Source: Escherichia coli
GTDB taxonomy: Bacteria > Pseudomonadota > Gammaproteobacteria > Enterobacterales > Enterobacteriaceae
Length of the DNA stretch: 64,000 bases
NCBI RefSeq assembly: GCF_041886205.1
Contig: NZ_CP169029.1
Direction: 5' to 3' (one strand)
Below the pieces are notes generated by a model, which had not been told where the DNA came from, made no database searches, and saw only the letters and a list, made by a program, of their open reading frames with translations. This document shows, one piece after another, positions 1-64,000 of the stretch. The translations under genes were made by a program, and so were the position numbers. Within the stretch, counting starts at the first letter, position 1, and every line of letters starts with the position of its first letter.

Positions 1-346
<346 letters not shown>

Positions 347-628
347 TCAGCACGCTGGCTCATGGATTAAGCACCTGATTGCAACCGTTTTCACTTTCCG
401 TGCTTCTCCTAAAGACAGAAGCATCGACTTCGTGTAGGGTTTGCCAGCAAATTTATTTATCAACCGTCTTACAGACGCTTCCATTCTGGTTAGTGGTAGC
501 GATAATGCTATGCATAAAAACCGTAAAGTCTGCGCCTGGCGCGGTCAGGTCGGTGTCGCTATGGCAACAAGCCTAAAGGCATAACCCGACAGGGATAAGA
601 CGAAAAATCCGAGATTAGTTAACCATAT

Positions 629-1786
629 ATGAACCCAGTACCCGCGCAACGTGAATATTTCCTCGACTCCATCCGCGCCTGGCTGATGTTGTTAGGGATC
701 CCTTTTCATATTTCTTTAATCTATTCGAGCCATACATGGCATGTGAATAGCGCCGAACCGTCATTGTGGCTGACCCTTTTTAATGACTTCATCCACTCGT
801 TCCGCATGCAGGTATTTTTCGTTATATCCGGCTACTTTTCCTACATGCTTTTTTTACGCTATCCCTTGAAAAAATGGTGGAAAGTACGTGTCGAACGTGT
901 AGGTATCCCGATGTTAACAGCCATCCCCCTACTGACATTGCCGCAATTTATTATGCTGCAATACGTCAAAGGGAAAGCGGAAAGTTGGCCTGGGCTGTCA
1001 TTGTATGACAAATATAATACGTTGGCCTGGGAATTAATATCACACCTGTGGTTTTTACTGGTGTTAGTGGTCATGACGACGCTGTGCGTATGGATATTTA
1101 AATGCATCAGAAATAATTTAGAAAATTCTGATAAAACGAATAAAAAATTCTCGATGGTAAAACTATCGGTGATTTTTTTGTGCCTCGGCATCGGTTATGC
1201 GGTAATAAGAAGAACGATTTTTATTGTGTATCCGCCCATTCTGAGTAATGGCATGTTCAATTTTATTGTCATGCAAACGCTATTTTATTTGCCGTTCTTT
1301 ATCCTCGGCGCACTGGCTTTCATTTTCCCTCATCTTAAAGCCTTGTTTACCACGCCGTCTCGTGGCTGTACCCTCGCTGCAGCATTGGCGTTTGTCACTT
1401 ATTTACTCAACCAGCGCTATGGCAGTGGCGATGCCTGGATGTACGAAACCGAGTCGGTGATCACCATGGTCCTCGGTCTGTGGATGGTGAATGTGGTCTT
1501 CTCCTTTGGCCACCGTTTGCTTAACTTCCAGTCAGCGCGGGTGACTTACTTTGTTAACGCATCGCTGTTTATCTATCTGGTTCACCACCCGTTAACGCTG
1601 TTTTTCGGCGCGTACATTACACCGCACATCACCTCCAACTGGCTTGGTTTTCTCTGTGGCCTGATATTCGTAGTAGGGATTGCGATAATTCTGTATGAAA
1701 TTCATTTACGCATCCCGTTACTGAAGTTTTTGTTCTCTGGGAAACCGGTTGTTAAGCGTGAGAACGATAAAGCACCAGCCCGTTAA
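629..1786 (+). CDS. opgC: Glucans biosynthesis protein C (OpgC/MdoC), membrane acyltransferase
   Basis: 385-aa ORF, polytopic hydrophobic protein recognised as OpgC; conserved position next to opgG. Confidence 0.9.
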
Positions 1787-1793
1787 GCCACGC

Positions 1794-3284
1794 TTACAAT
1801 AACCATTCCACGGGCAATATCGACGCCAGTCTGACCATAACCCGCTTCCAGAAACTGGTGGCGGGTTCTTTTTTGAGAATAATCTCTTTCTTTGCATGAC
1901 GATCAACCCAGTTGATCCGTCCCCACCTGTCCAGACGGAGCTGCCAGGCCGCATCATACTGGCTCTGAATAAAGCGTTTATCAATTAACTGTGCCAGCGT
2001 TTCGCTCTCTATCACGAAGCCCATTTCAGTATTGAGCAATGTTGAACGCGGATCGAAATTGAAAGAGCCGATAAACACCGTTTTACCATCGATGCTAAAG
2101 GTTTTAGCATGCAGGCTGGCACCGGAATTACCGGTTATGCCGCGATCGTGTAACGTACTACTTTGTTCACGCGTCGGCTTGAGTTCATATAATTCCACGC
2201 CATAGCGGAGCAATTTTTTGCGCCAGCGCGCGTATCCGGCATGGACGACAGCAACATCGTTAGCGGCAAGAGAATTGGTTAGGATCGCAATCTTTACCCC
2301 TTTTCTCACCATCCGTAAGAGTTGTGCCACACCTGCTCGTGTCGGTACAAAATAGGAAGAGATAATATCGATGCGTTCACTGGGTGAGCCCATGATATCG
2401 AACAGGCGCTGCGGTAACAGTGAATGCCGTTTTGCCTTGCCCTCCCCTTTCGCCGGATCATCACTTAATAAACGTGTTTTCGCCCAGATAAGCGGCAACG
2501 TTCCATCAACCAGATGATTTATAAACGGACTGGATTCCATTTTGCGTAAGTAACGATGCGTCATGGCATCGTTATGCCAGGAGGCGGGTAACTCGATGCG
2601 ATCCGCCATTTCACCTTCCGGGACATCCAGCACCTGCTGTAAGGGTGAAACCGATTTGCAATACCAGTAGCGGGCGAAATCATCGGCAACGTCCTCTACC
2701 ACGGGTCCTATTGCCATGACATCTAAATCCGAAAAAAGTGGCTCCTCCCCTGCTCCAAAATAGGCATCACCAATATTTCGTCCTCCCACCAGGGTCACCA
2801 CGCCATCGACAGTGAAACTTTTATTGTGCATACGGCGATTAAGACGGGAAAAGTCGGTGATATAACCAAGCGGACGCAGCAAGCGAAACGAGAAAGGATT
2901 AAAAAGCCGGACTTCAATGCGTGGATGACTGTCAAGCAAGCGTAAAATGTCGTCAAGTCCGGGCGTATTGTTGTCGTCCAGCAACAAACGGACGCGAACG
3001 CCACGCTTTGCTGCGGCTAACAGGGCGGAAAACAGTAACCGACCCGACATATCGTCCTGCCAGATGTAATACTGAACATCGAGCGTATGCTCTGCCATTT
3101 CGGCCAGACGATACCGGGCGGCAAACGCATCCAGACTTTTCTCCAGAGGAAAAAGGCCACACTGACCGGGATGTTGCGAACACAGTGGCAGCACCGCGCT
3201 CGCCAGCCGGGGCAAATCATTCATCTCCTTGTTGGGTAAGGAGTCTTTCGTAGAGGTGGGCGTTTTCTTCATCATAACAGACAA
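1794..3284 (-). CDS. clsC: Cardiolipin synthase C (PLD-family)
   Basis: 496-aa ORF with PLD-type HxK motifs ([15 protein letters not shown]); start may be internal (ATG near 3224); overlaps ymdB 3' end. Confidence 0.85.
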
Positions 3285-3750
3285 AGTATACCTGTTCGGG
3301 TAAAGCGTGACGGGTAATAAATTCTGAAACGGTTTTTACTGCGATTTCAGCCGCTGCCGCACGAGGGTAACCATAAACCCCAGTACTGATTGCAGGAAAA
3401 GCCACTGACGTATAGCTGTTTGCCGCCACCAGTCGCAGGCTATTGAGATAGGCATCCTGCAAAAGCTGGTCTTCGTTTTGTTCACCACCACGCCAGACTG
3501 GCCCGACGGTGTGCACTACGGCTTTAGCGGGAAGATCGCCTGCAAGCGTAATAACGGCATGCCCCGTAGGGCAATCGCCCTGCTGTTGCCTGACTTTTAA
3601 ACAGGCATCCAGCAGGGCCGGACCCGCTGCGCGATGAATGGCCCCATCGACGCCGCCGCCTCCCATTAATGACGGATTAGCCGCATTCACAATCACATCA
3701 ACGGCCAGTTTGGTAATATCACCCTGCACAACATGAATACGCGTTTTCAT
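3217..3750 (-). CDS. ymdB: O-acetyl-ADP-ribose deacetylase, macrodomain protein YmdB
   Basis: 177-aa ORF starting [25 protein letters not shown] with [13 protein letters not shown] macrodomain motif. Confidence 0.9.
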
Positions 3751-3844
3751 AACGCCTCCTTACACCTTCTTGTTTCTTAAGTGTACAGCAGGCTTTTTGG
3801 TTAAATCGCATTTTTCTGCTCAGCAACGTGAGTTGTTCAGAAAC

Positions 3845-4608
<764 letters not shown>

Positions 4609-4620
4609 ATTCTTCTCCCG

Positions 4621-4645
4621 AAAAAAAACAGGGCTTGCGCCCTGT
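4621..4645 (-). terminator. Rho-independent terminator after csgA
   Basis: Hairpin ACAGGGC-TTGC-GCCCTGT at 4628-4645 preceded on the plus strand by an A8 run (T8 after the hairpin on the minus strand), about 22 nt after the csgA stop. Confidence 0.65.
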
Positions 4646-4666
4646 TTCTGTAATACAAATGATGTA

Positions 4667-5122
4667 TTAGTACTGATGAGCGGTCGCGTTGTTACCAAAG
4701 CCAACCTGAGTCACGTTGACGGAGGAGTTAGATGCAGTCTGGTCAACTGCAGCACCGTTGCCACCACCGAACTGTTTAACAGTCATTTCAGAATTTTTGC
4801 CGTTCCACTGATCAAGAGTAGCGCTGTTACCGAAGCCACGTTGGGTCAGATCGATTGAGCTGTCATCCGAGCCCTGACCAACATCTGCACCATTACCGCC
4901 GCCATGCTGGGTAATAGTCAAGTCAGAGTTACGGGCATCAGTTTGCAGAGCAAGTGCAGAGTTACCGCCACCGTACTGGTAAATGTTCAGCTCTGAATTT
5001 GGGCCGCTATTATTACCGCCACCACCGTGGTTACCGCCGCCGCCGTACTGAGGAACAACACCTGCCAGAGCGCTACCGGAGAATACGATTGCTGCAATTG
5101 CTGCTACTTTTAAAAGTTTCAT
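4667..5122 (-). CDS. csgA: Major curlin subunit CsgA
   Basis: 151-aa ORF with signal peptide and Gln/Asn/Gly-rich imperfect repeats (SELNIYQYGGGNSALALQTD...). Confidence 0.95.
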   Translation of the reverse strand: MKLLKVAAIAAIVFSGSALAGVVPQYGGGGNHGGGGNNSGPNSELNIYQYGGGNSALALQTDARNSDLTITQHGGGNGADVGQGSDDSSIDLTQRGFGNSATLDQWNGKNSEMTVKQFGGGNGAAVDQTASNSSVNVTQVGFGNNATAHQY

Positions 5123-5162
5123 GTAAAACCCCCATCGGATTGATTTAAAAGTCGAATGGAAA

Positions 5163-5618
5163 TTAACGTTGTGTCACGCGAATAGCCATTTGCGACTGTC
5201 TCTGCACTACAATTGCCGTTTTTTGAGTACCATACTGTGTAATATTTGCTTTATTACCAGAACCTTTCTGGATAATCATCGCAGTATTACCATAAGCACC
5301 TTGCGAAATACTGGCATCGTTTGCACTGCCCGCCTGATCAATATATGCAAGGTTATAATCTCCTGTCTGGTCAATCTTTGCCCGATTGCTACTACCTTCT
5401 TGCGCAACAACCGCCAAAAGTTTTGAGCCTCCCTGCCGTAACTGAGCACTATTATTCGTCCCAGCTTGACCAATTATGGCTGCCTGATTAAATGAAGACT
5501 TACTCAATTCATTTACCGCGAAGTTATATTCTGAATTAGCTAAATCATAACCTGCTGCGGCTGCAATCCCAGGCGCACCCAGTATTGTTAACATCATAAA
5601 TAACAATTTGTTTTTCAT
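5163..5618 (-). CDS. csgB: Minor curlin nucleator CsgB
   Basis: Start taken at MKNKLLFMMLTILGAPGIAAA (151 aa); curlin repeat units. Confidence 0.9.
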   Translation of the reverse strand: MKNKLLFMMLTILGAPGIAAAAGYDLANSEYNFAVNELSKSSFNQAAIIGQAGTNNSAQLRQGGSKLLAVVAQEGSSNRAKIDQTGDYNLAYIDQAGSANDASISQGAYGNTAMIIQKGSGNKANITQYGTQKTAIVVQRQSQMAIRVTQR

Positions 5619-6371
5619 GTTGTCACCCTGGACCTGGTCGTACATTTAAGAAATTAAATCATTTCAACTTGGTTGTTAACGCAACCTGTATTTTGTTAAC
5701 GCTGCGTTACGATGGAAAGTATGTCTGCGGAAATATTTTTAATAACTCACCCGCGCGTTGTATTTTTCTTTTTTTGTTCATACCAAAGTATTAAAACCCA
5801 CGTAAATACGCTGTTATCTACGCAAAAAATATTTTGTTTTCTTTTAAATCTCCGTTTTCCGCTATCAAAAATCACCAGACAGTCATTTTTCTTGCCCGTC
5901 GCTGATTGCTGCGATATGTCTTGCGCACAAGCCGTGACAAACCTCGTCTTTTTGCAGTAAAAAATTGTCCACGGAGGTGCGGAGAAAAAACAAGAACGTT
6001 TTACGTGACGAAAGGACTACACCGAAATATTTTTTATATGTATTATTAGTAAGTTATCACCATTTGTATGATTTTTTAAAATTGTGCAATAAAAACCAAA
6101 TGTACAACTTTTCTATCATTTCTAAACTTAATAAAACCTTAAGATTAACATTTTAATATAACGAGTTACATTTAGTTACATGTTTAACACTTGATTTAAG
6201 ATTTGTAATGGCTAGATTGAAATCAGATGTAATCCATTAGTTTTATATTTTACCCATTTAGGGCTGATTTATTACTACACACAGCAGTGCAACATCTGTC
6301 AGTACTTCTGGTGCTTCTATTTTAGAGGCAGCTGTCAGGTGTGCGATCAATAAAAAAAGCGGGGTTTCATC
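5619..6371. promoter_or_regulatory. csgB-csgD divergent intergenic regulatory region
   Basis: About 750 bp AT-rich non-coding spacer between divergent csgBAC and csgDEFG; known in E. coli as a heavily regulated promoter region; individual sites not mapped here. Confidence 0.6.
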
Positions 6372-7022
<651 letters not shown>

Positions 7023-7026
7023 AGCC

Positions 7027-7416
7027 ATGAAACGTTATTTACGCTGGATTGTGGCGGCAGAATTTCTGTTCGCCGCAGGGAATCTTCACGCCGTTGAGGT
7101 AGAAGTCCCGGGATTGTTAACTGACCATACTGTTTCATCTATTGGCCATGATTTTTACCGAGCCTTTAGTGATAAATGGGAAAGTGACTATACGGGTAAC
7201 TTAACGATTAATGAAAGGCCCAGTGCACGATGGGGAAGCTGGATCACTATAACGGTCAATCAGGACGTTATTTTCCAGACTTTTTTATTTCCGTTGAAAA
7301 GAGACTTCGAGAAAACTGTCGTCTTTGCACTGATTCAAACTGAAGAAGCACTAAATCGTCGCCAGATAAATCAGGCGTTATTAAGTACGGGCGATTTGGC
7401 GCATGATGAATTCTAA
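7027..7416 (+). CDS. csgE: Curli secretion specificity factor CsgE
   Basis: 129-aa ORF with signal peptide, immediately after csgD. Confidence 0.9.
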
Positions 7417-7440
7417 ATAAAAAATTGTTCGGAGGCTGCA

Positions 7441-7857
7441 ATGCGTGTCAAACATGCAGTAGTTCTACTCATGCTTATTTCGCCATTAAGTTGGGCTGGA
7501 ACCATGACTTTCCAGTTCCGTAATCCAAACTTTGGTGGTAACCCAAATAATGGCGCTTTTTTATTAAATAGCGCCCAGGCACAAAACTCGTATAAAGATC
7601 CGAGCTATAACGATGACTATGGTATTGAAACACCCTCAGCGTTAGATAACTTTACTCAGGCCATCCAGTCACAAATTTTAGGTGGGCTACTGTCGAATAT
7701 TAATACCGGTAAACCGGGCCGCATGGTAACCAACGATTATATTGTCGATATAGCCAACCGCGATGGTCAATTACAGTTGAACGTGACAGATCGTAAAACC
7801 GGACAAACTTCGACAATCGAAGTGTCGGGTTTACAAAATAACTCAACCGATTTTTAA
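7441..7857 (+). CDS. csgF: Curli assembly protein CsgF
   Basis: 138-aa ORF with signal peptide; operon position. Confidence 0.9.
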
Positions 7858-7883
7858 GCCCCAGCTTCATAAGGAAAATAATC

Positions 7884-8717
7884 ATGCAGCGCTTATTTCT
7901 TTTGGTTGCCGTCATGTTACTGAGCGGATGCTTAACCGCCCCGCCTAAAGAAGCCGCCAGACCGACATTAATGCCTCGTGCTCAGAGCTACAAAGATTTG
8001 ACCCATCTGCCAGCGCCGACGGGTAAGATCTTTGTTTCGGTATACAACATTCAGGACGAAACCGGGCAATTTAAACCCTACCCGGCAAGTAACTTCTCCA
8101 CTGCTGTTCCGCAAAGCGCCACGGCAATGCTGGTCACGGCATTGAAAGATTCTCGCTGGTTTATACCGCTGGAGCGCCAGGGCTTACAAAACCTGCTTAA
8201 CGAGCGCAAGATTATTCGTGCGGCACAAGAAAACGGTACGGTTGCCATTAATAACCGAATCCCGCTGCAGTCTTTAACGGCGGCAAATATCATGGTCGAA
8301 GGTTCAATTATCGGTTATGAAAGCAACGTCAAATCGGGCGGGGTTGGGGCAAGATATTTTGGGATCGGTGCCGACACGCAATACCAGCTCGATCAGATTG
8401 CCGTGAACCTGCGCGTCGTCAATGTGAGTACCGGTGAGATCCTCTCCTCGGTGAACACCAGTAAGACGATACTTTCCTATGAAGTTCAGGCCGGGGTTTT
8501 CCGCTTTATTGACTACCAGCGCTTGCTGGAAGGGGAAGTGGGTTACACCTCGAACGAACCCGTTATGCTGTGCCTGATGTCGGCTATCGAAACAGGGGTC
8601 ATTTTCCTGATTAATGATGGTATTGACCGTGGTCTGTGGGATTTGCAGAACAAAGCAGAACGGCAGAACGACATTCTGGTGAAATACCGCCATATGTCGG
8701 TTCCACCAGAATCCTGA
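7884..8717 (+). CDS. csgG: Curli secretion channel lipoprotein CsgG
   Basis: 277-aa ORF with lipoprotein signal (LLSGC); operon position. Confidence 0.9.
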   Translation: MQRLFLLVAVMLLSGCLTAPPKEAARPTLMPRAQSYKDLTHLPAPTGKIFVSVYNIQDETGQFKPYPASNFSTAVPQSATAMLVTALKDSRWFIPLERQGLQNLLNERKIIRAAQENGTVAINNRIPLQSLTAANIMVEGSIIGYESNVKSGGVGARYFGIGADTQYQLDQIAVNLRVVNVSTGEILSSVNTSKTILSYEVQAGVFRFIDYQRLLEGEVGYTSNEPVMLCLMSAIETGVIFLINDGIDRGLWDLQNKAERQNDILVKYRHMSVPPES

Positions 8718-8725
8718 CAGATAAA

Positions 8726-8795
8726 AATGCCGGAATTAATAATCCGGCATTTTACTGTTTAAGCGAAAGCGTGAGTGCCCCTCACGCTTTATTTT
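8726..8795. terminator. Tandem hairpins between convergent csgG and ycdZ
   Basis: ATGCCGGA-ATTAATAA-TCCGGCAT (8726-8750) followed by TTTTACTGTTT, then GCGTGAG-TGCCCC-TCACGC followed by TTTATTTTT. Confidence 0.5.
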
Positions 8796-9273
8796 TGATT
8801 TCCTGCTCACGGTGAGCCGTCTTTGCACTACGCGCCGCCAACCACAGGCCGCTGTTTTTCATTGCGTAACCAAATACCAGCCCAAGCGCCAGCGAAGGTA
8901 ACACCAGTTTCCAGTCACCCTGCCCGGCAAACGTCGCGCATGCGCCTATAAACGTCCCCGGAACAAATGAAAGCAGCAGCTGTTTGGCCTGAATACACAT
9001 CAGAAACGCCACAATACCGGTTATGACATAACCGAGAATTTCCAGATGTGGTGCCAGTGCACTACCGTAAATAATGACCATCGCCCACACCACGCCACTA
9101 AGCAGGGTTGCAGCGGAGATCGCCAGCCCTTTCAGCCCACCTTGCGGGCAGGCAAAGTAGGCCGTACAGCCCAGGAAGCCCGCCCAGCTTAGTAAGCCCA
9201 GGGAAACAGCCACCCATCCCCAGATACCGGAGAGAATGCCTGTTGTGATTGCAATAGAGAGAAGTATGTTCAT
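8782..9273 (-). CDS. ycdZ: Inner membrane protein YcdZ
   Basis: Start taken at MNILLSIAITTGILSGIWGW (163 aa), multi-TM. Confidence 0.8.
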   Translation of the reverse strand: MNILLSIAITTGILSGIWGWVAVSLGLLSWAGFLGCTAYFACPQGGLKGLAISAATLLSGVVWAMVIIYGSALAPHLEILGYVITGIVAFLMCIQAKQLLLSFVPGTFIGACATFAGQGDWKLVLPSLALGLVFGYAMKNSGLWLAARSAKTAHREQEIKNKA

Positions 9274-9374
9274 GCCGCGCATGATAGCAGAAAACGCGGC
9301 CATGAATGAGATCGAGCACACATTTTATGCAACAACAAATTATCTGTTGCAGTTATGAGTGACGATGATCACAT

Positions 9375-9929
9375 TTACTCTTCAGAATCTTCTTCCAGCT
9401 CGTCCCACATTGCACTAATGGCATCACGGGTTAGCGGTGCCATGGTGCGCCAGAAAGGCGTGGTTGCATGGGCCTCCACTTTGCCGAGGAACGCACCACA
9501 CCAGGGTAACAGATACTCACTGAACAGTGTTTCCAGTGCTTCGCTCTCATCTTCCGTTGACTGATCTTCCAGCCAGGAAGCCGCAAGCAGCAATGTGCCG
9601 ATGTGATCGGCTGGCGTATCCGCCAGTGGCATCCCTCGTTCGGAAAGAAAAGCGCGCACTTCCGCTTCCGTTGCGTCCTCAACCCATGCGCTACGATATG
9701 GCGGCACGGCACATTCATCGCCGATAAACAACGCATTGTAATCGGCAGAGACTTGCGCCATATCACAGCTTTTCTGTAAACGCGTCAATAGCTCATCCTG
9801 CTCCAGTGGCCAGTTCGCAGCCAGTTTCCCCTCACGAATCAGGGTAAACAGCGGCACCAGTAAAGGATCTTGCGGTTGGCGGTAATAGAGCGAACCCAGC
9901 ACACGACAGAGGATAGAAAACTCGTTCAT
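9375..9929 (-). CDS. ycdY: TorD-family redox enzyme maturation chaperone YcdY
   Basis: 184-aa ORF MNEFSILCRVLGSLYYRQPQDPLL...; conserved synteny with ycdX. Confidence 0.85.
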   Translation of the reverse strand: MNEFSILCRVLGSLYYRQPQDPLLVPLFTLIREGKLAANWPLEQDELLTRLQKSCDMAQVSADYNALFIGDECAVPPYRSAWVEDATEAEVRAFLSERGMPLADTPADHIGTLLLAASWLEDQSTEDESEALETLFSEYLLPWCGAFLGKVEAHATTPFWRTMAPLTRDAISAMWDELEEDSEE

Positions 9930-9952
9930 TAATATATTTCCATTACTAGTAA

Positions 9953-10690
9953 TTAAAGGTCTGCAAATTCCGCAATCGGTGCCATACCGCGAGATTCAAG
10001 GAAGTTCAGTAAGCGGCGCGGAGAAACATTCAAAATGCGCTCTGGCGGAAAATCTACCGCGTCGAGGATTTTAAGACACTCTTCAAATTCCCCCATGGTA
10101 AACGCGGTGTGAGAATCCGAGCCTAATGCCACCCAACCTCCAGCATCACGTACCGCTGCGGCTACCGCATGACAGTTGTCTTCACTGCCCTTACGTGAGT
10201 GTAAAAATGAAGAATTATTGATTTCCAGCGCCACCTGATGTTTCGCGGCTGCTTCAGCAACGGCTTTCACATCTATTTCATATTTGGGATTTCCGGGATG
10301 GCTTATTATATGCACATTGCCGCTGGCGATAGTGGCGATCATCGCTTGTGTATTGGTCGCTTTGTCATGTGGTGCAAAAACCGGCTCATGAAAACCGGCA
10401 ATAATCAGATCCAGCGAGTCAAACATTTTACCGCTGCAATCAATTTCACCATCAACATTTTTAATGTTAGCTTCGATGCCGCGCAGGATCCCTACCCCAT
10501 CAACCACTCGCGGCCAGATACGCATGTTAATGAAGTGCCAGTGATGCGGAGCATCTTCCATATCCGGGCCATGATCGGTGATCGCAAAAAGTTTAATGCC
10601 CTTTTGTTTGGCCTGGGCAATGTAATCACTCAATGTGCTATATGCATGTGTGCTGGCAACGGTATGCATATGAAGGTCGACGGGATACAT
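9953..10690 (-). CDS. ycdX: PHP-domain zinc phosphatase YcdX
   Basis: 245-aa ORF starting [20 protein letters not shown] (PHP His-rich motifs). Confidence 0.85.
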
Positions 10691-10744
10691 AACTCTCTCC
10701 TGTATTCAATTCCCGCCAAGGATAGCAGGAATCCTGATGCTTTA

Positions 10745-11722
<978 letters not shown>

Positions 11723-11916
11723 TTATCGTTATGATCTACAAAGGCCACCAGCATAACAAATCCGTGGTCGGTGGCAAAAAAAGCAGATTTCGCTTATTAA
11801 AACCACACATTGATTGAAGTTTGAATAAACGCGCGATTTTTTCAAAAAGTTTGTTGACCTCAGGTCGTGATTTCCCTAAATTAGCGCCCGTTCCAGCAAG
11901 ACAGGAACGACAATTT

Positions 11917-12004
11917 GGTGAGGTGTCCGAGTGGCTGAAGGAGCACGCCTGGAAAGTGTGTATACGGCAACGTATCGGGGGTTCGAATCCCCCCCTCACC
12001 GCCA
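11917..12004 (+). tRNA. serX: tRNA-Ser (GGA anticodon, long variable arm)
   Basis: 88-nt sequence GGTGAGGTGTCCGAGTGGCTGAAGGAGCACGCCTGGAAAGTG...GGTTCGAATCCCCCCCTCACCGCCA with acceptor stem, D and T arms, CCA end; marks the island boundary. Confidence 0.9.
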
Positions 12005-12153
12005 GATTACAAGCGCATGTTATTGTTTAACATGCACTTTTTTATTTATCCTTCCAGGCAGTATGCCACCGGGTATGCCATTTGAAATCGGTTTATATGC
12101 CCCACGATCATATCTTATCGGACAATTTCCGATCTTTGAGCATACTGGCAAAG

Positions 12154-12996
12154 CTATACTGCCAGCATGTCAGGATAGTGTTTTGCGATAATATCATTCA
12201 GTCTGTCAACCAGTTCTGGCTTCCTGAACGTGATGTGCGCAGAGCCCTTCTTAAAGTATTTAATAATGAACATCTCATCTTCATAGCATTCTTTTCCCTG
12301 AAGAGACCGGATGTGATCGTCCAGATGAATAGTTATGTTTTCCCTGTTGTCGGGGATCGGTTTGCCGCTGAACAGATGCAGCATTCTTTCTAGGTCGGCA
12401 AGTCTATCTGCCTGTTGCCCGGTGATAAGATGCAATCCCCACCGGTCCCACCTCACCAGATTGTTGACGATAATTTTATTGCCAAATTTACAGGGGCAAT
12501 TGGTTTTGTAATTCCAGCTCAACCCTCTGAAGAGGTTGATCACTCCTCGCTCAAACACTTCATCCTTATTCTGGTGTAGCTGCTCAAACGTACTCAGAAT
12601 ATTCTCTTCACTGATTTCCGGAAAATTATCGTACTCCAGTGACCGGTACCATGTATCACGGGCCTGTGCATCCATTAAGGAAAGCATCCCGGAGCATTGC
12701 ATCAGGTCACGCCAGATTTCGCGATCGAGATTGCGGGTGATAGCTTTCATTGCTGTATCAGGTTTATCCATGAGCCAGCAGCCGCAGCGAAAATCCTGTT
12801 TCATGGCCCAGTCCAGTGCGGTTTTACCGCCAATACTTTCTGTCATTGCTGATATTTCAGTCAGTTGCCGGATAAGTGTGTCGATTTGCAGCAGTGTAGT
12901 CTTTCGCACAGCCAGAATGTGGCGGATACTGGTTGAGCAGATAACGTCCGTATGCCCGTTGACCACTTCCGGACGGGCGATTGTGATGCCTGACAT
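12154..12996 (-). CDS. DUF4942-like protein of CP4-type prophage remnant
   Basis: 280-aa ORF directly downstream of the cbtA-like toxin and YeeW-like gene, the usual position of this family; family assignment from memory, not searched. Confidence 0.55.
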   Translation of the reverse strand: MSGITIARPEVVNGHTDVICSTSIRHILAVRKTTLLQIDTLIRQLTEISAMTESIGGKTALDWAMKQDFRCGCWLMDKPDTAMKAITRNLDREIWRDLMQCSGMLSLMDAQARDTWYRSLEYDNFPEISEENILSTFEQLHQNKDEVFERGVINLFRGLSWNYKTNCPCKFGNKIIVNNLVRWDRWGLHLITGQQADRLADLERMLHLFSGKPIPDNRENITIHLDDHIRSLQGKECYEDEMFIIKYFKKGSAHITFRKPELVDRLNDIIAKHYPDMLAV

Positions 12997-13309
12997 AATC
13001 GGTTTTCCTTTCTGTTTATAAATGAAAACGCCAGCCGTATTCAGGCTGGCGTCGGGGGAATGAAGTGTGGTGAGAAAGATAATGAGTGAAACTCACCGGT
13101 TCAGGTGCTGAAACTGCAGATGGCGCAGAGTTCGGACATCCTGTCGCGCCTGTTCGATACAGGGCAACAGTGCTGCCGAATCCGTTTTATCCTCATCGTT
13201 GTCAAAGATAATTTCCGATTCGCAGTCAATATTGTCCTGCAGCCACGCAATCAGAATATCCAGCGCCGTTTCTGTGGTTAATAATTTCATCCAGTGTCTT
13301 TTGTCCTGA

Positions 13310-13798
13310 TTACCAGTCGAAAGTGGGGAACCCCGGCAGACATTCTGCGCTGGCGTCCAGATGAATGAGACTGACGCCATAACGCCGGGTGAGTGTGACA
13401 ACCAGACGACGGAACGTTTTTGACAGGCCCAGGCGCTTAAGCCGCAGAACCGGGTATGACCACGCATCGGTACGTAACAGATAGCCGCTACCTGTGAAAT
13501 GAATCCATTCTGATTCACCAACGTCACTGGTCTGGTGTGACAGCGAGTACAACCAGGCGTTGTCCGTTTCCGTGATATGTGCGGTACTGCAGCGTATGCC
13601 GGCAAGGGTTGCAAATGGCGGAGGTGTGCAGGTTGACTGTTGGTCGGATTCCTCCACCACACGGAGTGAATAACCGTTTTCAGCGACGTTATTAATCAGT
13701 TCAGTGAGATTAACACCATCGACGTCAACGACAATGCGCCCCATGTTCAGTGCCTGCACGTTAACGCTGTCAGCTTCCAGCGTCAGGGCCAGTTTCAT
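13310..13798 (-). CDS. YeeW-like protein
   Basis: 162-aa ORF starting [36 protein letters not shown], overlaps cbtA stop by 4 bp. Confidence 0.5.
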
Positions 13799-14172
13799 CG
13801 TTTCGCCTCCTGATACTTACCCAGGGTAATGTTATTTACCGTTCGGTAATTGTCGCGGGTCATCAGGCCAGTCGCCCGGCGAGCCCGGAGGATATCGATG
13901 CTGTTTATTAACTGAGAGCGGGTACAGGCACTGAATTCCGGCTGGTCGGTACGCACCAGCGCGTATTTTTCCACGAGAAAATTCACCGCATCACACAGTG
14001 AAATGCCTGCCTCAATATGCTGCTCAATCACACGTTCATCGGCAAACGGTGTGTCATTCAGTGTAAGGCCGTAATGCTGGCCCAGTAGTCGGGAGAGCAG
14101 AGTCTGCCAGATGGTGACGGGAGACGGGCAGCTCGATGCCTCCCGTACGTGTGTATCGGGTAATGTTTTCAT
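13795..14172 (-). CDS. cbtA: Type IV toxin CbtA/YeeV family (cytoskeleton-inhibiting toxin)
   Basis: 125-aa ORF ...[54 protein letters not shown]... matches YeeV/YkfI/YpjF family. Confidence 0.85.
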
Positions 14173-14261
14173 ACTGAAGGTTTTCCTGATATGCAGAGAT
14201 GAAAAATGGAAAAGTGGCGTGGTGAAAGCACCAGGCCGGAGCAGAAGGTTATTCCGGTGGT

Positions 14262-14630
14262 TTACTTTTTCGTTTCGGGCGTCGGATAAACAGCCAGATA
14301 AACGTAACCACCGCTACCGAGAGTGTCAGCTTTGCAGGTCAGACCTTTTGCATACAGCGTGACGGTATGCTGATGGCGGGGATTCAGTTCACCGCTGGTG
14401 AGCATGAGTTCCAGTTGTTTCATCAGCAGCGGAAAGGCCTGGTCCAGGTGGTACGCATCTGCATCGCTGAACAGGCCTCTGATACCGGCGCGGTCGGCAA
14501 GGTAATGCAGGCGGTTACCCTCCTGCACCAGACGTGCCCCGAAACAGGGCGTCACGGTGCAGGGCAGCCCCCACCAGAGGCGGTCGTGATTGTCGTCGGG
14601 AAGTATTGTCCCGGGGAGTGTGTCTGACAC
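14262..14630 (-). CDS. cbeA: Type IV antitoxin CbeA/YeeU family
   Basis: 122-aa [55 protein letters not shown]... matches YeeU/YafW/YfjZ family. Confidence 0.85.
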
Positions 14631-14709
14631 GATAAAATCCTCACAGAAAATCGGTTAAGAATGGTCCGGTGGTGGCGATAATTCTGCTCATCTGAATACC
14701 CTTCCAGAC

Positions 14710-14931
14710 TCAGTTCAGAGTGACGCTCATCAGCCGGACATACGGGCCAAAACTGTCCTTACGACGTTCAGCAAACACGGCCAGCACACCGGGAATATCC
14801 TGCACTTCACGACCGGTATACGCTTCAGTGCTGCCGTGCCAGCGGTATTTGCCGGTACAGAACGGGAAAAGACGGGATGTCGGATGTTGTTGGTGAATAC
14901 GCATGGCTTCACCACGAGTGATAACTTTCAT
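14710..14931 (-). CDS. YeeT-like small protein (DUF987)
   Basis: 73-aa ORF in conserved position upstream of the cbeA/cbtA pair. Confidence 0.65.
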   Translation of the reverse strand: MKVITRGEAMRIHQQHPTSRLFPFCTGKYRWHGSTEAYTGREVQDIPGVLAVFAERRKDSFGPYVRLMSVTLN

Positions 14932-14993
14932 AATGGGATACCTCTGAAGACAGAAGATAAAAGAGAAAACAGGTGTGATGTGGTTGTGACGGG

Positions 14994-15485
14994 TTAAAGC
15001 AGACCATGTTCGGCAAAGGAGAAAACCTGGTTGCCACCGACTATCAGATGGTCCGGCACCCGGATATCCACCAGGCCCAGTGCCTGTACCAGACGTTCGG
15101 TGATAAGCCGGTCTGCCTTACTGGGTGTGACTTCACCGGACGGGTGATTGTGCGCCAGCACCACGGCAGCGGCATTGTGGTACAGGGCGCGTTTAATCAC
15201 TTCCCGGGGATGGACTTCCGTGCGGTTGATGGTGCCGGTGAAGAGGGTTTCACCGGCAATCAGCTGATTCTGGTTATTCAGATACAGCACCCGGAACTCT
15301 TCACGCTCCAGTCCCGCCATGTTCAGAATCAGCCATTCCCGTGCCGCACGGGTGGAGGTGAAGGCCACACCGGGTTCATGAAGATGGCGGTCCAGGGTTT
15401 TCAGGGCCCGCAGAATGAGACTGCGCTCACCGGGCGTCATCGCTCCGGGCAGAAAGGAAAGCTGTTGCATTGTGCTTCTCTCCAT
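14994..15485 (-). CDS. RadC-like JAB-domain protein (YeeS/YfjY/YkfG family)
   Basis: 163-aa ORF with JAMM-like motif VVLAHNHPSGEVTPSKAD. Confidence 0.8.
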   Translation of the reverse strand: MERSTMQQLSFLPGAMTPGERSLILRALKTLDRHLHEPGVAFTSTRAAREWLILNMAGLEREEFRVLYLNNQNQLIAGETLFTGTINRTEVHPREVIKRALYHNAAAVVLAHNHPSGEVTPSKADRLITERLVQALGLVDIRVPDHLIVGGNQVFSFAEHGLL

Positions 15486-15971
15486 TCAGTCGATGATGCG
15501 CATAATGGCGCTGCATTCCGGATGCTGCAGGGCGTAATCCCGCAACCGGTAATAATGGACCGTCATGGCATAACACTCCGTACGACAGGCGTGATGACTG
15601 TACGTCATCAGACAGGCAGCAATGCCGGCGGCTTCCGGGCTCATTTCAGCGCGGTTGCCGTTCATGGCATTGAACAGTACCCATGTTTCGTCATCATCGT
15701 CATCCGGTTCGGGGGCCATAAATGCCCCGCCGTTGTTCAGAGTGTACAGATTCCAGATACCACCGCAGTAGTCTTCGCACAGACGGTCCATCCAGCCGAA
15801 AACACGGGGCTCCAGGGTCACCCACTGTGGAATGAGGCCAAAATGCTGCGGCCAGAAGCTGATGCGCTGTTCATCAGGGACTATGGTGGCAACCAACTGA
15901 GGCTGGTCATTCCCTGATGCAGCGGTTACGGAAACAGAAGATGTGGTGGAATTATGTGAAATGGTTTTCAT
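15486..15971 (-). CDS. Antirestriction protein (KlcA/ArdB-like, YfjX family)
   Basis: 161-aa ORF abutting the radC-like gene; acidic stretch PEPDDDDDETWVLFNAMNG; typical CP4-type module order. Confidence 0.7.
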   Translation of the reverse strand: MKTISHNSTTSSVSVTAASGNDQPQLVATIVPDEQRISFWPQHFGLIPQWVTLEPRVFGWMDRLCEDYCGGIWNLYTLNNGGAFMAPEPDDDDDETWVLFNAMNGNRAEMSPEAAGIAACLMTYSHHACRTECYAMTVHYYRLRDYALQHPECSAIMRIID

Positions 15972-16025
15972 GAAATGACTCCTTAAAGGACAAATAAATG
16001 CGTGGTTTTCAGGGTAATGGCTGAA

Positions 16026-16844
16026 TCAGCGCAGGCTCTCCAGCAGCGTTTCCGCCATCACCCACAATGCGCGGTTGAGCTTAATGTCAGTGTCAATGCT
16101 GTGAATGGCACGGGTATGGATACGTTTTCCTTTAGCGCTGCGACCTGAAATTCCGCCTTTCAGCATATTCTCCTGAATGGTCTGATAAGCACTCCACAGG
16201 TCCTTACCGTAATCCTCCCGGCGTCGTGGCGTCAGAATGTCGGCGGTGGTGACGGGCTGATGTTCGTCACCATAACGGTAAGTCAGTGCCGCCTGTGCCA
16301 GCGCCTGGCGTGCCGGTGGCGGCAGAATCAGCGACTGCATGGCATCACGCTTTTCCTCAATCCGGTCAAACACGCCCACCACCTCGTAAGCCCCTTCAAT
16401 GACTCTGTCCACCACATTTCCCCGGTGCGGAACACGCACTTCCCCCAGAGACTGACCACAGACGCATCCGTTCTGGCAGACGAACCTGAAGTAACCCGGC
16501 AGCATCTGGTAGCTGGAGGTACCGTCATGAGAGTTGAGCAGAATAATTTCAGGGACATGTTCTCCGTTTATCTCTCCGGCCCGCCGCAGACGCAGCATGT
16601 GTTTTGTGTATCCCCGGCGGCCCGGGTCGCGCACACGGGTCTGGCAGGCGAAGAATGGCTGAAAGCCTTCCCGCTGCAGGCTTTCCAGTACGGTGATGGT
16701 GGGGATGTACGTATAGTTCTGGCTTCGGGACGTGTGTTTATCTTCCCCGAAAATCCCCGGCACATAGTGCATCAGTTCTTCGTGTGTCAGCGGACGGTCA
16801 CGGCGTATCTGGTTCGCATAACCAAAACGACTGGCTAGTCGCAT
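16026..16844 (-). CDS. DUF932-family protein (YafZ/YfjQ-like)
   Basis: 272-aa ORF in the conserved island module. Confidence 0.6.
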   Translation of the reverse strand: MRLASRFGYANQIRRDRPLTHEELMHYVPGIFGEDKHTSRSQNYTYIPTITVLESLQREGFQPFFACQTRVRDPGRRGYTKHMLRLRRAGEINGEHVPEIILLNSHDGTSSYQMLPGYFRFVCQNGCVCGQSLGEVRVPHRGNVVDRVIEGAYEVVGVFDRIEEKRDAMQSLILPPPARQALAQAALTYRYGDEHQPVTTADILTPRRREDYGKDLWSAYQTIQENMLKGGISGRSAKGKRIHTRAIHSIDTDIKLNRALWVMAETLLESLR

Positions 16845-16943
16845 AATTTGCTCCTTATCGGTGGTTAAGATTTACTGGTGTAATAAATGAAAAAGCCACG
16901 TCTCCCGGAGAAGACGCGGCCTGATGGGTGAAATGAATGACGT

Positions 16944-17177
16944 TTATTGTCTGAGAAGACCGTCACTGGCGAGCCGCGTATTAAGCACCTTTCCGGCATC
17001 GGGTTCAGAATTCCGGCAGCGCCAGCGTCGCTGACCTTCCGCGTTGCGGATAACCCGACGGAAATGCATTCCCGGGTCATCCTGGATAAACACATTGCGG
17101 TAAGCGGTTATGACAGCAACCGCCTGCCCGTATGAGAAAGATCCTTCAGCCAGGACATACTCTGTGTAACCCGGCAT
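16944..17177 (-). CDS. Small DUF905-like protein (YkfF-like)
   Basis: 77-aa [37 protein letters not shown]...; size and context only. Confidence 0.4.
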
Positions 17178-17255
17178 ATCTGTTTTCTCCTGATAAATAA
17201 AAAGCCTCTGCCACGCGTTGTGACAGAGGCTGAAGCATGAAACTGACTTCAGGGA

Positions 17256-17711
17256 TCAGTTAACGTTTTTTCCGGAAACGGTAATCAGCAGTGGATGGTA
17301 GTCCTGGGGATTGAAAACCGATAACGGCAGACTGACACGATGGCCGTTACTTTCTTCAGTTGCTTTAATGATTTCGGTTGTGGCGACATTTTCCACGCAC
17401 TCCGTTTCCAGAAATGCGTCTGTGGTTCGCGTGGCATTACTGTCACCAAAAGCTTCCGTTTCCATTTTTCTGGTCACCAGCGTCTGACCATATTTGTCTT
17501 TGAGTTGCAGAGTGATGGTGAGGGGGCCAAATCCTTCATCGTTTCCGCCATTATCCAGCCGGAACTGGTAAGCACAAATATTTCCCGGGAGCCATATCGT
17601 ATCTGTATTGCGTATACTGATGTAACGTTGATCCTGTGCCCGGAGTGGGGCAGACCACGTTAACCCCAGAATGAAGGCGGTAATCATGCAGGTTTTGAAC
17701 AGGTGAATCAT
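17256..17711 (-). CDS. Hypothetical secreted protein
   Basis: 151-aa ORF with N-terminal signal peptide (MIHLFKTCMITAFILGLTWSAPLRA). Confidence 0.4.
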   Translation of the reverse strand: MIHLFKTCMITAFILGLTWSAPLRAQDQRYISIRNTDTIWLPGNICAYQFRLDNGGNDEGFGPLTITLQLKDKYGQTLVTRKMETEAFGDSNATRTTDAFLETECVENVATTEIIKATEESNGHRVSLPLSVFNPQDYHPLLITVSGKNVN

Positions 17712-17786
17712 GGTATTTACCTCTCTGAGTCATGACGATGACACTGACAAATCAGGTGATAAAGCGTAAAAGGCGCAGAATAGCCG

Positions 17787-19508
17787 TTATGCCGGTAACT
17801 CCGGGGGTAATGCTTCTTCCAGTCGGTTAACCATATTGCCGAGATGGGATGCATCATATTCCATGACGGGGCGTTGCCTGATGATACTGACCACCAGTGG
17901 TTTGATTAACATATTGGTCGCGGCCCGTTGTTGTATACCGGCGGCGAAAATGATCTCCAGAGCATTCTGATCGATAACACGGGCCAGATTCTCGTTCAGA
18001 TTTTCAATCTCATGTCCGGTCAGCAGGAAACTGCCGGCAAGCCATGTCACCTGCTCCTGAATCATTGCCAGAATTTTGACGCGATCTTCTTCAACCAGCG
18101 CTCCGGCAATTTTTCCTGATACAGCGGAGGCAATCATTCCCCCCAGAACACCGCCAACCACACGCCCTGTCAGTGCACCAAATGGTCCCAGTGGACTGAA
18201 CAGTATCCCGCCCGCCACTGACCCGACAGCTCCACCTGCCACACCGGAAGATGCCACGGCAAGATTCCTGATGAACTGCGCACCGGAGATCCGTCCCCGC
18301 AACATTTTGATCATGTCAGGGCCGGTTGTGACAGCTACCAGTGCCAGAGATGTCACCAGCGTACCCTTCATTACTTTGTTCAGGGCACTGATATTTCCTG
18401 CACCGGTCCCCTTCTGAAGAGCCAGTCGGACAGTCGGGCTGGCAGTCGAAAAATCAATGTGCTTCAGCATACCCTGAACAACACTGAGCCGGTGGAGTTG
18501 CTGGGTTGTGACGTAGACAGCCAGTGTGCGGGTGAAGGTTTTTCCTGCTTGGACAGCAGCTGTCTGCAGGGCAGCATCGCGATCGCCGGTGCTGAGCCAG
18601 AAGACCGATGCCGTCAGGGCAAAACTGATCCCTCCGGCCGCCAGACTGACAACCGAACCCTCGGCAATATCATAAGTGACCGATTCGATGGTCCCGAACC
18701 GGGTGATATTACGGGCCTGAGTATAAGTCAGATGTCCCCGACGAATCAGCCGGGACGCTTCTGCGGGATCGGTTACACCGGGTACTTTACCTTCGCGGAT
18801 CTTATTCCTCATGGTTTCAACAGCGCCGGCATACTGATCACGGGGGACTTCCAGTTGCATGGGGCCATTATTTCCCATGTAACGATACTGTCCGTTTTGT
18901 CCGTCGAATGCCGCACCGACGCTACGGGCTGCAGTTGAACAATATTTCGTCTGGATTTCTGTTCCGCTGACCAGTCTGTCTGCTCCATTTCTGGCATTAT
19001 TATCACCGAGGATCCGTGCGTTTTTCAGACGGACTCTGTCGACAATATGGTTTCCCCGTTCAGCGGCAAACCCATGTCCCTGCCCTCCGGAAGCAAACAT
19101 TTTCTCATTTGTACTCCAGGTTTCCGGCAGTTTCATGAGAATCAGACCATTCGCCGTTGCATCGGAAATAAAGCTGTTGTAAGGGCGTTCATAAATTTCC
19201 TGACACAGTGTTTCTGTTTCGCGACAAAGAGAGGAGCAGTACCATTCCGGATCCGGCTTATGATTTTCCGGGGCATGATGTACTTCTGTCAGCCCGCAGG
19301 AGGCACAGATACGAAGCTCATCCACGTGATGGAATGATACAAAACGGCGACCTTCTGAAAAGGGATACCAGTCACCGCCGTCCAGGCAACGATCGAGAAA
19401 ATCGTCATTCGCTTCCGGTGATAAATTCAGGCGGTTCCGGAAGAGCGTTTTCAGTTCATCAGGTGTGAATGACAGGTTCTCTTTCAACTGTTCGTTAAAC
19501 CCTGCCAT
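17787..19508 (-). CDS. YeeR-like inner membrane protein
   Basis: 573-aa ORF with Cys-rich N-terminal segment and Gly/Ala-rich hydrophobic segments; position downstream of flu as yeeR in CP4-44. Confidence 0.5.
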   Translation of the reverse strand: MAGFNEQLKENLSFTPDELKTLFRNRLNLSPEANDDFLDRCLDGGDWYPFSEGRRFVSFHHVDELRICASCGLTEVHHAPENHKPDPEWYCSSLCRETETLCQEIYERPYNSFISDATANGLILMKLPETWSTNEKMFASGGQGHGFAAERGNHIVDRVRLKNARILGDNNARNGADRLVSGTEIQTKYCSTAARSVGAAFDGQNGQYRYMGNNGPMQLEVPRDQYAGAVETMRNKIREGKVPGVTDPAEASRLIRRGHLTYTQARNITRFGTIESVTYDIAEGSVVSLAAGGISFALTASVFWLSTGDRDAALQTAAVQAGKTFTRTLAVYVTTQQLHRLSVVQGMLKHIDFSTASPTVRLALQKGTGAGNISALNKVMKGTLVTSLALVAVTTGPDMIKMLRGRISGAQFIRNLAVASSGVAGGAVGSVAGGILFSPLGPFGALTGRVVGGVLGGMIASAVSGKIAGALVEEDRVKILAMIQEQVTWLAGSFLLTGHEIENLNENLARVIDQNALEIIFAAGIQQRAATNMLIKPLVVSIIRQRPVMEYDASHLGNMVNRLEEALPPELPA

Positions 19509-19520
19509 GTTTCTTTCATA

Positions 19521-20309
19521 CTAGGCATTGTTCAGTAACCAGTTTCCGTCTGCCAGTTCAAATTCCCTCAGCTCTCCCCGGGAAATCCGTTGAGAAATGA
19601 GCGTCAGCCAGATGCGCTCCGTCAGTGAGTCAGGAAGGCTGTAATCGTTTTGCAAACTGGTCAGCCACGATTTACTGTTGAGCACCGGTTGTTCTTCCAG
19701 TGTCTGGCTGATGGCACAGGTCAGTTTTTTCAGCGCCTGGATCTGGCTGGCTGCCCATAGCAGCGTCACTAATGCAGCCAGCCAGTACAACAACCCGCCC
19801 CACCACATCAGTGACGGTGAAATATCGTACTGTAACGCGATCAATGGTGCGCATGCAGAACACGCCATAAGGAAAAAGGCAGTATAAAAACAGCAGTAAT
19901 ACCCGTTAATTTCCTTGCTGATATCTTCTGGTGTGATCCCGTTCTGCTGAATGTTTTTGATCTGCAGGGGAACAGCCAGCAGACCACCGGCGAGAGCGGT
20001 GGTCAGAATAAATTTCACAGAGTCAAAGGTGTGAGCCTCCAGCGCGATATGTTTACCATCAAGTCCCCACATGAAGCTGATGATCATTCCGGCAATCGTC
20101 AGAAATACGCCTGCCAGCCAGCGAACATGGAACAACCGGGTTATGCGTTCGGTGATATAGCCAGCCAGTAAGGCCGGGCCGAACAGACACAGCAATATGA
20201 GCCCTGCCAGCGCAGAAGCCGTGCTGATTAATGCTCTGAACAAAAGGCGAAGAATGGCAAATCCTGCGATCAGCAGGATCAGCGCGCCGACTATCTGTAA
20301 CATAGTCAC
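19521..20309 (-). CDS. Hypothetical polytopic inner membrane protein
   Basis: 262-aa ORF with several hydrophobic helices; immediately downstream of flu. Confidence 0.45.
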   Translation of the reverse strand: MTMLQIVGALILLIAGFAILRLLFRALISTASALAGLILLCLFGPALLAGYITERITRLFHVRWLAGVFLTIAGMIISFMWGLDGKHIALEAHTFDSVKFILTTALAGGLLAVPLQIKNIQQNGITPEDISKEINGYYCCFYTAFFLMACSACAPLIALQYDISPSLMWWGGLLYWLAALVTLLWAASQIQALKKLTCAISQTLEEQPVLNSKSWLTSLQNDYSLPDSLTERIWLTLISQRISRGELREFELADGNWLLNNA

Positions 20310-20423
20310 TCCGTGATGAATATCATGTTATTGTTAATGCCAGCGAATGTGGCGTTGAAGATCCGTTGCGCCGGTCCGGGTCCCGGTCATGATGACCGGG
20401 ACCACAGAGAGGCGATGGTTCTG

Positions 20424-23270
20424 TCAGAAGGTCACATTCAGTGTGGCCTGACCGTTATACCCTTCAGCGCTGCTGCCGCTGACGCTGTGGGCATAACCGG
20501 CCTGAACGCCCAGGGTGATATTTTCCCGGACACGGGCTTCCAGTCCGGCCTGCAGGTCCAGTGATGTGCCATTCTGTGAGGGAGAGAACGTCATCCCGCT
20601 GCCTGCAGTGGAAGTCCCCACACGCATATCTCCCCGGGAGCTGAAGGTGCGGATAACAGAAGGCTGTACCCACCAGTTCACCGGTAATTCACTCACACTG
20701 TGTTTTGCACTGTCACGCAGGGGGGCACGGGATGAGGTGCCTTCGCCAAAGGTCATATCGTTGTGGCTGCCCAGACGGAAACCGGCACGCACATGTTGTG
20801 CACTGCCATGCCCGAACTTCACATAACCGGCGTTGTCCTTACCGTCATCCAGGGAAAGTCCCTGCCAGGTATACTGTAGTTGTGGCTCCAGCATCAGGTT
20901 GTCAGTGATACTGAAGGGCAGACCGGTTTCCAGTGAACCCAGCCAGCCCCAACCCCGGGCGCGGAAGTCGTTATTGTCCGTTGACGCTTTCATGCTGTGG
21001 CGGGTTCCCAGGGCCACAATGTCAGCCCACAGTCCGGAGGCGTTGTGTATCAGATTCAGGTATCCGCCCAGGCTGCCGGCATCATCCCGGACCGTGCCGG
21101 CGCGGGAGCCGTCATCATCCTTAACATCAACGGAAGAATGGCCTGCAGCACCATACACCCCTGTCGTCAGAGACATACCGGCAACCTCTGTTCTGAGCAG
21201 GTCACCCTCCAGACGGACGAAGCCATAGCTGCCGCTGCTTTCCGGCGTGGCTCCACGGGCAATACCGCCGTTGTTATCGTGACCGAGATGACCGCCCTGA
21301 ATGCTGAGACGGACGCTGTTATTTTCACCGTTTACACCGGTCTGATGGCTGCGGGAGCCTGCCAGAATCCGGTCATAGTCCATTGCCTGTGTCAGCATGG
21401 ATGTATACAGGGGGACTTCAGCACGATAAGCATTTTCACTGCGCAGGTACCAGTCTTCATCGCTGTCACGGTTCAGGGTGTAGTTAAAGGCGCCGGCCTG
21501 AAGCGGGCGACTCAGGGCAAACGCACCTTCTTCTGTGGTGGCGCCATTCTGTGCATCCACAACCCGGATACCCTGTCCGGAGGTTGCCACCCCGAGGTTA
21601 CTGTTTCCGACATTTGTAAACGCAAGCCAGGTTTTGCCGGTTGCCTGACCACCATTAATCACCAGCTGGTCAGAGGTATTGCTGCCATCAAGGCGAACAC
21701 GCATATTGATGGTGCCACCCTGACCGGTGAGGTTACTGGTGGTCAGTTTATGGAACGTTACCGGGGAGTCGCCTTTTGCAACAGCACGGCTCAGCGCGGC
21801 ATCCGGTGTCGTCTGATTATCAAAGCGAATCTCCCCTGCGTTAACAATATCGCCGGTACTGACCACATCACCATTCAGTACCATGCTGGCACCTTTACTG
21901 AGCTGTGTTCTGCCACTCAGATTTCCCCCGGCAGCCAGCGTCAGTGTTCCACGATGTCCGACAGTGGTGTTGCCAGCCTGTCCTCCGGCATTAACCGTAA
22001 AGCTGCCGCCATTTTCCAGCAGCAGGCCGCTGGCCTGACCGGAGATACCATCAATACTGAACTTACCGCTGGCATTGGTCCCCTCAACAGTGGCACCACT
22101 GTCTGCTATCAGGGCACCACCGGATGTCATGGTGACATCTGTTGCCTTACCACCGGCAGACACTGCCAGGATACCGCCGTCATCCACCAGGGTATTCTGT
22201 GCTGAATGGCTCTCCAGTACATCCAGACGACCGCCGGATTCCAGAACAACACCGTCAGCCTTACCGTTTTCCACAGTGAAATTGCCCAGACGGTTGCTGC
22301 CGGTGACGGTTGCCGCCGTACTGGTGACCAGTGCGCCTCCCTGCTTCAGGGTGACATTCGTGGCTGTACCACCGGCGTTCACCTGCAGTTTGCCTTTCTG
22401 GTTAACGGTGGTGAAATCCGCCAGACCACCTTCCTTGACAATCTGCCAGCCGTCACTGTTTACAACCGTGTCAGAGGCTGTGCCTCCGTTGTGCACATAC
22501 TGGTAACCGCCATTCAGTGTGGTATCCAGCGCATGCCCGTGTACCGTCTGGTCGCCGCCGGCATAAACCACAGTGGTATTTGCTGTTCCTTCAACAGCCA
22601 CAATCTGACGACCATTTTTATTGATGGTGGTACGTACGGCATTTCCGCGAACAAACTGCCCGGTATCACCATTTTCTGCATCTGGTCCCCCTTCCGCGCC
22701 GGTATTCACAACCGTGTCGGTTGCCATTGCGCCGGATTTGACGGCCTGCCAGCCCTTCTCATTAATGACGGTACCCGTTGCAATCCCGCCTTCATGTACC
22801 CACTGCTCACCGCCGTTCAGAGTGGTATTCACTGCCTGCCCCTGAAGGCTCTGTCCGCCTCCGGCACTGATAACCGTGTCTGAAACGCTTCCTCCGGCAT
22901 TCACTCTCTGAAGACCACCACCGGTGACAGTAGTGTTGTTGGCGATACCGCCATTTTGTATCCATTGCCCGCCGGTATTGGCCTCGTTATCCGGCCCATA
23001 CTCCAGACCGGTACTGATGGTCATTCCGTTGGCCGTACCGAGAACAATCTGGTTGTCATGATTTGTCAGTGTTCCGCCGCTCACGGTTTCTCCCGCCTGT
23101 ACAACCGTGTCAGCAGCCAGTGCCGGGACTGATGTGACAGCAGCAAGAGACAGCGCAATCGCCACACCGGCGCGTTTTCCCCGTGAGCGGGCCAGTTCGG
23201 AGGCCACCACCAGGGTACCCGTAATGTGATTCCATACCAGCCTGTAGCTGGTGTTCAGATGTCGTTTCAT
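20424..23270 (-). CDS. flu: Antigen 43 self-associating autotransporter adhesin
   Basis: Start taken at MKRHLNTSYRLVWNHITGTLVVASELARSRGKRAGVAIALSLAAVTSVPALA (extended autotransporter signal); passenger repeats and C-terminal beta-barrel ending ...NVTF; overlapping plus-strand ORFs rejected. Confidence 0.9.
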   Translation of the reverse strand: MKRHLNTSYRLVWNHITGTLVVASELARSRGKRAGVAIALSLAAVTSVPALAADTVVQAGETVSGGTLTNHDNQIVLGTANGMTISTGLEYGPDNEANTGGQWIQNGGIANNTTVTGGGLQRVNAGGSVSDTVISAGGGQSLQGQAVNTTLNGGEQWVHEGGIATGTVINEKGWQAVKSGAMATDTVVNTGAEGGPDAENGDTGQFVRGNAVRTTINKNGRQIVAVEGTANTTVVYAGGDQTVHGHALDTTLNGGYQYVHNGGTASDTVVNSDGWQIVKEGGLADFTTVNQKGKLQVNAGGTATNVTLKQGGALVTSTAATVTGSNRLGNFTVENGKADGVVLESGGRLDVLESHSAQNTLVDDGGILAVSAGGKATDVTMTSGGALIADSGATVEGTNASGKFSIDGISGQASGLLLENGGSFTVNAGGQAGNTTVGHRGTLTLAAGGNLSGRTQLSKGASMVLNGDVVSTGDIVNAGEIRFDNQTTPDAALSRAVAKGDSPVTFHKLTTSNLTGQGGTINMRVRLDGSNTSDQLVINGGQATGKTWLAFTNVGNSNLGVATSGQGIRVVDAQNGATTEEGAFALSRPLQAGAFNYTLNRDSDEDWYLRSENAYRAEVPLYTSMLTQAMDYDRILAGSRSHQTGVNGENNSVRLSIQGGHLGHDNNGGIARGATPESSGSYGFVRLEGDLLRTEVAGMSLTTGVYGAAGHSSVDVKDDDGSRAGTVRDDAGSLGGYLNLIHNASGLWADIVALGTRHSMKASTDNNDFRARGWGWLGSLETGLPFSITDNLMLEPQLQYTWQGLSLDDGKDNAGYVKFGHGSAQHVRAGFRLGSHNDMTFGEGTSSRAPLRDSAKHSVSELPVNWWVQPSVIRTFSSRGDMRVGTSTAGSGMTFSPSQNGTSLDLQAGLEARVRENITLGVQAGYAHSVSGSSAEGYNGQATLNVTF

Positions 23271-23479
23271 CAGCTTTTCCTTACAGAGGGTGAATAAAAA
23301 AGCCGGTACCCACAAATGTGGATACCGGCAGGTACAAAACAGCATGGTCAGATAAAGTGGTTTTTCCCGGGCATAAATGCTTCCCCTCTCTCATCCGCCA
23401 GAGAAGTATCAGTCCGTTGTGTGCAATTCCGTTCTGCATGATGAAGAGATTCAGCTGCCTTTTCGCAGACCATTAACCA

Positions 23480-23530
23480 CTATAAACGATCGATAGTAAC
23501 GATCAATACCTGTTTTATCGATCGTTTTAT
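23480..23530 (-). promoter_or_regulatory. flu phase-variation switch (three GATC sites; expected Dam/OxyR target)
   Basis: GATC at 23488, 23501 and 23520 in ...AACGATCGATAGTAACGATCAATACCTGTTTTATCGATCGTTTTATTC..., about 220-250 bp upstream of the flu start. Confidence 0.6.
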
Positions 23531-23642
23531 TCTATTAATAACAAGGCGGCCACGCAAGAGAAACAGGAGGGGTATGAGGTGTTTGTGTCATGTTTTCAGT
23601 TGGTTAACGCAATGTAATCAGGCATTTCCCCTGGCAGAGTGT

Positions 23643-24554
23643 TCAGAAGAAAATCCAGTTCCATACAGCGCGGGCAACAGAGACCACCGTGTCACGGACG
23701 GCACGCAGAACCGTACGGGCAACAGAGGCAACACAGACGCTCTCCGCCGTGTCAAATATCCGGTCCACCGCACCGGTAAACTGTTCACGGGCCTGAGCGC
23801 GGACAGATTCCGTGCGCAGCTCGTCCTGCAGGCGGGTCATCAGGGGACTGGCGGCATGGTCGGGAAGCGCTGTCATTAGCGCACTGACCAGCGTATCCAG
23901 CTCCCAGCCGGTGCGGGCCGATACGGCAACAACCGGATGTACGGGCCGGAACAGACGGAATACCGCATCTGTTTTTTCGCGAATGTTCTGTGCCTGTGCG
24001 GGAGAAGGCTGAATGCCGGCCATATCCCATTCATGGCAGGGCTCCGTTTTGTCGGCCTGCGTCACCACAAACAGCACCTGCTGATGTCCCCGGTGCAGGA
24101 TGTGTCGCCAGAAATACTCATCCACAGACAGGGCACGGTCATCGGCTTTAATCAGCCACAGTACCAGGTCAAGTTCAGGCAGAATGTCACGGTACAGGGC
24201 CTCATACTCTGCATCCCTGTCCCGGCTCTCGCCCACCCCGGGCAGGTCAGTGATAACCATGCTGTGACCGTGGCCACTCAGACGGAAGCGCCGTACTTCC
24301 CGGGTGCCGGCGTGAACATCACTGACCGGGGTGACCTCCCCCTGAAACAGTGCATTACAGAGTGAGGATTTACCGGCCCCGCTTTTACCCATAATGCCAA
24401 TCACGGGTTCGTGACGGGTGAGTTTGCGCAGATGTTCCAGGATGTGACGGGAAAGTGAGTAAGGCAGGGAGGAGAGCGGTTTTTCAATTGCCTCAATGGC
24501 ATCAGACGGATTCATACATGTATTCCCGGTGAAAAAAGACAAAACCCCGCGCAC
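23643..24554 (-). CDS. YeeP/YkfA/YfjP-family GTP-binding protein
   Basis: 303-aa ORF with P-loop GIMGKSGAGKSSLCNALF and DLPG motif. Confidence 0.75.
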   Translation of the reverse strand: MRGVLSFFTGNTCMNPSDAIEAIEKPLSSLPYSLSRHILEHLRKLTRHEPVIGIMGKSGAGKSSLCNALFQGEVTPVSDVHAGTREVRRFRLSGHGHSMVITDLPGVGESRDRDAEYEALYRDILPELDLVLWLIKADDRALSVDEYFWRHILHRGHQQVLFVVTQADKTEPCHEWDMAGIQPSPAQAQNIREKTDAVFRLFRPVHPVVAVSARTGWELDTLVSALMTALPDHAASPLMTRLQDELRTESVRAQAREQFTGAVDRIFDTAESVCVASVARTVLRAVRDTVVSVARAVWNWIFF

Positions 24555-24870
24555 CGGAAAGGTGGCGGGGGATTCACAACGATAATATCTGTCTGAAATT
24601 ATTTGGAATGCAGGTATATGCAGCTAATTTGTATCGGCTCATTAGTACAGAACTAAACCTCATCTGACAGTCCGCTCTATGTCATAAGCGGTCCTTATAT
24701 ACACTAAGGTAGAATTGTCTTCTGGGGCGGGGTTGTCCAAATAAAATCCTAAAGTATCTAATTTATACGTAGTGATTCAGTATCATGTGCTACGTGTTGA
24801 ATTATAAATTTAGTTTAAATTGGTTGTTTAGATATCTGCATGATAACTATCAGACCATTGTGGAGTATTT

Positions 24871-25389
24871 ATGACGATTCTTGAAGAAATGGAAGCAGAA
24901 GCATGGCATATCCTAACAACCATCTATACGTATCAGCGGTTGATGGAAGGCCTTACTAATAGCAGTACAAGATATGAGCTTGCCAATCAGTTGGTAGCCC
25001 TCAATGCATTGTTGGAAATGTTGGTGATCCGTTTAGCGCGTCTTGCGGATAAAAGGAAAGATGTGAGATCTGTATCAATGTTTTTGAAACGCGGCTCGTA
25101 TTCTGCTTCACCAGAGGCTGTGAAATTGGCAGCTGAAAAGTTCCTTGCACTCACAGAACCAGTATTAAAGATTAGGCATGAGCAGATTGCACATATGAAG
25201 CCCGGCACACTCAGTAGCTTCGAGCCTCGAGAACTTCCAAATGAAGCTCTGAGAGCAACTGAGGCTCTAATCGATCTCATTGACATTGCCAGAGGTCACC
25301 CTCAGTCTTACACATACCGAGTTGGCTCACAGGAGCCTGCCATTAATTTGAGAGCTTCAGTAGAGACTAGCGAACTAGTTAAAATCTAA
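24871..25389 (+). CDS. Hypothetical protein, 172 aa, possible HEPN-like R-x5-H motif
   Basis: ORF in AT-rich DNA; contains KIRHEQIAHMK; no family recognised; convergent with the 459-aa gene. Confidence 0.5.
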   Translation: MTILEEMEAEAWHILTTIYTYQRLMEGLTNSSTRYELANQLVALNALLEMLVIRLARLADKRKDVRSVSMFLKRGSYSASPEAVKLAAEKFLALTEPVLKIRHEQIAHMKPGTLSSFEPRELPNEALRATEALIDLIDIARGHPQSYTYRVGSQEPAINLRASVETSELVKI

Positions 25390-25411
25390 TAATTCACTCA
25401 AGTCTATGCTA

Positions 25412-25439
25412 CTTTGCCGAGTTGCTTTACTCGGCAAAG
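25412..25439. terminator. Hairpin between convergent genes (bidirectional terminator candidate)
   Basis: Perfect 11-bp stem CTTTGCCGAGT / ACTCGGCAAAG with 6-nt loop. Confidence 0.5.
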
Positions 25440-25525
25440 TAATTAGCTCCCCGTTAATAACAGATCCGGCAGCCCCTCAACCTTTTTGCTTAAGTGAATA
25501 TATTTTCACAATATTTCCTACTGCT

Positions 25526-26905
25526 TCAGTCATAAAATTTATTTTTGCCTTTTGACGTCATGAGAAGGAAATATGAAGGGTGACTCTTTATTTCTGAAGA
25601 GTGGCTTGTTATACTAAAAACCTCTTTTAGAATCGTAAAGGCTCCTGTAGCCAACGACACTGGATTTGGTGCCCCAATAAAACCTATCAATGATGGCGCA
25701 ATGTTAAGAAAAAGTTCTTTATTACTTTTCCGCTTATAGGTCTGTATTTTTTGCTCAATATCGGTCAATCCTTCATCCCATATGCGCTCGACAAAATGCT
25801 GATTTATCAGCTGCCTCTTATATGGGTCACTTTCTGCTTCTATGTCATACGCAGCTTCACGTAGCACAGAGCGGAAGGCATTAAAACTCGATTCGTAGTC
25901 AGTTCTAATTTTGTAGAGTTCACTTGGAGTAAGCCCCTCTAGAAATGGAACGTCAATAGAGAGTTTAACCCTCTGAACTTCATTCCTTTGATCCAGTTTA
26001 CGAAGAATTTCTCCATGAAATGGGCAATATGCGCCCAGGGACGCTCTGCATGAATGCGCTTGGTTAAGATCAGTAATAAGGTTTTTATAATGAAAGAGAA
26101 CTGTACGATTTTTTGCTCCCTGCACCCACCGTTCATAACTTTTTTTTCCGCTATGCTTTCCCATGACAATTTCCATAGACATGGTACCATCATCATTATC
26201 AATGGCATTATTTATATGTTGATACATATATCCATTTGTATACGAGCTTTCGCAGCCTTTAATTTTCAACATAATTTCATTCGTTAAAACATTTCTGTTT
26301 AACAACCGAATTTTATTTGTGTTGCCCAGACGTTCTATATTCTGTACGGATAGTCTACTTTCATACAGACGGGCAATATTAGGGGGGAGATATCGAAATA
26401 GGAAATTAGTATCAGAGTTATCTTCTAAAATTCCATTAGCTCTCTCCGAATCTTTAATAGAGGATTCTCTTCGTACAAAAACGATAAACTCTCCACGGAT
26501 AAGATCAAAGTTTTCTTTAGCAAACCTGATAAACCTAGCAATTTCCTTCCTGAGATGTTCAACCTTCTCTTTGCTATCGCTTTCAATAAATTTTTCAACT
26601 ACGTTTTCTGATAGATTTACCCTGTATCGTAGGCTCAATGAATATAGAACGTCATCAAGAATGACTCTGTCCATTGAAAACAAACCACTCTTATACCTTT
26701 CAATATTACGATTCCCCGCCATGTAAACATTCAGCCGGGACTCCTGTACAGAATTTGTTTGTTCGATAATGAATGAATCTATCCTTTTATTATATTCAGC
26801 TAATTCAACTAGCAATTCGTTCAATCCGATATTTTCATATTCCTGTTCTAAAAGTCGATCAACCCAAAAAAGGCTTTCTGTGAGCGCATAGAGGTTGTTG
26901 TACAT
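25526..26905 (-). CDS. Hypothetical protein, 459 aa, no recognisable domain
   Basis: Long uninterrupted ORF in visibly AT-rich DNA, Lys/Glu/Asn-rich, no TM segments; sits between the GTPase and the type I RM operon. Confidence 0.6.
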   Translation of the reverse strand: MYNNLYALTESLFWVDRLLEQEYENIGLNELLVELAEYNKRIDSFIIEQTNSVQESRLNVYMAGNRNIERYKSGLFSMDRVILDDVLYSLSLRYRVNLSENVVEKFIESDSKEKVEHLRKEIARFIRFAKENFDLIRGEFIVFVRRESSIKDSERANGILEDNSDTNFLFRYLPPNIARLYESRLSVQNIERLGNTNKIRLLNRNVLTNEIMLKIKGCESSYTNGYMYQHINNAIDNDDGTMSMEIVMGKHSGKKSYERWVQGAKNRTVLFHYKNLITDLNQAHSCRASLGAYCPFHGEILRKLDQRNEVQRVKLSIDVPFLEGLTPSELYKIRTDYESSFNAFRSVLREAAYDIEAESDPYKRQLINQHFVERIWDEGLTDIEQKIQTYKRKSNKELFLNIAPSLIGFIGAPNPVSLATGAFTILKEVFSITSHSSEIKSHPSYFLLMTSKGKNKFYD

Positions 26906-27857
26906 ACTAGCTCCTTTTTACCAAGCTTCAGTACTGTGTTCTCAAGATTACTCAGTGGTTTTCACACAGAGTGCACTCTCATTTTACATTTAAATGTACT
27001 TCCTAGCATCCTGCTGTTAGTGCCGGATTACAGCACTTATCAACTGTATATTTAGAAAACAAACTGCGCATAATCCTAGTGAGTTGTTATGTCCGCTCCT
27101 CGCTCAAAGCAGACCATTCGCTCAGTTAACGCATCAGTGTCGTGCTAAAAGTAGACGTGGTTAACAACAATGTGAGTTAATCAACGGAGAGCAGGTCAAC
27201 TCTAACCTGTATCAAAAAAACAAATGTGTCACAAAGATGCCGCATGCCTTAATTTGAGTATAATTGAGACGGAAGTAGACGGTTTATGGCTAAATATTGT
27301 TGATATATAGCTATTTGAAGAGTTGTAGCGCAAGTGTATAGCCCAAACTAATAACGCTACCCCTTACCTTTGACGCCTCTTATCAAAGAGCTGCGATGAT
27401 GCACAGCCCGCACGAGGCAATATTCGCACAAGAATCAGGTTCAGAAATAACCTGCTCTGGCATGGTGGGGAGAGTATCACTGATCAGGCTTTCGTTAAGA
27501 TGCGGCGGGATGAGGCCGTGTTGCGTGAGTTGCAGCAGTACAAGATCGCCCGCAGAGGGTAAGCTACAGCGCGAGATCCTAGGTTTCTATCAGGGATTCG
27601 GCAAAGCGGGCGCAGTTGTCGACCAAGGCGGTGAAATCTATAGTGGCATTATAAGGGAACGAACAATAGATCGAGTAAATCGCAGTCAGGGACAAGGATT
27701 GTAGTCTATAGAGAAGTCTCCTGTAACGGTTTTCAGGAGGCTAATTCCGACGCCTGATTTTGCAGGCGCGGAGGGAGAGGATACTGCGACCATTAATCCG
27801 CCACAAAGCATTTACGTGCATAAATCACGCAGTCAGATCCGACTCTCACTGTAGTTC

Positions 27858-28094
27858 TTGAACCTGATACCACATTTAGCTAATTTAGCTAACTTATCCA
27901 GTATACCAGTGGTTGCCATGAATATGAATGAAGACGAGATTTATCGTCATATCCGGCAGGCACTTTCCAGTGCGCCGCGTAACCAGTACACCGTCGAGCT
28001 GCACCTGCAAATGATTAAATATGCCGACGAACTGGAACACATTACGGCAAAAGCCTTTTGCGAAGGCACCGGTCTGAATACCGATCTGCTGTAA
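27858..28094 (+). CDS. Small hypothetical ORF upstream of hsdM
   Basis: 78-aa ORF (possible internal start MNMNEDEIYRHIRQ...) ending 40 bp before hsdM; no family recognised. Confidence 0.25.
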   Translation: MNLIPHLANLANLSSIPVVAMNMNEDEIYRHIRQALSSAPRNQYTVELHLQMIKYADELEHITAKAFCEGTGLNTDLL

Positions 28095-28133
28095 CCGACT
28101 TACGGCACATTATCGCGCAAAACGAGATATTTA

Positions 28134-30572
28134 ATGGCTATCAAAAAAACCGAACTCTATTCTTCCCTGTGGGCAAGCTGCGACGAACTGCGTGGCGGGA
28201 TGGACGCCAGCCAGTACAAAGACTATGTACTGACCCTGCTGTTTATGAAGTACGTTTCCGATAAGTATAAAGGCGATCCTTACGGGATGATCGTGATACC
28301 CAAAGGAGCCAGCTTTGACGATATGGTTGCGCTGAAAAATGACAAAGAGATCGGCGATAAAATCAACAAAATCATCCACAAGCTGGCGGAAGAGAACGGC
28401 CTGAAGGGCGTCATCGACGAAGCCGACTTTAACGACGAAGATAAACTCGGCAAAGGCAAGGAAATGATTGACCGCCTGAGCAAGCTTGTCGGTATCTTTG
28501 AAGGGTTAGATCTCTCCAGCAACCGGGTCGAAGGCGACGATCTGCTGGGCGATGCCTATGAATATCTGATGCGTCACTTCGCAACCGAATCCGGCAAGAG
28601 TAAAGGACAGTTTTACACTCCGGCGGAGGTGTCACGTATTCTGGCAAAGGTGATTGGTATTACTCCCGATACGCCGCGAGATGCAACGGTTTATGACCCA
28701 ACCTGTGGCTCTGGTTCGCTGCTGTTGAAAGTGAATGATGAAGCCCGGCGCGGACTGTCGATTTTCGGCCAAGAGATGGATAACGCTACCAGTGCGCTGG
28801 CGCGGATGAACATGATTCTGCATAACAATGCCACCGCGAAAATCTGGCAGGGCAATACGCTGAGTGATCCGCAGTGGAAAGAGGCGAACGGCAAACTGAA
28901 AGCCTTCGATTTTGCCGTGGCGAACCCGCCTTTTTCCAATAAAAACTGGACCAACGGGCTGACGCCGAAAAAAGATCCGTTTGAACGCTTCGGCTGGGGT
29001 ATTCCGCCGGAAAAAAACGGCGATTATGCTTTTTTGTTGCATATCATTAAAAGCCTGAAAAGTACCGGCAAAGGCGCGGTGATCCTGCCCCACGGCGTAC
29101 TGTTTCGCGGTAACGCCGAAGCGAATATCCGTGAAAACCTAATCAAGCAGGGCTATATCAAAGGCGTTATTGGTTTGCCAGCCAACCTGTTTTACGGCAC
29201 CGGCATCCCGGCGTGCATCATTGTGATTGATAAAGAGCACGCCCACAGCCGCAAAGGCATTTTTATGATCGACGCCAGTCGGGGCTTTATCAAAGATGGC
29301 AACAAGAACCGCCTGCGTAGCCAAGATATTCACCGTATTGTGGACGTGTTCAACCATCAGCGAACGGTGCCAGGCTACAGCCGGATGGTGCCCTCCAGCG
29401 AGATCGCCGGGAATGATTACAACCTGAATATTCCTCGTTATATCGAGAGTGGAGAGCCGGAAGATTTGCACGATCTGACCGCGCACTTACAGGGCGGTAT
29501 TCCAGTGCGCGATGTAGATGCTTTGAAGGATTACTGGCGGGTATTCCCTGCCCTGCGTAATGTGCTGTTTGCTGACGACCACCCCGGTTACTGCCGGGCG
29601 CAAGTGGACGCGCAGCAGGTGAAACCGACCATTCTGGCTCATCAGGAGTTTAAGGATTTTGCCACCCGCAGCCTGCTACCGTTTAAGTCGTGGGTAAAAG
29701 AGGCAGGTCTGGAAGAGATCCGCAAAGGAGATAAACCCAAAGCGCTAATCCACGATATCAGCGAAATGCTATTGGCGCAGTACGCCAACAGTGAGTTGCT
29801 GAACAAATACAGCGTGTACCAGATCCTGATGGATTACTGGGCTGATGTCATGCAGGACGATGTGTATGTGATTATGCAGGATGGCTGGAAAGCCGCCGCG
29901 CAAATCCGCGAGCTTCAGCCGGTGAAAGGCAAAGATGGCAAAAACATCTGGAAAGAAACGCACGATTTCGAGTTTACCAAACGGCGCTACAAGGCCGATG
30001 TGCTGCCCCGTTCGCTGGTGGAAATTCGCTGTTTCCCGGAACTGCTGGATGCGCTGAACCGCGCGCAGGAGCGCAGTGAAGAAGCCAGTCGTCAGCTAGT
30101 GGAATTCATCGAGGAGCAGGCAGGGGAAGAGGATCTGCTGGCTGAGGTGAAAAACGATAAAGATAAGGTGACGCAAAAGCTGGTGAATGCCCGTCTGGCA
30201 CAGTTGAAGCCCCCCCCTGCCGACCCGGATGAGCTGGCAGTGCTGAACCGCTGTCTGGCGCTGATTAAGGCCGAGGCCAGTGCGAAAAAAGCGCTGAAAG
30301 CCGCACAGGAAGCGTTGGATCGAGCGGTATTTAAACATTATCCCACGCTGGATGAAGCAGCGATTAAAACGCTGGTAGTGCAGGATAAGTGGCTGGCAAC
30401 GTTGCAGGCAGGGATCAAAGCGGAGATAGAGCGTATTACCCAGCAACTGGCGTCGCGCGTAAAGGAGCTGGAAGAGCGTTATGCTGAACCGTTGCCAGCA
30501 CTTGAAGCCGCCGTTGAGGCGTTGAGCGAGAAAGTGGCCGGGCATTTGCGGGCGATGGGGCTGGAGTGGTGA
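28134..30572 (+). CDS. hsdM: Type I restriction-modification system methyltransferase subunit M with long C-terminal extension
   Basis: 812 aa; HsdM N-terminal domain (MAIKKTELYSSLWASCDELRGGMD), AdoMet motif VYDPTCGSGSLL, catalytic NPPF (FDFAVANPPFSNKNW); about 300-aa Ala/Glu/Lys-rich helical tail. Confidence 0.9.
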   Translation: MAIKKTELYSSLWASCDELRGGMDASQYKDYVLTLLFMKYVSDKYKGDPYGMIVIPKGASFDDMVALKNDKEIGDKINKIIHKLAEENGLKGVIDEADFNDEDKLGKGKEMIDRLSKLVGIFEGLDLSSNRVEGDDLLGDAYEYLMRHFATESGKSKGQFYTPAEVSRILAKVIGITPDTPRDATVYDPTCGSGSLLLKVNDEARRGLSIFGQEMDNATSALARMNMILHNNATAKIWQGNTLSDPQWKEANGKLKAFDFAVANPPFSNKNWTNGLTPKKDPFERFGWGIPPEKNGDYAFLLHIIKSLKSTGKGAVILPHGVLFRGNAEANIRENLIKQGYIKGVIGLPANLFYGTGIPACIIVIDKEHAHSRKGIFMIDASRGFIKDGNKNRLRSQDIHRIVDVFNHQRTVPGYSRMVPSSEIAGNDYNLNIPRYIESGEPEDLHDLTAHLQGGIPVRDVDALKDYWRVFPALRNVLFADDHPGYCRAQVDAQQVKPTILAHQEFKDFATRSLLPFKSWVKEAGLEEIRKGDKPKALIHDISEMLLAQYANSELLNKYSVYQILMDYWADVMQDDVYVIMQDGWKAAAQIRELQPVKGKDGKNIWKETHDFEFTKRRYKADVLPRSLVEIRCFPELLDALNRAQERSEEASRQLVEFIEEQAGEEDLLAEVKNDKDKVTQKLVNARLAQLKPPPADPDELAVLNRCLALIKAEASAKKALKAAQEALDRAVFKHYPTLDEAAIKTLVVQDKWLATLQAGIKAEIERITQQLASRVKELEERYAEPLPALEAAVEALSEKVAGHLRAMGLEW

Positions 30573-31921
30573 TGGTGGATTTAATGGTGAATGAGCAACG
30601 GTCGGGTACGGCGGGGAAAGATGTGCCTGCGGGGTATAAGCTGACTGAGGTGGGGGTGATTCCTGAGGATTGGGTAGTAATCTCTATTGATGACTGTACA
30701 ACCAAAGTTGGTAGTGGAAAAACACCAACTGGTGGAGCATCTGTTTATATTGATAGCGGACGCCCTTTTGTCCGTAGCCAAAATGTTGATTGGGGAAGAT
30801 TAGATCTCGCCGATGTCGTACATATTACAGATGAAACCCATAACACATTCTCTGGTTCTGAAATTCAGCAAGATGATGTTTTACTCAACATAACGGGAGC
30901 ATCTATCGGCCGATGCGCTAAAGCTGATTTTAGGGTTATAGGTGGTAATGTTAACCAACATGTTTGCATCATCAGAACAGAGGCAAAAAAACTCTCCCCA
31001 TCCTTACTGGTTGAATTAATCAATTCAAATTATGGACAAAACCAGATTGATAGTTATCAAGCCGGAGGAAACAGAGAAGGACTGAATTTTTCTCAAGTTA
31101 AAAATCTTAAGTTTGCTATTACACCAAACTCCTTTGAACAAACGGAAATTGTCAGAACATTAAATGATATTAATGCATTTACTCTCGCTCTGGAAAACTT
31201 AATTGCTAAAAAACAGGCCATAAAAGCCGCTGCTATGCAACAACTACTTACCGGTAAAACCCGTTTGCCACAGTTTGCGTTGCGCAAAGATGGCTCTGCT
31301 AAGGGATATAAAAAGAGCGAGTTGGGGGAGATTCCTGAAGATTGGAATTGTATTAATCTTGGTGAGCTAGGTAATTGCATTATTGGGTTAACTTACAAAC
31401 CTGAAGATACATCTGATTATGGTACATTGGTATTACGCTCATCCAACATTCAAAATAATCACTTAGCTTATGATGATAACGTCTTCGTCAGCATAGAACC
31501 ACCTGAGCGCACAATTGTGAAAGAAGGTGATATCTTGGTATGTGTAAGAAATGGCAGTCGCCAACTTATTGGCAAATGCGCATTAATTGACAAAAATGCG
31601 CAGGGCTCAGCATTCGGTGCATTTATGTCAGTATTCCGAACTGATATATATGGATTTACATTTCACCAATTCCAGTCTGATATTATTCAAAAGCAAATCG
31701 CTGAAGTTATGGGTGCCACTATCAATCAGATAACTAACAAAGATATGTTGGGCTTTAAAATCCCATTACCTGAAAATACAGAAGAACAAGCCGCCATCGC
31801 CGCCATCCTCTCCGATATGGACAAGGAAATCCAGATCCTGCAACAGCGTCTGGACAAAACCCGCCAGCTTAAGCAAGGGATGATGCAGGAACTGTTAACC
31901 GGGAAAATCCGCTTAATATAG
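30566..31921 (+). CDS. hsdS: Type I restriction-modification specificity subunit S
   Basis: 451 aa; two target-recognition domains each followed by conserved helical repeats (QAIKAAAMQQLLTGKTRLP and QAAIAAILSDMDKEIQILQQRLDKTRQLKQGMMQELLTGKIRL); start overlaps hsdM stop. Confidence 0.9.
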   Translation: MVMVDLMVNEQRSGTAGKDVPAGYKLTEVGVIPEDWVVISIDDCTTKVGSGKTPTGGASVYIDSGRPFVRSQNVDWGRLDLADVVHITDETHNTFSGSEIQQDDVLLNITGASIGRCAKADFRVIGGNVNQHVCIIRTEAKKLSPSLLVELINSNYGQNQIDSYQAGGNREGLNFSQVKNLKFAITPNSFEQTEIVRTLNDINAFTLALENLIAKKQAIKAAAMQQLLTGKTRLPQFALRKDGSAKGYKKSELGEIPEDWNCINLGELGNCIIGLTYKPEDTSDYGTLVLRSSNIQNNHLAYDDNVFVSIEPPERTIVKEGDILVCVRNGSRQLIGKCALIDKNAQGSAFGAFMSVFRTDIYGFTFHQFQSDIIQKQIAEVMGATINQITNKDMLGFKIPLPENTEEQAAIAAILSDMDKEIQILQQRLDKTRQLKQGMMQELLTGKIRLI

Positions 31922-31933
31922 AAGGGAAAGCAC

Positions 31934-32590
31934 ATGGCTTATGATTACAGCGCCAGCCTCAACCCGCAAAAAGCTCTGATCTGGCGTATCGTCCATCGGG
32001 ACAATATCCCGTGGATTCTGGATAACGGGCTGCACTGCGGCAACAGTCTGGTGCAGGCGGAAAACTGGATCAATATCGGCAACCCGGAGCTGATCGGCAA
32101 GCGTGCCGGGCATCCGGTACCTGTCGGAACGGGCGGGACACTGCATGACTATGTGCCGTTTTATTTTACCCCCTTCTCGCCAATGCTGATGAACATCCAC
32201 AGCGGGCGCGGCGGCATTAAGCAACGCCCCAATGAGGAGATCGTTATTCTGGTCAGCAACTTGCGAAACGTGGCAGCACACGACGTACCCTTCGTGTTTA
32301 CCGACAGCCATGCTTACTATAACTGGACCAACTACTACACCAGTCTGGATAGTCTGGACCAGATCGACTGGCCCATTTTGCAGGCACGGGACTTTCGCCG
32401 CGATCCAGACGATCCGGCTAAATTTGAACGCTATCAGGCAGAGGCGCTAATCTGGCAACACTGCCCGATCTCTCTGCTGGATGGGATAATTTGTTACAGC
32501 GAAGAGGTCAGGTTACAATTAGAACAATGGCTGTTTCAGCGTAATCTAACAATGTCCGTTCACACACGGGCTGGATGGTACTTCTCATGA
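31934..32590 (+). CDS. darT: DarT-like ssDNA ADP-ribosyltransferase toxin (DUF4433)
   Basis: 218 aa; motifs [30 protein letters not shown] and QAEALIW align by eye with DarT family; RBS GAAGGGA upstream; 16-bp overlap with darG. Confidence 0.85.
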
Positions 32591-33654
32591 TCACATATAC
32601 ACAAGGCAATTTACTGGACGCACCGGTGGAAGCTCTGGTGAATACGGTTAATACCGTCGGTGTCATGGGGAAAGGCATCGCGTTGATGTTTAAAGAGCGC
32701 TTCCCCGAAAATATGAAAGTCTATGCCCTCGCCTGCAAACAAAAGCAGGTGATCACCGGCAAAATGTTCATTACCGAAACCGGGGAACTGATGGGACCGC
32801 GCTGGATTGTTAATTTTCCGACCAAACAGCACTGGCGCGCTGATTCCCGCATGGAGTGGATTGAAGATGGCTTGCAGGACTTACGCCGCTTTTTGATTGA
32901 AGAGAACGTGCAGTCCATCGCCATTCCACCACTGGGCGCAGGCAACGGTGGTTTGAACTGGCCGGACGTTCGGGCGCAGATTGAATCTGCCCTTGGCGAC
33001 CTTCAGGACGTTGATATCCTGATTTACCAACCGACTGAAAAATACCAGAACGTTGCCAAAAGCACTGGCGTAAAAAAGCTCACTCCCGCCAGAGCCGCCA
33101 TCGCTGAACTGGTGCGTCGCTACTGGGTATTGGGGATGGAGTGCAGCCTACTGGAAATCCAGAAACTGGCCTGGCTGTTACAACGCGCCATTGAGCAGCA
33201 TCAACAGGACGATATCCTCAAACTGCGGTTTGAAGCTCACTATTATGGCCCCTATGCGCCCAATCTGAACCATCTGCTTAATGCGCTGGACGGCACCTAT
33301 CTTAAAGCCGAGAAACGCATCCCGGACAGCCAACCGCTGGATGTGATCTGGTTTAACGATCAGAAAAAAGAACACGTTAATGCGTATCTGAACAACGAAG
33401 CCAGAGAGTGGCTACCTGCGCTGGAGCAGGTCAGCCAGTTAATTGACGGCTTTGAATCGCCGTTTGGTCTGGAGTTGCTGGCAACCGTAGACTGGTTGCT
33501 GAGCCGTGGCGAATGTCAACCAACGCTGGATTCCGTTAAGGAAGGGCTGCACCAGTGGCCTGCGGGCGAACGCTGGGCCAGCCGTAAGTTGAGGCTGTTT
33601 GATAATAATAATCTGCAATTTGCCATTAACCGCGTAATGGAGTTCCATTGCTGA
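32575..33654 (+). CDS. darG: DarG-like macrodomain antitoxin (ADP-ribosylglycohydrolase)
   Basis: 359 aa; N-terminal macrodomain ([36 protein letters not shown]) plus C-terminal domain; translationally coupled to darT. Confidence 0.85.
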
Positions 33655-33672
33655 GGGTTTAAGGAGCGCCTT

Positions 33673-36600
33673 TTGAGTACCGTGGGCCAGCGCGAACGCG
33701 CCACACAGCAGCGTCTGATTCAGTTTTTTGTTGAAGATTTAGGTTACCGCCATCTGAGTCACCGCACCGGGTACACCGGGAACAGCAACATCGACACTAA
33801 TATACTGAGCGCGTGGCTAAAACGGCGCGGCGTTAATGATACGTTGATCACCCGGGCGTTGCGGCAACTGGATTCCGCCGCCGCTCTGGGCGAAGGCAAA
33901 AAACTCTATTACGCCAATAAAGAGGTCTATCGCCTACTGCGTTACGGCGTGAAAGACAAAGAAGGCGCAGGCGAGCAGAACCAAACCGTGTGGCTGATTG
34001 ACTGGGCCAACCCACAAGCCAATGATTTCGCCATCGCCGATGAGGTGACGGTCAAAGGCGAGTACTGCAAGCGCCCGGATCTGGTGCTGTACGTTAACGG
34101 CATTGCGCTGGGCGTGATTGAACTTAAGCGTTCGTCAGTGCACGTCAGCGAAGGCATCCGGCAGAATCTCGATAATCAAAAGAAAACCTTTATCCGCGAT
34201 TTCTTCACCACTATGCAGTTAGTGATGGCGGGCAACGATACGCAGGGCCTGCGCTACGGCACCATCGAAACCCCGGAAAAATACTATCTGGAGTGGAAAG
34301 AAGATAATCCAGGCGACTATACACATAAACTCGACTTTCATTTAAGTCGTCTGTGTAGCAAATCCAGGCTGTTGGATATCGTCCATAATTACATTGCCTT
34401 TGATGTCGGGGTGAAAAAACTCTGCCGCCATAATCAGTTCTTCGGCGTCGAGGCGGCTAAACAACATATTGCCCGTCGTGAAGGCGGTATTATCTGGCAC
34501 ACACAGGGATCGGGTAAAAGCCTGACGATGGTCTGGCTGGCGAAGTGGATCCGTGAAAATGTGCCAAACTCCCGCGTGTTGATTGTGACTGACCGCACCG
34601 AACTGGATGAACAGATCGAAAGCGTGTTTATGGGCGTGAATGAAGATATTTATCGCACCTCCAGCGGCAACGATCTTATCGCAACGCTCAATCATCCTAA
34701 CCCGTGGCTCATTTGCTCGCTGGTGCATAAATTTGGTCGTCGCAGCGAAGCTGAAGACAATGCAGCTACCGACGCCTTTATCACCGAATTACAGCACTCC
34801 CTGACGAAAACATTCCGCGCCAAAGGCGATCTGTTTGTTTTTGTGGACGAGTGCCACCGCACACAATCCGGCAAGCTGCATAACGCCATGACTGCCATTC
34901 TGCCGGACGCCCTGTTTATCGGTTTTACCGGCACACCGCTGATGAAGAAAGATAAGAAGAAGTCGGTTGAGGTGTTCGGCCCTTATATCCATACCTATAA
35001 ATTTGATGAAGCGGTGGCCGACGGTGTGGTGCTGGATCTGCGCTACGAGGCACGCGATATTGACCAGTATCTGACATCAGAGAAAAAGGTCGATGACTGG
35101 TTTGAAGCCAAGACTCGCGGTTTGTCGAATTTAGCTAGGACCCAGCTTAAGCAAAAGTGGGGATCAATGCAGAAGCTGCTCTCCAGCAAGTCGCGGCTGG
35201 AGCAGATCGTTAACGACATTTTGCTGGATATGGATACCCGTCCACGCCTGATGGACGGGCGCGGCAACGCCATGCTGGTATGCAGCAGTATCTATCAAGC
35301 CTGCAAGGTTTACGAGATGTTCAGCCAGACCGAGCTGGCAGGAAAAGTAGCGATTGTGACCAGCTATCGCCCCGATGCCGCCAGCATCAAAGGCGAAGAA
35401 ACGGGCGAAGGGTTAACGGAGAAACTCTCTAAACACGCCACCTATCGTAAAATGTTGGCTGACTATTTTGAACAAAGTGAAGAGAAGGCCGCCGCACGCA
35501 TTACCGAGTTCGAGCGGGAAGTGAAACAGCGTTTTATTGAAGAGCCGGGGCAAATGCGCCTGCTTATCGTGGTGGATAAGCTGCTGACTGGCTTTGACGC
35601 GCCGTCCGCCACCTATCTCTACATTGATAAAACCATGACCGACCATACGCTGTTTCAGGCGATTTGTCGGGTGAACCGGCTGGACGGTGAGGATAAAGAG
35701 TATGGCTATATTATCGATTATAAAGATCTGTTCCGTTCGCTGGATAAAGCGATTACCGATTACACCACGGGCGCGTTTGATGATTACGATCGGGACGATG
35801 TGGCCGGGTTGCTGAAAGACAGGCTAGAGCAGGCGCAACTGGATCTCGACAGCGCGCTGGAGATGGTTCGCAGCTTATGTGAACCCGTCAAAACCCCGCG
35901 CAGCCTGCAGGACTATCAGCACTATTTTTGCGGTGAATCAGGAGAGAATCAGACTTCGTTAAACGAAAAAGAGGCGCTGCGCCTGACATTTTACCAGTGC
36001 GTCGCCCGTCTGCTACGCGCTTATGCCAACATCGCCAATGAAATGCCGGAAGCAGGCTACACTGCCGAAGAGGTAGAGAGCATTCGCGCCGAAGTCGCTG
36101 AATTCGAAAAACTGCGCTATGAGATTAAGCTGACCAGCGGCGATCTTCTGGATATGAAGCGCTTTGAACCCGCTATGCGTCATTTACTGGATATGTATGT
36201 TCGCGCCGATGATAGCGAAGTGCTGATGGATTTTGAAGAGTTAAGTCTGATTGAACTGATTGTCGAGAAAGGCTTGGCGGCGACCGTCGCCCTGCCGGAT
36301 GATATCCGTAATAATCAGGATGCGATGGCGGAAACCATCGAAAACAACGTGCGCAAAACCATCGTGGATGAAAACCCGGTTAACCCAAAATACTATGGAC
36401 GCATGTCGCAACTGCTGGATGAACTGATTACCCTTCGCCGACAAAATGCGCTCAATTATCAGCAGTATCTGGAACGTATCCGCGATTTGTGTAAACAGGT
36501 CATCCGCCCGGAGCAAACCGCCGGAGCGTGCTACCCTGCCACCATGGATACACAAGCAAAGCGCGCCTTCTATGATAACTTCGGCCACGACGAGGTACTG

Positions 36601-36768
36601 GCGACCCGCATAGATACGACGATTCGCTATACCAAAAGGGCAGAGTGGATTGGCGATCGTTTTAAAGAACGGGAAATTGCCAACGCATTACGTGAAGAGA
36701 CCGCCAGCTATAATATTGATATTGATGAGGTGATAGCGCTTGCCCGTCAGCAGAAGGAATATCACTGA
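33673..36768 (+). CDS. hsdR: Type I restriction enzyme endonuclease/translocase subunit R
   Basis: 1031 aa; helicase motifs GSGKSLTM (Walker A) and FVFVDECHR (DEAH-like), N-terminal nuclease region; probable TTG start at 33673 preceded by AAGGAG. Confidence 0.9.
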   Translation: MSTVGQRERATQQRLIQFFVEDLGYRHLSHRTGYTGNSNIDTNILSAWLKRRGVNDTLITRALRQLDSAAALGEGKKLYYANKEVYRLLRYGVKDKEGAGEQNQTVWLIDWANPQANDFAIADEVTVKGEYCKRPDLVLYVNGIALGVIELKRSSVHVSEGIRQNLDNQKKTFIRDFFTTMQLVMAGNDTQGLRYGTIETPEKYYLEWKEDNPGDYTHKLDFHLSRLCSKSRLLDIVHNYIAFDVGVKKLCRHNQFFGVEAAKQHIARREGGIIWHTQGSGKSLTMVWLAKWIRENVPNSRVLIVTDRTELDEQIESVFMGVNEDIYRTSSGNDLIATLNHPNPWLICSLVHKFGRRSEAEDNAATDAFITELQHSLTKTFRAKGDLFVFVDECHRTQSGKLHNAMTAILPDALFIGFTGTPLMKKDKKKSVEVFGPYIHTYKFDEAVADGVVLDLRYEARDIDQYLTSEKKVDDWFEAKTRGLSNLARTQLKQKWGSMQKLLSSKSRLEQIVNDILLDMDTRPRLMDGRGNAMLVCSSIYQACKVYEMFSQTELAGKVAIVTSYRPDAASIKGEETGEGLTEKLSKHATYRKMLADYFEQSEEKAAARITEFEREVKQRFIEEPGQMRLLIVVDKLLTGFDAPSATYLYIDKTMTDHTLFQAICRVNRLDGEDKEYGYIIDYKDLFRSLDKAITDYTTGAFDDYDRDDVAGLLKDRLEQAQLDLDSALEMVRSLCEPVKTPRSLQDYQHYFCGESGENQTSLNEKEALRLTFYQCVARLLRAYANIANEMPEAGYTAEEVESIRAEVAEFEKLRYEIKLTSGDLLDMKRFEPAMRHLLDMYVRADDSEVLMDFEELSLIELIVEKGLAATVALPDDIRNNQDAMAETIENNVRKTIVDENPVNPKYYGRMSQLLDELITLRRQNALNYQQYLERIRDLCKQVIRPEQTAGACYPATMDTQAKRAFYDNFGHDEVLATRIDTTIRYTKRAEWIGDRFKEREIANALREETASYNIDIDEVIALARQQKEYH

Positions 36769-37484
36769 TGCCAATCATGCAAATAGGCTCGTTACACTTG
36801 CTGGTCAACCGTAAGGCGATTAAGAATCTGCATATCAGCGTGCTGCCGCCTGATGGCAAAGTCCGCGTTTCAGCGCCGGAACATATGACGGAGACGGCGA
36901 TTCGTATGGCGGTTGCTTCACGCTTTCGCTGGATCAGAAAACAGCAGCAGGATTTCGCCAGACAGCCTCGTCAATCAGAGAGGGAAATGGTCAGCGGAGA
37001 GTGCCACTATCTTTGGGGCCGAAGATATCGCCTACTTGTGATTGAGCGTCACGGGCGTCACGAAGTAAAAGTTGCGGGAAATAATAAGCTCCAGCTTTAT
37101 GTTCAACCGGGAACCCGTGATGAAAATAAGGCATTGGCGTTAAGTGAATTTTATCGACATGAACTAAAACAGCAGGTGGCTAAGCTTCTACCTGAATGGC
37201 AGGACCGAATCGGTGTTCCCCTAACATTCTGGGGCATCAAAAAGATGAAAACCTTTTGGGGCACCTGTAACACTACAACAAAACGAATCTGGCTCAATCT
37301 GGAGCTAATTAAGAAGCCGCCGGAGTGTCTGGAGTATATTCTGGTGCATGAACTGGTTCATCTTCTGGAACGTCACCATAATGCTCGCTTCCGGTTGCAT
37401 ATGGATCGGTTTATTCCTGACTGGCGTGAGCGTCGGGATTTGTTAAATAATATGCCGTTAGCGTTTGAGGCATGGGAGTATTGA
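36768..37484 (+). CDS. M48/DUF45-family zinc metallohydrolase (YgjP/WLM-like)
   Basis: 238 aa; HExxH motif in ILVHELVHLLERHHNARF; start overlaps hsdR stop, indicating co-transcription. Confidence 0.7.
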   Translation: MPIMQIGSLHLLVNRKAIKNLHISVLPPDGKVRVSAPEHMTETAIRMAVASRFRWIRKQQQDFARQPRQSEREMVSGECHYLWGRRYRLLVIERHGRHEVKVAGNNKLQLYVQPGTRDENKALALSEFYRHELKQQVAKLLPEWQDRIGVPLTFWGIKKMKTFWGTCNTTTKRIWLNLELIKKPPECLEYILVHELVHLLERHHNARFRLHMDRFIPDWRERRDLLNNMPLAFEAWEY

Positions 37485-38023
37485 TTGAGCCTGTAACTGT
37501 TTTTTGTCCATAAATTAACCTTCATTTGATGCTGGATTGAACATATCAAAATCAGACAATTACACAAATCTATGTACAGGCTCAACTCCTGCCATGGAAC
37601 GTAGTACTCACCAATAAGTAAGCATCAATACGGCGCTCCGTTAACGCTTACTAGCATGGTTATCTCCTTAAAAAATTGAGGCGACAACTATGCTGACGCA
37701 GGGGGGTATTGGGTGATCTCCTTCCATGAAAATACGCAGCTTGATTGCATTAAATTTATTTAATTTGCACTAATTTTGTTTAAGTTACATTACCACACGT
37801 GGGATATTGGAATACAAGCAACGCGAGGAATCAGTAAATATACCAATAATTGTATCACCCCTTTAATATTCATTAAGGTTTCAGGCCCTCCGGCACGATT
37901 CACCTGGCGAATCAATTCACGAGTCGCCCCAGAGTCACCGCCAATAAACATGCGATTCAACTCCCGATTCGATTCTCACTAATCTATTGTTTTATATAAA
38001 GATAGTCAGTACTGACTCTGTGA

Positions 38024-38063
38024 CGACTCGCCGATGACTTGCCATAGAGTCATCGGCGAGTCG
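38024..38063. repeat. Perfect 16-bp inverted repeat (hairpin) with 8-nt loop
   Basis: CGACTCGCCGATGACT-TGCCATAG-AGTCATCGGCGAGTCG; no flanking T/A run, so not a classical terminator. Confidence 0.45.
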
Positions 38064-38273
38064 GATCGGCATAATAAAAATTATCATAACGTAATTCTGA
38101 AATTATAACTTTATGATTTTAAATACCTATCAGCAAAAACTTGGTTTTGCATGGGGTGTGGAGATTTTGAGGTAAGAAGCAGGCTATCGTAAAATAGCCT
38201 GCTGGGATGGATTCAGTAATCACCGAATAAATTGCGGAGCAAAAAAACCGCCAATCAAGAGATGGGTTAGCAA

Positions 38274-38609
38274 TCAATTTTCGTATTTAAATTCAATATT
38301 AATCTTTAAAGCCTCTACATCTACTGTCACTTCACAGCCATGCCAGAATGGTTTTTCCTGAGATTTAAAGTTATCTAGAAAATAATTTCTTAATTCCACA
38401 AGAAAATCAAATAAATCACCGTTTGCTTGTGCCCCTGCCGAAAACCAATCAGTATTGCCAGTATCTGCATTTATATAGTCAAATTCACATTTACAATGAT
38501 CATTTTCAGGAGACAGTTCTGCTCTCATGATCACTTTGGATGCATTTTCAGGCGCAATGGATAGCAATACTGAACCTATATCATTATAAATCTCTTGATC
38601 AGTCCTCAC
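38274..38609 (-). CDS. Putative CdiI-type immunity protein of orphan module
   Basis: 111-aa ORF whose ATG directly follows the stop of the VENN-containing toxin fragment; no family recognised, assignment by gene context. Confidence 0.5.
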   Translation of the reverse strand: MRTDQEIYNDIGSVLLSIAPENASKVIMRAELSPENDHCKCEFDYINADTGNTDWFSAGAQANGDLFDFLVELRNYFLDNFKSQEKPFWHGCEVTVDVEALKINIEFKYEN

Positions 38610-39038
38610 CTACTTACCTCCGGGTACATTTTTAAACGTTTCAGATACCGGCCTTATGCTGTTACCTGTATAAGATGGCTGGATATTAACTTTAATGCTC
38701 ACTATCCCTGACTCATCCATCTGCTGCATCAACAGAACGGATAAGTCATTCTTCATTGCCCACGGAATATCTTCACCCAATGCCCTGTCTATGGCTTCGT
38801 GAACCAACAAACTGTTAGCAGGGATGTCACCGTACTTCTCTTTGCAGGCTGTCGGGCTCGAAGCACATGTTGCGATCAGTTCATTACGCTGCTTGAGACT
38901 CAGATCTTCCATTTCTTTCACGATCTGACCACAGTCACCACGGGCCTCACAACCTTTCGCCCTCGCCGCAAAGTTATCGATCTGATCAGCACTCAGGTAG
39001 TTATTCTCAACAACAATCCCAACTAAAAGGGTTGGGAT
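38610..39038 (-). CDS. Orphan CdiA C-terminal toxin fragment (VENN motif, no N-terminal region)
   Basis: Reverse-strand frame opens after TAA-TGA stops and reads IPTLLVGIVVENNYLSADQIDNFAARAKGCEARGDCGQIVKEMEDLSLKQ...; VENN encoded at 39000-39011; only an internal ATG. Confidence 0.6.
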   Translation of the reverse strand: MPTLLVGIVVENNYLSADQIDNFAARAKGCEARGDCGQIVKEMEDLSLKQRNELIATCASSPTACKEKYGDIPANSLLVHEAIDRALGEDIPWAMKNDLSVLLMQQMDESGIVSIKVNIQPSYTGNSIRPVSETFKNVPGGK

Positions 39039-39039
39039 T
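39013..39039. repeat. Hairpin at junction of the two toxin/immunity modules
   Basis: AATCCCAAC-TAAAAGG-GTTGGGATT between the stop of the 147-aa gene and the VENN fragment. Confidence 0.4.
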
Positions 39040-39047
39040 CATTACCC

Positions 39048-39491
39048 TTATGTATAAAGACTATCGTCGTAGGGTGCTTCAGTCAGAATTTTTTGAATTT
39101 CATGTCGTGCTTTTAGCTCCCATGAAAGATTCATATTTGCCATTAACTCAATAAATTTTGGGAACGCGATACGTCGTCCATCTCTGCCTTTAACCCTGTG
39201 TTCTAATTCATATTGGAATGCTGTCTTATAAGCGAGTTCTGACATGATCCAATAAAGTAGCTCATCTAGTGACCTAGTAACCTTCCGCGAGAATTCATAA
39301 CCTCTTTCTGAATGAATGTAATTATATACATTGTTTTCAAATGTAACATATGGTGTGCCATCACCAATTGGAGCGGAACAAAGATTAACTGAATGTCTTG
39401 GGAGACCAGCTTGCAAGGTCAACGCGTCAATTTTCCTTTGTATTTCATTGATATTCAGCAACATATTAGCGAACCTCACGAATATATCCAT
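39048..39491 (-). CDS. Putative immunity protein of upstream orphan toxin module
   Basis: 147-aa ORF whose start overlaps the 3' end of an upstream start-less toxin-like frame by about 26 nt. Confidence 0.45.
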   Translation of the reverse strand: MDIFVRFANMLLNINEIQRKIDALTLQAGLPRHSVNLCSAPIGDGTPYVTFENNVYNYIHSERGYEFSRKVTRSLDELLYWIMSELAYKTAFQYELEHRVKGRDGRRIAFPKFIELMANMNLSWELKARHEIQKILTEAPYDDSLYT

Positions 39492-39747
39492 TCTTCAATA
39501 GCCATTCCACATTCACTCGATCTTGCATATTAGGTAATATCTGAATCCCCCCTCCAGGCTCACCAAAAGCGGGGGCAATCTTTCCTTGTATAGCAGGCAA
39601 GGGTTTTATTACCTCATATTCATAGTATTTATATGAACGCATCCCGTTTGCAAGGCATCCATTGTTTTGACATGACGGGTAGGTTGCAGCTTTATATCCG
39701 GCTTTATTGCAGCCGTAACGCTGCGAGCCCCTATGTAATTCGCCGAC
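39466..39747 (-). pseudogene. Truncated toxin C-terminal domain remnant (no start codon)
   Basis: Hand translation of the reverse strand gives an open frame of about 93 codons (VGELHRGSQRYGCNKAGYKAATYPSCQNNGCLANGMRSYKYYEYEVIKPLPAIQGKIAPAFGEPGGGIQILPNMQDRVNVEWLLKNGYIREVR) bounded upstream by TGA and adjacent to the IS110-family element. Confidence 0.35.
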
Positions 39748-39904
39748 TCACCCCTTATTTTCACGGCGGACTTCAAGCCCAAAATACTGTTCAGGTTTAG
39801 TGAGTCACGGTCTTACCTGTCTTTGTCATCACTCTGGCCGCCATAGCAACCTTTCAGCATTCACCCTTTTGTTAAGAGTTCATTGTTTAATGGTATCAGC
39901 GATT

Positions 39905-40056
39905 AATATGGTCTGATACTGACGTGGTTCCTGTCATACTTACGGTCATGGGCGGTTATCGCCCATACTGTTCGTGCCAGCTTGTTTGCCATGGCGACGA
40001 TTGCCACACTGGCTGGACGACGTTTTTTCAGTTCGGTTATCCACGGGCCAGGCTCT
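39905..40056 (-). pseudogene. IS110-family transposase, 3' part (separated from 5' part by IS66 insertion)
   Basis: Reverse translation reads EPGPWITELKKRRPASVAIVAMANKLARTVWAITAHD..., in frame with the 289-aa fragment at 42760-43629 once IS66 and one copy of the 8-bp duplication are removed. Confidence 0.6.
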
Positions 40057-40094
40057 TTAGCTACGTAAGCGACTCGTCAGAACCGTATTGATAT

Positions 40095-41666
40095 TTACTG
40101 AGAGCTCAGATCAACTTTCCAGGGCAACAGATCGCGTACCCGGTTTGCCGGCCAGTCCTGGATATGTTCAATGACGTAACGCAGCCACTTTTCTGGCTCC
40201 ACATTGTTCAGACGGCATGTGCCGATCAGCGAGTACAACACCGCCGCATGTTCACCACCGCTGTCGGAACCCGCGAACATCCAGTTTTTCCGGCCTACGG
40301 CCACTCCCCGTAAGGCGTTCTCTGCGATGTTGTTGTCGATTTCCACCCAGCCATTACTGCAGTACACGTTCAGTGCATCCCACTGTTTCAGCAGGTATGC
40401 GAACGCTTTTGCCGTATCTGAGTGACGCGACAGTGTTTTCATCTGTTGCTGTATCCAGTCATACAGTGACTGCATCAGTGGCGCGGCTCTGGCTTTTCTT
40501 GCCGCCAGACGCTGTTCTGCTGAACAGCCCCGGACCTCTGCCTCGATGGCATACAGTTCACCGATACGCTGCAGGGCTTCCGTGGTGATGTAGGTGGACG
40601 CTCTTGCATGCACATCGTGGATTTTTCTCCGGGCATGAGCCATACACGCGGCTTCCGTTATTCTGCCGGATTCGTATAACGCCCGGTAACCACCGTAAGC
40701 ATCGGCCTGAAGCACACCGCTGTAACCGGCCAGGTGATTTTGTGGATGGATACCTTTCCGGTCCGGACTGTACGCGAACCAGACCGCCGGGGGCATCTGT
40801 GAACCGGCGTTACGGTCATCACGGACGTAGACCCACAGCCGGGCTGTCCGGGTTTTACCGCTGCCCGGCTCCTGGACCGGGACGGGGATATCATCAGCAT
40901 GGACTTTACCGGGCATCAGCACATACTGGCGCAGGACGTCATACAGCGGCTCCAGCAGTTCAGCAACAGCACCTGTCCAGCGCCCCAGTGTGGCACGGCT
41001 CAGCTCCACTCCCTGACGACGGTATATTTCTGACTGGCGGTATAACGGCAGATGGTCTGCATATTTCCCGGTGACAACATGGGCCAGAAGCCCCGCTCCG
41101 GCATAACTGCGTGCAATGGGTTTTGAAGGTACTGGTGCCTGCACGATATGGTCGCACCGGCAACAGGCCTGTTTCGGACGTTGTGTTTCGATAACCTTAA
41201 AGGCGCTGCTGATAAGCTCCAGTTGCTCTGACACATCACATCCCAGAGAACTGAGTTCACCACCACAGGCAGGACAGCATTCCTCTTCCGGCCGGATAAC
41301 CCGGGTTTCACGGGGAAGTGAGGCCGGTAACGGTTTACGGGCTGAAGACTGGCGCAGGGCGGATGGCAGTACCGGGTCATATTGCTCACCCAGCGTTTCC
41401 GCCATTTCTTCCTGAAGTGCGCTGATTCGCTCCTGTGCTTCCTGTATCTGCCGTTCGGTTTTTGCACGAAGTTTTTCTGAGCTTTTACCGAACTGCATAC
41501 GTTGCAGTTTCGCAACCAGCGCCTTCAGCCGGTTGATTTCGGAAGCATAAGCCGCCACCCGCTGTGAGAGCAGGCGGTTGTATTCAGCCATCTGGCGGAT
41601 GGTGTCCTGTTGCGTCTGCAACAGTGCCCGCAGGCGGGCGTTCTCATGAGCAAGTGAGGTGTCCAT
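40095..41666 (-). CDS. IS66-family transposase (TnpC/orf3)
   Basis: 523 aa with N-terminal coiled-coil/leucine zipper, Cys-rich zinc-binding segment and DDE region. Confidence 0.9.
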
Positions 41667-41685
41667 ATCCTCACTTTACAACGGG

Positions 41686-42033
41686 TTATATGCGGATTCC
41701 AGCGCGTTCCGTTCGTTTCGGGTGCTTCCAGTTGATACCTTCAAGAAGCATGGATAACTGAGCCGGAGTAAGGTGCACCTTGCCGTCACGGGTGACTGGC
41801 CAGACGAAGCGGCCCCGCTCCAGGCGTTTGGTGAAGAGGCACAGTCCGTCACTGTCAGCCCACAACACTTTTATCTGGTCACCCCGGCGTCCGCGGAAGA
41901 TGAACAGGTGTCCGGAGAACGGGTCATCCTTCAGGACGTTCTGAACTTTTGATGCCAGGCCGTTAAAGCCATTTCGCATATCGGTGATACCTGCAACCAG
42001 CCAGATACGCGAACCTGCAGGGAGAGATATCAT
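41686..42033 (-). CDS. IS66 Orf2 (TnpB-like accessory protein)
   Basis: 115 aa MISLPAGSRIWLVAGITDMRNGFNGLASKVQNVLKDDPFSGHLFIFRGRRGD... Confidence 0.9.
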   Translation of the reverse strand: MISLPAGSRIWLVAGITDMRNGFNGLASKVQNVLKDDPFSGHLFIFRGRRGDQIKVLWADSDGLCLFTKRLERGRFVWPVTRDGKVHLTPAQLSMLLEGINWKHPKRTERAGIRI

Positions 42034-42710
42034 CAGTGGCTGCTCCCTTTTATTTCGCGGATAAGTGTCTGTAATAACGCCGGCGTCAGTTTACCTTTAA
42101 GCCTGAGAGTTCCGGCCGGCAGAACCAGCTCACAACACAGACTGTCGGACGGTGTATTTATCTGCTCTGGTTCCTGTGCGGGGGCCGGGATTTTATTATC
42201 CGGCTCCGGCGTTAACGTCACGGGAAGCAGTGCCGGCATATTTTTTCCGGAAGGCAGCAGGCCACCTTTCCGGTATTGATGGCGCCAGTTGAAGAGCAGG
42301 TTATCGTTGATTCCGTTTTCCCGGGCGATCTGCGCCACACAGGCTCCGGGCTGCAGTGACTGCTCCACTAAGGCGATTTTAAACTCATAAGGGAAGTTGG
42401 GCCGCCGGGGACGTTTTTTTACCACGGGGGCTTCGGATATAACGGTGCTTTCAGGACGTACGACTGGTACCGTGGAAAATTGTCCGTAAAGGCAGGCATC
42501 AAGTTCCTGCTCCGACATGCCTGCGGGCAAAGGCCACGAAAGGCCAGCTCTCCGAAAGCGCACGAACATACTACAAACTGTTGATTTTGGTACACCCAGG
42601 CGACGCCCGGCCACAACCCGGGGTAAATGTTCTTCAAAGTGAAGACGTAAAGCTTCAGTGATCCAGGTCCGGTGTTTCATACGATAGTGTCCATTAAAAA
42701 TGATGGACAT
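42033..42710 (-). CDS. IS66 Orf1 (HTH accessory protein)
   Basis: 225-aa ORF with helix-turn-helix region; first gene of the IS66 element. Confidence 0.8.
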   Translation of the reverse strand: MSIIFNGHYRMKHRTWITEALRLHFEEHLPRVVAGRRLGVPKSTVCSMFVRFRRAGLSWPLPAGMSEQELDACLYGQFSTVPVVRPESTVISEAPVVKKRPRRPNFPYEFKIALVEQSLQPGACVAQIARENGINDNLLFNWRHQYRKGGLLPSGKNMPALLPVTLTPEPDNKIPAPAQEPEQINTPSDSLCCELVLPAGTLRLKGKLTPALLQTLIREIKGSSH

Positions 42711-42759
42711 TATTTTTGTAGAGCCGGAGGAAACAGACCAGACGGTTTAAATGAGCCGG

Positions 42760-43629
42760 TTACTTAGCTACTAATGCCACCGCTCTTGCACCGTGGATAA
42801 ATAATGTCCTGAGATAAGTGTCACCACGTTTGCTTATCCCCAGCAGACGTACTTTCCCTCCGGAGCCAGTTTGTTTTGGAACCAGACCAACATATGCGGC
42901 GAACTCTCGCCCCGATTTAAACGCTGATGCTTCCCCCATGGTGGCCACCGCTGCCGTCGCAATAAGTGGTCCAACGCCAGGAATATCCAGCAACCGCTTA
43001 CAGGTTTCATTCTGCCTCGCCACGCTGGTAAGCTGTTTTTCAATATCCTCTATCAGTGAGTCCAGCTCATTCAGTCGGTTGTACTGGTTTTCCAGAACCA
43101 TAATGAGATACGGTGGCAGTCTCTCTTTCATCCGTTCCAGTGCTTCGGGGAACTCCCGCTCCATCGCTGCCCGGCCTTTGTGGATGGTTTCACCAAACTC
43201 CAGTAACGTCCCGTGCAGGGCATTAATTTGTGCGGTCCGGAACTTCACCAGTTGCATGCGGGTACGGTGCAGAACCAGTACCGACTGCTGTTCTTCTGTT
43301 TTTACGGCGATTTCTTTACCCGGCTGCTGAACCGCCATCCAGATAGCCCGGGCATCCATCACATCATTCTTATTGCCCATGACGAATGCCTTAACGAAGC
43401 GGGCCTGCAACAACCGGACTTTATGACCAAGTTTTGTCAGTTCCCGTGCCCAGTGCTGAGAACCTCCACAGGCCTCCATACCAATCAGGCATGGCTCACG
43501 GTTGCCGAAGAACATCAGAAAATCCTGTCTACGCAACTGTTTATCAACCACTTCACCTGTGTGCTCATTGATGAAGTGAATCTGAATGACATGTTTTGCG
43601 ATATCAACGCCAACCGGTGTATATTTCAT
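42760..43629 (-). pseudogene. IS110-family transposase, 5' part (disrupted by IS66)
   Basis: 289-aa ORF with DEDD-type N-terminus (MKYTPVGVDIAKHVIQIHF...) and DIPGVGPLIATAAVATMGE motif; reading frame terminates inside the IS66 junction. Confidence 0.8.
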
Positions 43630-43771
43630 TTGTGGAGTCTCCAGTCTGAGGGAGCTTTATGCATCCCGTATTGGGCACTATGATGCCGGAAATCTGCGAG
43701 GCTCCACACCTGCCAGTTTCACCCTTTTAACCATCATACTGCTCCGTGTTTAATTGTGTGGGATGCGTTCA

Positions 43772-64000: not shown

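Follow-up and report, generated by a model that had tools for sequence, protein, structure and literature searches.

Gene blocks described in CP4-type islands

Three paralogous gene sets related to the locus studied here are known from Escherichia coli K-12. CP4-44 carries yeeS-yeeT-cbeA-cbtA-yeeW, CP4-6 (at thrW) carries yafZ-ykfF-yafX-ykfG-ykfH-yafW-ykfI, and CP4-57 carries lfgA(yfjX)-lfgB(yfjY)-ypjJ-yfjZ-ypjF. YfjY/LfgB is a RadC-like protease, and yfjXY-ypjJ-yfjZF form an operon (PMC10846083). For the paralogous K-12 toxin-antitoxin pairs, both toxicity and neutralisation have been reported (PMC5371832). Residue F65 is needed for the FtsZ interaction in CbtA, YkfI and YpjF; the exchange R15C in K-12 CbtA abolishes its MreB interaction, whereas C15R in YpjF or YkfI has no effect (PMC5624674). 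Furthermore, the ArdB proteins YafX, YfjX and that of CFT073 were tested against type I restriction, with activity in vivo but not in vitro according to the title of the study (PMC2836571).

We analysed a stretch of 64,000 nucleotides from an E. coli genome (contig NZ_CP169029.1), hereafter called the window. Between positions 12154 and 17177 its minus strand carries ten co-oriented intact genes in a row, identified from the ORF listing and Pfam matches. Their order is DUF905, DUF932, ArdB-type antirestriction, RadC/JAB, DUF987 (YeeT), CbeA, CbtA, DUF5983 (YeeW), DUF957-like and DUF4942. With a probability of about 0.88, this locus is the gene block conserved at the end of CP4-type genomic islands in E. 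coli, in an undamaged copy. The block is ordinary and has already been described, its central genes having been studied in K-12 and CFT073.

Among the three K-12 sets aligned with the locus, CP4-44 is the closest: it has the same genes in the same order (99, 97, 95 and 90 % identity for YeeS, YeeT, CbeA and CbtA, respectively), and the stop codon of cbtA and the start codon of yeeW overlap in both copies. However, CP4-44 lacks the ArdB, DUF932, DUF905, DUF957 and DUF4942 genes, all five of which are present in the window, and its YeeW is truncated to 64 aa, compared to a full DUF5983 protein of 162 aa here. The window copy also lies at a different site, serX. The CP4-6 and CP4-57 sets share the architecture of the window block, but their proteins are less similar to those of the window (46-81 % identity, or 58-81 % in the alignment of the three sets). 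Neither includes DUF5983, DUF957 or DUF4942, and with 105-113 aa the toxins and antitoxins are shorter than those of the window.

The block is intact and under purifying selection

The original prediction had proposed an unbroken order of antirestriction, radC-like, yeeT, cbeA, cbtA and yeeW genes with lengths typical of their families. Both the ORF listing and full-length Pfam matches bear this out. Nine of the ten genes match their Pfam models over practically the whole length, and E-values range from about 1e-18 to 1e-70; the exception is the 65-aa DUF957-like ORF. The toxin and the antitoxin had been expected to be undisrupted, and frameshifts or stops in the alignment had been named beforehand as the outcome that would speak against this; alignment to the K-12 sets revealed neither. 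The ORF listing, Pfam and alignment likewise gave no frameshift or internal stop in any of the ten ORFs. The predicted range of the module, 13310-17177, holds only in part: the named genes are present, but DUF932 and DUF905 also lie inside it and were not named, and the conserved block continues past 13310 with the DUF957-like ORF and DUF4942, up to serX.

Each of the ten products has a PGAP-annotated counterpart in E. coli strain C11 with 97-100 % identity. We used the divergent allele of strain ZYB62 at the same serX site as reference for dN/dS. All nine ORFs with a comparable allele are under purifying selection (dN/dS < 1, range 0.02-0.55), and most starts in the block are preceded by Shine-Dalgarno sequences. 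Several long overlapping ORFs without family match were discarded as spurious, three of them antisense (15006-15917, 16260-16838 and 12536-13021) and one on the same strand in the DUF957 frame (13093-13662). A tblastn search found no second copy of the block within the window. NCBIfam recognised RadC alone among the block proteins. Rfam gave no match inside the block and elsewhere in the window only tRNA, the IsrC/IS102 RNA upstream of Ag43 and ES056 near csgD.

Terminator-like hairpins were recorded only after IrmA, DUF905 and DUF957. The hairpin between DUF905 and DUF932 (16893-16922, minus strand) has 13 pairs followed by a U-run (fold z-score -3.8), and the one between DUF957 and DUF4942 (13027-13053, minus strand) has 10 pairs, also followed by a U-run (fold z-score -3.0). 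Because such hairpins occur only before DUF932 and after DUF957, the genes from DUF932 to DUF957 probably form a single transcription unit. A search of the minus strand within the block gave no sigma-70-like promoter. The palindrome ACCT-N2-4-AGGT reported for other MqsA targets does not occur near the block; its sole instance in the window is at 49395.

Position at serX and distribution

The block starts 150 nt after serX, a tRNA-Ser(GGA) gene on the plus strand (11917-12004; ARAGORN and Rfam tRNA) that forms the chromosomal junction abutting the module, and it is transcribed towards serX. Beyond serX follow the core genes ghrA/ycdX/csg, as in strains C11 and ZYB62. Insertion is at the 3' end of the tRNA gene, as in CP4-type islands, which have a P4-like integrase. 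K-12 CP4-6 has the same layout, with the tRNA gene on the plus strand, a minus-strand module reading towards the tRNA 3' end, and intF at the far end. The label "CP4-type accessory module" was therefore a fair one, since the island end is bounded by a tRNA gene as in CP4-6. An abnormal orientation of the block, for example by inversion, was considered and rejected, as CP4-6 and the ZYB62 serX island are arranged in the same way.

The window contains neither an integrase nor a direct repeat of the serX 3' end that would mark the other island boundary, and the island runs off the window end; the island type is therefore assigned from related genomes. A related serX island in ZYB62 has a tyrosine recombinase at its far end beside ycdU. 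The block would represent the serX-proximal end of an island of more than 52 kb that continues past the window end, with the integrase outside the window. A neighbouring YeeR-like gene in the window carries a nonsense mutation.

The block is also ubiquitous. Of 5426 complete E. coli genomes, 3269 contain at least 80 % of the 5.8-kb stretch 12000-17800 that includes the block, with a median of three matching places per genome. Only 7 of the 14795 matching places are plasmid-borne, and at the DNA level the block is almost wholly chromosomal. The thousands of matching genomes, together with the Pfam E-values, place the block far beyond chance.

The CbtA/CbeA toxin-antitoxin pair

The core of the block is predicted to be a type IV toxin-antitoxin pair. 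The CbtA-family toxin (125 aa; 13795-14172, minus strand) matches PF06755 over positions 1-112 of 112 (E 1.8e-61; 205.5 bits at a cut-off of 25). Its gene is preceded on the same strand, with an 89-nt spacer, by that of the CbeA-family antitoxin (122 aa, GTG start; 14262-14630), which matches PF06154 over positions 2-100 of 101 (E 7.9e-53; 177.7 bits) and the structure of YeeU (PDB 2H28; E 4e-78).

By homology to K-12, CbtA would bind the H6/H7 loop of FtsZ and thereby stop cell division, F65 being the determinant, and may additionally block elongation through MreB. CbeA would counter this without binding the toxin, through bundling and stabilisation of FtsZ and MreB filaments, a mode of action established for K-12 CbeA only; cytoskeleton bundling is reflected in the K-12 annotation and in the Pfam family name. 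As judged from their sequences, this cbtA is probably toxic, the family phenotype on expression being lemon-shaped or filamentous cells, and this cbeA probably neutralises it. The suggested role in island stabilisation or stress responses is in line with what has been published on the K-12 paralogues (PMC5371832, PMC10846083), but would not be the sole reading.

CbtA differs from its K-12 counterpart at 12 of 124 positions, mostly within the first 20 residues. It keeps F65 but has Cys at residue 15, where K-12 CbtA has Arg15. Since R15C costs the K-12 protein its MreB interaction, dual targeting of FtsZ and MreB by the present CbtA is not assured. We initially regarded Cys15 as a special feature, but downgraded it since YkfI, YpjF and the ZYB62 serX-island allele carry it too. 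R15 is not conserved across the family, and comparison of these proteins identifies Cys15 as a feature of the allele that does not exclude the protein from the CbtA family. The allele represents a natural R15C state, the exchange that separates FtsZ from MreB targeting in K-12 CbtA.

Genes flanking the pair

The genes on the upstream side of the pair probably encode, among others, an ArdB-type inhibitor of type I restriction, a RadC-like JAMM metalloprotease and DUF987; those on the downstream side would be a DUF5983 gene translationally coupled to cbtA, followed by DUF957 and DUF4942. All are located on the minus strand.

The first gene, DUF905 (77 aa; 16944-17177; PF06006, E 9.5e-18), encodes a protein with 46 % identity to K-12 YkfF, and the DUF932 protein (272 aa; 16026-16844; PF06067, 1-227 of 227) is 75 % identical to YafZ. 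The ArdB-type protein (161 aa; 15486-15971; PF03230, 1-92 of 92) matches ArdB of E. coli CFT073 PAI II (PDB 2WJ9) over its full length (residues 1-161, E 1.4e-100) and KlcA (2KMG) with E 8e-21. A type I restriction-modification system, with darTG embedded in it, is encoded on the same island as well.

The RadC-like JAB/JAMM protein (163 aa; 14994-15485) covers positions 2-121 of 121 of PF04002 (152 bits) and matches PDB 2QLC with E 6e-26. It is also 73 % identical to LfgB/YfjY. Its JAMM motif H-x-H-x7-S-x2-D is intact and reads HNHPSGEVTPSKAD in the translation. A start at 15470 (158 aa) is more likely than the upstream one because GGAGAGA precedes the second ATG and PGAP places the start there in C11. 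The antirestriction activity of ArdB and the protease activity of the RadC-like protein are predicted from these similarities. Next to it lies the YeeT-like DUF987 gene (73 aa; 14710-14931; PF06174, 1-65 of 65).

Downstream of the pair, the YeeW-like ORF (13310-13798) has the predicted 162 aa and contains both the N- and the C-terminal domain of DUF5983; its start overlaps the cbtA stop in the sequence ATGA. The 65-aa DUF957-like ORF (13093-13290; dN/dS 0.21) has no match in current Pfam, but is identical to the "DUF957 domain-containing protein" WP_000772024.1 of C11 and shares 40 % identity (E 2e-10) with a DUF957 protein of a plasmid leading region. The end gene of the block encodes a DUF4942 protein of 280 aa (12154-12996; PF13708, 1-190 of 190, E 1.7e-70; dN/dS 0.11 against ZYB62). 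Comparison to PDB sequences gave chance-level matches only. A relationship of DUF4942 to the N6-methylase of the Citrobacter leading region was also considered, but the two show no similarity.

Alternative functions and the relation to plasmid leading regions

Decay of the block into a cryptic remnant whose genes no longer function, like the deleted K-12 CP4-44 copy, would be in line with the gene losses and the truncated YeeW of CP4-44 and with the nonsense mutation in the YeeR-like neighbour. It is hardly credible given ten full-length ORFs free of frameshifts and stops, dN/dS values below 1 in 9/9 ORFs with a ZYB62 allele, and Shine-Dalgarno sequences at most starts. Many toxin-antitoxin pairs provide phage defence, and CbtA/CbeA, with or without DUF5983, might likewise act by abortive infection and not as an addiction or stress module; the restriction-modification system with darTG in the same island would suit such a role. 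But none of the ten block proteins matches any PADLOC model, and the literature cited on the CbtA/CbeA family describes no such defence. We therefore consider this function unlikely.

It is possible, though doubtful, that the block is mainly an establishment and anti-defence cassette of the leading-region type, inherited from or shared with conjugative or mobilizable plasmids. ArdB, DUF932, DUF905, DUF5983, DUF957 and DUF4942 would then protect and establish incoming DNA, with CbtA/CbeA as an embedded passenger; this is compatible with the toxin-antitoxin reading. Homologues of these six genes occur in IncF, IncI/K and MOBP leading regions, which suggests such a cassette but does not prove it. 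Of the block genes counted on plasmids, full-length DUF932 homologues (~62 % identity) were found on at least 5000 plasmids, 89 % of those conjugative, DUF4942 homologues on 4866 (82 % conjugative) and CbtA on 66 only. On an IncF plasmid, DUF932 adjoins an SLT gene and traM, with hok, psiB, a ParB-like gene, DUF905 and ssb behind it; the DUF905 gene of this leading region lies between ssb and the ParB-like gene. A Citrobacter MOBP plasmid has the order mobA/mobC, DUF932, DUF5983, hypothetical, HTH, DUF957, antirestriction, MTase, hok, psiA/psiB, and on an IncI/K plasmid the DUF4942 homologue adjoins mobC/nikA. In all three plasmids these homologues are directed towards the relaxase/oriT side, which parallels the direction of the island block towards the island end. 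Anti-defence, methyltransferase, toxin-antitoxin and uncharacterised genes are over-represented in leading regions (PMC11541004), and the type IV secretion system of F translocates CbeA, YfjZ and YfjX (PMC11288057). However, ssb, psiB and hok are missing from the window, in which neither a relaxase nor oriT nor a mob gene was seen; the other island end, which the block would meet after excision, is outside it. The RadC-DUF987-CbeA-CbtA core was not seen in the leading regions of the three plasmids, the only contexts inspected, and the 5.8-kb stretch is almost entirely chromosomal. Moreover, homology of single genes shows neither that the island is transferred nor that the block end enters a recipient first.

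More tentative still is the idea that the CP4-type terminal block corresponds, on islands, to the leading region of plasmids: an early-acting cassette of establishment and anti-defence genes that is placed at the island end, reads towards it and captured CbtA/CbeA. After excision, the block end would adjoin the attachment site, at which transfer would start. If so, the "cryptic prophage" ends that are so common in E. coli would be signs of elements mobilised by conjugation, and a role open to testing could be assigned to several DUF families; the gene content shared with leading regions offers a concrete idea for these uncharacterised genes. As an intact CP4-type terminal block, the complete copy described here is a better template for DUF5983, DUF957 and DUF4942 than the truncated K-12 reference.

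Gene content of the module

Our ORF listing revealed an unbroken row of minus-strand genes in the 11-20 kb part of the window. Gene families were assigned with Pfam profiles, and coverage is given here as profile positions. In order of transcription, the ten genes of the block encode DUF905 (16944-17177; 77 aa; positions 2-68 of 70), DUF932 (16026-16844; 272 aa; 1-227 of 227), an antirestriction protein of family PF03230 (15486-15971; 161 aa; 1-92 of 92), a RadC-like JAB protein (14994-15485; 163 aa; 2-121 of 121), DUF987 or YeeT (14710-14931; 73 aa; 1-65 of 65), the antitoxin CbeA (14262-14630; 122 aa; 2-100 of 101), the toxin CbtA (13795-14172; 125 aa; 1-112 of 112), a DUF5983 protein with both its N- and C-terminal domains (13310-13798; 162 aa; 1-56 of 56 and 3-90 of 90), a 65-aa DUF957-like ORF named DUF957 by PGAP (13093-13290), and DUF4942 (12154-12996). 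All ten lie on the minus strand.

The original prediction had placed a CP4-type module with an undisrupted cbtA/cbeA pair at 13310-17177. The gene order that it claimed was borne out by the ORF listing and the Pfam assignments, and the gene lengths agreed as well, including 162 aa for the YeeW-like ORF. Its range holds for the genes that it named, but leaves DUF905 and DUF932 unmentioned within it and stops short of the 65-aa ORF and DUF4942. Alignment gave neither a frameshift nor a stop codon in any gene of the block, the result that would have refuted the prediction; together with the CP4-44-type identities described below this supports the interpretation as such a module. The block is a conserved terminal module of CP4-type islands, of a well-described and already known kind. 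Judged by sequence, the defining features of the CbtA/CbeA, ArdB and RadC-like families are all present, except for R15 of K-12 CbtA. Neither the phage-defence models of PADLOC for the block's proteins nor the RNA families of Rfam inside the block gave any match. A 303-aa plus-strand ORF (15006-15917), antisense over the ArdB and RadC genes, matched no family and most likely arises from the codon bias of the sense genes.

Relatedness and selection

Protein alignment with the three paralogous K-12 sets identified CP4-44 as the closest type (YeeS 99 %, YeeT 97 %, CbeA 95 % and CbtA 90 % identity), the proteins of CP4-6 and CP4-57 being 58-81 % identical to those of the block. Unlike the 64-aa K-12 YeeW, which is a truncated N-terminal domain, the window copy is a full protein of 162 aa. 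In the bovine strain C11, each of the ten products has an annotated counterpart at 97-100 % identity, and DNA identity to C11 is 99.4 % over 12000-17800.

A more divergent allele is found in the serX island of the bovine strain ZYB62. Compared to this allele, dN/dS was 0.02-0.55 across the nine ORFs present in both (DUF5983 0.18, 65-aa ORF 0.21, DUF4942 0.11); in their substitution pattern, these nine ORFs behave as genes under purifying selection. Identity to the ZYB62 allele is uneven along 12154-17177 (CbeA 88 %, DUF5983 89 %, DUF932 99.6 %), and that allele has an extra small ORF after DUF932 and lacks DUF905. Both features indicate recombination between islands inside the block.

The toxin-antitoxin pair

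The CbtA/CbeA core represents the founding type IV toxin-antitoxin system, and CbeA matched the solved YeeU structure 2H28 with an E-value of 4e-78. K-12 CbtA blocks division via the H6/H7 loop of FtsZ and elongation via the flat face of MreB, and these blocks are abolished by F65S and R15C, respectively (PMC5624674). YkfI/YafW and YpjF/YfjZ behave likewise (PMC5371832). The window CbtA retains F65, while residue 15 is a cysteine in place of the K-12 arginine, which is not conserved across the family. Cys15 appears to be a common allelic state and not a defect, since YkfI, YpjF and the ZYB62 allele share it and C15R is without effect in YpjF or YkfI (PMC5624674); targeting of MreB by the window CbtA is nevertheless uncertain.

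DUF5983 and the 65-aa ORF

DUF5983 is a small family: a search of 1.84 billion proteins gave 225 representatives at E <=0.001, of which many are fragments. Based on 40 sequences, AlphaFold2 returned a confident model (mean pLDDT 84) that predicts two domains with a disordered linker at residues 50-59. The 65-aa ORF begins 19 nt downstream of the DUF5983 stop in the +1 frame, which is open back to 13662. It matched nothing in current Pfam, despite its PGAP name, but it is conserved, with a dN/dS of 0.21, and a homologue is encoded on a plasmid. According to a preprint (10.64898/2026.06.09.728211, 2026), ANF00264 of AntiFam always adjoins or is fused with DUF5983 near cbtA, and a programmed frameshift was proposed there; the 65-aa ORF may be the sequence discussed under this name.

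ArdB and the RadC-like protein

The antirestriction protein matched the solved CFT073 ArdB (2WJ9) over its whole length (E 1.4e-100). A published study assayed CFT073 ArdB and the K-12 proteins YafX and YfjX for inhibition of type I restriction, and it reports activity in vivo, but not in vitro (PMC2836571). The JAMM motif of the RadC-like protein is intact (HNHPSGEVTPSKAD). Its closest comparison here, at 73 % identity, is with YfjY/LfgB, which is reported to act as a protease on the antitoxin MqsA, causing its degradation, and to share a transcript with yfjX, ypjJ, yfjZ and ypjF (PMC10846083).

The island further encodes a type I restriction-modification system of its own (28134-36768). Its operon comprises hsdM, hsdS and hsdR, with darT and darG between hsdS and hsdR, and is followed by a gene for a YgjP-like metallopeptidase (28134-37484 in all, plus strand). 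A type I restriction system and a predicted ArdB inhibitor of type I restriction are found in one island.

Start sites and transcription

Most starts in the block are preceded by a Shine-Dalgarno sequence, that of the 65-aa ORF being weak. The cbeA start codon is GTG, and an ATGA overlap joins the cbtA stop to the DUF5983 start. For RadC, a second ATG at 15470 is more likely the true start, since GGAGAGA lies ahead of it and the resulting 158 aa equal the PGAP length in C11.

Strong hairpins followed by a U-run occur at three places only, after IrmA, DUF905 and the 65-aa ORF (fold z-scores -4.2, -3.8 and -3.0, respectively), and the spacers inside the block were unstructured in the fold analysis. 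From this distribution we infer that DUF932 to DUF957 would form one transcription unit. A consensus scan identified no promoter for the block.

Island context and distribution

The block starts 150 nt downstream of a tRNA-Ser(GGA) gene (11917-12004), which is serX, since ghrA, ycdX, ycdY, ycdZ and csgDEFG lie on its far side. The genes of the block are oriented towards serX. This is not an abnormal orientation, because K-12 CP4-6 at thrW is laid out alike, with intF at its far end. In ZYB62, the tyrosine recombinase of the serX island lies ~70 kb away, next to ycdU at the opposite end. Within the 64-kb window, no integrase and no second copy of the serX 3' end were found; the island therefore continues beyond position 64000.

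Upstream of the block follow IrmA, a YeeR-like gene, Ag43 with IsrC RNA and a YeeP-like GTPase. The IrmA-family (interleukin receptor mimic) gene (17256-17711, minus strand) sits between DUF905 and the YeeR-like gene; this slot is variable and holds patatin, RdcB-like and dynamin-family genes in ZYB62. The YeeR-like gene (17787-20309, minus strand) is a single 838-aa ORF in C11, but is split here into ORFs of 262 and 573 aa by one TGG-to-TAG change at 19521-19523, and is probably a pseudogene or dependent on amber suppression. The Ag43/Cah-type autotransporter (20424-23345, minus strand), the IsrC small RNA (Rfam IS102) just upstream of it (23289-23525, minus strand) and the YeeP-like GTPase (23643-24554) are arranged as in K-12 CP4-44. 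A low-GC patch contains a 172-aa ORF (24871-25389, plus strand) that resembles HEPN/AbiU2 weakly, scoring 23.5 bits where the Pfam cut-off is 26.8, and an adjoining 459-aa ORF (25526-26905, minus strand) without family match; the two could be a defence gene pair. Farther upstream lie the restriction-modification operon with its embedded darTG, IS debris and a myo-inositol catabolism cluster. The stretch ahead of the cluster (37500-51000) has low GC and holds pieces of IS66, IS3 and IS110 together with a uhpC-like MFS gene, and the cluster (iolB, iolE, iolG and an ABC transporter; 54054-64000, minus strand) is 100 % identical to that of the bovine strains ZYB39 and ZYB62.

Of 5426 complete E. 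coli genomes, 3269 carry at least 80 % of the 5.8-kb stretch 12000-17800 (block and IrmA). Matches of any extent occur in 5029 genomes, with a median of three places per genome, and nearly all of these places are chromosomal. Published surveys likewise describe many CbtA copies per strain, with DUF5983 constantly downstream (PMC10790755).

Similarity to plasmid leading regions

A protein search of a plasmid collection found DUF932 homologues on at least 5000 plasmids (89 % conjugative) and DUF4942 homologues on 4866 (82 % conjugative); DUF5983 occurred on 207 and CbtA on only 66. Three plasmid contexts were inspected. On an IncF plasmid, DUF932 has an SLT gene and traM as neighbours; hok, psiB, a ParB-like gene, DUF905 and ssb come next. 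A Citrobacter MOBP plasmid carries mobA/mobC, DUF932, DUF5983, a hypothetical gene, an HTH gene, DUF957 (40 % identical to the window 65-aa ORF), antirestriction and methylase genes, hok and psiA/psiB. The DUF4942 gene of an IncI/K plasmid adjoins mobC/nikA. In all three, the genes are oriented to the transfer origin side, and the island block is oriented to the island end. No relaxase or oriT was seen within the 64-kb window, and the literature searched contained no published proposal of a leading-region role for the block flanks. By analogy, these three contexts suggest the hypothesis that the flanks may be an establishment cassette of the leading-region type. Anti-defence, methyltransferase, toxin-antitoxin and uncharacterised genes are known to be over-represented in leading regions (PMC11541004), and the F type IV secretion system translocates CbeA, YfjZ and YfjX (PMC11288057).

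Follow-up and report, generated by a model that had tools for sequence, protein, structure and literature searches.

The gene at the centre of this analysis is an intact flu/agn43 coding sequence of the Cah class, encoding 948 amino acids on the minus strand (20424..23270) of a 64-kb stretch of Escherichia coli DNA, which we refer to throughout as the window. Its product matches the NCBIfam equivalog NF033177 (auto_Ag43, 'Ag43/Cah family autotransporter adhesin') over the full length of the profile (1-948/948), with 1974 bits against a cut-off of 1200. At the amino acid level, it is 97.5% identical to the 948-residue allele of ST131, which is annotated as cah, 88% identical to Cah of O157:H7 and 74.5% identical to Ag43 of K-12. 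The start codon is the ATG at 23270..23268 on the minus strand, whose reading frame we verified, and position 23271 is therefore the first intergenic base. A mechanically defined open reading frame begins at another ATG, at 23345, which lies 25 codons further upstream and would give a protein of 973 residues. This start was rejected, since the annotation of the homologues begins at the ATG corresponding to 23270, and since the stretch between 23345 and 23270 holds the terminator of the leader RNA, which is discussed below. Upstream of flu and on the same strand lies a YeeP-like GTPase gene (23643..24515), recognized by its matches to GTPase families, whose start at 24515 we adopted from the 873-nt annotation of its homologues. 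It is a conserved neighbour of agn43, with a 'GTPase family protein' annotated beside agn43 in each locus that was fetched.

The two genes belong to a genomic island whose boundary is marked by a tRNA-Ser(GGA) gene at 11917-12004. As this tRNA gene follows csgDEFG, ghrA and ycdXY, the site of the island is serX, and the core sequence flanking it matches E. coli at 99.8% identity. In addition to flu, the island carries an IrmA-like gene (17256-17711), a CbtA/CbeA toxin-antitoxin pair and an antirestriction gene, as well as a type I restriction-modification gene resembling hsdM at 28134-30572. Outside of it, in core sequence close to the csg genes, there is a match to the Rfam small RNA ES056 (6225-6316, plus strand; 119.7 bits, the gathering score being 43). 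The window itself is absent from the complete-genome collection, where its best match is 97% identical over 6 kb; for the 500-bp regulatory region the figure is 99.4%. Neither dam nor oxyR was seen in the examined parts of the window; both are near-universal in E. coli.

A sequence scan places three GATC sites upstream of flu: the promoter-proximal GATC-I at 23520..23523 (adenines at 23521 on the plus and 23522 on the minus strand), GATC-II at 23501..23504 (adenines at 23502 and 23503, respectively) and GATC-III at 23488..23491 (adenines at 23489 and 23490, respectively). Relative to the A of the flu ATG, they start at -253, -234 and -221. The original prediction of a cluster of three sites at 23488, 23501 and 23520, some 220-250 bp upstream of the flu start, is in this sense borne out, the actual distances being 221, 234 and 253 bp. 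Measured from start to start, the sites are 19 and then 13 bp apart, and this is also the spacing found in agn43 of K-12 MG1655, where they lie at 2318, 2337 and 2350 of the K-12 locus sequence (L001), proceeding towards flu, or at -222, -203 and -190 relative to the ATG. A pairwise MAFFT alignment with K-12 introduced an 11-base gap within the triad and paired GATC-III of the window with GATC-II of K-12. We rejected it and preferred the ungapped register, because the computed spacings are equal in the two sequences.

The triad lies next to what is, judging by position and homology, the promoter of flu. Namely, a -10 hexamer TAGAAT (23529..23534, minus strand) is found within the block TAATAGAATAAAACGATC, which consists of this hexamer, five bases and GATC-I. 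The block is the same in the window and in K-12, and the operator sequence GATCGTTnnnATCGATC is likewise common to the two. A -35-like hexamer, TTGCGT, is located 17 bp from the -10 (23552..23557, minus strand), and it falls below the threshold of the promoter scan because only three of its six positions match the consensus. In K-12 the hexamer reads TTGTCC, and among the alleles compared here it takes one or the other of these two forms, with TTG invariant. As for the start of transcription, the K-12 annotation of the small RNA IsrC begins at the G of GATC-I (L001 2318) and ends just before flu, while the Rfam IS102 model begins 2 nt upstream of GATC-I, at window position 23525. On account of these two starts, we infer by homology that position +1 of flu and of its leader RNA lies at 23523..23525 (minus strand), which would place the GATC sites near transcript positions +1, +20 and +33. 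A separate sigma-70-like match, TTGATC-16-TATAGT (9/12; 23506..23479, minus strand), falls within the switch, where its -35 overlaps GATC-II; it matches at the level of the consensus only, and 0.7 such matches are expected in the region. Among the alleles inspected, the T that makes TTGATC is found in the window and in strain 7/2 only, the remaining Cah-type alleles having TCGATC.

Comparison with K-12 was the natural check on the idea that these elements match the known architecture of a Dam/OxyR switch, and it supports that idea: the gene is an intact member of the Ag43/Cah family, the triad has the K-12 spacing and stands in the K-12 position relative to the -10, and the promoter/start block is identical. 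In particular, the locus shares with K-12 agn43 its gene family, the upstream GTPase gene, the block TAGAATAAAACGATC, the 19/13 triad and the GATC-II/III palindrome, as well as the leader terminator and the ribosome-binding site. What differs is the 15 bp from GATC-I to GATC-II (GATAAAACAGGTATT in the window and AATATCTATTTTATC in K-12), most of the leader, the -35 hexamer, as noted above, and the length of the leader, which is about 31 nt greater in the window, with GATC-I at -253 as opposed to -222. The proteins differ too, the one encoded here being Cah-like with 948 residues, whereas Ag43 of K-12 has 1039. The locus is of the same regulatory class as cah of O157:H7 and the 948-residue alleles of ST131 and Nissle 1917 (Ag43c, reported to have 948 aa; PMC11056357), with 97% identity over 500 bp, and these Cah-type alleles likewise have the triad at -253, -234 and -221. 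Unlike them, the window has a T for C before GATC-II (TTGATC as opposed to TCGATC), its island sits at serX, and another set of genes lies downstream of flu.

Between the promoter and the coding sequence, flu appears to be preceded by a structured leader RNA homologous to IsrC (Rfam RF00124, IS102 RNA; 23289..23525, minus strand). A cmscan search scores it at 71.2 bits, where the gathering score is 46, with all 206 positions of the model (1-206/206) aligned to 23525..23289 on the minus strand, and K-12 has an ncRNA, isrC, annotated at the equivalent position. The match extends over the full model, including the 5' hairpin, which derives from the GATC-II/III palindrome, and the 3' terminator, while the central part of the window sequence is poorly aligned and about 34 nt longer than the model. 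In this setting, the match is best interpreted as the leader of flu, and not as a small-RNA gene of its own. At the 3' end of the leader, a terminator scan and folding identify an intrinsic terminator or attenuator (23296..23329, minus strand), comprising a 12-bp stem formed by GCCGGTATCCAC and GTGGGTACCGGC with a 4-nt loop (23329..23302), followed by TTTTTT (23301..23296). The terminator finishes 26 nt ahead of the ATG and just upstream of the ribosome-binding site of flu, a Shine-Dalgarno sequence AAGGA located 7 nt before the ATG (23278..23282, minus strand) and conserved among alleles. The terminator stem is kept in all 16 alleles checked, and as its one variable position reads U.G, C-G or U-A, base-pairing has been maintained. 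This layer of control adds to the phase switch and is not in competition with it.

How strongly the elements of the switch are conserved was examined in 17 sequences, namely, the window and K-12, together with fourteen further loci of E. coli that span the range of identity, and one stray contig. All 17 have the three GATC sites, and 15 of them have the 19/13 spacing. The block TAGAATAAAACGATC, comprising the -10 hexamer, the start site and GATC-I, is identical in 16 of the 17, K-12 included, the exception being L010 (GIMC1409), where the -10 hexamer TAGAAT is replaced by AAGAAT. This same allele is one of the two with a 20/13 spacing, the other being L006 (RM13322), and both are annotated as frameshifted agn43 pseudogenes. 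The altered spacing and the damaged -10 may reflect decay of the switch following loss of the gene, as relaxed constraint would produce; with two cases, this is anecdotal. The alleles otherwise fall into two regulatory classes: a K-12 type, whose leader measures about 222 nt and which occurs in 1905 of 5426 complete E. coli genomes, and a Cah type, with a leader of about 253-254 nt, to which the window belongs and which is found in 3460 of the 5426 (64%). The GATCGTT...ATCGATC and TAATAGAATAAAACGATC elements are conserved, while the 17 bp in between and the remaining leader diverge into the two classes. In the loci inspected, the Cah-type switch core always lies between the GTPase gene and the Ag43/Cah gene, and a 91-bp core identical to that of the window occurs in 153 records. 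Regulatory class is not linked to the class of the passenger domain. Strain 7/2, for example, has the regulatory region of the window at 99.4% and yet encodes a 1039-residue protein that is only 76% identical, and this pairing of window-type regulation with a divergent protein points to recombination near the start of the gene. Beyond E. coli, a 24-base pattern of the switch was searched for in 100,044 species-representative genomes and returned a single match, L009 (JAIJJM010000733.1, 1560 bp), which is binned in a Collinsella MAG. Since its sequence is that of a Cah-type E. coli agn43 regulatory region, this is probably a mis-binned Escherichia contig. Exact matching with one genome per species, which makes for a weak test, gave no evidence of the switch outside E. 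coli.

Could the three GATC sites be there by chance or by hitch-hiking, with no regulatory role, so that flu would be set by its promoter and the terminator of the IsrC-type leader alone? Clustering as such does not speak against this. Namely, 300 dinucleotide-preserving shuffles give a mean of 1.08 occurrences of three GATC within 36 bp per 64-kb window; with about one such cluster expected, clustering alone is not significant, and we set it aside as evidence. The window does contain a second cluster, of three GATC in 20 bp (60029-60048), apparently inside a coding region, which fits about one chance cluster per 64 kb. It is also true that the leader terminator is strongly conserved and was reported in 2014 to control flu. 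However, GATC-N15-GATC-N9-GATC, the exact geometry of the triad, is found a single time in the window, with 0.01 occurrences expected, and, as seen above, most alleles have retained it in spite of their diverged flanks. The triad, moreover, accounts for the only GATC sites in 4.66 kb of significantly GATC-depleted sequence, which is the opposite of what drift would lead one to expect, and it is directly homologous to the experimentally proven switch of K-12. We therefore consider a triad devoid of function to be extremely improbable, and take the sites to be part of a switch.

The depletion deserves a comment of its own. The segment in question (20364-25025) is flanked by GATC sites at 20363 and 25026 and contains three, all of them switch sites, where 15 would be expected from trinucleotide frequencies. 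The flu coding sequence has none, as compared with 6.8 expected from shuffles of synonymous codons (0 of 300-500 shuffles reached zero), and GATC is the most depleted palindromic tetramer in this gene (0 as compared with 7.9). The GTPase gene also has none, with 3.2 expected. Eight of nine flu alleles, including that of K-12, are free of GATC in their coding sequence, in spite of differing by up to 34% at the protein level. One could imagine that such a desert is a selected part of the switch. By this argument, removal of neighbouring Dam and SeqA sites would slow processive Dam and prevent SeqA assembly, giving OxyR more time after replication to recapture its sites and rendering the OFF state heritable. 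The same island, however, has a second desert of about 4.4 kb (12727-17139), with no GATC where 15.5 would be expected, which covers a module of DUF932, antirestriction, RadC, CbeA/CbtA and DUF5983 genes. In E. coli EC958, moreover, GATC-free stretches of at least 1 kb have been described as a typical trait of mobile elements (Forde 2015, PMC4659465). Between the two deserts, the segment 17140-20363, with its IrmA-like, 573-aa and 262-aa open reading frames, is rich in GATC (24 sites as compared with 18.9 expected). In view of the second desert and of the EC958 report, the depletion more probably reflects the nature of these conserved mobile modules than a function in the switch, and we have downgraded it as a switch-specific feature; that it was selected as part of the switch appears unlikely to us. 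What the pattern suggests is that avoidance of GATC belongs to conserved modules of the CP4-44-like kind.

If the triad is part of a Dam/OxyR switch, one should be able to recognize a site for OxyR. The OxyR consensus of Toledano has the form ATAGnTnnnAnCTAT-N7-ATAGnTnnnAnCTAT, and we scored it along both strands of the 64-kb window. In the canonical register, with a 7-bp spacer, the score is 13/20 for the window as compared with 14/20 for the proven site of K-12, and 44 other positions in the window score at least 13. Canonical scoring is in other words not a discriminating test, as even the proven site attains only 14/20. A register with a 17-bp spacer, on the other hand, gives 16/20 and contains all three GATC sites, and is the unique top score in the 64 kb, the next being 14; this register was chosen post hoc, and one with a 13-bp spacer likewise gives 16/20. 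The expectation that the GATC sites lie inside an OxyR-binding sequence agrees weakly with the canonical 7-bp register and clearly only with the post hoc 17-bp register, and the OxyR site is best regarded as a candidate. The latter comprises two candidate half-sites, each matching ATAGnTnnnAnCTAT at 8/10 positions: ATAGAATAAAACGAT (23521..23535, minus strand), which overlaps the -10 and GATC-I, and ATCGTTACTATCGAT (23489..23503, minus strand), which covers GATC-II and GATC-III. They are 32 bp apart from start to start, the spacer exceeding the canonical one by ten bp, i.e. by one helical turn.

The conservation among the 17 alleles fits two half-sites 17 bp apart better than it fits a canonical contiguous site. 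The first half-site is identical in 16 of the 17 sequences. The GATC-II/III palindrome ATCGTTnnnATCGAT (23503..23489) is invariant at all positions that the consensus specifies for the half-site, varying only at the three 'nnn' positions. Both half-sites thus score 8/10 in 16 of the 17, with 7/10 for half-site 1 in GIMC1409. A near-identical half-site, printed as ATAGxTxxxAxCATAT, was given by Broadbent et al. (PMC2909390) in their study of Salmonella gtr, where published GATC coordinates imply a periodicity of 32 bp that was called consistent with reduced OxyR. The 17-bp separation seen here would correspond to the geometry attributed to reduced OxyR and fits the spacing implied by the gtr coordinates. 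The parallel extends to the logic of regulation, in that gtr (P22, LT2_I) and opvAB of Salmonella rely on competition between Dam and OxyR and have pairs of GATC sites 13 bp apart within an OxyR half-site, with the half-site spacing of reduced OxyR (PMC2909390; PMC4856963). Unlike agn43, gtr and opvAB have three or four half-sites, and OxyR can take up either activating or repressing positions upstream of the promoter, whereas agn43 has one repressing site, at and after the start, and neither the sequences nor the regulated genes are related. Based on the sequence, the most likely contacts of OxyR would be ATAGAATAAAACGAT and ATCGTTACTATCGAT.

This arrangement bears on a second alternative, in which the Cah type has inherited the switch with OxyR binding more weakly or in another register, resulting in biased expression (e.g. 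mostly ON) or in switching rates different from those of K-12. There are, indeed, two clearly distinct regulatory classes that differ in sequence from GATC-I to GATC-II. In the canonical register that is best for K-12, the window reaches 10/20 by hand count as compared with 14/20 for K-12, because the CTAT quarter-site of K-12 is AACA here, and the T shared with strain 7/2 at GATC-II creates the sigma-70-like match described above. Our search of the accessible literature found no OxyR-binding or switching experiment on the cah/Cah-type regulatory class, and switching may for this reason differ quantitatively. Against this alternative, both classes have the same 8/10 half-sites with the same 17 bp between them, the Cah class is the commoner of the two, and the geometry of the triad is kept wherever the gene is intact. 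Chaudhuri et al. found that promoters in both agn43 allele groups possess three GATC sites at comparable intervals and considered both groups likely to be phase variable (PMC2808357). In an E. coli methylome, furthermore, six unmethylated GATC positions are reported upstream of agn43 genes in general (PMC4752239), which would fit protection at more than one copy; agn43 is not named in the supplements of Blow 2016. All in all, a switch with altered behaviour strikes us as quite improbable, and in what follows we keep to the standard one.

The agn43 switch of K-12 is attributed to Henderson & Owen 1999, Haagmans & van der Woude 2000, Waldron 2002 and Wallecha 2002. As summarized more recently (PMC13337833; PMC4872104; see also PMC3764049), binding of OxyR to the unmethylated GATC sites of agn43 (flu) corresponds to the OFF state and their methylation to the ON state, with a switching rate of about 10^-3 per generation. 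Directly observed are the elements described here, with their geometry, conservation and homology to K-12; the position of the start site, the binding of OxyR, the difference in methylation and the switching between ON and OFF are carried over from the K-12 literature. By extension, a sigma-70 promoter with TTGCGT as its -35 and TAGAAT as its -10 would direct transcription from GATC-I or from 1-2 nt before it. While the sites are unmethylated, a tetramer of OxyR would bind across the triad, most likely contacting ATAGAATAAAACGAT and ATCGTTACTATCGAT, and it would both block RNA polymerase and shield the sites from Dam, leading to a heritable OFF state. If Dam were to methylate the sites after replication and before OxyR could rebind, OxyR would be excluded and the gene would stay ON. 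Each replication would generate hemimethylated DNA, over which OxyR and Dam would compete anew. Finally, transcripts initiated in the ON state would have to traverse the IsrC/IS102-type leader, whose intrinsic terminator would act as an attenuation step ahead of the coding sequence.

We are thus highly confident that the segment 23271-23560 is the regulatory region of an intact Ag43/Cah adhesin gene, equipped with the standard agn43 Dam/OxyR phase switch. For the 948-residue Ag43c of Nissle, a large clonal rise in expression has been described (PMC11056357), which is suggestive of a phase-ON clone; the paper's own analysis took another line. The switch itself and the leader RNA have already been described, as has the triad of GATC sites in alleles of both groups, and there is nothing new in principle in finding them here. 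The main use of the present analysis lies in annotation, with the conservation pattern of the two half-sites and the GATC desert as modest points for the specialist. For the biology of this strain, it means that the Ag43/Cah adhesin of the serX island is intact and, judging by its regulatory sequence, very probably expressed in an ON/OFF, clonally heritable manner. This bears on how results obtained from single colonies are to be read, be it in assays of aggregation or biofilm formation or in transcriptome and proteome studies (PMC3764049).

Follow-up and report, generated by a model that had tools for sequence, protein, structure and literature searches.

Two convergent AT-rich genes in an Escherichia coli defence island: a HEPN_AbiU2-family protein and a candidate defence protein of an uncharacterised family

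The locus

Within a window of 64,000 nucleotides of Escherichia coli DNA (the whole stretch that was analysed), two convergent open reading frames, here called ORF A and ORF B, are present exactly where an initial annotation had placed them (Table 1). In identical O157:H7 loci, RefSeq lists the two proteins as WP_000153724.1 (ORF A) and WP_000282642.1 (ORF B), each annotated as a hypothetical protein. The high AT content that had been pointed out for these genes is evident from the coding sequences, with 37-44% GC at ORF A and ORF B compared with 53-58% in the flanks (ORF A 0.445; ORF B 0.371; the GTPase gene 0.581; hsdM 0.529; the whole window 0.497). One flank carries the GTPase gene and the Cah autotransporter, while the other carries an IS/HTH fragment followed by hsdM-hsdS-darT-darG-hsdR-M48; the immediate neighbours of ORF A are the divergent GTPase gene on one side and the convergent ORF B on the other. 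The low GC content and the module boundaries described below fit the separate acquisition that had been suggested, and the suggested placement in a defence island holds both at this locus and for homologues of the two genes elsewhere. Comparison with homologues from other genera yielded dN/dS values of 0.12-0.21 for ORF A and 0.13-0.19 for ORF B, indicating that purifying selection acts on both. ORF B is the novel part of the locus, and ORF A is an added member of a known family.

Table 1. Coordinates of the features at the ORF A and ORF B locus (positions in the window)
Feature	Position	Strand	Description
ORF A upstream part	24689-24870	+	presumed promoter, conserved GGAG ribosome-binding site
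ORF A	24871-25389	+	172 aa, HEPN_AbiU2-family protein, predicted metal-independent RNase / abortive-infection effector
RHEQIAH codons (R102-H-E-Q-I-A-H108)	25174-25194	+	Rx5H putative catalytic motif
Hairpin	25410-25441	.	13-bp perfect stem, 6-nt loop, 3' flank of ORF A
Module junction	25479-25491	.	homology of loci with ORF A only stops at 25491; homology of loci with ORF B only starts at 25479-25534
ORF B	25526-26905	-	459 aa, large uncharacterised family, candidate single-gene defence or exclusion protein
ORF B residues ~398-426	25628-25714	-	conserved hydrophobic segment, possible membrane anchor / re-entrant hairpin
ORF B upstream region	26906-27110	-	accompanies ORF B in every context; putative promoter and operator of its own

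ORF B belongs to a large family of uncharacterised proteins

The initial annotation had recognised no family for the 459-aa protein, and our searches agree with it, so that the label of novelty is fair for ORF B: the protein had no match in Pfam, PADLOC, NCBIfam, PHROG or PDB. Weak matches to Csm5 (PADLOC-DB v2.0.0, E=0.012), CdiI_2, pRN1 and DUF6236 were at chance level and were set aside. Searching PDB sequences with the family profile returned nothing meaningful, a profile-based word-index search gave no further named relatives, and the PADLOC models matched neither the Cronobacter relative nor the remote family member P0138. The family comprises 331 cluster representatives of ~450 residues and extends from Enterobacterales to Bacteroidota, Myxococcota and Actinobacteria. 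Only Y38, D85 and W260 are invariant across it, and no catalytic motif was recognised.

The AF2 model of ORF B, of mediocre quality (pLDDT 64), gave no fold match, and its neighbours in AFDB are all uncharacterised. The predicted layout consists of an N-terminal alpha/beta and beta-rich soluble region, long helices and a C-terminal hydrophobic segment. This segment is modelled at low confidence. In 61 of the 70 family members the 19-residue window of highest hydrophobicity falls here, at the same alignment position, and its Kyte-Doolittle mean of 1.0-2.1 is borderline for a transmembrane segment.

The DNA upstream of ORF B aligns among E. coli, Pectobacterium, S. marcescens, the Morganella P2 prophage, a lambdoid prophage and an IMG/VR contig. 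It carries an invariant palindrome, ACATTTAAATGT (26986-26997), and an adjoining -10-like TAAAAT (26981-26986, minus strand), and this region may serve a regulatory role. Scanning IMG/VR for ORF B recovered the lambdoid-prophage allele only, and tblastn of a phage genome collection revealed no ORF B relative.

ORF B and its relatives lie beside defence genes

The context evidence for ORF B comes from ~17 sampled loci and is guilt by association, not statistical enrichment. In Morganella the gene is found at the P2 gpA-portal cargo site. A PD-T4-6-type kinase adjoins it in Morganella (kinase E~1e-30) and in S. marcescens, and a full-length PD-T4-3 (E=6e-138) adjoins it in a lambdoid prophage. 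Further neighbours include Ppl, DUF4238, a HEPN nuclease, DUF262 and SLATT, and remote members adjoin McrBC and Eco57I, RE_endonuc and GmrSD, or HNH and a KAP NTPase. Relatives with 38-39% identity to ORF B lie 10 nt downstream of true PifC orthologues, or follow PifC-like plus PifA-like genes. The plasmids that combine PifC with an ORF B relative are IncF-type and were found in Cronobacter, Enterobacter, Klebsiella and Rahnella, their PifC being 36-86% identical to F PifC. A literature search of main texts recovered no mention of the WP accessions, and one for pifC, pifA and defence in combination recovered nothing.

Two known kinds of phage-defence gene invite comparison. Like PD-T4-3 and PD-T4-6, which originate from an E. 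coli pangenome screen and are represented in PADLOC-DB, ORF B is a lone gene in prophage and island cargo sites; PD-T4-3 or the PD-T4-6-type kinase is its direct neighbour in three elements, whereas ORF B itself matches no PADLOC model. PifA is responsible for exclusion of phage T7 by the F plasmid under the control of PifC, and both PifA and the ORF B relatives are single proteins on mobile elements. ORF B relatives directly follow true PifC orthologues, and in Rahnella one follows a PifA homologue. PifA is membrane-associated, a property that may be compared with the conserved hydrophobic C-terminal segment of ORF B. On the other hand, PifA is a P-loop NTPase, whereas ORF B has no P-loop domain and matches no P-loop Pfam family. 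In addition, ORF B of the window differs from PifA in having its own upstream region and no PifC: it does not lie directly downstream of a pifC gene, and tblastn of the window detected no PifC remnant near it. We also considered ORF B as a homologue of PifA or as a 'PifB' and rejected both, as hhalign of a 70-sequence family profile against F PifA gave a probability of 0.3%; no B-like gene is found downstream of pifA in F.

Given these contexts, ORF B is most likely a stand-alone phage-exclusion or abortive-infection protein, that is, a functional analogue of PifA and not its homologue. In this view its N-terminal body would be the sensor of infection and its hydrophobic C-terminal region the part that acts at the membrane. 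We suggest, tentatively and with less than even confidence, that ORF B founds a widespread multi-phylum family of single-protein Abi/exclusion factors with an undescribed fold and C-terminal hydrophobic action, and that the pif locus is a site at which PifA and ORF B relatives are swapped. Such a swap site, if real, would be a counterpart to the cargo hotspots known from P2 and lambdoid prophages.

It appears rather unlikely that ORF B is mobile-element cargo of another kind that does not act against phage, whether in anti-defence, in mobile-element competition or plasmid exclusion, as an addiction toxin or as a host-interaction factor. The absence of homology to validated defence proteins and of a recognisable effector domain would agree with such a role, as would the decay of the gene in some strains (some E. 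coli genomes carry it in a disrupted or shortened form), and non-defence morons also ride prophage and plasmid cargo hotspots. However, validated defence genes immediately adjoin members of the family in independent elements and phyla, and ORF B relatives hold the pifA position under the PifC repressor, both of which argue for phage defence. So does an entry of the DefensePredictor tables, likely an ORF B fragment as judged from matching offsets, which is scored there as weakly defensive (log-odds 5.1); the ORF B accession itself is not among the entries in the available portion of these tables (PMC13092281). With its 331 clusters, no known domain and repeated occurrence beside validated defence genes, ORF B as a defence protein is the more valuable lead of the two genes. 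If it protects against phage, it would represent a new defence protein family, and the classical pif locus would be a modular defence hotspot.

ORF A is a HEPN_AbiU2 protein with a conserved Rx5H motif

ORF A matched Pfam HEPN_AbiU2 (PF18734) over residues 8-110 with E=7.7e-5, a weak HMM score for the query on its own; among its homologues, 25 of 46 matched this family at E<=1e-3 and 45 of 46 at E<=0.1. Published HHsearch results for the allele WP_000153723.1, as given in the available part of the DefensePredictor report, show the same family at 97.3% probability and E=8.3e-8 (PMC13092281). The structure model of ORF A is a confident helical bundle (pLDDT 87.6) in the order helix 1, helix 2, insert, helix 3, helix 4, with the R102-H108 motif at the end of helix 3 (residues 81-106). 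The canonical HEPN motif is Rx4-6H with a polar residue following the arginine, located at the end of helix 3 (PMC3710099), and the motif of ORF A has this form with Rx5H spacing and a polar residue after R102. At least 90% of the 46 homologues (identity down to 37%) retain R102, H103 and A107, H103 being replaced by N in at least one of them, and H108, M109 and K110 are invariant in this set. The Pfam matches, the helical-bundle model and the conserved motif together indicate that ORF A is a HEPN_AbiU2 protein in family and in fold. A HEPN domain had been guessed from RHEQIAH alone, and this guess is now well backed by the family matches, the published HHsearch, the fold and the conservation and placement of the motif.

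The novelty initially attributed to ORF A was overstated. Its family has been on record since 2013 (PMC3710099), and the exact protein is listed in the DefensePredictor tables (Science 2026; PMC13092281), the available portion of which gives it as a predicted defence gene with log-odds of 10.6 and does not include it among the tested and validated entries. HEPN_AbiU2 is named after AbiU2 of Lactococcus lactis, and its association with R-M genes has been noted (Anantharaman et al. 2013, PMC3710099). ORF A resembles the family in its four-helix layout, in carrying an Rx4-6H motif where helix 3 ends and in the R-M genes nearby. Unlike lactococcal AbiU2, it is a short stand-alone protein without an AbiU1-like or Sel1-repeat partner; the lactococcal protein is encoded by a plasmid gene, whereas homologues of ORF A occur in Proteobacteria, as integron cassettes and as cargo at prophage ends. 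Neither neighbour of ORF A qualifies as an AbiU-type operon partner, as the GTPase gene is divergent and ORF B is convergent and has no PADLOC Abi match. Likewise, no nucleotidyltransferase antitoxin gene adjoins ORF A as in HEPN-MNT pairs. A search of the PDB with the ORF A family profile gave nothing meaningful and no detectable similarity to the integron-cassette HEPN protein 3jrt (Vpc_cass2) or to the HEPN-MNT toxins 7ae2 and 5yep; in comparison with these structures, generic helical bundles score equally well or better.

Carriers and proposed action of ORF A

The ORF A homologues of Vibrio vulnificus and Marinobacter each form an integron cassette of a single gene, bounded on both sides by TAACAA...GCGTTAT attC repeats. 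Inspection of the window by eye revealed no recognisable attC core sites flanking the E. coli gene. The same sedentary-integron, single-gene context is that of the V. mimicus MB461 cassette HNPBCG_15845, which encodes a HEPN AbiU2 domain and is reported to protect against T4/T7; the protein is predicted to form a dimer, an abortive-infection mechanism has been proposed for it, and it was cloned only alongside other cassettes (bioRxiv 10.64898/2026.03.17.712381). HNPBCG_15845 and ORF A have the Pfam domain in common and are likened here by domain and context, not by sequence alignment.

The DNA upstream of ORF A is ~81% identical to that upstream of the homologue located at a Citrobacter prophage end (L034), the homology starting at 24689. 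A 29-codon ORF at 24785-24874 overlaps the ORF A start (ATGA). We weighed it as a possible leader or coupled partner and set it aside, as Citrobacter has no conserved counterpart; it is probably spurious. Outside ORF A itself, the module contains no conserved ORF of at least 20 codons, no MNT antitoxin was found there or in the cassettes, and at ORF A no antitoxin or regulator is visible for a potentially toxic RNase.

HEPN domains usually dimerise, and ORF A would most likely do so as well, forming a composite R-x5-H active site. Upon phage infection the predicted RNase would cleave RNA of the cell, of the phage or of both, needing no metal cofactor, and this cleavage would halt translation and thus abort the infection.

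We consider it improbable that ORF A is instead a HEPN toxin that mainly stabilises the island or the integron array by post-segregational killing rather than defending against phage. Chromosomal integron arrays are stabilised by toxin-antitoxin cassettes, which counts in favour of such a function. The V. mimicus AbiU2 cassette resisted cloning alone, a hint at toxicity that points the same way, yet this related Vibrio cassette came from a phage selection and was reported to be protective (bioRxiv 10.64898/2026.03.17.712381). Furthermore, neither the ORF A module nor the cassettes contain an antitoxin gene, the AbiU2 family is named for an abortive-infection gene of Lactococcus (PMC3710099), and the DefensePredictor score of ORF A in the available tables is high. 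ORF A is an E. coli case of a partner-less HEPN_AbiU2 protein. It ties integron cassettes, prophage ends and genomic islands together as carriers of one small candidate defence gene, and it poses the question of how such an RNase stays silent without an antitoxin.

ORF A and ORF B as separate modules

Comparison with other genomes set the limits of the ORF A module at 24689-25491 and those of the ORF B module at 25479-27110. ORF B is found without ORF A in Pectobacterium, Morganella, Serratia, Pantoea, E. coli E24377A and IMG/VR prophages, and ORF A without ORF B in Marinobacter, Vibrio, Pseudomonas and Citrobacter. In a 90%-clustered search, ORF B was confined to Enterobacterales, whereas ORF A was distributed across Proteobacteria. 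The two genes had been framed as a pair, and this framing did not survive the comparison: they are convergent, reside on separate DNA modules, differ in phyletic range and each occur alone elsewhere, forming neither one co-oriented operon nor a conserved co-occurring set. On balance, we favour the view that ORF A and ORF B are two unrelated, self-contained, horizontally mobile single-gene modules, probably acting as independent abortive-infection modules in a defence island. Both would have landed there tail to tail, adjoining the type I R-M/DarTG cluster.

That the two genes form one two-gene system, for example with ORF B as sensor or antitoxin for a HEPN toxin ORF A, is very improbable: although HEPN toxins usually require a partner to keep them silent and the two genes mostly occur together in E. 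coli (a contiguous 2.7-kb segment in 43 genomes, with ORF A in 50 and ORF B in 56), a co-occurrence accounted for by inheritance of one island segment, each gene has its own conserved upstream region, they co-occur in 0 of ~15 non-island contexts, and the single-gene integron cassettes of ORF A homologues leave no room for a partner. As separate modules, the genes are compact, each with its own presumed promoter region, and directly testable in E. coli.

A hairpin at the 3' end of ORF A

A perfect hairpin with an 11-bp stem had been described between the genes at 25412-25439. The hairpin exists and is larger than described: the sequence TACTTTGCCGAGT-tgcttt-ACTCGGCAAAGTA forms a perfect 13-bp stem, of which 25412-25439 is the 11-bp core. 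Perfect hairpins with a stem of at least 11 bp occur five times in the window against 0.1 expected from block shuffles, and folding of the 146-nt intergenic region gave a z-score of -4.7. A T-tract beside the hairpin is absent from both strands, a terminator scan gave no flag at this position, and no core sites were seen by eye, leaving both a canonical intrinsic terminator and an attC site unsupported. For the two convergent genes, the hairpin probably provides a common end point or a stabilising structure for their transcripts, in keeping with a terminator or RNA-end-stabiliser role. It is located inside the ORF A module and belongs to the 3' end of ORF A, and it is kept in Citrobacter with one stem mismatch.

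Organization of the locus

The two ORFs that the initial annotation had placed in this part of the window were recovered at exactly its coordinates (see table), and RefSeq labels both products 'hypothetical protein'. The window is 100% identical to E. coli O157:H7-type chromosomes, in which the island adjoins a tRNA-Ser gene near infA; the order is a CP4-44-like module (YeeU/CbtA, antirestriction, Cah autotransporter and GTPase), ORF A, ORF B, an HTH pseudogene fragment, hsdM-hsdS-darT-darG-hsdR-M48 and a CDI locus. The AT-richness noted relative to the flanks was borne out, the GC content of ORF A and ORF B being 0.445 and 0.371, respectively, while the GTPase gene reaches 0.58 and hsdM 0.53. 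Comparison with homologues from other genera gave dN/dS of 0.12-0.21 for ORF A and 0.13-0.19 for ORF B, i.e. purifying selection, indicating that both are real genes.

Comparing the DNA of the window with a locus that carries A alone, situated at a Citrobacter braakii prophage end, and with B-only loci (Pectobacterium, S. marcescens, a Morganella P2-like prophage, an E. coli E24377A lambdoid prophage and IMG/VR contigs) revealed one segment in common with each kind. Given that the homology boundaries against these single-gene loci are clean, the ORFs lie on two abutting modules, both equipped with an upstream region of their own, that meet tail to tail at ~25479-25491. The hairpin described between the ORFs is real and perfect, with a stem slightly larger, at 13 bp, than the 11 bp reported. 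It is part of the A module and is kept in Citrobacter with one stem mismatch; no T-tract was found beside it on either strand, and it was passed over by a terminator scan. The window contains just five perfect hairpins with stems of at least 11 bp, 0.1 being expected from composition-preserving shuffles, and the other four probably represent terminators or structured elements of another sort. From the B module to hsdM the DNA shows no homology to B-only loci, encloses the HTH-like pseudogene fragment and looks like a junction scar of earlier insertions.

Features of the window and of the compared loci (prefix L, locus in another genome or plasmid)
Feature	Position	Strand	Description
ORF A	24871-25389	+	172 aa; WP_000153724.1
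ORF B	25526-26905	-	459 aa; WP_000282642.1
Hairpin	25410-25441		TACTTTGCCGAGT-tgcttt-ACTCGGCAAAGTA; perfect 13-bp stem, 6-nt loop
Common with A-only locus	24689-25491		Citrobacter braakii prophage end
Common with B-only loci	~25479-27110		
Other perfect hairpins	8724-8753, 20379-20403, 38024-38063, 63635-63665		stems 11-16 bp; 16 bp at 38024-38063
Stretch between B module and hsdM	27110-28100		
HTH-like pseudogene fragment	27858-28094		annotated in the identical RefSeq locus
Patatin-like phospholipase, RdcB-family, dynamin-family genes	~15957-20310	-	RefSeq annotation of the identical locus
ORF B and kinase, Morganella	L005:8001-11033		
ORF B and kinase, S. marcescens	L009:8001-11038		
ORF B allele, E24377A	L024:10001-13828		WP_000282641.1
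Broken ORF B, CEA601S	L025:8001-10540		
pif operon loci	L019:6902-9374, L022:6902-9374, L021:4519-9374, L023:12446-15761		plasmids
Integron array, Marinobacter nauticus	L013:6000-16519		chromosomal
Integron array, Vibrio vulnificus	L017:1-16543		chromosomal

ORF B, a member of an unnamed family

ORF B is a novel element, belonging to an unnamed, widespread family without recognisable fold or domain; Pfam, PADLOC, NCBIfam, PHROGs and PDB sequences yielded no meaningful match. An exhaustive profile search collected 331 cluster representatives at E<=1e-3, 96 of them at E<=1e-10, mostly full-length (~450 aa). Just three positions, Y38, D85 and W260, are the same in all of the 70 family members compared, whose identity goes down to 15%. 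Residues ~398-426 form the most hydrophobic 19-residue window, at the same position, in 61 of the 70, with a Kyte-Doolittle mean (1.0-2.1) that is borderline for a membrane segment, and are followed by a conserved HPSYFLL / NPxYFLW tail. About 200 bp 5' of the gene accompany it in every context and carry an invariant palindrome, ACATTTAAATGT, beside a -10-like TAAAAT; in the E24377A allele a deletion has removed 34 bp of the conserved 5' leader that other copies retain. Some E. coli genomes have a decaying ORF B: CEA601S carries the gene broken into fragments, with IS3 after them, and in several others (H121-H125) just 85-88% of the gene is covered. DefensePredictor reports a 179-aa 'predicted novel defense gene' (log-odds 5.1) on an ECOR contig, which we infer to be a B fragment since its offset from ORF A is identical to that of a fragment in CEA601S; the ORF B accession is not among the rows listed in the available part of the DefensePredictor table (PMC13092281).

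The neighbourhoods of ORF B are varied. In the Morganella P2-like prophage it is flanked by the replication gene gpA and the portal gene, at a known P2 cargo hotspot, and is followed by a 534-aa kinase matched at E~1e-30 by models of PD-T4-6, a defence system in PADLOC. An integrase island of S. marcescens has the same arrangement of ORF B and a 534-aa kinase (Pfam Pkinase); the spacing is 66 nt in both, two different elements, and the kinase is absent beside the E. coli and Pectobacterium copies. ORF B and the kinase may be an optional two-gene variant or two neighbours. In the E24377A and IMG/VR lambdoid prophages ORF B is divergent from a full-length PD-T4-3 (another PADLOC system; E=6e-138), followed by an HNH protein, and on a Pantoea plasmid or integrative conjugative element it adjoins a SMEK_N protein and YafQ/RelB. 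The contexts of three remote members, which share 17-19% identity with ORF B in the family alignment, were looked at as well: one has a restriction endonuclease gene on one side and Toprim-topoisomerase and GmrSD genes on the other, its cluster also containing SNF2, a methyltransferase and a helicase; another stands directly after McrBC and an Eco57I-type gene, with PemK and integrase nearby; the third after an HNH gene, with a KAP NTPase and a Schlafen/AlbA_2 protein nearby.

Full-length relatives of ORF B, 38-39% identical, are found on 78 plasmids, mostly of Klebsiella, of which 54 are predicted conjugative, and five of these contexts were examined. On Cronobacter pSP291-2 and Enterobacter pSurvcare220 the relative begins 10 nt after a true orthologue (85-86% identical) of PifC, the F plasmid repressor, and K. 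pneumoniae pBckp067 shows the same 10-nt gap between it and a preceding gene that is PifC-like (36% identical). Two genes precede the relative in Rahnella, one PifC-like (49% identical), the other coding for a homologue of the T7 exclusion protein PifA (44% over 717 aa). The copy on an IncR plasmid of K. pneumoniae has Ppl nearby, together with a gene pair made up of a second regulator and a P-loop NTPase. In F itself pifA follows pifC and there is no B-like gene; the pif operon of IncF-like plasmids is variable, and the literature searched held no report of a B-like gene in the pifA slot. Homology of the ORF B family to PifA was considered and rejected (hhalign probability 0.3%).

From repeated and independent placement in defence slots, no more than a role can be argued for ORF B, and we somewhat favour a defensive one. 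ORF B would then be a stand-alone exclusion or abortive-infection protein, like PifA in outcome only, whose soluble N-terminal body might sense infection and whose conserved C-terminal hydrophobic region might act at the membrane; a membrane mechanism specifically is doubtful. That ORF B is instead non-defence cargo of mobile elements we hold less probable than defence and still a serious reading.

ORF A, a stand-alone HEPN_AbiU2 protein

The initial annotation found neither protein in a recognisable family; this stands for ORF B and not for ORF A, which is a stand-alone HEPN_AbiU2 protein (PF18734, E=7.7e-5), in line with its HEPN guess from the RHEQIAH motif. Among 46 diverse homologues scanned singly, 25 matched HEPN_AbiU2 at E<=1e-3 and 45 at E<=0.1, and the available DefensePredictor supplementary tables give PF18734 for the allele WP_000153723.1 by HHsearch (probability 97.3%, E=8.3e-8; PMC13092281). 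In the 46-sequence alignment R102, H103 and A107 are kept in at least 90% (H103 is N in at least one member), and H108, M109, K110, R54, R57, L58, D60 and R66 are invariant. The AlphaFold2 model is confident (pLDDT 87.6), with helices 3-26, 34-58, 81-106 and 124-141 and an insert at 59-80, and all three criteria of Anantharaman et al. (PMC3710099) hold for ORF A. It is very probably an RNase-type abortive-infection effector: as follows from its family, a dimeric HEPN RNase would cut RNA on infection via R102 and H108 and so abort the infection.

A 90%-clustered search returned 88 A clusters across Proteobacteria, including Marinobacter, Halomonas, Kerstersia, Pseudomonas and Vibrio. In V. vulnificus and M. 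nauticus the homologue is a single-gene cassette with attC-type repeats (TAACAA...GCGTTAT) on both sides. The arrays are long and consist of small genes in one orientation; among their cassettes, which clear attC repeat families delimit, are further conflict candidates (including HEPN_AbiV, Imm32, acetyltransferases and NUDIX). In Citrobacter the homologue is the final cargo gene of the prophage, adjoining a truncated icd, and in Pseudomonas it lies within a small insertion between core genes.

ORF A adds a new member to a known kind, and others have flagged it by computation before: exactly WP_000153724.1 is a 'Predicted novel defense gene' of DefensePredictor (mean log-odds 10.6), missing from the tested and validated tables in their available part (PMC13092281). 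According to a 2026 preprint, a protein that likewise has a HEPN AbiU2 domain, encoded by an integron cassette of Vibrio mimicus, protects against T4 and T7, and the cassette was not clonable alone (bioRxiv 10.64898/2026.03.17.712381). A defensive role for ORF A is likely. That it is instead an addiction toxin is improbable; no conserved partner gene was found across the homologue contexts. A 29-codon upstream ORF in E. coli was considered as partner and rejected, not being conserved.

Relationship between ORF A and ORF B

The 'gene pair' did not stand up, the two being separate modules that were not found together in any examined context outside this island. Among 5426 complete E. coli genomes A is present in 50 and B in 56, mostly together since the genomes have this island segment in common, and the E24377A prophage carries a B allele 91.5% identical without A. 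In a 90%-clustered search the named sources of the 26 B clusters were all Enterobacterales except one metagenome bin labelled Anaerovoracaceae, a phyletic range different from that of A. That A and B make up one true system is therefore very improbable, and they are best read as two independent single-gene defence modules. The initial annotation was thus sound in observation and right in part in interpretation: apart from the pairing, its HEPN guess and its idea of defence cargo hold. Islands are by now a common source of candidate defence genes, and A and B are two predicted ones. In the same island, patatin-like phospholipase, RdcB-family and dynamin-family genes lie side by side and could be another conflict or defence-type module.

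Follow-up and report, generated by a model that had tools for sequence, protein, structure and literature searches.

A deletion allele of rptR and a decayed minus-strand mobile-element module upstream of an intact hsdM operon in Escherichia coli

RESULTS

The RRDM island and its surroundings

The window analysed here is a 64,000-nucleotide stretch of Escherichia coli DNA (contig NZ_CP169029.1). It contains a copy of the RptR-RMS-DarTG2-M48 (RRDM) defence island, a seven-gene island whose repressor in EPEC E2348/69 is RptR, the RMS-proximal transcriptional regulator (Zhang et al., Nucleic Acids Res 2025, PMC12255303). The seven-ORF order rptR-hsdM-hsdS-darT-darG-hsdR-M48 is present: the six genes downstream of rptR (operon 28134..37484, plus strand) are all full length and rptR is truncated (Table 1). 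The DarTG2 genes sit between hsdS and hsdR, and the M48 metallopeptidase gene overlaps the hsdR stop. In strain JCH8249, the source of one of the loci used for comparison (L003), rptR is intact and hsdM is annotated as frameshifted, which indicates that different carriers have inactivated different parts of the island.

The long ORFs that flank the interval upstream of hsdM (26905 and 28134) stand 1,228 bp apart, and not 950 bp as given in the preliminary description of this DNA. About 23 complete E. coli genomes contain the stretch 26900-28200 at 100% identity, and about 250 records have it, which rules out an assembly artefact. From about position 27086 onward, the sequence is collinear with L003, with a second comparison locus (L004) and with EPEC E2348/69, and the whole block 27086-28200 accompanies the island, EPEC included. 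The AT-rich part of this block (27086..27379), which always travels with the island, contains no ORF of at least 60 aa. The segment 27060-27420 was considered as a remnant of something known, but a distant blastn search matched only the roughly 250 island-bearing E. coli genomes and the idea was dropped.

Table 1. Features of the interval upstream of hsdM and of the downstream operon (positions in the window)
Feature	Position	Strand	Remarks
AT-rich non-coding block	27086..27379	.	Between the variable cargo slot (24691-27086) and the pseudogene
Pseudogene remnant, 153-156-aa enterobacterial family (no Pfam domain)	27410..27710	-	tblastn
-1 frameshift	27433	-	
-11 indel	~27550	-	
Stop TAG	27566-27564	-	
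Stop TAG	27581-27579	-	
+1 frameshift	27652	-	
Lost start	~27707	-	ATG changed to ATAG
Vestige of P4-type immunity leader, two 5' hairpins (c4-a1b1/isrK kind)	27708..27789	-	Rfam
Single AAACCGTTACAGG copy	27720..27732	-	Junction of 180-bp deletion
-35 box TTGAAC of the island (RRDM) promoter	27858..27863	+	Identical to the EPEC promoter
RptR operator, two tandem 9-bp repeats TTTAGCTAA	27875..27892	+	TAGCTA palindrome in each
Functional -10 box AGCTAATTT	27878-27886	+	Overlapped by the operator repeats
Degenerate third in-register site TATCCA	27895..27900	+	TATCTA here in the L003 and L004 alignments
rptR allele without helix alpha-4	27924..28094	+	56 codons plus stop; likely pseudogene
Deletion junction in rptR	28069..28079	+	In-frame 69-bp loss at GGTCTGAA direct repeat; alignments with L003, L004 and EPEC
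hsdM	28134-30572	+	806/812 identical to EPEC HsdM
hsdS	30572-31921	+	Specificity domains differ from EPEC HsdS
darT	31934-32590	+	215/218 identical to EPEC DarT
darG	32587-33654	+	355/355 identical to EPEC DarG
hsdR	33673-36768	+	1025/1031 identical to EPEC HsdR
M48 peptidase	36768-37484	+	238/238 identical to EPEC M48

The variable slot is of low GC content and lies between a YeeP-like GTPase gene and the conserved island block. Its two ORFs in the window, 24871-25389 (+, 172 aa) and 25526-26905 (-, 459 aa), gave no significant Pfam match and no PHROGs or PADLOC match; the slot holds a different 314-aa ORF in L003 and a different 162-aa ORF in L004. Because of this neighbourhood, we regard the slot ORFs as candidate uncharacterised defence or accessory cargo. 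Farther upstream, Rfam matches at gathering level comprise an IS102/IsrC RNA (23289-23525, minus strand), located between adhesin (cah/Ag43-type) and GTPase genes, as well as ES056 sRNA and tRNA-Ser(GGA), at 6225-6316 (+) and 11917-12004 (+). The tRNA marks the edge of a CP4-type island with cbtA/yeeU-type genes.

Collinearity of the window with O157 strain 644-PT8 is confined to about 20.4-37.7 kb; the features that this strain carries beyond 37739 (Zorya, haemagglutinin) were not ascribed to the window, since collinearity ends there. To the right of 37739, the window contains an IS cluster (IS66, 40095-41666; IS110, 42760-43629; IS3-type ORFs, 42033-44670 and 47253-48119) and, beyond it, an MFS transporter gene and inositol-catabolism genes (iolB/iolC-like, 54054-57691). 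None of the complete RefSeq E. coli genomes covers more than 67% of 22000-46000, so that the window strain is a mosaic outside the complete RefSeq collection.

The small ORF upstream of hsdM is a copy of rptR

A 78-aa ORF just upstream of hsdM had been noted as a possible small regulator. The ORF is present: it runs from a TTG at 27858 to 28094 and ends 39 nt ahead of the hsdM ATG at 28134. The assignment was right as to family: the ORF holds a copy of rptR, which encodes a proven repressor and opens the RRDM island. Indeed, its product matches Pfam HTH_73 (PF24718) with E = 9e-19 and 67.5 bits (cut-off 27), the match extending over ORF residues 24-75 and only over profile positions 1-52 of 71. 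It also matches the crystal structure of RptR (PDB 9R2Z, chain A; E = 4e-31, residues 1-54). Compared to EPEC RptR, 54 of 56 residues are identical and residues 50-72 are missing; in the RefSeq/PGAP annotation, 27924-28088 is an incomplete "HTH-like domain-containing protein" pseudogene. It is in the boundaries of the ORF, and in the loss of the DNA-recognition helix (see below), that the earlier proposal falls short.

The intact 79-aa alleles found in L003 and L004 (loci 93% identical), which match HTH_73 over positions 1-70 of 71 (E = 1.7e-28), begin MNEDEIY at the position of ATG 27924, and a database search returned 778 homologues, nearly all of them exactly 79 aa long. ATG 27924 is the true rptR start. 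The 22 codons upstream of it (27858-27923) overlie the promoter, the operator and the 5'UTR and are not coding, and the 78-aa ORF should not be called.

Homologues that are 73-80% identical occur across Vibrio, Aeromonas, Shewanella, Methylomonas, Nitrosomonas and an alphaproteobacterial bin. They head Type I R-M operons in Vibrio and on a contig from a marine metagenome, the same first-gene position as that occupied by rptR in the window, whose stop lies 39 nt before hsdM; only a fragment of hsdM (N6_Mtase) lies downstream of the Nitrosomonas homologue. In the contexts inspected, the Type I R-M operons headed by rptR homologues differ in gene order and family.

The promoter and operators are readily recognized. 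RptR is normally a 79-aa four-helix homodimer, and a crystal structure of the intact protein is available at 1.3 A. Its alpha-4 helices enter one major groove at TAGCTA palindromes; as shown in EPEC, these palindromes are part of 9-bp direct repeats overlapping the -10 box, and RptR binding represses the operon (PMC12255303). The window likewise has two TAGCTA palindromes at 9-bp spacing over the -10 box of its rptR promoter. The -35 box, whose requirement was shown in the EPEC promoter by scrambling (PMC12255303), coincides here with the first codons of the 78-aa ORF. The number of operator repeats varies: EPEC O127:H6 has three, and the window and essentially all other sampled carriers have two, as read from the spans of the matches (231 bp versus 240 bp, with a 9-bp gap relative to EPEC). 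Two repeats suffice for repression, in EMSA and reporter assays alike, and TATCTA, which L003 and L004 carry at the degenerate third site, is an allowed operator variant (PMC12255303). Judged from the sequence, the promoter and both operator repeats are intact in the window. A consensus promoter/terminator scan was set aside: its output was not above shuffled expectation and it missed the experimentally defined promoter.

A decayed P4-type module lies on the minus strand ahead of rptR

The GC-richer patch upstream of rptR had been taken for a frameshifted gene remnant. A remnant it is, albeit on the other strand: the homology detected by tblastn is on the minus strand and not on the plus strand. 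The region matches WP_000201175 (156 aa) with E = 1e-15 and an 84-aa ORF of L003, i.e. of a 93%-identical locus, with E = 7e-36, the matches being split over three frames with in-frame stops. A distant blastn search with 27340-27860 retrieved 248 island-bearing genomes and about 860 genomes with an 80%-identical segment, which is annotated on the opposite strand as "hypothetical protein" or "ash family protein". The corresponding protein family comprises 608 proteins of 153-157 aa, from Escherichia, Salmonella, Klebsiella, Enterobacter, Citrobacter, Dickeya, Pectobacterium and Brenneria. It has no match in Pfam, PHROGs or PADLOC, and a tblastn search of 50,697 phage records with the 156-aa protein found only one unannotated 1.5-kb record.

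We mapped the lesions against the intact gene of a further locus, L002 (Table 1). An intact ORF of about 153-156 codons following the C4/"Ash" region is absent from the window: the start is lost, the frame contains two TAG stops and four indels, and the homology ends after about codon 103, near 27410, the C-terminal third being missing.

Rfam reports two matches adjacent to the pseudogene, at 27708-27782 on the minus strand. The c4-a1b1 match scores 34.1 bits (E = 1.8e-6; gathering score 46.7) and the isrK match 34.7 bits (E = 2e-5; gathering score 50), so that neither reaches its gathering score. What supports a relationship is the L002 copy: it exceeds the threshold, and its DNA is 91.9% identical to the window over 27716-27789. 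The whole series is found in L002 at scores above or close to threshold, with c4-a1b1, isrK (68 bits) and the C4 antisense RNA (71.8 bits). In phage P4, the c4-a1b1, isrK and C4 matches follow one another in the same order over the PLE leader and the CI RNA. Rfam matches no C4/CI antisense RNA, either here or elsewhere in the window. Two copies of the 13-mer AAACCGTTACAGG are found in L002 (starts 6512 and 6332), 180 bp apart, bracketing the isrK terminator and C4; in the window, L003, L004 and EPEC, there is a single copy and the intervening 180 bp are missing. The MAFFT alignment of the leader with L002 misplaced the 5' part, and the junction was set by sequence reading and by the location of the repeat.

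A deletion of 180 bp between the two repeats has removed the isrK terminator and the C4 RNA gene, and 27410-27789 (minus strand) is the decayed 5' end of a mobile-element module made up of an a1b1/isrK leader, a C4/CI RNA and then the 153-156-aa ORF. In intact contexts, the module consists of C4/"Ash", the 153-aa ORF, HTH_35 and Integrase_1, and adjoins variable defence or toxin cargo, which fits its position beside the RM-DarTG island.

The comparison also touches on the annotation of the C4 region itself. The "ash family protein" CDS (PF10554) of L002 (6288-6446, minus strand) coincides with the Rfam C4 match at 6362-6450, the "cI protein" CDS of the old P4 record (L011, 8168-8584) coincides with C4 at 8420-8507, and the 52-aa Ash ORF aligns to the translated P4 CI RNA region. 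As these CDSs coincide with the C4/CI RNA gene, part of the Ash family may be a translated RNA gene rather than a protein.

The Rfam E-values (2e-6 to 2e-5) are significant and would be compatible with 27708-27789 (minus strand) being a working RNA still, either an IsrK-like sRNA or a target or decoy for the C4/CI-type antisense RNAs of resident P4-like satellites, through which the island might be coupled to the activity of satellites or phages. Sequence reading further reveals a promoter-like TTGTGG-17-TATCCT at the position equivalent to TTGCCG-17-TATCTT in L002, hairpin 1 (a1b1) is invariant in the window, EPEC, L003, L004 and L002, and the fold z-score is -2.75. However, neither score reaches its gathering threshold, the C4 RNA and the terminator hairpin have been lost by deletion, the second hairpin has a pair-breaking G-to-A change in the window, and everything downstream on the minus strand is decayed. 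Moreover, upstream fragments of 159 bp and 228 bp had equal promoter activity in the published EPEC reporter assay (PMC12255303); as the 228-bp fragment spans the hairpins, this argues that the relic does not influence the island promoter. We thus consider a working RNA improbable: the minus-strand module is most likely a mobile-element relic without function now.

The window allele of rptR lacks helix alpha-4

The residues removed by the in-frame deletion in rptR are 50-72 or, equivalently, 53-75, owing to the GLN repeat. The full 79-aa four-helix domain with the recognition helix alpha-4 is absent from this allele. In intact RptR, alpha-4 carries the DNA contacts T57-K61 and the dimer contacts L65, R68, L69 and A72 (PMC12255303). 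Of the C-terminal dimer interface (L65, R68, L69, A72 and L74), the first four residues are deleted in the window, where only the terminal GLNTDLL is left. Since the helix that provides the DNA and dimer contacts is gone, the 56-aa product should be unable to dimerise or bind DNA and is almost certainly inactive; this loss of function rests on the structure-function data available for intact RptR.

A few features could be taken to mean that the truncated product, be it the 56-aa form or the 78-aa form started at TTG 27858, is functional, as an altered regulator, a dominant-negative protein or a decoy for a signal that removes RptR: the reading frame is kept across the deletion, helices alpha-1 to alpha-3 (the N-terminal 49 residues) are 96% conserved, and the allele persists in 35 genomes. 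Yet every DNA-contact residue and most dimer-interface residues are lost from a protein in which E58 and K61 are invariant in 87 homologues, the L74R substitution by itself made RptR unrecoverable, and S60G weakened both binding and repression (PMC12255303). The 35 genomes share at least 99% identity among themselves, which fits recent clonal spread rather than selection. As for the TTG-started form, its extension overlaps the -35 box, the -10 box and the operators, and is found in no homologue (79 aa). A functional truncated RptR is very unlikely on these grounds, and we retain an inactive product as the reading of this allele.

Among the 249 E. coli records of rptR, 214 have the full-length gene and 35 (about 14%) have the deletion. 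The deletion carriers match 34 records that are at least 99% identical to the window, and include several O157:H7, bovine and ETEC strains. A search in distant mode identified a second rptR-like place in many O157:H7 carriers and only one such place in several of the deletion carriers; no second rptR copy was found in the window itself.

Plus-strand frames of the GC-richer patch

The GC content of 27380-27710 is 0.505; the flank (26906-27379) has 0.403 and the entire window 0.497. The patch described as GC-richer is so relative to its AT-rich neighbour, and not relative to the genome. The protein-like plus-strand frames reported there do exist. The translation quoted at the time, ...DQAFVKMRRDEAVLRELQQYKIARRG, is present in one frame (the peptide ends ...YKIARRG), and a second frame is open as a 102-aa ORF (27396-27704). 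That the patch is the frameshifted remnant of a plus-strand gene, oriented like hsdM, is nonetheless effectively refuted: two plus frames are open over about 60-100 codons, but the corresponding peptides have no Pfam/NCBIfam match above the curated cut-off (best E 0.12), the strong homology to the 608-member family is on the minus strand, the sense frame of the intact homologues (minus strand in the window) has no internal stops whereas the three antisense frames have 2-9 stops each, and substitutions concentrate at the third codon positions of the sense frame (61 versus 38 and 32).

On these alignments, the plus-strand peptides are antisense read-through of the pseudogene, and a coding sequence that once ran on the other strand accounts for the higher GC content and for the protein-like plus frames. 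A decayed gene may look protein-like when its antisense strand is translated, as it does at 27380-27710.

DISCUSSION

Both features that had attracted attention in this interval are real and are explained by known biology. We hold with high confidence that the interval consists of two unrelated adjacent pieces, the rptR deletion allele and a decayed minus-strand mobile-element module; homologues were found, and the region is likewise conserved ahead of related hsdM genes. The discovery value is small: the 2025 publication on this locus in EPEC already describes rptR and its mechanism, and the GC patch is a mobile-element leftover. As regards annotation, rptR should be given as a deletion allele starting at 27924, in place of the 78-aa ORF. 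What gives the locus a modest interest is the natural occurrence of an rptR-null allele ahead of an operon that is intact and potentially toxic, and the possible action in trans of an orphan paralogue.

Without alpha-4, the repression encoded in cis would be lost, and the intact hsdMS-darTG-hsdR-M48 operon would be constitutively derepressed unless something acts in trans. In the EPEC study, neither hsdMSR nor darTG2 could be cloned directly behind the unrepressed promoter on pBR322, the constructs being toxic (PMC12255303). In view of this toxicity, the presence of an intact operon behind a dead repressor in 35 genomes is mildly surprising. Single-copy dosage or other regulation may account for the tolerance.

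Repression of the island in trans could be provided, in O157:H7, by an orphan RptR paralogue. In O157:H7 strain Z1812, a gene located between thiM and rcnR (6925-7164 in locus L022), which no R-M genes adjoin, encodes an intact 79-aa protein (WP_000141034.1) that is identical to EPEC RptR at 54 of 79 positions. The alpha-4 segment of this paralogue, TEFSKMRNLT.RLKAAGL, departs from that of RptR at residue 67 only, and its promoter contains TAGCTA at -45 and TATCTA at -27. WP_000141034.1 would plausibly repress the island in trans. However, some of the deletion carriers are without a second rptR-like place, so that trans-complementation is not the general answer. Divergent copies similar to the orphan paralogue are found in about 470 further E. 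coli genomes.

We therefore propose only tentatively that the window represents a natural repressor-null island, which in these lineages might either be constitutively on or be held in trans, the candidate being the orphan paralogue between thiM and rcnR; we regard this as possible rather than probable. If true, it would mean that there is cross-talk among the RptR paralogues that control defence islands. The alpha-4-deleted strains amount to a natural experiment, in which a Type I RM/DarTG2 island is maintained without its cis repressor, and such strains could serve to test trans regulation by orphan RptR paralogues.

Comparison with known systems

The minus-strand vestige is related to the immunity region of P4 (PLE leader with seqA, and CI RNA; RF03163, RF01394, RF01695), whose a1b1/isrK-type hairpins are found in the window too, and this region is also related to the c4 region of P1/P7 and to IsrK of Gifsy-1. 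In L002 and P4, the order and orientation of the hairpins are the same and C4 follows them, whereas the window is devoid of C4 and of the isrK terminator. P4 itself has no counterpart of the 153-156-aa ORF family: the 156-aa protein matched none of the P4 left-operon ORFs (misannotated "cI" CDS, epsilon, ORF151, ORF106 and ORF88).

RptR invites comparison with the C proteins of Type II systems. Each is a small DNA-binding protein that regulates its own expression from the first gene of an R-M operon, and both act on short repeated palindromes overlapping the promoter. C proteins, however, have a lambda-cI-like HTH_3 domain, bind operators of 15-20 bp across two major grooves and are usually encoded ahead of the endonuclease gene. 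RptR, by contrast, has a fold of its own and precedes Type I operons, and the published model has it recognizing a 6-bp palindrome within one groove (PMC12255303). The Pfam domain detected in the product of the window allele is HTH_73, and not the HTH_3 of C proteins.

The closest known system is the RRDM island of EPEC E2348/69. Its RptR (WP_000343040.1, 9R2Z, PF24718) is the product of the same gene at the same locus, the upstream relic is common to both, and the downstream operon is 99-100% identical to that of the window, the specificity domains of HsdS excepted. The window differs from EPEC in that its rptR allele is without residues 50-72 (alpha-4) and in that its promoter has two operator repeats instead of three.

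Follow-up and report, generated by a model that had tools for sequence, protein, structure and literature searches.

The window analysed here, a stretch of 64,000 nt from Escherichia coli, contains, with a probability of about 90%, the RRDM defence island known from this species, in which a DarTG2 cassette occupies the cargo slot between hsdS and hsdR of a type I restriction-modification (R-M) backbone. The island, RptR-RMS-DarTG2-M48 in full, has its prototype in EPEC E2348/69 (Zhang et al., NAR 2025, PMC12255303), where, for several phages, the presence of the entire island made plaquing fall by a factor of 10^3 to more than 10^7. The locus is thus already known, both from that publication and from PGAP, which annotates all six genes from hsdM onwards; its identification mainly confirms a published system and is of small direct value. 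The features of the island are as follows.

27858–27895, + strand: island promoter/operator (from the sequence, the site positions and the EPEC alignment)
27924–28094, + strand: rptR deletion allele (from alignments with EPEC and strain 2014C-4135)
28134–30572, + strand: hsdM, long-form type I methyltransferase, 812 aa (profile matches)
30572–31921, + strand: hsdS, specificity subunit (PADLOC Specificity_I, 9.5e-134, positions 9–450)
31934–32590, + strand: darT, DNA ADP-ribosyltransferase toxin of DarTG2 (NF048013)
32587–33654, + strand: darG, macrodomain ADP-ribosyl-glycohydrolase antitoxin (NF048014)
33673–36768, + strand: hsdR, type I subunit for restriction and translocation, 1031 aa, with a TTG start preceded by the ribosome-binding site AAGGAG (TIGR00348)
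36768–37484, + strand: YgjP-like "M48 family" zinc metallopeptidase, 238 aa (PF01863)

The published synteny, rptR-hsdM-hsdS-darT-darG-hsdR-M48, is retained together with its junctions, and five of the six downstream proteins are 98.6–100% identical to their EPEC counterparts (DarG 100%, M48 100%, HsdR 99.4%, HsdM 99.3% and DarT 98.6%). The M48 and DarG proteins carry the same accessions as in the published island (WP_000634203.1 for DarG). The original prediction had described a six-gene composite defence operon in the order hsdM(long)-hsdS-darT-darG-hsdR-metallohydrolase. Six co-directional open reading frames are indeed present at the coordinates it gave, profile matches and junctions bear out their names and order, and the composite reading agrees with the experimentally tested island (PMC12255303). 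As a unit of six genes, however, the prediction was incomplete: the prototype has seven, the first of which, rptR, lies outside the predicted range, and both rptR and the promoter/operator (27858–28094) had been overlooked.

The exception among the proteins is HsdS, and because it is just 39.7% identical to EPEC HsdS we conclude that both target-recognition domains differ. Identity is concentrated at alignment positions 1–50, 201–250 and 401–466, which correspond to the N-terminal, central and C-terminal framework, and the allele is predicted to confer a recognition sequence different from that of EPEC. The G+C content falls to 0.40 at 31001–32000. E. coli ZYB62 matches the window with 100% identity, many O157:H7 genomes match it with 99.9%, and approximately 247 of 5,426 complete E. 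coli genomes carry the island. Its flanks consist of IS elements and gene remnants, with an IS content that differs from EPEC, and a PADLOC search of the hypothetical genes at 24871–26905 and 38274–39491 gave no match.

Profile searches identified the genes with scores well outside what chance would give. HsdM matched TIGR00497 (2e-83, 280.8 bits; cut-off 242.75) and PADLOC MTase_I PDLC03027 over positions 1–810 of 810, while HsdR matched TIGR00348 (546.2 bits; cut-off 284.55) and PADLOC REase_I PDLC03044 over 1–1011 of 1034. The cluster thus contains separate genes for HsdM (an N6-adenine methyltransferase), HsdS with two target-recognition domains, and HsdR (a nuclease joined to an SF2 translocase), as in a type I R-M system. 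In such systems the host's own sites are methylated by HsdM2S, and HsdR2M2S moves along DNA that lacks the modification and cuts it, an ATP-dependent cleavage at a distance; the complexes encoded here would do likewise. DarT matched NF048013 (262.6 bits; cut-off 150) and PADLOC DarT (1.9e-74), and DarG matched NF048014 (451.1 bits; cut-off 250). The two genes overlap in the order darT-darG, and DarG has an N-terminal macrodomain. Both proteins exceed the NCBIfam equivalog cut-offs and show no difference from known DarTG2 systems (Thermus aquaticus, M. tuberculosis, EPEC), the one distinction being that the cassette is embedded here instead of forming a free-standing pair. DarT attaches ADP-ribose to thymidines of single-stranded DNA and, once DarG ceases to restrain it, brings replication to a halt, which would provide a second, abortive layer of defence. 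The work of LeRoux et al. 2022 on phage defence by DarTG is cited in PMC12255303.

The region upstream of hsdM contains a -35 box TTGAAC (27858–27863), a 14-nt spacer and a -10 box AGCTAATTT (27878–27886), with the same spacing as in the functional EPEC promoter. Two TAGCTA palindromes (27877–27882 and 27886–27891), which overlap the -10 box, are predicted RptR sites. In EPEC, a sigma70 promoter upstream of rptR drives the island and RptR represses it via TAGCTA repeats (PMC12255303); three such repeats are present in EPEC as compared to two here, and two suffice for repression (PMC12255303). The repressor gene itself is damaged. It has 56 codons, as compared to 79 normally, owing to a 69-bp in-frame deletion between 9-bp CCGGTCTGA direct repeats, of which the remaining copy lies at 28069–28077. 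The deletion takes out residues ~50–72/52–74 and with them the entire helix alpha4, through which RptR touches DNA (T57-K61) and dimerises (L65, R68, L69, A72 and L74); T57-K61 and L65-L74 are required for DNA binding and dimerisation (PMC12255303). PGAP calls a pseudogene at this position in a genome that is 100% identical. The locus is regarded as a mutant allele of the RRDM island and not as a different system. The 69-bp segment is retained in 213 genomes, and since approximately 247 carry the island, approximately 34 share the deletion allele.

No second rptR was found within the window. With the helix for DNA recognition and dimerisation lost, the intact promoter has probably escaped repression and expression of the six genes is probably constitutive, as judged from the deletion. 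The 56-aa remnant could still be produced, and an rptR paralogue encoded in the genome beyond the window could supply repression in trans. This naturally occurring, probably repressor-null allele, present in ~34 complete E. coli genomes among which there are many O157:H7 strains, offers a direct way to ask what repression by RptR is for, and it may influence the phage susceptibility and transformability of its carrier strains.

Two other views of the array's expression were considered, namely that the six genes are juxtaposed modules (the R-M methylase genes, darTG and hsdR-M48) with promoters of their own, so that "composite operon" overstates the case, and that the rptR deletion marks the onset of decay, with the island on its way to silencing or loss in this lineage and its defence inactive. 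Toxin-antitoxin cassettes often have their own promoters, three weak plus-strand promoter-like matches occur in the 3' half of hsdS (31569–31761), and 11 of 67 related loci have a tandem TTGCTTGAT motif directly upstream of hsdR, a hint that hsdR is controlled separately in those loci. This motif was, however, not found in the window, and the spacing between the genes speaks against independent modules. The hsdM/hsdS junction is a 1-nt overlap (TGATG) when the PGAP start, ATG at 30572, is used, the start originally chosen being an in-frame GTG at 30566; hsdS and darT are 12 nt apart; darT and darG overlap at ATGA, with the PGAP darG start at 32587 and the original one at an in-frame ATG farther upstream (32575); darG and hsdR are separated by 18 nt, with AAGGAG 7 nt before the TTG start; and hsdR and M48 again overlap by 1 nt (TGATG). 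The overlaps, gaps, ribosome-binding site and start codon described in the original prediction agree with the sequence. Separate promoters and terminators between the genes, which it had named as evidence against its own reading, were not apparent above chance: inside the array there were 16 promoter-like matches as compared to 13.1 ± 3.2 in shuffled controls, and 16 terminator-like matches as compared to 12.1 ± 3.4. The sole promoter demonstrated in EPEC is that upstream of rptR, and hsdM mRNA, the only mRNA measured, rose more than 15-fold upon infection (PMC12255303); because hsdM alone was followed, DarTG or hsdR could also have promoters of their own. On balance, we regard separate modules as unlikely. 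Decay appears more improbable still. It would fit the pseudogene flag on rptR, the IS elements and gene remnants at the flanks and the existence of decayed relatives in other species (L010, L040 and L073), but all six downstream reading frames are intact, those other than HsdS retain their near-identity to functional EPEC proteins, the promoter is intact, and the ~34 genomes share the allele without further damage.

Two components of the island had rightly been singled out as unexplained, the tail of HsdM and the sixth gene. For HsdM, the core (residues 1–449) corresponds to the Pfam domains HsdM_N and N6_Mtase, and it is followed by a helical and conserved tail (residues 450–812; nt 29481–30569), the last 120 residues of which are 40% Ala, Glu and Lys. 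The description of an 812-aa protein with an Ala/Glu/Lys-rich tail was thus accurate. The domain search proposed for the tail gave no Pfam domain, and a PDB sequence search with residues 450–812 found no relative. Under the tentative reading of the peptidase given below, this acidic helical tail would be a structural arm or a docking surface.

The sixth gene encodes a real HExxH metallohydrolase that overlaps the hsdR stop codon, as predicted. The protein matched PF01863, YgjP-like (formerly DUF45), with E = 1.6e-61 over model positions 5–206 of 207, and more weakly a SprT-like model (4e-6), and it had no family in NCBIfam or PADLOC. Since Peptidase_M48 (PF01435) scored just E = 0.1, membership in peptidase family M48 of the Ste24/HtpX type, whose proteases are usually membrane-associated and carry HExxH...E, was not supported and "M48" is considered a loose annotation label. 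The motif is H194-E195-xx-H198-x5-H204, with HELVH at 194–198; HExxHx5H is found in 75 of 75 homologues, in which H194, E195, H198 and H204 are invariant. The protein has a minimal zincin fold, for which SPRTN and Wss1 rank high among the matches and CapP and IrrE are matched as well, and the HExxHx5H site within it is that of the SprT/Wss1 type. Sequence identity to SPRTN/Wss1 and to the archaeal minigluzincins proabylysin and selecase is just 12–24%, and the PDB sequence search gave only borderline minigluzincin matches (E 0.1–0.5). What sets the protein apart from all of these is its N-terminal 150 residues, a distinct domain made up largely of beta structure plus a single long helix, for which no PDB match was found. 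As to function, PMC12255303 goes no further than naming the M48 gene, in line with the gene having been called unexplained.

We compared 80 loci from genomes of other species, which had been found through M48, so that the peptidase and not HsdR was the anchor. In this M48-anchored set, hsdR ends directly before the YgjP-like gene in 78 of 80 loci, 36 of which show the same 1-nt overlap, and the long HsdM tail is present in every locus where hsdM is visible. The co-occurrence of DUF45/M48 genes with hsdR, suggested beforehand as a check, was therefore found. In E. coli itself, relatives of hsdR with a nucleotide identity of 72% are likewise accompanied by M48. The adjacency of hsdR and peptidase is kept from 91% to 37% identity, across phyla and always in the same HsdR and long-HsdM lineage, and at 37–41% M48 identity the operon still consists of a long HsdM (816–891 aa, with a homologous tail), HsdS, HsdR and YgjP. 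The slot between hsdS and hsdR, on the other hand, varies from 0.2 to 6.3 kb. Its content, which amounts to 0.8 kb or more in 57 of 60 loci, consists of DUF262/HEC-06-like pairs, a TrlF ATPase with its partner, PDC-S02, Fic/PDC-S04 or DarTG. With the adjacency and the tail constant and the cargo interchangeable, we conclude that the peptidase and the HsdM tail belong to the core of an old type I R-M lineage and not to DarTG. Both unexplained components are thus present as described but are not peculiar to the composite island, since they are constant in a widespread lineage. A literature search for DUF45, COG1451 or YgjP together with restriction returned false positives (DUF450) or nothing; Makarova and co-workers reportedly linked COG1451 to type I R-M in 2011. 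With the peptidase and the 360-residue tail fixed in one type I R-M lineage across phyla, independently of DarTG and RptR, the question shifts from what M48 contributes to a composite island to what a dedicated protease contributes to a type I enzyme.

Our preferred reading, which we hold tentatively, is that the peptidase acts on the R-M complex itself. In the case of EcoKI, HsdR that translocates on unmodified host DNA is degraded in a ClpXP-dependent manner, a process known as restriction alleviation. This serves as a precedent, at the level of concept, for a type I safety valve that works by proteolysis of HsdR; the protease is a general one of the host in that case, whereas the candidate here is dedicated and encoded in the operon. 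ClpXP-dependent alleviation is also mentioned in PMC12255303. By analogy, the peptidase could remove HsdR stalled on DNA and so provide a built-in restriction alleviation. That it may bind DNA and, like SprT/Wss1, cleave DNA-bound proteins in a DNA-stimulated manner is hinted at indirectly by a pI of 9.5–10.4 across the family, as compared to 5.6 for HsdR and the HsdM tail, and by its linkage to a DNA translocase. The fuller scheme is more speculative: a SPRTN/Wss1-like DNA-associated protease would be the fourth component of the old type I lineage, translationally coupled to HsdR, and would clear or inactivate DNA-stalled HsdR or R-M complexes, with the acidic HsdM tail as a docking or regulatory arm and with rptR-null alleles running the island constitutively. 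If true, the lineage would have its own mechanism of restriction alleviation or turnover, making the R-M system safe to carry and transfer.

It is almost as likely that the YgjP-like protein has a generic hydrolytic function (as nucleotide pyrophosphatase or housekeeping peptidase) or is an independent effector, for example one that cleaves phage anti-restriction proteins, and that it travels with hsdR without having the R-M complex as its target. Relatives at 36–37% identity stand alone in housekeeping contexts, so that HsdR need not be what this chemistry acts on, and the E. coli K-12 homologue YgjP is listed in databases as a UTP pyrophosphatase. However, the peptidase start strictly overlaps the hsdR stop and the adjacency spans phyla, which argues for a role tied to the R-M complex; the restriction to a single HsdR and long-HsdM lineage and the invariant catalytic motif also speak against an independent function. 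A third view, that the peptidase is a signal-responsive protease which destroys RptR on infection and thereby derepresses the island, as CapP cleaves CapH in CBASS, is in our opinion improbable. Removal of RptR by proteolysis or sequestration is proposed in the RRDM study, which cites CapP/CapH and whose analysis anchored on RptR shows M48 as a conserved cluster among the neighbours (PMC12255303), and the fold matches to CapP and IrrE point in the same direction. We nevertheless rank it low because M48 is distributed independently of RptR, and the obligate pairing with a cognate repressor gene that is typical of CapP and IrrE is not seen for M48.

As for the cassette, many different inserts occupy the hsdS-hsdR slot across this lineage, and DarTG is one example. 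A similar arrangement is found in EcoprrI-PrrC, where the anticodon nuclease gene prrC sits between hsdS and hsdR inside a type IC R-M operon. Both place an abortive-infection effector at the same position, with restriction first and suicide second, but the effector of EcoprrI is a tRNA nuclease held latent by the R-M complex, whereas here it is a DNA ADP-ribosyltransferase with its own antitoxin. We know of no physical coupling of DarTG to R-M proteins, nor, to our knowledge, is there a YgjP-like gene in EcoprrI. PrrC is almost exclusively embedded in type I R-M systems (Payne et al. 2024). That the slot described here is almost always filled with interchangeable defence cargo supports searches based on "guilt by embedding".

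The six co-directional ORFs of the original prediction were found in the window at the claimed positions (28134-37484), and the junctions read as described: TGATG overlaps at hsdM/hsdS and hsdR/M48, 12 nt between hsdS and darT, ATGA at darT/darG, and 18 bp between darG and hsdR with AAGGAG and a TTG start. Four of the gene starts were kept, but those of hsdS and darG shifted slightly, to ATG 30572 and ATG 32587, which PGAP and profile alignments preferred. In profile searches, HsdM, HsdR, DarT and DarG each scored above the curated NCBIfam cut-off and HsdS matched type I specificity models, and the family assignments are unambiguous. The product of the sixth gene (36768-37484, +) matches the YgjP-like domain (PF01863) over its full length at 1.6e-61 and contains the motif HELVH. 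The Peptidase_M48 profile did not match it significantly (E = 0.1), and "M48" is therefore merely an annotation label. Promoter-like and terminator-like sites inside the island showed no excess over shuffled controls. The claim of a single composite defence operon was supported, since the genes and their order match a published island.

This island is RRDM (RptR-RMS-DarTG2-M48) from EPEC E2348/69 (PMC12255303), and the system is thus already known, annotated and partly characterised; existing annotation covers all six genes. The 9.35-kb region matches E. coli ZYB62 at 100% identity and many O157:H7 genomes at 99.9%; among 5,426 complete E. coli genomes, 247 contain at least 80% of it. The seven-ORF RRDM island, cloned with its own promoter, lowers plaquing of the phages Trib and Baz by >10^7, of lambda-vir and TB34 by ~10^4 and of T7 by 10^3, and infection raises hsdM mRNA >15-fold (PMC12255303). 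Protein identities of the window to the EPEC locus were as follows.

Identity of island proteins to EPEC
DarG: 100%
M48: 100%
HsdR: 99.4%
HsdM: 99.3%
DarT: 98.6%
HsdS: 39.7%

In contrast to the other island proteins (98.6-100% identical), HsdS (30572-31921) has both target-recognition domains swapped, and its identity to the EPEC protein is limited to the conserved framework regions. By sequence, this is the common pattern of target-recognition domain exchange, and the recognition sequence would thus differ from that of EPEC. The G+C content drops to 0.40 at 31001-32000, in the hsdS region.

The predicted unit was right for its six genes, but overlooked rptR and a promoter upstream of hsdM. 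In RRDM, a sigma70 promoter (TTGAAC, 14 nt, AGCTAATTT) precedes the first ORF, rptR, and is repressed by a dimer of the 79-aa RptR on TAGCTA palindromes, two sites being enough (PMC12255303). The window contains both promoter boxes with unchanged spacing and two TAGCTA sites (27877 and 27886). However, rptR alignment A1 shows its rptR (27924-28094) to be shortened in frame by 69 bp, the loss lying between two CCGGTCTGA direct repeats, with the junction repeat at 28069-28077. The 23 lost residues constitute helix alpha4, which provides DNA contacts (Thr57-Lys61) and dimerisation residues (L65, R68, L69, A72, L74), and the importance of alpha4 residues was shown by the mutants S60G and L74R (PMC12255303). 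PGAP marks rptR as a pseudogene in the 100%-identical genome. Since 213 genomes contain the 69-bp segment and about 247 the island, the deletion is common to about 34 complete genomes of E. coli, O157:H7 strains accounting for many of these, in agreement with 35 records at >=99% identity in a separate search. Because the promoter and all six downstream genes are intact, alpha4 is lost and the window contains no second rptR, strains with this allele probably express the island constitutively. This natural rptR-null allele is one of three points that retain some value.

A search with the M48 homologue alignment, using one genome per GTDB species, retrieved 80 loci (55-91% identity) from Gamma- and Betaproteobacteria, cyanobacteria, Nitrospina and Anaerolineae, onto which the window proteins were mapped. 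An hsdR of the same family ended directly before M48 in 78 of the 80, and 36 loci shared the 1-nt overlap of the window. Exceptions to adjacency were decayed loci and one orphan; decay was also seen within an M48 gene.

L073:9832-10585, truncated M48 abutted by an hsdM fragment
L040:9571-10678, only a 3' remnant of hsdR kept
L035:10001-10714, orphan M48 in Marinobacter gelidimuriae
L010:10001-10714, M48 with an internal stop in Photorhabdus khanii

The HsdM tail was present in every locus with a visible hsdM. RptR was detected in about 13 of the about 21 loci having the region upstream of hsdM, and DarT and DarG together in about 10 loci. E. coli also has a distinct hsdR (~72% nucleotide identity, 32 records), likewise followed by an M48 gene. 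Of the distant M48 relatives (36-41% identity) inspected, four immediately follow an hsdR (43-50% identical) and belong to operons whose HsdM has 816-891 aa and a tail with full-length homology (25-28% identity, E to 1e-49); two of the others are standalone in housekeeping contexts. The retention of M48 after hsdR, and of the tail, from near to distant relatives argues that long HsdM, HsdS, HsdR and the YgjP-like peptidase constitute an old, co-inherited four-part R-M lineage. A second point of some value is that the peptidase and tail belong to the R-M lineage as a whole and are not peculiar to the DarTG composite.

YgjP-like proteins of 36-37% identity (L089-L092) stand alone beside PmbA/TldD, DNA polymerase I or BatA/VWA genes, so that R-M linkage is not a universal feature of the family. 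In Firmicutes-type and oral-metagenome loci (L087/L088:9001-11565, L093:9001-10887, L094:8365-10251), the domain is N-terminal in proteins of 628 and 854 aa, which start at the hsdR stop codon and show faint Peptidase_M78 and HTH matches.

Across 40 species, alignment A4 shows a conserved HsdM tail (residues 450-812) made up of three parts.

Proximal module: invariant YQILMDYW...QDDVYV...QDGW
Middle: variable
C-terminal helix: near-invariant AEIERVTQQLANRVKELEERY...HLKAMGLEW

The HExxHx5H residues of the peptidase (H194, E195, H198, H204) are invariant in 75 homologues and its AlphaFold model is confident (pLDDT 89.4). No match was obtained for its first 150 residues, which are beta-rich and include one long helix. 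All family members are basic (pI 9.5-10.4), in contrast to HsdR and the HsdM tail, both acidic at pI 5.6. Linkage, fold and charge tentatively suggest, with a probability of roughly 0.3, that the peptidase acts as a protease on the R-M complex itself, one possible target being HsdR stalled on DNA. Such a role would resemble ClpXP-dependent restriction alleviation in purpose and SPRTN/Wss1 in chemistry. A CapP-like arrangement, with cleavage of RptR by M48, is disfavoured, as loci in which RptR is absent or dead retain M48. The peptidase may also be a generic or unrelated hydrolase, given that standalone relatives exist. Searches of the accessible literature found no functional studies on R-M-linked YgjP-like proteins, and the role that a dedicated protease plays for a type I enzyme is a question of some value.

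The hsdS-hsdR interval was 0.2-6.3 kb long, reaching 0.8 kb or more in 57 of 60 loci, with almost all contents co-directional and in recurrent modules.

Cargo of the hsdS-hsdR interval
Paired DUF262/HEC-06/SspE-like proteins (19 loci)
TrlF-family AAA ATPase and partner protein (11 loci)
PDC-S02 nuclease
Fic/PDC-S04
Four-helix-bundle protein and 194-aa partner without assigned function
DarTG

Several cargo clusters among L004-L083 had no annotation. DarTG is thus one among these interchangeable defence inserts in the R-M lineage; two cargo types at this position were already reported (PMC12255303), as was embedding within type I R-M in general (Payne et al. 2024). Four species have an additional DarT-like ORF (86-191 aa) directly upstream of canonical darT-darG (L007:4516-5111, L008:3879-4474, L032:4589-5178, and L065:2490-3065, PADLOC DarT 4e-38), giving tandem DarT paralogues that have a single DarG in common. 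Of 67 loci, 11 had a tandem TTGCTTGAT motif, absent from the window, at 35-115 nt upstream of hsdR (L016, L019, L020, L022, L025, L038, L041, L051, L058, L064, L068; background 0.04 per 120 nt), mostly as two copies in 11-nt register and independently of the preceding cargo gene. It may represent an hsdR-specific operator or promoter.

Two hypothetical genes of low G+C (0.36-0.41 for the pair), neither with a PADLOC match, lie directly upstream of the island, between the GTPase/Ag43 block and the island promoter. Downstream (38274-41666, -), the matching genome (L001) is annotated with small hypothetical ORFs and the last two genes below.

24871-25389, +, hypothetical gene
25526-26905, -, hypothetical gene
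39048-39491, -, "immunity 63 family" gene beside a TNT-domain toxin remnant
40095-41666, -, IS66-family transposase

ZYB62 differs from the window, which lacks ISEc23 there, by an additional ISEc23 insertion in this downstream flank, a mobile, mosaic island context.

Follow-up and report, generated by a model that had tools for sequence, protein, structure and literature searches.

A DarT/DarG pair inside an Escherichia coli type I restriction-modification operon, very probably part of an rptR-deleted allele of the known RRDM phage-defence island

Do the two overlapping genes that lie between hsdS and hsdR, in a 64,000-nucleotide stretch of an Escherichia coli chromosome (hereafter the window), encode a DarT/DarG toxin-antitoxin pair, and if so, is the nesting of such a pair in a type I restriction-modification (R-M) operon new? 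The first-pass annotation of this DNA had identified the pair and had suggested that the operon provides two layers of defence. We find that the pair is genuine and that the arrangement is already known. We are highly confident that the locus is best explained as an allele of RRDM, a phage-defence island already published for E. coli, which here lies in the island that is inserted beside tRNA-Ser, downstream of ghrA.

The first of the two genes (darT, 31934..32590 on the plus strand) encodes a protein of 218 amino acids that is a DarT2 toxin by every family model that we used. It matches Pfam's PF14487 across the whole model (positions 1-201 of 201, E = 3.4e-53), NCBIfam's equivalog NF048013 (262.6 bits, with a cut-off of 150), and the DarT model from PADLOC (1.9e-74). 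Among proteins with solved structures, its sequence matches Thermus DarT (7omv, 1.6e-26), and it also aligns with DarT from M. tuberculosis (7yk3_A). Both of the motifs that had been proposed as signatures of DarT/DUF4433 are indeed there (LHDYVPFYF at residue 70 and FVFTDSHA at residue 120), and the conserved glutamate that had been noticed in QAEALIW (at residue 168) is E170. These motifs line up in the alignment to 7omv, and the crystallised chain carries alanine at the position of the glutamate; presumably, this is the crystallised E160A mutant. The catalytic glutamate, which is E170 in this protein and in DarT from EPEC, corresponds to E160 in the Thermus enzyme. G49 is also present. At the nucleotide level, darT from the window is 100% identical to genes that are annotated as darT in E. 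coli genomes.

The second gene (darG, plus strand) has two in-frame ATG codons near its beginning, at 32575 and at 32587. The longer open reading frame (32575-33654, 359 amino acids), which the first-pass annotation had used, overlaps darT by 16 bp. The genes overlap with either start, but ATG 32587 is the likely start codon, which gives a 4-bp ATGA overlap and a protein of 355 amino acids (32587..33654). ATG 32587 is the start in RefSeq (WP_000634203.1); the family models for DarG begin at residue 5-6 of the 359-amino-acid open reading frame; and this start places the catalytic lysine at K80, which matches the numbering of DarG in PMC11543638. One annotation of an O127:H6 strain uses the 359-amino-acid form.

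The second protein had been described as a macrodomain with a C-terminal extension, as in DarG, and the family and structure matches agree with this. It matches the equivalog NF048014 over its full length (451 bits, with a cut-off of 250) and the DarG model from PADLOC (1.5e-127). Pfam's Macro domain covers residues 22-133 of the 359-amino-acid form (4.7e-21), and the macrodomain is similar to the structures from T. aquaticus and M. tuberculosis (5m31, 4.2e-55; 5m3i, 1.5e-53). K80, which is critical for catalysis (PMC11543638), lies within NFPTKQHWR. Residues 183-351 match 7yk3_B, the C-terminal domain by which DarG from M. tuberculosis binds DarT (5.4e-13). The protein also has a weak match to SocA_Panacea. 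The profile-HMM searches that had been suggested as a check on the two genes gave significant matches to both the DarT/DUF4433 models and the macrodomain models, and nothing in our analysis contradicted the identification of DarT or DarG.

Because the antitoxin is a macrodomain protein rather than a NADAR protein, the pair is, as judged from the protein families, a DarTG2 (thymidine-modifying) system and not DarTG1 (the classes are as given in PMC11543638). The macrodomain gene lies directly downstream of darT and on the same strand.

The two genes sit inside a complete type I R-M system. Upstream of darT, hsdM (28134..30572, 812 amino acids) encodes the methyltransferase subunit, with a full-length match to PADLOC's MTase_I model (PDLC03027) and 280.8 bits to TIGR00497. 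It is followed by hsdS (30572..31921, 449 amino acids from the ATG at 30572), the specificity subunit, which matches PADLOC's Specificity_I model at full length (9.5e-134). Downstream of darG, hsdR (33673..36768, 1031 amino acids, with a TTG start) encodes the restriction endonuclease and translocase subunit, with a full-length match to REase_I (PDLC03044) and 546 bits to TIGR00348. All three PADLOC matches run end to end, and both TIGRFAM scores are past their cut-offs. The last gene of the island (36768..37484, 238 amino acids) is annotated as M48 and encodes a YgjP-like zinc metallopeptidase (PF01863, 1.6e-61). With rptR, which is discussed below, the order on the plus strand is rptR-hsdM-hsdS-darT-darG-hsdR-M48, tightly packed. 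The open reading frames and their strand bear out the claim that the pair is nested between hsdS and hsdR in the same orientation. Across the locus, the family matches have E-values of 1e-53 to 1e-135, which is far past chance.

These are the genes of RRDM, which was described as a seven-gene island of EPEC E2348/69 by Zhang et al., NAR 2025 (PMC12255303). We read the E2348/69 locus directly (NC_011601, 1150268-1159908) and compared it with the window. All seven open reading frames are in the same order, with near-identical proteins. DarG (355/355 amino acids, WP_000634203.1) and the M48 protein (238/238, WP_001122107.1) are identical; DarT is identical at 215 of 218 positions (the differences are Q97R, D139N, and A213S), HsdM at 806 of 812, and HsdR at 1025 of 1031. 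In HsdS, the N-terminal, central, and C-terminal segments alone match (186 of 478 alignment columns), and neither target-recognition domain is related to its EPEC counterpart; the window and EPEC thus differ in restriction specificity. The two loci share the junctions between genes, both promoter elements (-35 and -10), and the operator's TAGCTA motif, whereas the flanking genes are different. From this locus-by-locus comparison, we conclude that the window contains an allele of a published island that has been validated experimentally; its DarT and DarG are 98.6-100% identical to experimentally characterized proteins.

The novelty of the arrangement had been overestimated. Jankevicius et al. 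had already pointed out in 2016 that DarTG occurs in type I R-M operons (PMC5179494), and the EPEC island was characterized in 2020 and 2025. Lawaree et al., Cell Rep 2020, found that EPEC DarT ADP-ribosylates single-stranded DNA at TTT/TCT and stalls replication, and described a catalytic mutant (E170A) and an attenuated mutant (G49D); EPEC DarG counters DarT by means of its macrodomain and by C-terminal sequestration (PMC7003065). For these near-identical proteins, attachment by DarT of ADP-ribose, taken from NAD+, to thymidine within single-stranded DNA, removal of the modification by DarG, and binding of DarT by DarG have all been shown (PMC7003065). The type I enzyme of EPEC, likewise, has been shown to modify self DNA and to cut DNA that is unmodified. 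E170 and G49 of DarT, the macrodomain lysine of DarG, and the C-terminal sequestering domain are all found in the window. (The lysine is K54 in the numbering of PMC7003065, where the mutant is K54A, and K80 in the 355-amino-acid numbering.) As DarT from the window is identical to EPEC DarT at all but three positions, we predict that it is a thymidine ADP-ribosyltransferase that acts on single-stranded DNA and is relieved by DarG.

The proposal that the operon provides two layers of defence agrees with the results from EPEC E2348/69, where RRDM protects against phage as a unit. When carried on a plasmid, the EPEC island protected cells from several phages by a factor of 10^3 to >10^7, and hsdM was induced more than 15-fold upon phage infection (PMC12255303). 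In other genera, the slot between hsdS and hsdR holds other gene pairs, and it has been suggested to be a hotspot for defence cargo (PMC12255303).

The window differs from EPEC in how the island is likely to be regulated. In EPEC, RptR represses the island's promoter via three TTTAGCTAA repeats, which contain TAGCTA and overlap the -10 box, and two TAGCTA operator sites suffice for repression (PMC12255303). By matching to this promoter, we located the promoter and RptR operator of the window at 27858..27901 on the plus strand. The -35 element is TTGAAC (27858-27863) and the -10 element is AGCTAATTT (27878-27886). The operator has two of the 9-bp TTTAGCTAA repeats rather than three (27875-27883 and 27884-27892), so that there are two TAGCTA sites overlapping the -10 box (27875-27892), and RRDM is expected to have at least two. 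The third unit is degenerate (CTTATCCAG at 27893-27901): it reads TATCCA, which is outside the four variants that permit binding, whereas strain DA33137 has TATCTA, a permitted variant, at this position.

The rptR gene itself (27924..28094, plus strand) is damaged. Aligning it to the intact rptR genes of DA33137 and EPEC revealed an in-frame deletion of 69 bp, between two GGTCTGAA direct repeats, which leaves 56 amino acids instead of 79. Intact RptR, as in DA33137, has 79 amino acids and matches PDB 9r2z. The 23 residues that are gone include E58, S60, and K61 of the recognition helix (alpha4) and L69 and A72 of the dimer interface, all of which were shown or modelled to be needed for DNA binding and repression (PMC12255303). 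The intact 79-amino-acid RptR with its alpha4 helix, which EPEC RRDM includes, is therefore missing from the window. Given the loss of the recognition helix, constitutive expression of the island is predicted: judging from the lost residues, the island is probably derepressed in the lineage that carries this deletion.

This deletion is not limited to the window. A 45-nucleotide query across the deletion junction matched 34 genomes, most of them from O157:H7 or bovine isolates, and the segment that is missing from the window's rptR was present in 213 genomes. If these sets do not overlap and if all 213 genomes carry darTG, then together they make up 247 of the 248 darTG-bearing E. coli genomes (see below). 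About 14% of the island-bearing E. coli genomes (34/248) have the rptR deletion.

Could the damaged rptR be a sign that loss of the island is under way, and that DarTG or the R-M system is no longer functional in this strain? PGAP labels the deletion allele of ZYB62, and that of O157:H7 17B6-2, as a pseudogene, and there are IS elements and gene fragments around the island. We consider decay to be extremely unlikely and reject it because all of the genes except rptR are full length. The other six genes have end-to-end matches to their family models; DarG and the M48 protein are 100% identical to functional proteins from EPEC; and in 34 genomes, the genes downstream of the deletion allele have stayed intact.

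The packing of the genes suggests that all seven are expressed as a single transcript, with translational coupling, from the promoter at about 27858-27886. Both hsdM/hsdS and hsdR/M48 overlap by 1 nucleotide (TGATG). The gap between hsdS and darT is 12 nucleotides, with AAGGGA ahead of darT, and the gap between darG and hsdR is 18 nucleotides, with AAGGAG ahead of the TTG start. A scan for terminators gave no convincing internal terminators: the terminator-like sites on the plus strand fall inside genes. A scan for promoters found 15 promoter-like sites, some of them inside hsdS and darT, which is no excess over shuffled sequence (12.7 +/- 4.0).

Among 5426 complete E. coli genomes that we compared to the 1721-bp darTG segment, 248 contain it. 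The identity is 95-100%, with 243 of 249 records reaching at least 99%, and darT and darG are annotated as such in every record listed. Queries across the hsdS-darT junction and across the darG-hsdR junction each retrieved the same 248 genomes, which implies that in E. coli, this darTG is always in the slot between hsdS and hsdR.

The closest match to the window is from strain ZYB62, a bovine isolate, and the window is part of an E. coli chromosome. It opens with mdoG-mdoC, the csg curli genes, ghrA, and tRNA-Ser (11917-12004), which are followed by a CP4-like island with a CbtA/YeeU toxin-antitoxin pair, an antirestriction gene, Ag43, and a GTPase. Two unannotated low-GC genes lie between the CP4-like island and RRDM, and searches of PADLOC, NCBIfam, and Pfam with two hypothetical genes that lie upstream, at 24871-25389 and 25526-26905, gave no match. 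After RRDM there are IS66, IS110, and IS3 debris and fragments of polymorphic toxins, and then a cluster for inositol catabolism.

The invariant nesting would also fit a different role for DarTG, which is to stabilize the R-M operon or the island against loss, as an addiction module rather than as a layer of phage defence. Jankevicius et al. 2016 offered this alternative for DarTG within type I R-M operons (PMC5179494), and the island lies in a mobile region that is rich in IS elements. However, both DarTG1 and DarTG2 defend robustly against phage when transferred into E. coli (summarized in PMC12255303 and PMC11543638), and the entire EPEC island is protective and is induced by infection (PMC12255303). 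We think it unlikely that addiction is the main role, and the two roles can coexist.

Our preferred reading is that the window carries an RRDM island with two layers of defence. The type I enzyme would methylate the host's DNA and cut unmodified incoming DNA, and the embedded DarTG2 would be a second layer that acts by abortive infection. In uninfected cells, DarG would neutralize DarT: the macrodomain, with K80, would strip the adduct from DNA and the C-terminal domain would sequester the toxin. During infection, DarT may escape from DarG and ADP-ribosylate the phage's DNA, leading to abortive infection (as summarized in PMC12255303 and PMC11543638). DarT would use NAD+ to modify thymidines in single-stranded DNA, at TTT/TCT if it behaves like the EPEC enzyme, and this would block replication. 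The seven genes would be expressed together, with translational coupling, from the promoter upstream of rptR. That promoter is repressed in EPEC by RptR bound to the TAGCTA repeats, and in the window it is predicted to be constitutive.

Finding darTG at this locus is a correct rediscovery from raw sequence, and it adds nothing to the published work of 2016, 2020, and 2025; PGAP already annotates darT and darG. What remains of value is the natural allele, which combines the rptR deletion with one operator repeat fewer than in EPEC. The lineage with this deletion is a natural test of the purpose of repression by RptR, and it could show whether a constitutive defence island that contains a toxin is tolerated.

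Among known systems, the one that the first-pass annotation had compared to this locus is PrrC. The gene for PrrC sits between hsdS- and hsdR-type genes in the prr locus (prrA-D), and this position could favor a similar wiring here, in which the R-M complex, besides DarG, keeps DarT latent and inhibition of the complex by an Ocr-type protein frees it. T7 encodes Ocr, an inhibitor of type I R-M systems, so something besides restriction may act on this phage. The EPEC island is about 1000-fold protective against T7 (PMC12255303). On the other hand, DarG by itself neutralizes DarT, by hydrolysis and by sequestration, and does not need any Hsd protein (PMC7003065). DarTG also works outside of R-M operons, as in M. 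tuberculosis and Thermus, and we found no report of an interaction between DarT or DarG and an Hsd subunit in the papers that we read. We consider it very unlikely that the R-M complex helps to hold DarT in check. A related proposal, which seems slightly less improbable but still quite doubtful, is that DarTG is functionally coupled to the type I enzyme and, like PrrC with EcoprrI, steps in once Ocr-type proteins have disabled restriction. In the O157:H7 and bovine lineage with the rptR deletion, the entire two-layer island would then be a natural variant that is always on.

The comparison to PrrC was a fair analogy as to position and goes no further. In both cases, a second and suicidal effector of defence is tied to a type I R-M system (type Ic for EcoprrI; PMC1484252). 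PrrC is kept latent by EcoprrI and is freed by an anti-restriction peptide of T4 (PMC1484252). PrrC is a nuclease that acts on tRNA(Lys), has no separate antitoxin, and is silenced by the R-M enzyme to which it is linked; in contrast, DarT ADP-ribosylates DNA, is paired with an enzymatic antitoxin of its own, and is not known to depend on Hsd proteins. We would not class the system in the window as a PrrC-type effector that is silenced by its R-M enzyme, and the likeness appears to be positional.

Other DarTG systems are closer relatives. Those of Thermus aquaticus, Thermus sp. 2.9, and M. tuberculosis, the prototypes of DarTG2, have the same two-gene architecture, with a toxin of the DarT fold family and an antitoxin that has a macrodomain and a C-terminal domain, although their sequences have diverged from those in the window and they are in other genomic contexts. 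Thermus DarT targets TNTC, whereas EPEC DarT targets TTT/TCT (PMC7003065). DarTG1 (DarT1-NADAR) likewise combines a toxin that ADP-ribosylates single-stranded DNA with an adjacent hydrolase as the antitoxin, and likewise defends against phage, but DarT1 acts on guanosine and is countered by a NADAR protein, while the antitoxin in the window is a macrodomain DarG (PMC11543638).

The repressor gene of the RRDM phage-defence island, rptR (27924-28094), carries a 69-bp in-frame deletion in the window, with its junction at about 28069-28079, and encodes 56 amino acids instead of the 79 of the intact protein. Through this deletion, which lies between direct repeats of GGTCTGAA, RptR loses its DNA-recognition helix (E58, S60 and K61) along with the dimer residues L69 and A72, so we predict that the island is expressed constitutively from this allele. 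PGAP labels the deleted allele as a pseudogene. The identical junction is present in 34 complete E. coli genomes, which are chiefly O157:H7 or bovine isolates.

The operator, to which RptR binds at the island promoter upstream of rptR, also varies. In the window (27875-27901) it has two TTTAGCTAA repeats, versus three in EPEC E2348/69, the strain of the published island. The next in-register unit in the window is TATCCA, which is outside the permitted RptR sites, while the corresponding unit in strain DA33137 is TATCTA, which is a permitted site. Therefore, both the copy number and the sequence of the operator differ between alleles.

Within the toxin-antitoxin pair, the 3' end of darT, upstream of darG, contains two hexamers that resemble a sigma-70 promoter (TTGTTA and TACAAT, 17 nt apart; 32491-32519, + strand). 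They could provide extra transcription of the antitoxin; across the region, the number of sigma-70-like sites is no higher than shuffled sequence gives. We also note that the 90% identity cluster that contains the DarT of the window holds DarG sequences, as well as a 450-amino-acid E. coli protein named "DUF4433 domain-containing". This protein could be a DarT-DarG fusion, or its open reading frame could have been mis-called in some assembly. The window contains a second macrodomain gene, the housekeeping O-acetyl-ADP-ribose deacetylase ymdB (3217-3750, - strand), which is unconnected with the role of DarG.

Just upstream of the island are two hypothetical genes, of 172 amino acids (24871-25389, + strand) and 459 amino acids (25526-26905, - strand), in a stretch with 36-41% GC. 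Neither has a PADLOC, NCBIfam, or significant Pfam match. Their position is taken by other genes in DA33137 and EPEC, and the stretch looks like a variable cargo slot adjoining the defence island, which may harbour uncharacterised defence genes. Farther upstream, a gene annotated as antirestriction by similarity to strain AH65 (about 15486-15971, - strand) is surrounded by CP4-type genes (JAB domain, DUF932, and a CbtA/YeeU toxin-antitoxin pair), and shares one tRNA-Ser island with the type I R-M system. A short way downstream of the defence island, at about 38.3-39.7 kb (38274-39491, - strand), similarity to strain ZYB62 identified a pair of short hypothetical genes, a gene of the "immunity 63 family", and a truncated piece of a TNT-domain toxin, followed by IS66 and IS110 fragments. 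This stretch looks like the remnant of a polymorphic toxin locus.

HsdM (28134-30572) has 812 amino acids, and TIGR00497, the classical hsdM model (515 positions), covers only residues 71-444. The C-terminal extension of about 370 amino acids beyond this match is kept across its R-M family, and the match to PADLOC's PDLC03027 is full-length. In HsdS (30572-31921), 186 of 478 aligned columns match the EPEC protein, and this likeness is confined to the conserved N-terminal, central, and C-terminal framework. GC content falls to 0.40 in the 1 kb at 31001-32000, nearly all of which is within hsdS. Both target-recognition domains are swapped relative to EPEC, so this allele should recognize a different DNA sequence from EPEC's.

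Follow-up and report, generated by a model that had tools for sequence, protein, structure and literature searches.

Introduction

In the relaxosome that is assembled at the origin of transfer (oriT) of plasmid F, TraM contacts the sbmC site at +93 to +117, and a construct that reaches +143 holds the full site (PMC12117103). The TraY train of F occupies +61 to +90 and IHFa occupies +23 to +60, and the footprints of F TraM on duplex DNA are centered between the sbmC inverted repeats. Positions T141′, G142′, and G144′ of the nic region are critical for binding and cleavage by the relaxase TraI (PMC2504302). [quoted passage not shown] Replicons that carry only oriT(F) are mobilized in trans by the tra genes of F (PMC9282650), and chromosomal oriTs have been reported in approximately 9% of E. 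coli chromosomes (PMC10123127). Standard pipelines leave oriTs unannotated, so an orphan chromosomal oriT passes unnoticed even though it is decisive for mobilization by a helper.

The DNA analyzed here (64 kb, hereafter the window) is an E. coli chromosomal island. An earlier note on it had singled out an isolated perfect palindrome in a noncoding gap. As described below, this palindrome is very probably the sbmC-type TraM-binding inverted repeat of a divergent, unannotated, orphan oriT of the F family that extends from approximately 37742 to 38216. The F-type oriT is a known kind of site, and the present copy is a further predicted member.

Results

The Palindrome and Its Surroundings

The genes upstream of the palindrome are hsdM, hsdS, darT, darG, hsdR, and a gene for a YgjP-like metallopeptidase that ends at 37484. 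Those downstream, on the minus strand, comprise a cdiI-like gene and truncated toxin/immunity modules, together with IS66 and IS110 elements. The features that border the oriT module are as follows:

37584–37651: solo terminal fragment of an IS66-family element, 68 nt, with 94% identity to IS66-family ends found directly beside the oriT of other strains
37707–37741: first codons of a truncated orphan toxin module
38274–38609, minus strand: cdiI-like immunity gene, 111 aa, YezG-like (Pfam YezG-like, E = 7.7e-5), which would lie first among the genes on the leading side

The DarT/DarG toxin–antitoxin pair is located inside the type I RM operon, between hsdS and hsdR (approximately 29000–37484, by homology), and the gene for the YgjP-like (M48/SprT-like) metallopeptidase overlaps the stop codon of hsdR. 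An 11-bp perfect inverted repeat, TTGAGCCTGTA / TACAGGCTCAA, brackets 79 nt (37485–37585). It begins one base after the stop codon of the peptidase gene and ends where the IS66 fragment begins; a search of Rfam gave only a chance microRNA match, and the repeat may be the scar of a small mobile element. The truncated module at 37707–37741, which amounts to 35 nt at the left of the oriT module, is separated from the IS66 fragment by approximately 55 nt and is matched at 100% in many E. coli chromosomes. In strains M8 and L017 the equivalent segment starts a short ORF (MKGDHPITGAVSGEVTGNQVKDKLDKVGNKNGNN) that is followed by a 78-aa membrane protein, and the two look like a further small orphan toxin/immunity pair.

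The 16-bp perfect stem and 8-nt loop described in the earlier note were confirmed, with arms that are 100% complementary:

38024–38039: left arm, CGACTCGCCGATGACT
38048–38063: right arm, AGTCATCGGCGAGTCG

No other inverted repeat with arms at most 30 nt apart is as long in the whole 64-kb window, and the arm sequence occurs there once. We estimate that chance would produce approximately 3e-4 perfect repeats of 16 bp with loops of at most 20 nt in 64 kb. The CGATTCA-type repeats that had been noticed at 37880–37980 are also real and correspond to GANTC motifs (GATTC, GAATC, GAGTC) spaced 11–12 bp apart, at 37897, 37909, 37921, 37932, 37954, 37966, and 37971. The gap of approximately 800 bp in which they lie is not featureless, however, since it holds the IS66-family end, the start of the truncated orphan toxin module, and the oriT module. 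Nor is the palindrome isolated. GANTC or near-GANTC motifs occur within it at 38025 (GACTC), 38036 (GACTT), 38047 (GAGTC), and 38058 (GAGTC), in 11-bp phase with those at 38003 (TAGTC) and 38014 (GACTC). A density of 11 GANTC per 200 nt is the maximum for the window, compared with a background of 2.6 per kb.

Read on the minus strand, the palindrome follows the cdiI stop codon at a distance of 210 nt and would form a strong hairpin, so that a terminator or RNA-stability hairpin for the cdi orphan operon of that strand, or else a small RNA, might be sought here. Neither strand carries a T or A run next to the palindrome, no U tract would follow the hairpin in either direction, and a terminator scan made no call, in agreement with the earlier opinion that an intrinsic terminator was unlikely. 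The best Rfam match was to a microRNA model with E = 3.7, so that no family scored above chance, and the homologous dyads of plasmids lie in oriT DNA that is not transcribed. A role of the palindrome in RNA is therefore extremely unlikely, and a site in oriT DNA is preferred. Known structured RNAs were also rejected over the wider search of Rfam at permissive E-values, which returned only chance microRNA and snoRNA matches (E = 0.87–7.9, far below gathering scores). Dispersed repeats (REP/BIME, ERIC, and MITEs) were rejected on copy number, with one copy in the window and a median of one and at most two in the carrier genomes.

Identification of an F-Type oriT Module

The window from 37988 to 38181 matches the intergenic oriT between traM and the SLT gene at approximately 1900 sites of F-like plasmids, with 68–73% identity and E-values from 4e-9 to 6e-13; these matches were collected in a low-stringency search of E. 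coli genomes. The plasmid matches adjoin a gene annotated as "transglycosylase SLT", and the position between traM and this gene (gene X) is that of the classical F-type oriT. Small plasmids without a relaxase match the oriT module at E = 3e-16. A chromosomal copy of the type found in E. coli C11 shares 94% with the window over 37738–38169.

Three alignments were used. In two of them (A1 and A2, the latter with seven oriTs) the window was compared with F, an R1-like plasmid of E. coli, a pKpQIL-like plasmid of Klebsiella, three small ColE1-type plasmids that lack a relaxase, and another chromosomal copy. The third (A3) contains the window, C11 (two copies), the Salmonella plasmid pCFSAN006171_1, and the Enterobacter plasmid pJBIWA003_1. 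The window is colinear with F, the R1-like plasmid, the pKpQIL-like plasmid, and the small oriT-only plasmids from nic to the sbm arrays, and the stretch from nic to the dyad aligns with F-like oriTs without gaps. The parts assigned to the module are as follows:

37742–38216, plus strand: whole orphan F-type oriT module, approximately 480 bp; the plus strand is the predicted transferred (T) strand
37807–37834: left conserved block TTGGAATACAAGCAACGCGAGGAATCAG, common to the oriTs of the HTH–primase–recombinase elements described below, with columns that are invariant in A3
37897–37975: GANTC arrays, the equivalent of sbmA/sbmB, matched in the alignment by GANTC arrays located upstream of traM in the pKpQIL-like and R1-like plasmids
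37980–37992, minus strand: IHF-consensus-like site (WATCAANNNNTTR with one mismatch) in a spacer of 80% AT, at +168 to +180; assigned to IHFb by position only
38003–38063: predicted TraM site equivalent to sbmC, with six motif positions in 11-bp phase; the palindrome is 38024–38063
38064–38105: AT-rich stretch at the position of the TraY sites of F (sbyA/sbyC), assigned by position only
38106–38118, minus strand: site AATCATAAAGTTA at the position of IHFa, +42 to +54 from the predicted nic
38129–38143: block ATCAGCAAAAACTTG, with no difference between F, the R1-like plasmid, and the C11 copy; the other three oriTs of A2 keep most of it
38146–38162, plus strand: predicted core for TraI relaxase binding and nicking, TTTGCATGGGGTGT/GGA, where the slash marks the predicted nic between 38159 and 38160
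38179–38202: hairpin GCAGGCTAT-cgtaaa-ATAGCCTGC on the 5′ (leading) side of nic

The order of sites is the same as in F, namely nic, IHFa, the TraY region, sbmC, IHFb, and sbmB/sbmA, with IHFa, TraY, and IHFb assigned by their positions. The sequence at 38064–38105 is not conserved with F, which counts against the identification, and TraY sites are allele-specific. The nic core TTTGCATGGGGTGT/GG (38146–38161) and that of F, TTTGCGTGGGGTGT/GG, are equal at 15 of 16 positions, and the critical positions T141′, G142′, and G144′ are all present. At 38151, within the TraI site, the copies of the window type, and only these, have A instead of G; the column is invariant in the other six oriTs, and the change weighs against the identification. 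The sequence of the nic region as an oligonucleotide is TTTGCATGGGGTGTGGAGATTT. The predicted nic is 96 bp to the right of the palindrome, which consequently spans +97 to +136. The hairpin at 38179–38202 and its flank as far as GGATTCAG (38216) are kept in the oriTs of the Salmonella and Enterobacter elements, and the hairpin is therefore a part of the oriT and not a terminator for cdiI. Homology, the order and spacing of the sites, the phasing of the motifs, and the conservation of the dyad together identify the module as a predicted oriT.

Conservation of the Dyad

The dyad was compared across the seven oriTs of A2. In six of the seven the best inverted repeat falls on the same columns (222–261, center 241.5), although the sequences of the arms are unrelated: CGGTGTCGGCGCG in F, ATTCGTGATAGATTC in the R1-like plasmid, AGACTCTATCCAGACTCTA in the pKpQIL-like plasmid (a perfect 19-bp repeat), and CGACTCGCCGATGACT in the window. 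Of all paired cells, 91% are complementary, and 14 of the 16 pairs show compensatory changes on both sides, which is reached in none of 500 shuffles. When the partners were slid by 1–3 columns, pairing fell to only 29–39%. The sbmC dyad is thus conserved in position, with compensatory change, across divergent F-like oriTs.

The same result bears on whether the palindrome might act as a hairpin or cruciform instead of as a TraM site on duplex DNA. It would then be a structural signal, for termination or priming for instance, either in supercoiled DNA or in the transferred single strand. The region folds very stably on either strand (z-scores of −5.4 and −4.3), and the spacers between the GANTC motifs covary across plasmids in a way that keeps the arms complementary. 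The complementarity of these spacers has no obvious need in a protein that reads only GANTC, and to this extent it counts against a TraM site. The repeat of F, however, is footprinted by TraM on duplex DNA and is modeled as a duplex in the relaxosome. In the copy from a small Klebsiella plasmid the dyad is shifted by half a motif step (center at column 236) while the phasing of the motifs is kept, and in the C11-type copy (four genomes) an uncompensated T to C change is found in the spacer of an arm with all motifs intact. A purely structural signal is accordingly improbable, and the two roles are not mutually exclusive. The reading as a duplex TraM site is retained below.

GANTC Motifs and the Type of TraM

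In the oriTs of the GANTC type the motif positions are in register, at columns 212, 223, 234, 245, and 256. The array to the left of the palindrome contains a staggered site of four positions, GATTC-AACTC-cc-GATTC-GATTC at 37954–37975, in which one position (AACTC) is degenerate. This site is spaced 5/7/5, as is GATTCGAATCTGGATTCGA(A/T)TC in related elements. With this spacing the first and third motifs, and the second and fourth, are 12 bp apart, which is the pairing described for sbmA.

The residues that read DNA were compared with the neighboring oriT in four plasmids. The TraM proteins of the R1-like plasmid (Lys3, Gln5, Tyr7) and the pKpQIL-like plasmid (Arg3, Gln5, Tyr7) are both encoded beside GANTC-rich oriTs, whereas F (Asn5) and an R100-like plasmid (Ile5) have oriTs without GANTC at these sites. 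Since Gln5-type TraM and GANTC-rich oriTs occur together, as in the rule from the TraM structure, the oriT of the window therefore appears to be built for a TraM of the Gln5 type. The suggestion in the earlier note of a protein-binding or recombination site fits in its first part, as protein binding is the most likely role and the nearby repeats belong with the palindrome; it was generic, and the identity as a TraM site had been missed.

Distribution and Copies in Other Strains

The earlier note had proposed a search for other copies, and had treated a unique, unconserved sequence as evidence against its reading. Copies were found in 19 E. coli genomes, and homology extends to thousands of plasmid oriTs. 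The 19 genomes, among 5426 complete E. coli genomes, carry the 121 bp around the palindrome, always in the chromosome, with one copy as the median and two as the maximum. Nine copies are 100% identical over these 121 bp, and the palindrome is exact in all four window-type copies that were checked directly. The nic side faces a cdiI-like gene in five of the five contexts inspected. This gene belongs either to a full cdiBAI locus, as its cdiI, or to an orphan module; in other strains it comes immediately after a full-length cdiA or after an orphan EndoNS toxin. Every copy of the oriT that was inspected is annotated as "none". Thousands of further database matches trace to the separate IS66 end at 37584–37651 and not to the palindrome.

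Junctions of IS66-family elements cluster in and around the oriT. An IS end occurs at 37989 in strains of the CFSAN064036 type and at 38005 in GN02350, and ZYB62 carries an ISEc23 immediately 3′ of the predicted nic, where the 8 bp at 38160–38167 are duplicated. In several strains the oriT is interrupted by insertions of this family, which would be expected if the DNA is only weakly selected.

These insertions, the rarity of the oriT (19 of 5426 genomes), and its orphan state would suit a palindrome that is a functionless product of chance or a decaying fossil. A perfect 16-bp dyad is far beyond chance, and it is exact in the four window-type copies checked. The word fossil, moreover, describes present activity and not identity, which is settled by homology. 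As an account of what the palindrome is, this explanation has a next to negligible probability, and the sbmC-type site is again preferred.

Absence of Transfer Genes at the Locus

No traM, traY, or traI gene was found in the 64-kb window, and the oriT is therefore an orphan. Its flanks are the cdiI-like gene on one side and the orphan toxin fragment and IS66 end on the other, compared with traM and the SLT gene in conjugative plasmids. A remnant of traM was sought to the left of the GANTC arrays, where the three minus-strand frames contain only short ORFs and nothing TraM-like. The plasmid alignments show no similarity past the sbm arrays.

A distant search of PLSDB returned no conjugative plasmid with an oriT more than approximately 73% identical. 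With the sbm region alone, the search of PLSDB returned only six plasmids, which are typed as non-mobilizable (five of 4.7–8.4 kb and one Pantoea replicon of 557 kb). A scan of genome contigs with a degenerate pattern gave three matches, namely a 3.7-kb Klebsiella grimontii contig, in which an F-type nic core also matches, and two sub-kb contigs from unrelated genera. A scan of metagenomes gave four matches; the three contigs of sufficient length show the cdi-linked arrangements of E. coli chromosomes. No cognate helper was identified, and in the carrier strain M3 the F-like plasmid has an R100-like (Ile5) TraM and a non-GANTC oriT. When a plasmid-borne cdiI beside an oriT was sought, the only homologues obtained had at most 56% identity, in plasmids of Cronobacter, Pantoea, and Ralstonia.

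A Primase–Recombinase Element That Carries Related oriTs

In the C11-type strains (four E. coli genomes) the oriT is contiguous with a block of genes that has been inserted between cdiA and an orphan array like that of EC869. The block encodes an Xre-type HTH protein, a CHC2/Toprim primase of 1031 aa, a XerC-like tyrosine recombinase, and DinJ/RelE. In the E. coli C11 chromosome the element has the following coordinates in the two extracted loci:

L003, 741–6200: the element
L015, 21890–28000: the element

The same block is found on the Salmonella plasmid and the Enterobacter plasmid, with a primase that is 88–90% identical and with its own F-like oriT beside the HTH gene. The element measures approximately 6.5–8.4 kb. 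It is present in tandem 8394-bp copies in pJBIWA003_1, and the Salmonella copy has a ParD/ParE-type toxin–antitoxin pair in place of DinJ/RelE. Toxin cassettes that contain VENN, along with small membrane ORFs, occur in the Enterobacter and C11 copies, and in the Enterobacter copies these ORFs come after the cassettes. In the first cassette of pJBIWA003_1, VVVENN comes after a lipoprotein signal peptide. A Campbell-type event through VENN homology was considered as the way in which the C11 element integrated, and it was rejected, as the search for flanking direct repeats gave nothing beyond a 79-nt match of 73%.

In all element oriTs, a block of the form (A/C)AGCAACGCGAGG(N)(N)TCAG separates the conserved HTH-side sequence from the variable sbm region. 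This block occurs at 37807–37834 in the window and is duplicated approximately 240 bp apart in C11 (L003, 5600–5625 and 5838–5860), and it may be a recombination or regulatory site. In the chromosome of E. coli MP1 near yddH (L024, 7441–19360), tandem relatives of the element that lack an oriT are found in an Rhs locus. No F-like nic core and no GANTC cluster were detected in them. The same kind of element thus also associates with Rhs loci.

Because the C11-type oriT abuts the HTH gene and the HTH–primase–recombinase block, and because tyrosine recombinases use inverted-repeat sites, the palindrome could be imagined as a site for the Xre-type HTH protein of the element, or as an att- or dif-like site for its XerC-like recombinase. 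F, R1-like, and pKpQIL-like plasmids, which lack these genes, nevertheless have homologous dyads there. The Salmonella and Enterobacter elements, which have the genes, lack such a palindrome sequence at that position, and the copies of the window type retain the palindrome without HTH or recombinase genes. Recognition by a protein of the element is thus very unlikely, and TraM remains the probable ligand.

The window shares with the element oriTs both the left block (37807–37834) and the right block that includes the hairpin at 38179–38202. Of such an element it most likely retains no more than the end with the cassette and the oriT, and its oriT is most likely the leftover of a plasmid-like integrative element. 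The proposal in the earlier note that the palindrome marks a module boundary holds only in the sense that the oriT would be a mobile-element leftover lodged 3′ of a cdi toxin/immunity module.

Discussion

Proposed Mechanism and Polarity of Transfer

By analogy with the relaxosomes of F and R1, we infer TraM binding, nicking, and mobilization at the oriT of the window along the following lines. A coresident F-like helper plasmid would supply the proteins. The AT-rich DNA at 38064–38143 would be bent by IHF and TraY, and the TraI relaxase would bind TTTGCATGGGGTGT on the plus strand and nick between 38159 and 38160. TraM tetramers would seat their ribbon-helix-helix dimers on GANTC motifs 11–12 bp apart, with four to six motifs in and beside the palindrome and the seven motifs at 37897–37975 as the predicted targets, and would link the complex to the coupling protein TraD. 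The symmetry of the dyad would then mirror the 2-fold arrangement of TraM on double-stranded DNA. The oriT may be silent unless a cognate helper with a Gln5-type TraM is present. In principle, such a helper plasmid could mobilize this chromosomal region.

The plus strand would leave 5′-first in the rightward direction, so that cdiI and the orphan toxin/immunity array would enter the recipient first, as in an Hfr cross. Since cdiI and the orphan array are on the minus strand, the incoming plus strand would be their template. The leading-region genes of F share this orientation, with the transferred strand as the template.

A Possible Vehicle for CDI Modules

Beyond its identity, the oriT is of added interest for its association with CDI toxin/immunity cassettes and with a primase–recombinase element that may carry them. 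We propose tentatively, as a possibility that is less probable than not, that this oriT is the transfer origin of small integrative mobilizable elements composed of an F-type oriT, an Xre HTH gene, a CHC2/Toprim primase, a XerC-like recombinase, DinJ/RelE, and VENN-toxin/immunity cassettes. Such elements would ride on F-like helpers, lodge 3′ of polymorphic-toxin loci, and serve as a vehicle for cdiA-CT/cdiI modules and orphan arrays. If this is true, the immunity genes would be on the first-transferred, template-strand side of nic, as are the leading-region genes of F, and the first DNA to enter a recipient would be the CDI immunity gene and the orphan toxin/immunity array. Published models for the spread of cdiA-CT/cdiI invoke "intervening integrase and transposase genes" and name no vehicle (PMC4927057). 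For the spread of these modules between strains and their pile-up as orphans, the link to an oriT element gives a hypothesis that can be tested by mating.

Comparison with Known Systems

The MGIs that are mobilized by SXT/R391, and SGI1, which is mobilized by IncA/C plasmids, carry an oriT in cis without a relaxase or mating apparatus of their own. The logic of the window oriT would be the same. It differs from them in the family of the oriT (MOBF, F-like) and in the cargo (CDI toxin/immunity cassettes).

The sbmC site of F (CGGTGTCGGCGCG-10 nt-CGCGCCGACACCG) occupies the same alignment columns as the palindrome of the window and has the same dyad center and distance from nic. The sequence of the arms is unrelated, and the motifs are GANTC in the window compared with A(G/C)CG(C/G)T in F. 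The oriT of F sits between traM and gene X, and both of these genes are absent from the window locus. With the GANTC-type TraM sites of pED208 and R1, the window shares the symmetry of the inverted repeat, the phasing of 11–12 bp, and the staggered four-position site with 5/7/5 spacing. It differs from them in that TraM binding is predicted, one of the staggered positions is degenerate, and the sbmC array consists mainly of GAGTC and GACTC.

The oriT of the pKpQIL-like IncFII(K) Klebsiella plasmid has a perfect 19-bp palindrome, AGACTCTATCCAGACTCTA-tt-TAGAGTCTGGATAGAGTCT, on the same columns, with GACTC and GAGTC 11 bp apart and a TraM with Gln5 and Tyr7. Unlike the oriT of the window, it belongs to a conjugative plasmid and has traM and the SLT gene as its neighbors. 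The oriT of the small Klebsiella plasmid is approximately 72% identical to that of the pKpQIL-like plasmid from sbmC to nic; the window was compared with pKpQIL only within A2.

The relaxase-less small ColE1-type plasmids with oriT(F) (pSe-Kan and pKPN2; the "pOriT" of Ares-Arroyo et al.) carry orphan F-type oriTs for which a helper provides TraI, TraY, and TraM in trans. Plasmids of the pSe-Kan/pKPN2 type are the best database matches to the window, with 69–70% identity over 278 bp, and share the first arm, GACGACTCGCCG. They are free multicopy plasmids, whereas the copy in the window is chromosomal and lies inside a cdi orphan array.

Follow-up and report, generated by a model that had tools for sequence, protein, structure and literature searches.

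A probable distal end of an Escherichia coli contact-dependent inhibition orphan array, decayed in place to an inert toxin remnant and an intact cdiI

With considerable confidence, we interpret the region described here as the distal end of an Escherichia coli contact-dependent inhibition (CDI) orphan array that decayed in place, in which the toxin has become inert and the CdiI immunity gene has stayed intact. The region is part of the window, by which we mean the whole 64-kb stretch of DNA that was analyzed, and its features are collected in Table 1.

Table 1. Features of the decayed array end and its surroundings, in window coordinates.
Feature	Coordinates	Strand	Remarks
Native downstream flank	37707..38273	minus	common to the orphan arrays of M3 and C4
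Orphan cdiI	38274..38609	minus	intact 111-aa ORF, GTG start; EsaG/YezG (DUF600)-type by predicted fold
Orphan cdiA-CT remnant, VENN to TAG	38610..39011	minus	apart from the deletions, 99.6% nt identity with the 3' end of cdiA in TW14588
Deletion 2 junction	38648..38655	minus	42 nt (14 codons, DKFYVEYSINGGRP), in frame
Deletion 1 junction	38695..38696	minus	498 nt (166 codons), in frame
Intergenic stem-loop	39015..39039	minus	stem of 9 bp and loop of 7 nt; separates the Imm63 stop from VENN
Imm63-family gene	39048..39464	minus	intact, 138 aa, ATG 39464; Pfam Imm63 (PF15599) 3e-29
TNT-domain CdiA-CT 3' remnant	39466..39630	minus	54 codons + stop; Pfam TNT (PF14021) 5.8e-14
IS110-family element (ISEc11-like)	39631..43776	minus	truncates the array; split by ISCro1
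ISCro1 (IS66 family)	~40069-42763		within ISEc11

Results

The CT frame matches a full-length cdiA from VENN onward

On the minus strand, the frame of the C-terminal toxin (CT) opens at 39038, right behind three stop codons (TAA 39050-39048, TAA 39044-39042, and TGA 39041-39039), and ends with a TAG at 38612-38610. Its translation contains ...GIVVENNYLSADQ..., with opening residues IPTLLVGIVVENNYLSADQ..., also given as IPTLLVGIVVENNYLSADQIDNFAARAKGCEARGDCGQIVKEMEDL.... The VENN codons occupy 39011-39000 and form the sole GTNGARAAYAAY site in the window, a pattern that by itself lies within chance, with at least one match in 23 of 100 shuffles. An origin of VENN by chance was discarded on the grounds of DNA identity to cdiA: from the GTT of VENN down to 38100, 907 of the 911 aligned bases are those of the cdiA 3' end, cdiI, and the downstream flank of strain TW14588 (four substitutions in 911 nt, 99.6% identical). 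Upstream (5') of VENN, the DNA alignment gave no similarity to TW14588 cdiA. A preliminary description had noted an open minus-strand frame that follows stop codons and carries VENN, which both the coordinates and the identity to cdiA bear out, and a search of the CT against CdiA sequences likewise returned matches from VENN onward to the full-length CdiA of other strains.

Two details of that description had to be revised. It had counted the residues GIV as part of the pretoxin, but these overlap the intergenic stem-loop, whose 3' arm encodes the GI codons of GIVVENN, and the cdiA homology starts only at VENN. It had also named an internal ATG as the only start codon; this ATG is present, but GTG 38921, the first in-frame start of the CT frame, precedes it by three codons. 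Between 39038 and GTG 38921 there is no in-frame ATG, GTG, or TTG and no Shine-Dalgarno (SD) sequence, and neither GTG 38921 nor the internal ATG has an SD before it. The RefSeq annotation places the start of a 103-aa hypothetical protein at GTG 38921. A reading of the junction formed by Imm63, the hairpin, and VENN as a widespread recombination or terminator element was set aside, as only 2 genomes among 5426 complete ones of E. coli contain it, a number that does not allow covariation to be assessed.

Two in-frame deletions removed the nuclease domain

The full CT of TW14588 comprises PT-VENN, a Cys-rich entry region, and an Endonuclea_NS_2 domain (PF13930) at 2.2e-39; within the full CdiA of this strain, PT-VENN (PF04829) scores 4.8e-19. 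The nuclease of the full CT aligns to the S. aureus type VII secretion system (T7SS) nuclease EssD/EsaD with an E value of 1.5e-16, which places GGHLIA on the catalytic H528, the residue changed to Ala in PDB 8GUN (PMC9616950). Of the Cys-rich region for entry into the cytoplasm, the remnant in the window still has ~100 aa, and of the nuclease it has the final 28 aa; from the ~50-aa pretoxin domain it has retained the VENN tetrapeptide alone, with no PT-VENN (PF04829) match to the fragment in Pfam. Deletion 1 takes out the linker and the Endonuclea_NS_2 model positions 1 to ~104, including the catalytic His of GGHLIA, and no microhomology was found at this 498-nt deletion. Deletion 2 was bounded by an 8-bp direct repeat, AAGGCCGG, and only one of its two copies is left. 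In all, 180 codons are absent from the CT, and with them the ββα-Me catalytic core, made up of GGHLIA and the helix that bears the Asn. What Pfam still detects in the window CT is a residual Endonuclea_NS_2 match at model positions 104-123 with an E value of 0.44, and in the profile search the fragment is no longer a member of the PT-VENN or the Endonuclea_NS_2 family.

The deletions recur in public sequence data. The exact product of the doubly deleted allele was found on 51 public contigs and near-identical products on 34, 61, and 8 more, so that the truncated allele is present on ~150 independent contigs in two variants, a recurrence on account of which we discarded an assembly artefact as the source of the deletions. 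The allele of strain C4 carries the 42-nt deletion alone and, as its sequence indicates, is a decay intermediate. Because the two in-frame deletions removed the nuclease domain, the CT in the window appears to be an inert remnant, which moreover has neither a translation start nor a secretion context, and since that domain is lost, expression from the internal ATG is predicted to yield no toxicity. Judged from the sequence, the orphan module thus lacks an active toxin, its catalytic domain being deleted. [quoted passage not shown]

The adjoining immunity gene is intact and has a predicted EsaG-like fold

The 111-aa ORF sits in the position of an immunity gene directly after the CT stop, as had been described, but it starts with a GTG (38609) instead of an ATG. 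It abuts the CT stop without a spacer, and its SD sequence, GGAGG at 38621-38617, lies 7 nt upstream, among the last codons of the CT frame. The encoded CdiI protein is 100% identical to WP_001258403.1, which is encoded 3' of the full-length cdiA in TW14588, and its exact sequence was found on 971 public contigs. Comparison of the 111-aa protein with immunity families, as proposed beforehand, returned an identical CdiI in TW14588 and, from the structural model, a putative DUF600-type fold.

At the level of sequence, the family relationship was faint. Pfam gave a weak match to YezG-like PF04634 (i-Evalue 4.6e-4, residues 6-111), the NCBIfam match to TIGR01741, the EsaG-paralogue family, was below cut-off, and EsaG came out on top of a phmmer search of CdiI against the PDB with an E value of 0.53. 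A 38-sequence CdiI profile matched nothing in the PDB at E values up to 1. We found 75 CdiI homologues across Enterobacterales, Pseudomonas, and Acinetobacter, many of them named YezG/DUF600 and carrying precomputed PF04634. Since sequence alone was weak, the link to the EsaG family was drawn from the fold: the AF2 model of CdiI has a pLDDT of 91.7, and a Foldseek search with it retrieved BH3703 (2IA1, 3I0T) and EsaG 8GUO_A with a TMq of 0.71-0.74 and an E value of ~1e-6, the next match having an E value of 0.08. Furthermore, cdiI is genetically paired with an EssD-like CT in TW14588, M3, and C4. Mainly by predicted fold, together with the pairing with an EssD-like toxin, CdiI would be an EsaG/YezG (DUF600)-type immunity protein. 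By analogy, the combination of an EssD-like toxin with an EsaG-like immunity protein appears coherent with the Gram-positive pairs EsaD/EsaG and YeeF/YezG. Our literature search found no paper describing an EssD-like/EsaG-like class in CDI.

Sister assemblies trace the loss of the array

On its upstream side, the CT module adjoins a TNT remnant and an Imm63 gene (39630-39048) that the preliminary description did not mention. The TNT remnant covers TNT model positions 39-88 of 88, and homology to intact TNT CTs begins at 39630. The Imm63 gene, annotated by RefSeq in ZYB62, is the partner of the TNT-domain toxin: it comes after a full TNT CdiA-CT in IGC_RcoliRes_1.1, where the TNT CT terminates a full-length cdiA, and in L006/L008, and the intact TNT/Imm63 pair is present in L003 and L008. 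Mapping of the ISEc11-like element and ISCro1 upstream of the module agreed with the IS elements reported there, and all IS transposase genes are co-directional with the immunity genes. The reported absence of cdiB and of a cdiA body from the window is in line with the ORF sizes, because, apart from hsdR and Ag43, no ORF of at least 150 aa exceeds 812 aa. A 573-aa ORF was considered as a possible cdiB and rejected, as NCBIfam returned no family above cut-off for it; the same search gave no family above cut-off for the CT fragment, CdiI, Imm63, the TNT remnant, or the full CT. In the downstream flank, a perfect palindrome with 16-bp arms (38024-38063) is the sole notable repeat in 37500-39700.

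Using exact-sequence look-up of the truncated product in public assemblies, we recovered sister loci that can be arranged in four stages. Stage A is represented by L006, which carries a full-length cdiA (3149 aa, with TPS, Fil_haemagg_2, and PT-VENN), a DUF596 cdiI, and further orphans; its array ends with a TNT orphan that begins with VENN, then Imm63, the deleted CT, and cdiI, followed by M48-hsdR. This locus is collinear with the window over 39630-37300, differing at a single position across 2331 nt, and its full-length cdiA lies 3.4 kb upstream of the collinear module. At stage B (L013 and L015-L017), a 1439-nt ISEc11 interrupts the TNT orphan as a clean simple insertion, with both halves of the orphan kept. 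At stage C (L012 and L019), an IS66 fragment and a uhpC-like gene replace everything upstream of the left end of the IS, and ISCro1 is absent. At stage D (L014, ZYB62, and the window itself), ISCro1 lies inside ISEc11. The window locus is 100% identical to ZYB62 over 1541 nt, and ZYB62 carries in addition an ISEc23 inserted at 38160-38167 with a flanking 8-bp duplication. A further ISEc11 copy, found in the cow strain C10, lies within an IS66 tnpB beside uhpC, which is the other flank of the window locus.

These loci reveal how the array decayed. The starting point was an intact cdiA followed by a four-module orphan array, into whose TNT orphan ISEc11, a member of the IS110 family, inserted, splitting the TNT toxin/Imm63 module. 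Recombination of this ISEc11 with a second ISEc11 copy would then have eliminated cdiB and cdiA along with the remaining orphans; ISCro1 landed in ISEc11 later, and what is left is an immunity-only pair of Imm63 and an EsaG-like CdiI. Because the ISEc11 copy in C10 carries the other flank of the window locus, we infer that cdiB, cdiA, and the proximal orphans were most simply lost through homologous recombination of two ISEc11 copies. The absence of cdiBA is accordingly put down to truncation of the array by IS events. At the M48-hsdR site, TW14588 has cdiBAI and L006 an intact cdiA array. Hence, of the "displaced orphan module" first proposed, the orphan cdiA-CT/cdiI stands and the displacement does not, as the module occupies a native array end beside M48-hsdR.

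Expression, possible immunity, and alternative readings

A consensus scan of 37500-40200 found no sigma-70-like promoter on the minus (coding) strand, and no terminator-like site was predicted on that strand between the IS transposase genes and the immunity genes. An Rfam search of the whole window returned nothing in or near the locus. While the orphans of EC93 are co-transcribed from the cdi promoter (PMC3150448), this promoter is absent here; because it has been lost, any transcription would have as its only obvious source read-through out of the IS transposase genes, which are co-directional. If expressed, CdiI would bind and inactivate the nuclease delivered by CDI+ neighbours in the way EsaG acts on EsaD, and Imm63 would do likewise for TNT-type CTs. 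Strains armed with a full CdiA that bears the CT type of the window include O157:H7 TW14588 and O111:H11 8D, and immunity against CDI+ neighbours conferred by the intact cdiI is plausible from its sequence. We rate the chance that the immunity genes are still functional as just short of even; that their ORFs are intact is weak evidence of selection, because the sequence has hardly diverged from that of functional loci.

The alternative that survives best takes Imm63 and cdiI to be silent and unselected debris, too recent to have gathered mutations, and we lean against it only slightly. It accords with the loss of the cdi promoter, cdiB, and cdiA, with the lack of a promoter-like site upstream on the coding strand, with the many IS elements in the locus, and with a near-zero divergence that lets ORF intactness say little. 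However, three independent lesions (two deletions and one IS insertion) all lie in toxin-coding sequence, whereas both immunity ORFs, along with their SDs and starts, are unharmed in ~150 contigs; the IS transposase genes point in the same direction as the immunity genes with no terminator-like site predicted in between; and orphan cdiI genes are expressed in EC93. At the opposite end, the locus might have been actively turned into an immunity-only "cheater" island, in which Imm63 and CdiI are kept expressed by IS read-through and protect a bovine commensal lineage from CDI+ neighbours of the STEC type. We regard this as unlikely. Under such a scenario, selection may have removed both toxins and the CdiBA delivery or tolerated their loss, and the toxin-splitting inhibition typical of EsaG would also operate in Gram-negative CDI, by means of a shortened 111-aa protein.

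Two further readings are very improbable. One holds that the module is functional, with a CT that is still an active toxin and could either be re-armed, if recombination joined it to a cdiA, or be expressed from an internal start; VENN, the entry region, and cdiI are indeed intact, the frame is open, and orphan CTs of EC93, EC869, and Dickeya are functional, but here the ββα-Me core went with the 180 codons, the nuclease has dropped below Pfam detection, and the locus has no cdiA to recombine with. The other, which we find equally hard to credit, assigns the 103-aa in-frame product a function of its own as a decoy, as a partner of CdiI, or in translational coupling to cdiI: neither deletion shifts the frame, the GTG of cdiI comes immediately after the ORF, many contigs have kept the allele in one of two sequence variants, and a C-terminal fragment of EsaD binds EsaG independently (PMC9616950), yet two in-frame deletions are expected by chance in 1 of 9 cases, GTG 38921 and the ATG have no SD while cdiI has a strong one of its own, and the product has no family match in Pfam, NCBIfam, or PADLOC.

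Discussion

Our preferred reading, an orphan array end that decayed in place, makes the window locus an ordinary genomic remnant of a kind that is already understood. Orphan CDI modules and their decay have been on record since 2011, as has the persistence of orphan immunity genes, which is an established idea (PMC3150448, PMC9086364), and the finding alone therefore matters little. Of modest note is that the sister assemblies provide an unusually complete stepwise record of a CDI array being reduced to immunity genes, with a microhomology deletion, an IS110 insertion, an IS-IS recombination, and a nested IS insertion as the recorded steps. Furthermore, the class of the module, an EssD/EsaD-like DNase with a short, putatively EsaG-like CdiI, is experimentally uncharacterised and would link Gram-negative CDI to the toxin-immunity biology of the Gram-positive T7SS. 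For annotation, the RefSeq 103-aa "hypothetical protein" would become a cdiA-CT pseudogene fragment, and the 111-aa "hypothetical protein" a YezG/EsaG-family CdiI.

Among known systems, the closest in kind are the orphan cdiA-CT/cdiI modules found downstream of cdiBAI, such as o1 of EC93 and o1-o11 of EC869 (Poole et al. 2011, PLoS Genet, PMC3150448). Like these, the window module starts at VENN directly after the preceding immunity gene with a CT that has no initiation signals, its cdiI has its own SD and start, VENN is the precise point from which it is homologous to a full-length CdiA of another strain, and it belongs to an array disrupted by IS elements. Unlike them, its toxin domain is internally deleted, which leaves the module immunity-only, and unlike EC93, the locus has neither a main cdiBA nor the cdi promoter. 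By its sequence features, we consider the window module to be a genuine orphan cdiA-CT/cdiI of the kind defined by Poole et al. (2011), from which it departs solely in having no active toxin. A PADLOC search of the three small proteins returned nothing, and these are therefore not a known phage-defence system.

The closest relative of the module is the cdi locus of TW14588, where cdiB and a 9.7-kb cdiA (3235 aa, WP_096938779.1) are followed by the cdiI encoding WP_001258403.1, and which adjoins the same hsdM-hsdS-darT-darG-hsdR-M48 island as the window. TW14588 shares with the window an identical CdiI and a CT that is 99.6% identical in DNA, and the chromosomal neighbourhood (M48-hsdR-darTG) is common to TW14588, C4, and the window. 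The same module type occurs as an orphan with Endonuclea_NS_2 kept in the mouse strains M1/M3/M8 and in the cow strain C4. Unlike the window module, the copies in TW14588, M1/M3/M8, and C4 all keep Endonuclea_NS_2, C4 lacking only the 14-aa C-terminal segment.

EsaD(EssD)/EsaG of S. aureus and YeeF/YezG of B. subtilis are nuclease-immunity pairs of type VII secretion (Wang et al. 2022, PMC9616950; PDB 8GUO). The parental full CT resembles them in aligning to EssD with the catalytic His, and the model of CdiI resembles them in its predicted EsaG/DUF600 fold (TMq 0.74). In contrast to these pairs, delivery is via the Gram-negative two-partner-secretion protein CdiA with its VENN and entry domain and not via T7SS/LXG, and the window CdiI is ~50 aa shorter than EsaG.

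A last comparison is with orphan cdiI genes that stand alone without cdiBA, such as the S. Typhi islet homologous to the CdiI of EC869, cited in PMC9086364. There as here, immunity genes are kept without working delivery or toxin, and the role proposed for them is protection from CDI+ competitors. The window locus differs in that the stepwise route leading to it from a complete array can be traced in sister assemblies.

Modules and neighbouring genes of related arrays

Three sister assemblies (L007-L009) carry a second, intact Endonuclea_NS_2 orphan with its own, different partner. The DNA for the entry domain of this orphan shares 77% identity with the window's decayed CdiA C-terminal toxin region (CT), and the orphan is a paralogous EssD-like module inside one array. 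The VENN motif itself varied in L006, the sister assembly with an intact cdiA array, where the main cdiA reads AENN and one orphan IENN. Next after the IENN orphan comes a predicted membrane protein of 92 aa; the two are possibly an ionophore-type toxin/immunity pair.

The hsd block that ends in the M48 gene also adjoins the CDI loci of TW14588, C4 and the L006-L019 sister assemblies. Within this type I restriction-modification operon sits the DarT/DarG toxin-antitoxin pair (31934-33654). Farther off, tRNA-Ser(GGA) probably marks the integration site of the island; this tRNA, Ag43, the ES056 sRNA and the IS102 RNA are all unconnected with the orphan CDI module.

Coordinates of features in the window and in related loci
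Feature	Position	Strand	Remarks
ES056 sRNA	window 6225-6316		Rfam match
tRNA-Ser(GGA)	window 11917-12004
Ag43 autotransporter gene	window 20424-23345
IS102 RNA	window 23289-23525		Rfam match
hsdM-hsdS-darT-darG-hsdR, then M48/YgjP-like metallopeptidase gene	window 28134-37484	+
Solo ISEc23 (IS66 family) remnant	window 37584-37651		68 nt, 94% identical to terminus
32-nt repeat	window 37707-37738; L005 (C4) 4057-4088, 8608-8639
Perfect palindrome	window 38024-38063		16-bp arms, 8-nt spacer: CGACTCGCCGATGACT / AGTCATCGGCGAGTCG
Stem-loop, Imm63 stop to next VENN	window 39015-39039; L003 (IGC_RcoliRes_1.1) about 6040-6065
IS-end region with extended match to other ISEc11-like copies	window 39621-39631
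Intact Endonuclea_NS_2 orphan	L007-L009 2587-3477		260 aa, 125-aa partner
AENN / IENN sites	L006 about 5100 and 7319-8068

Repeats, hairpins and insertion sequences

The flank of M48 and the one on the distal side of the CDI array share a 32-nt sequence. In C4 it occurs twice, at a spacing of 4.5 kb, and the two copies bracket extra orphans (DUF596 modules, ISEc20). A single copy is present in the window, suggesting loss of the distal orphans by deletion between the repeats. The ISEc23 remnant likewise lies in the downstream flank of M48, and TW14588 has such a remnant too.

The palindrome lies ~210 nt 3' of cdiI, is kept in the flanks of M3, C4 and TW14588, and may act as a terminator or belong to the REP-like or MITE-like elements. 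The Imm63-VENN stem-loop, compared in the only two genomes that have it, shows an apparent compensatory A-T to G-C stem change between the window and IGC_RcoliRes_1.1, two genomes being too few for inference.

Against ISEc11-like IS110 copies in unrelated contexts elsewhere (hits H27-H30), the window's match runs ~7-10 nt past the IS end, a hint that the target sequence is conserved, which would be expected for site-specific insertion by the IS110 family.
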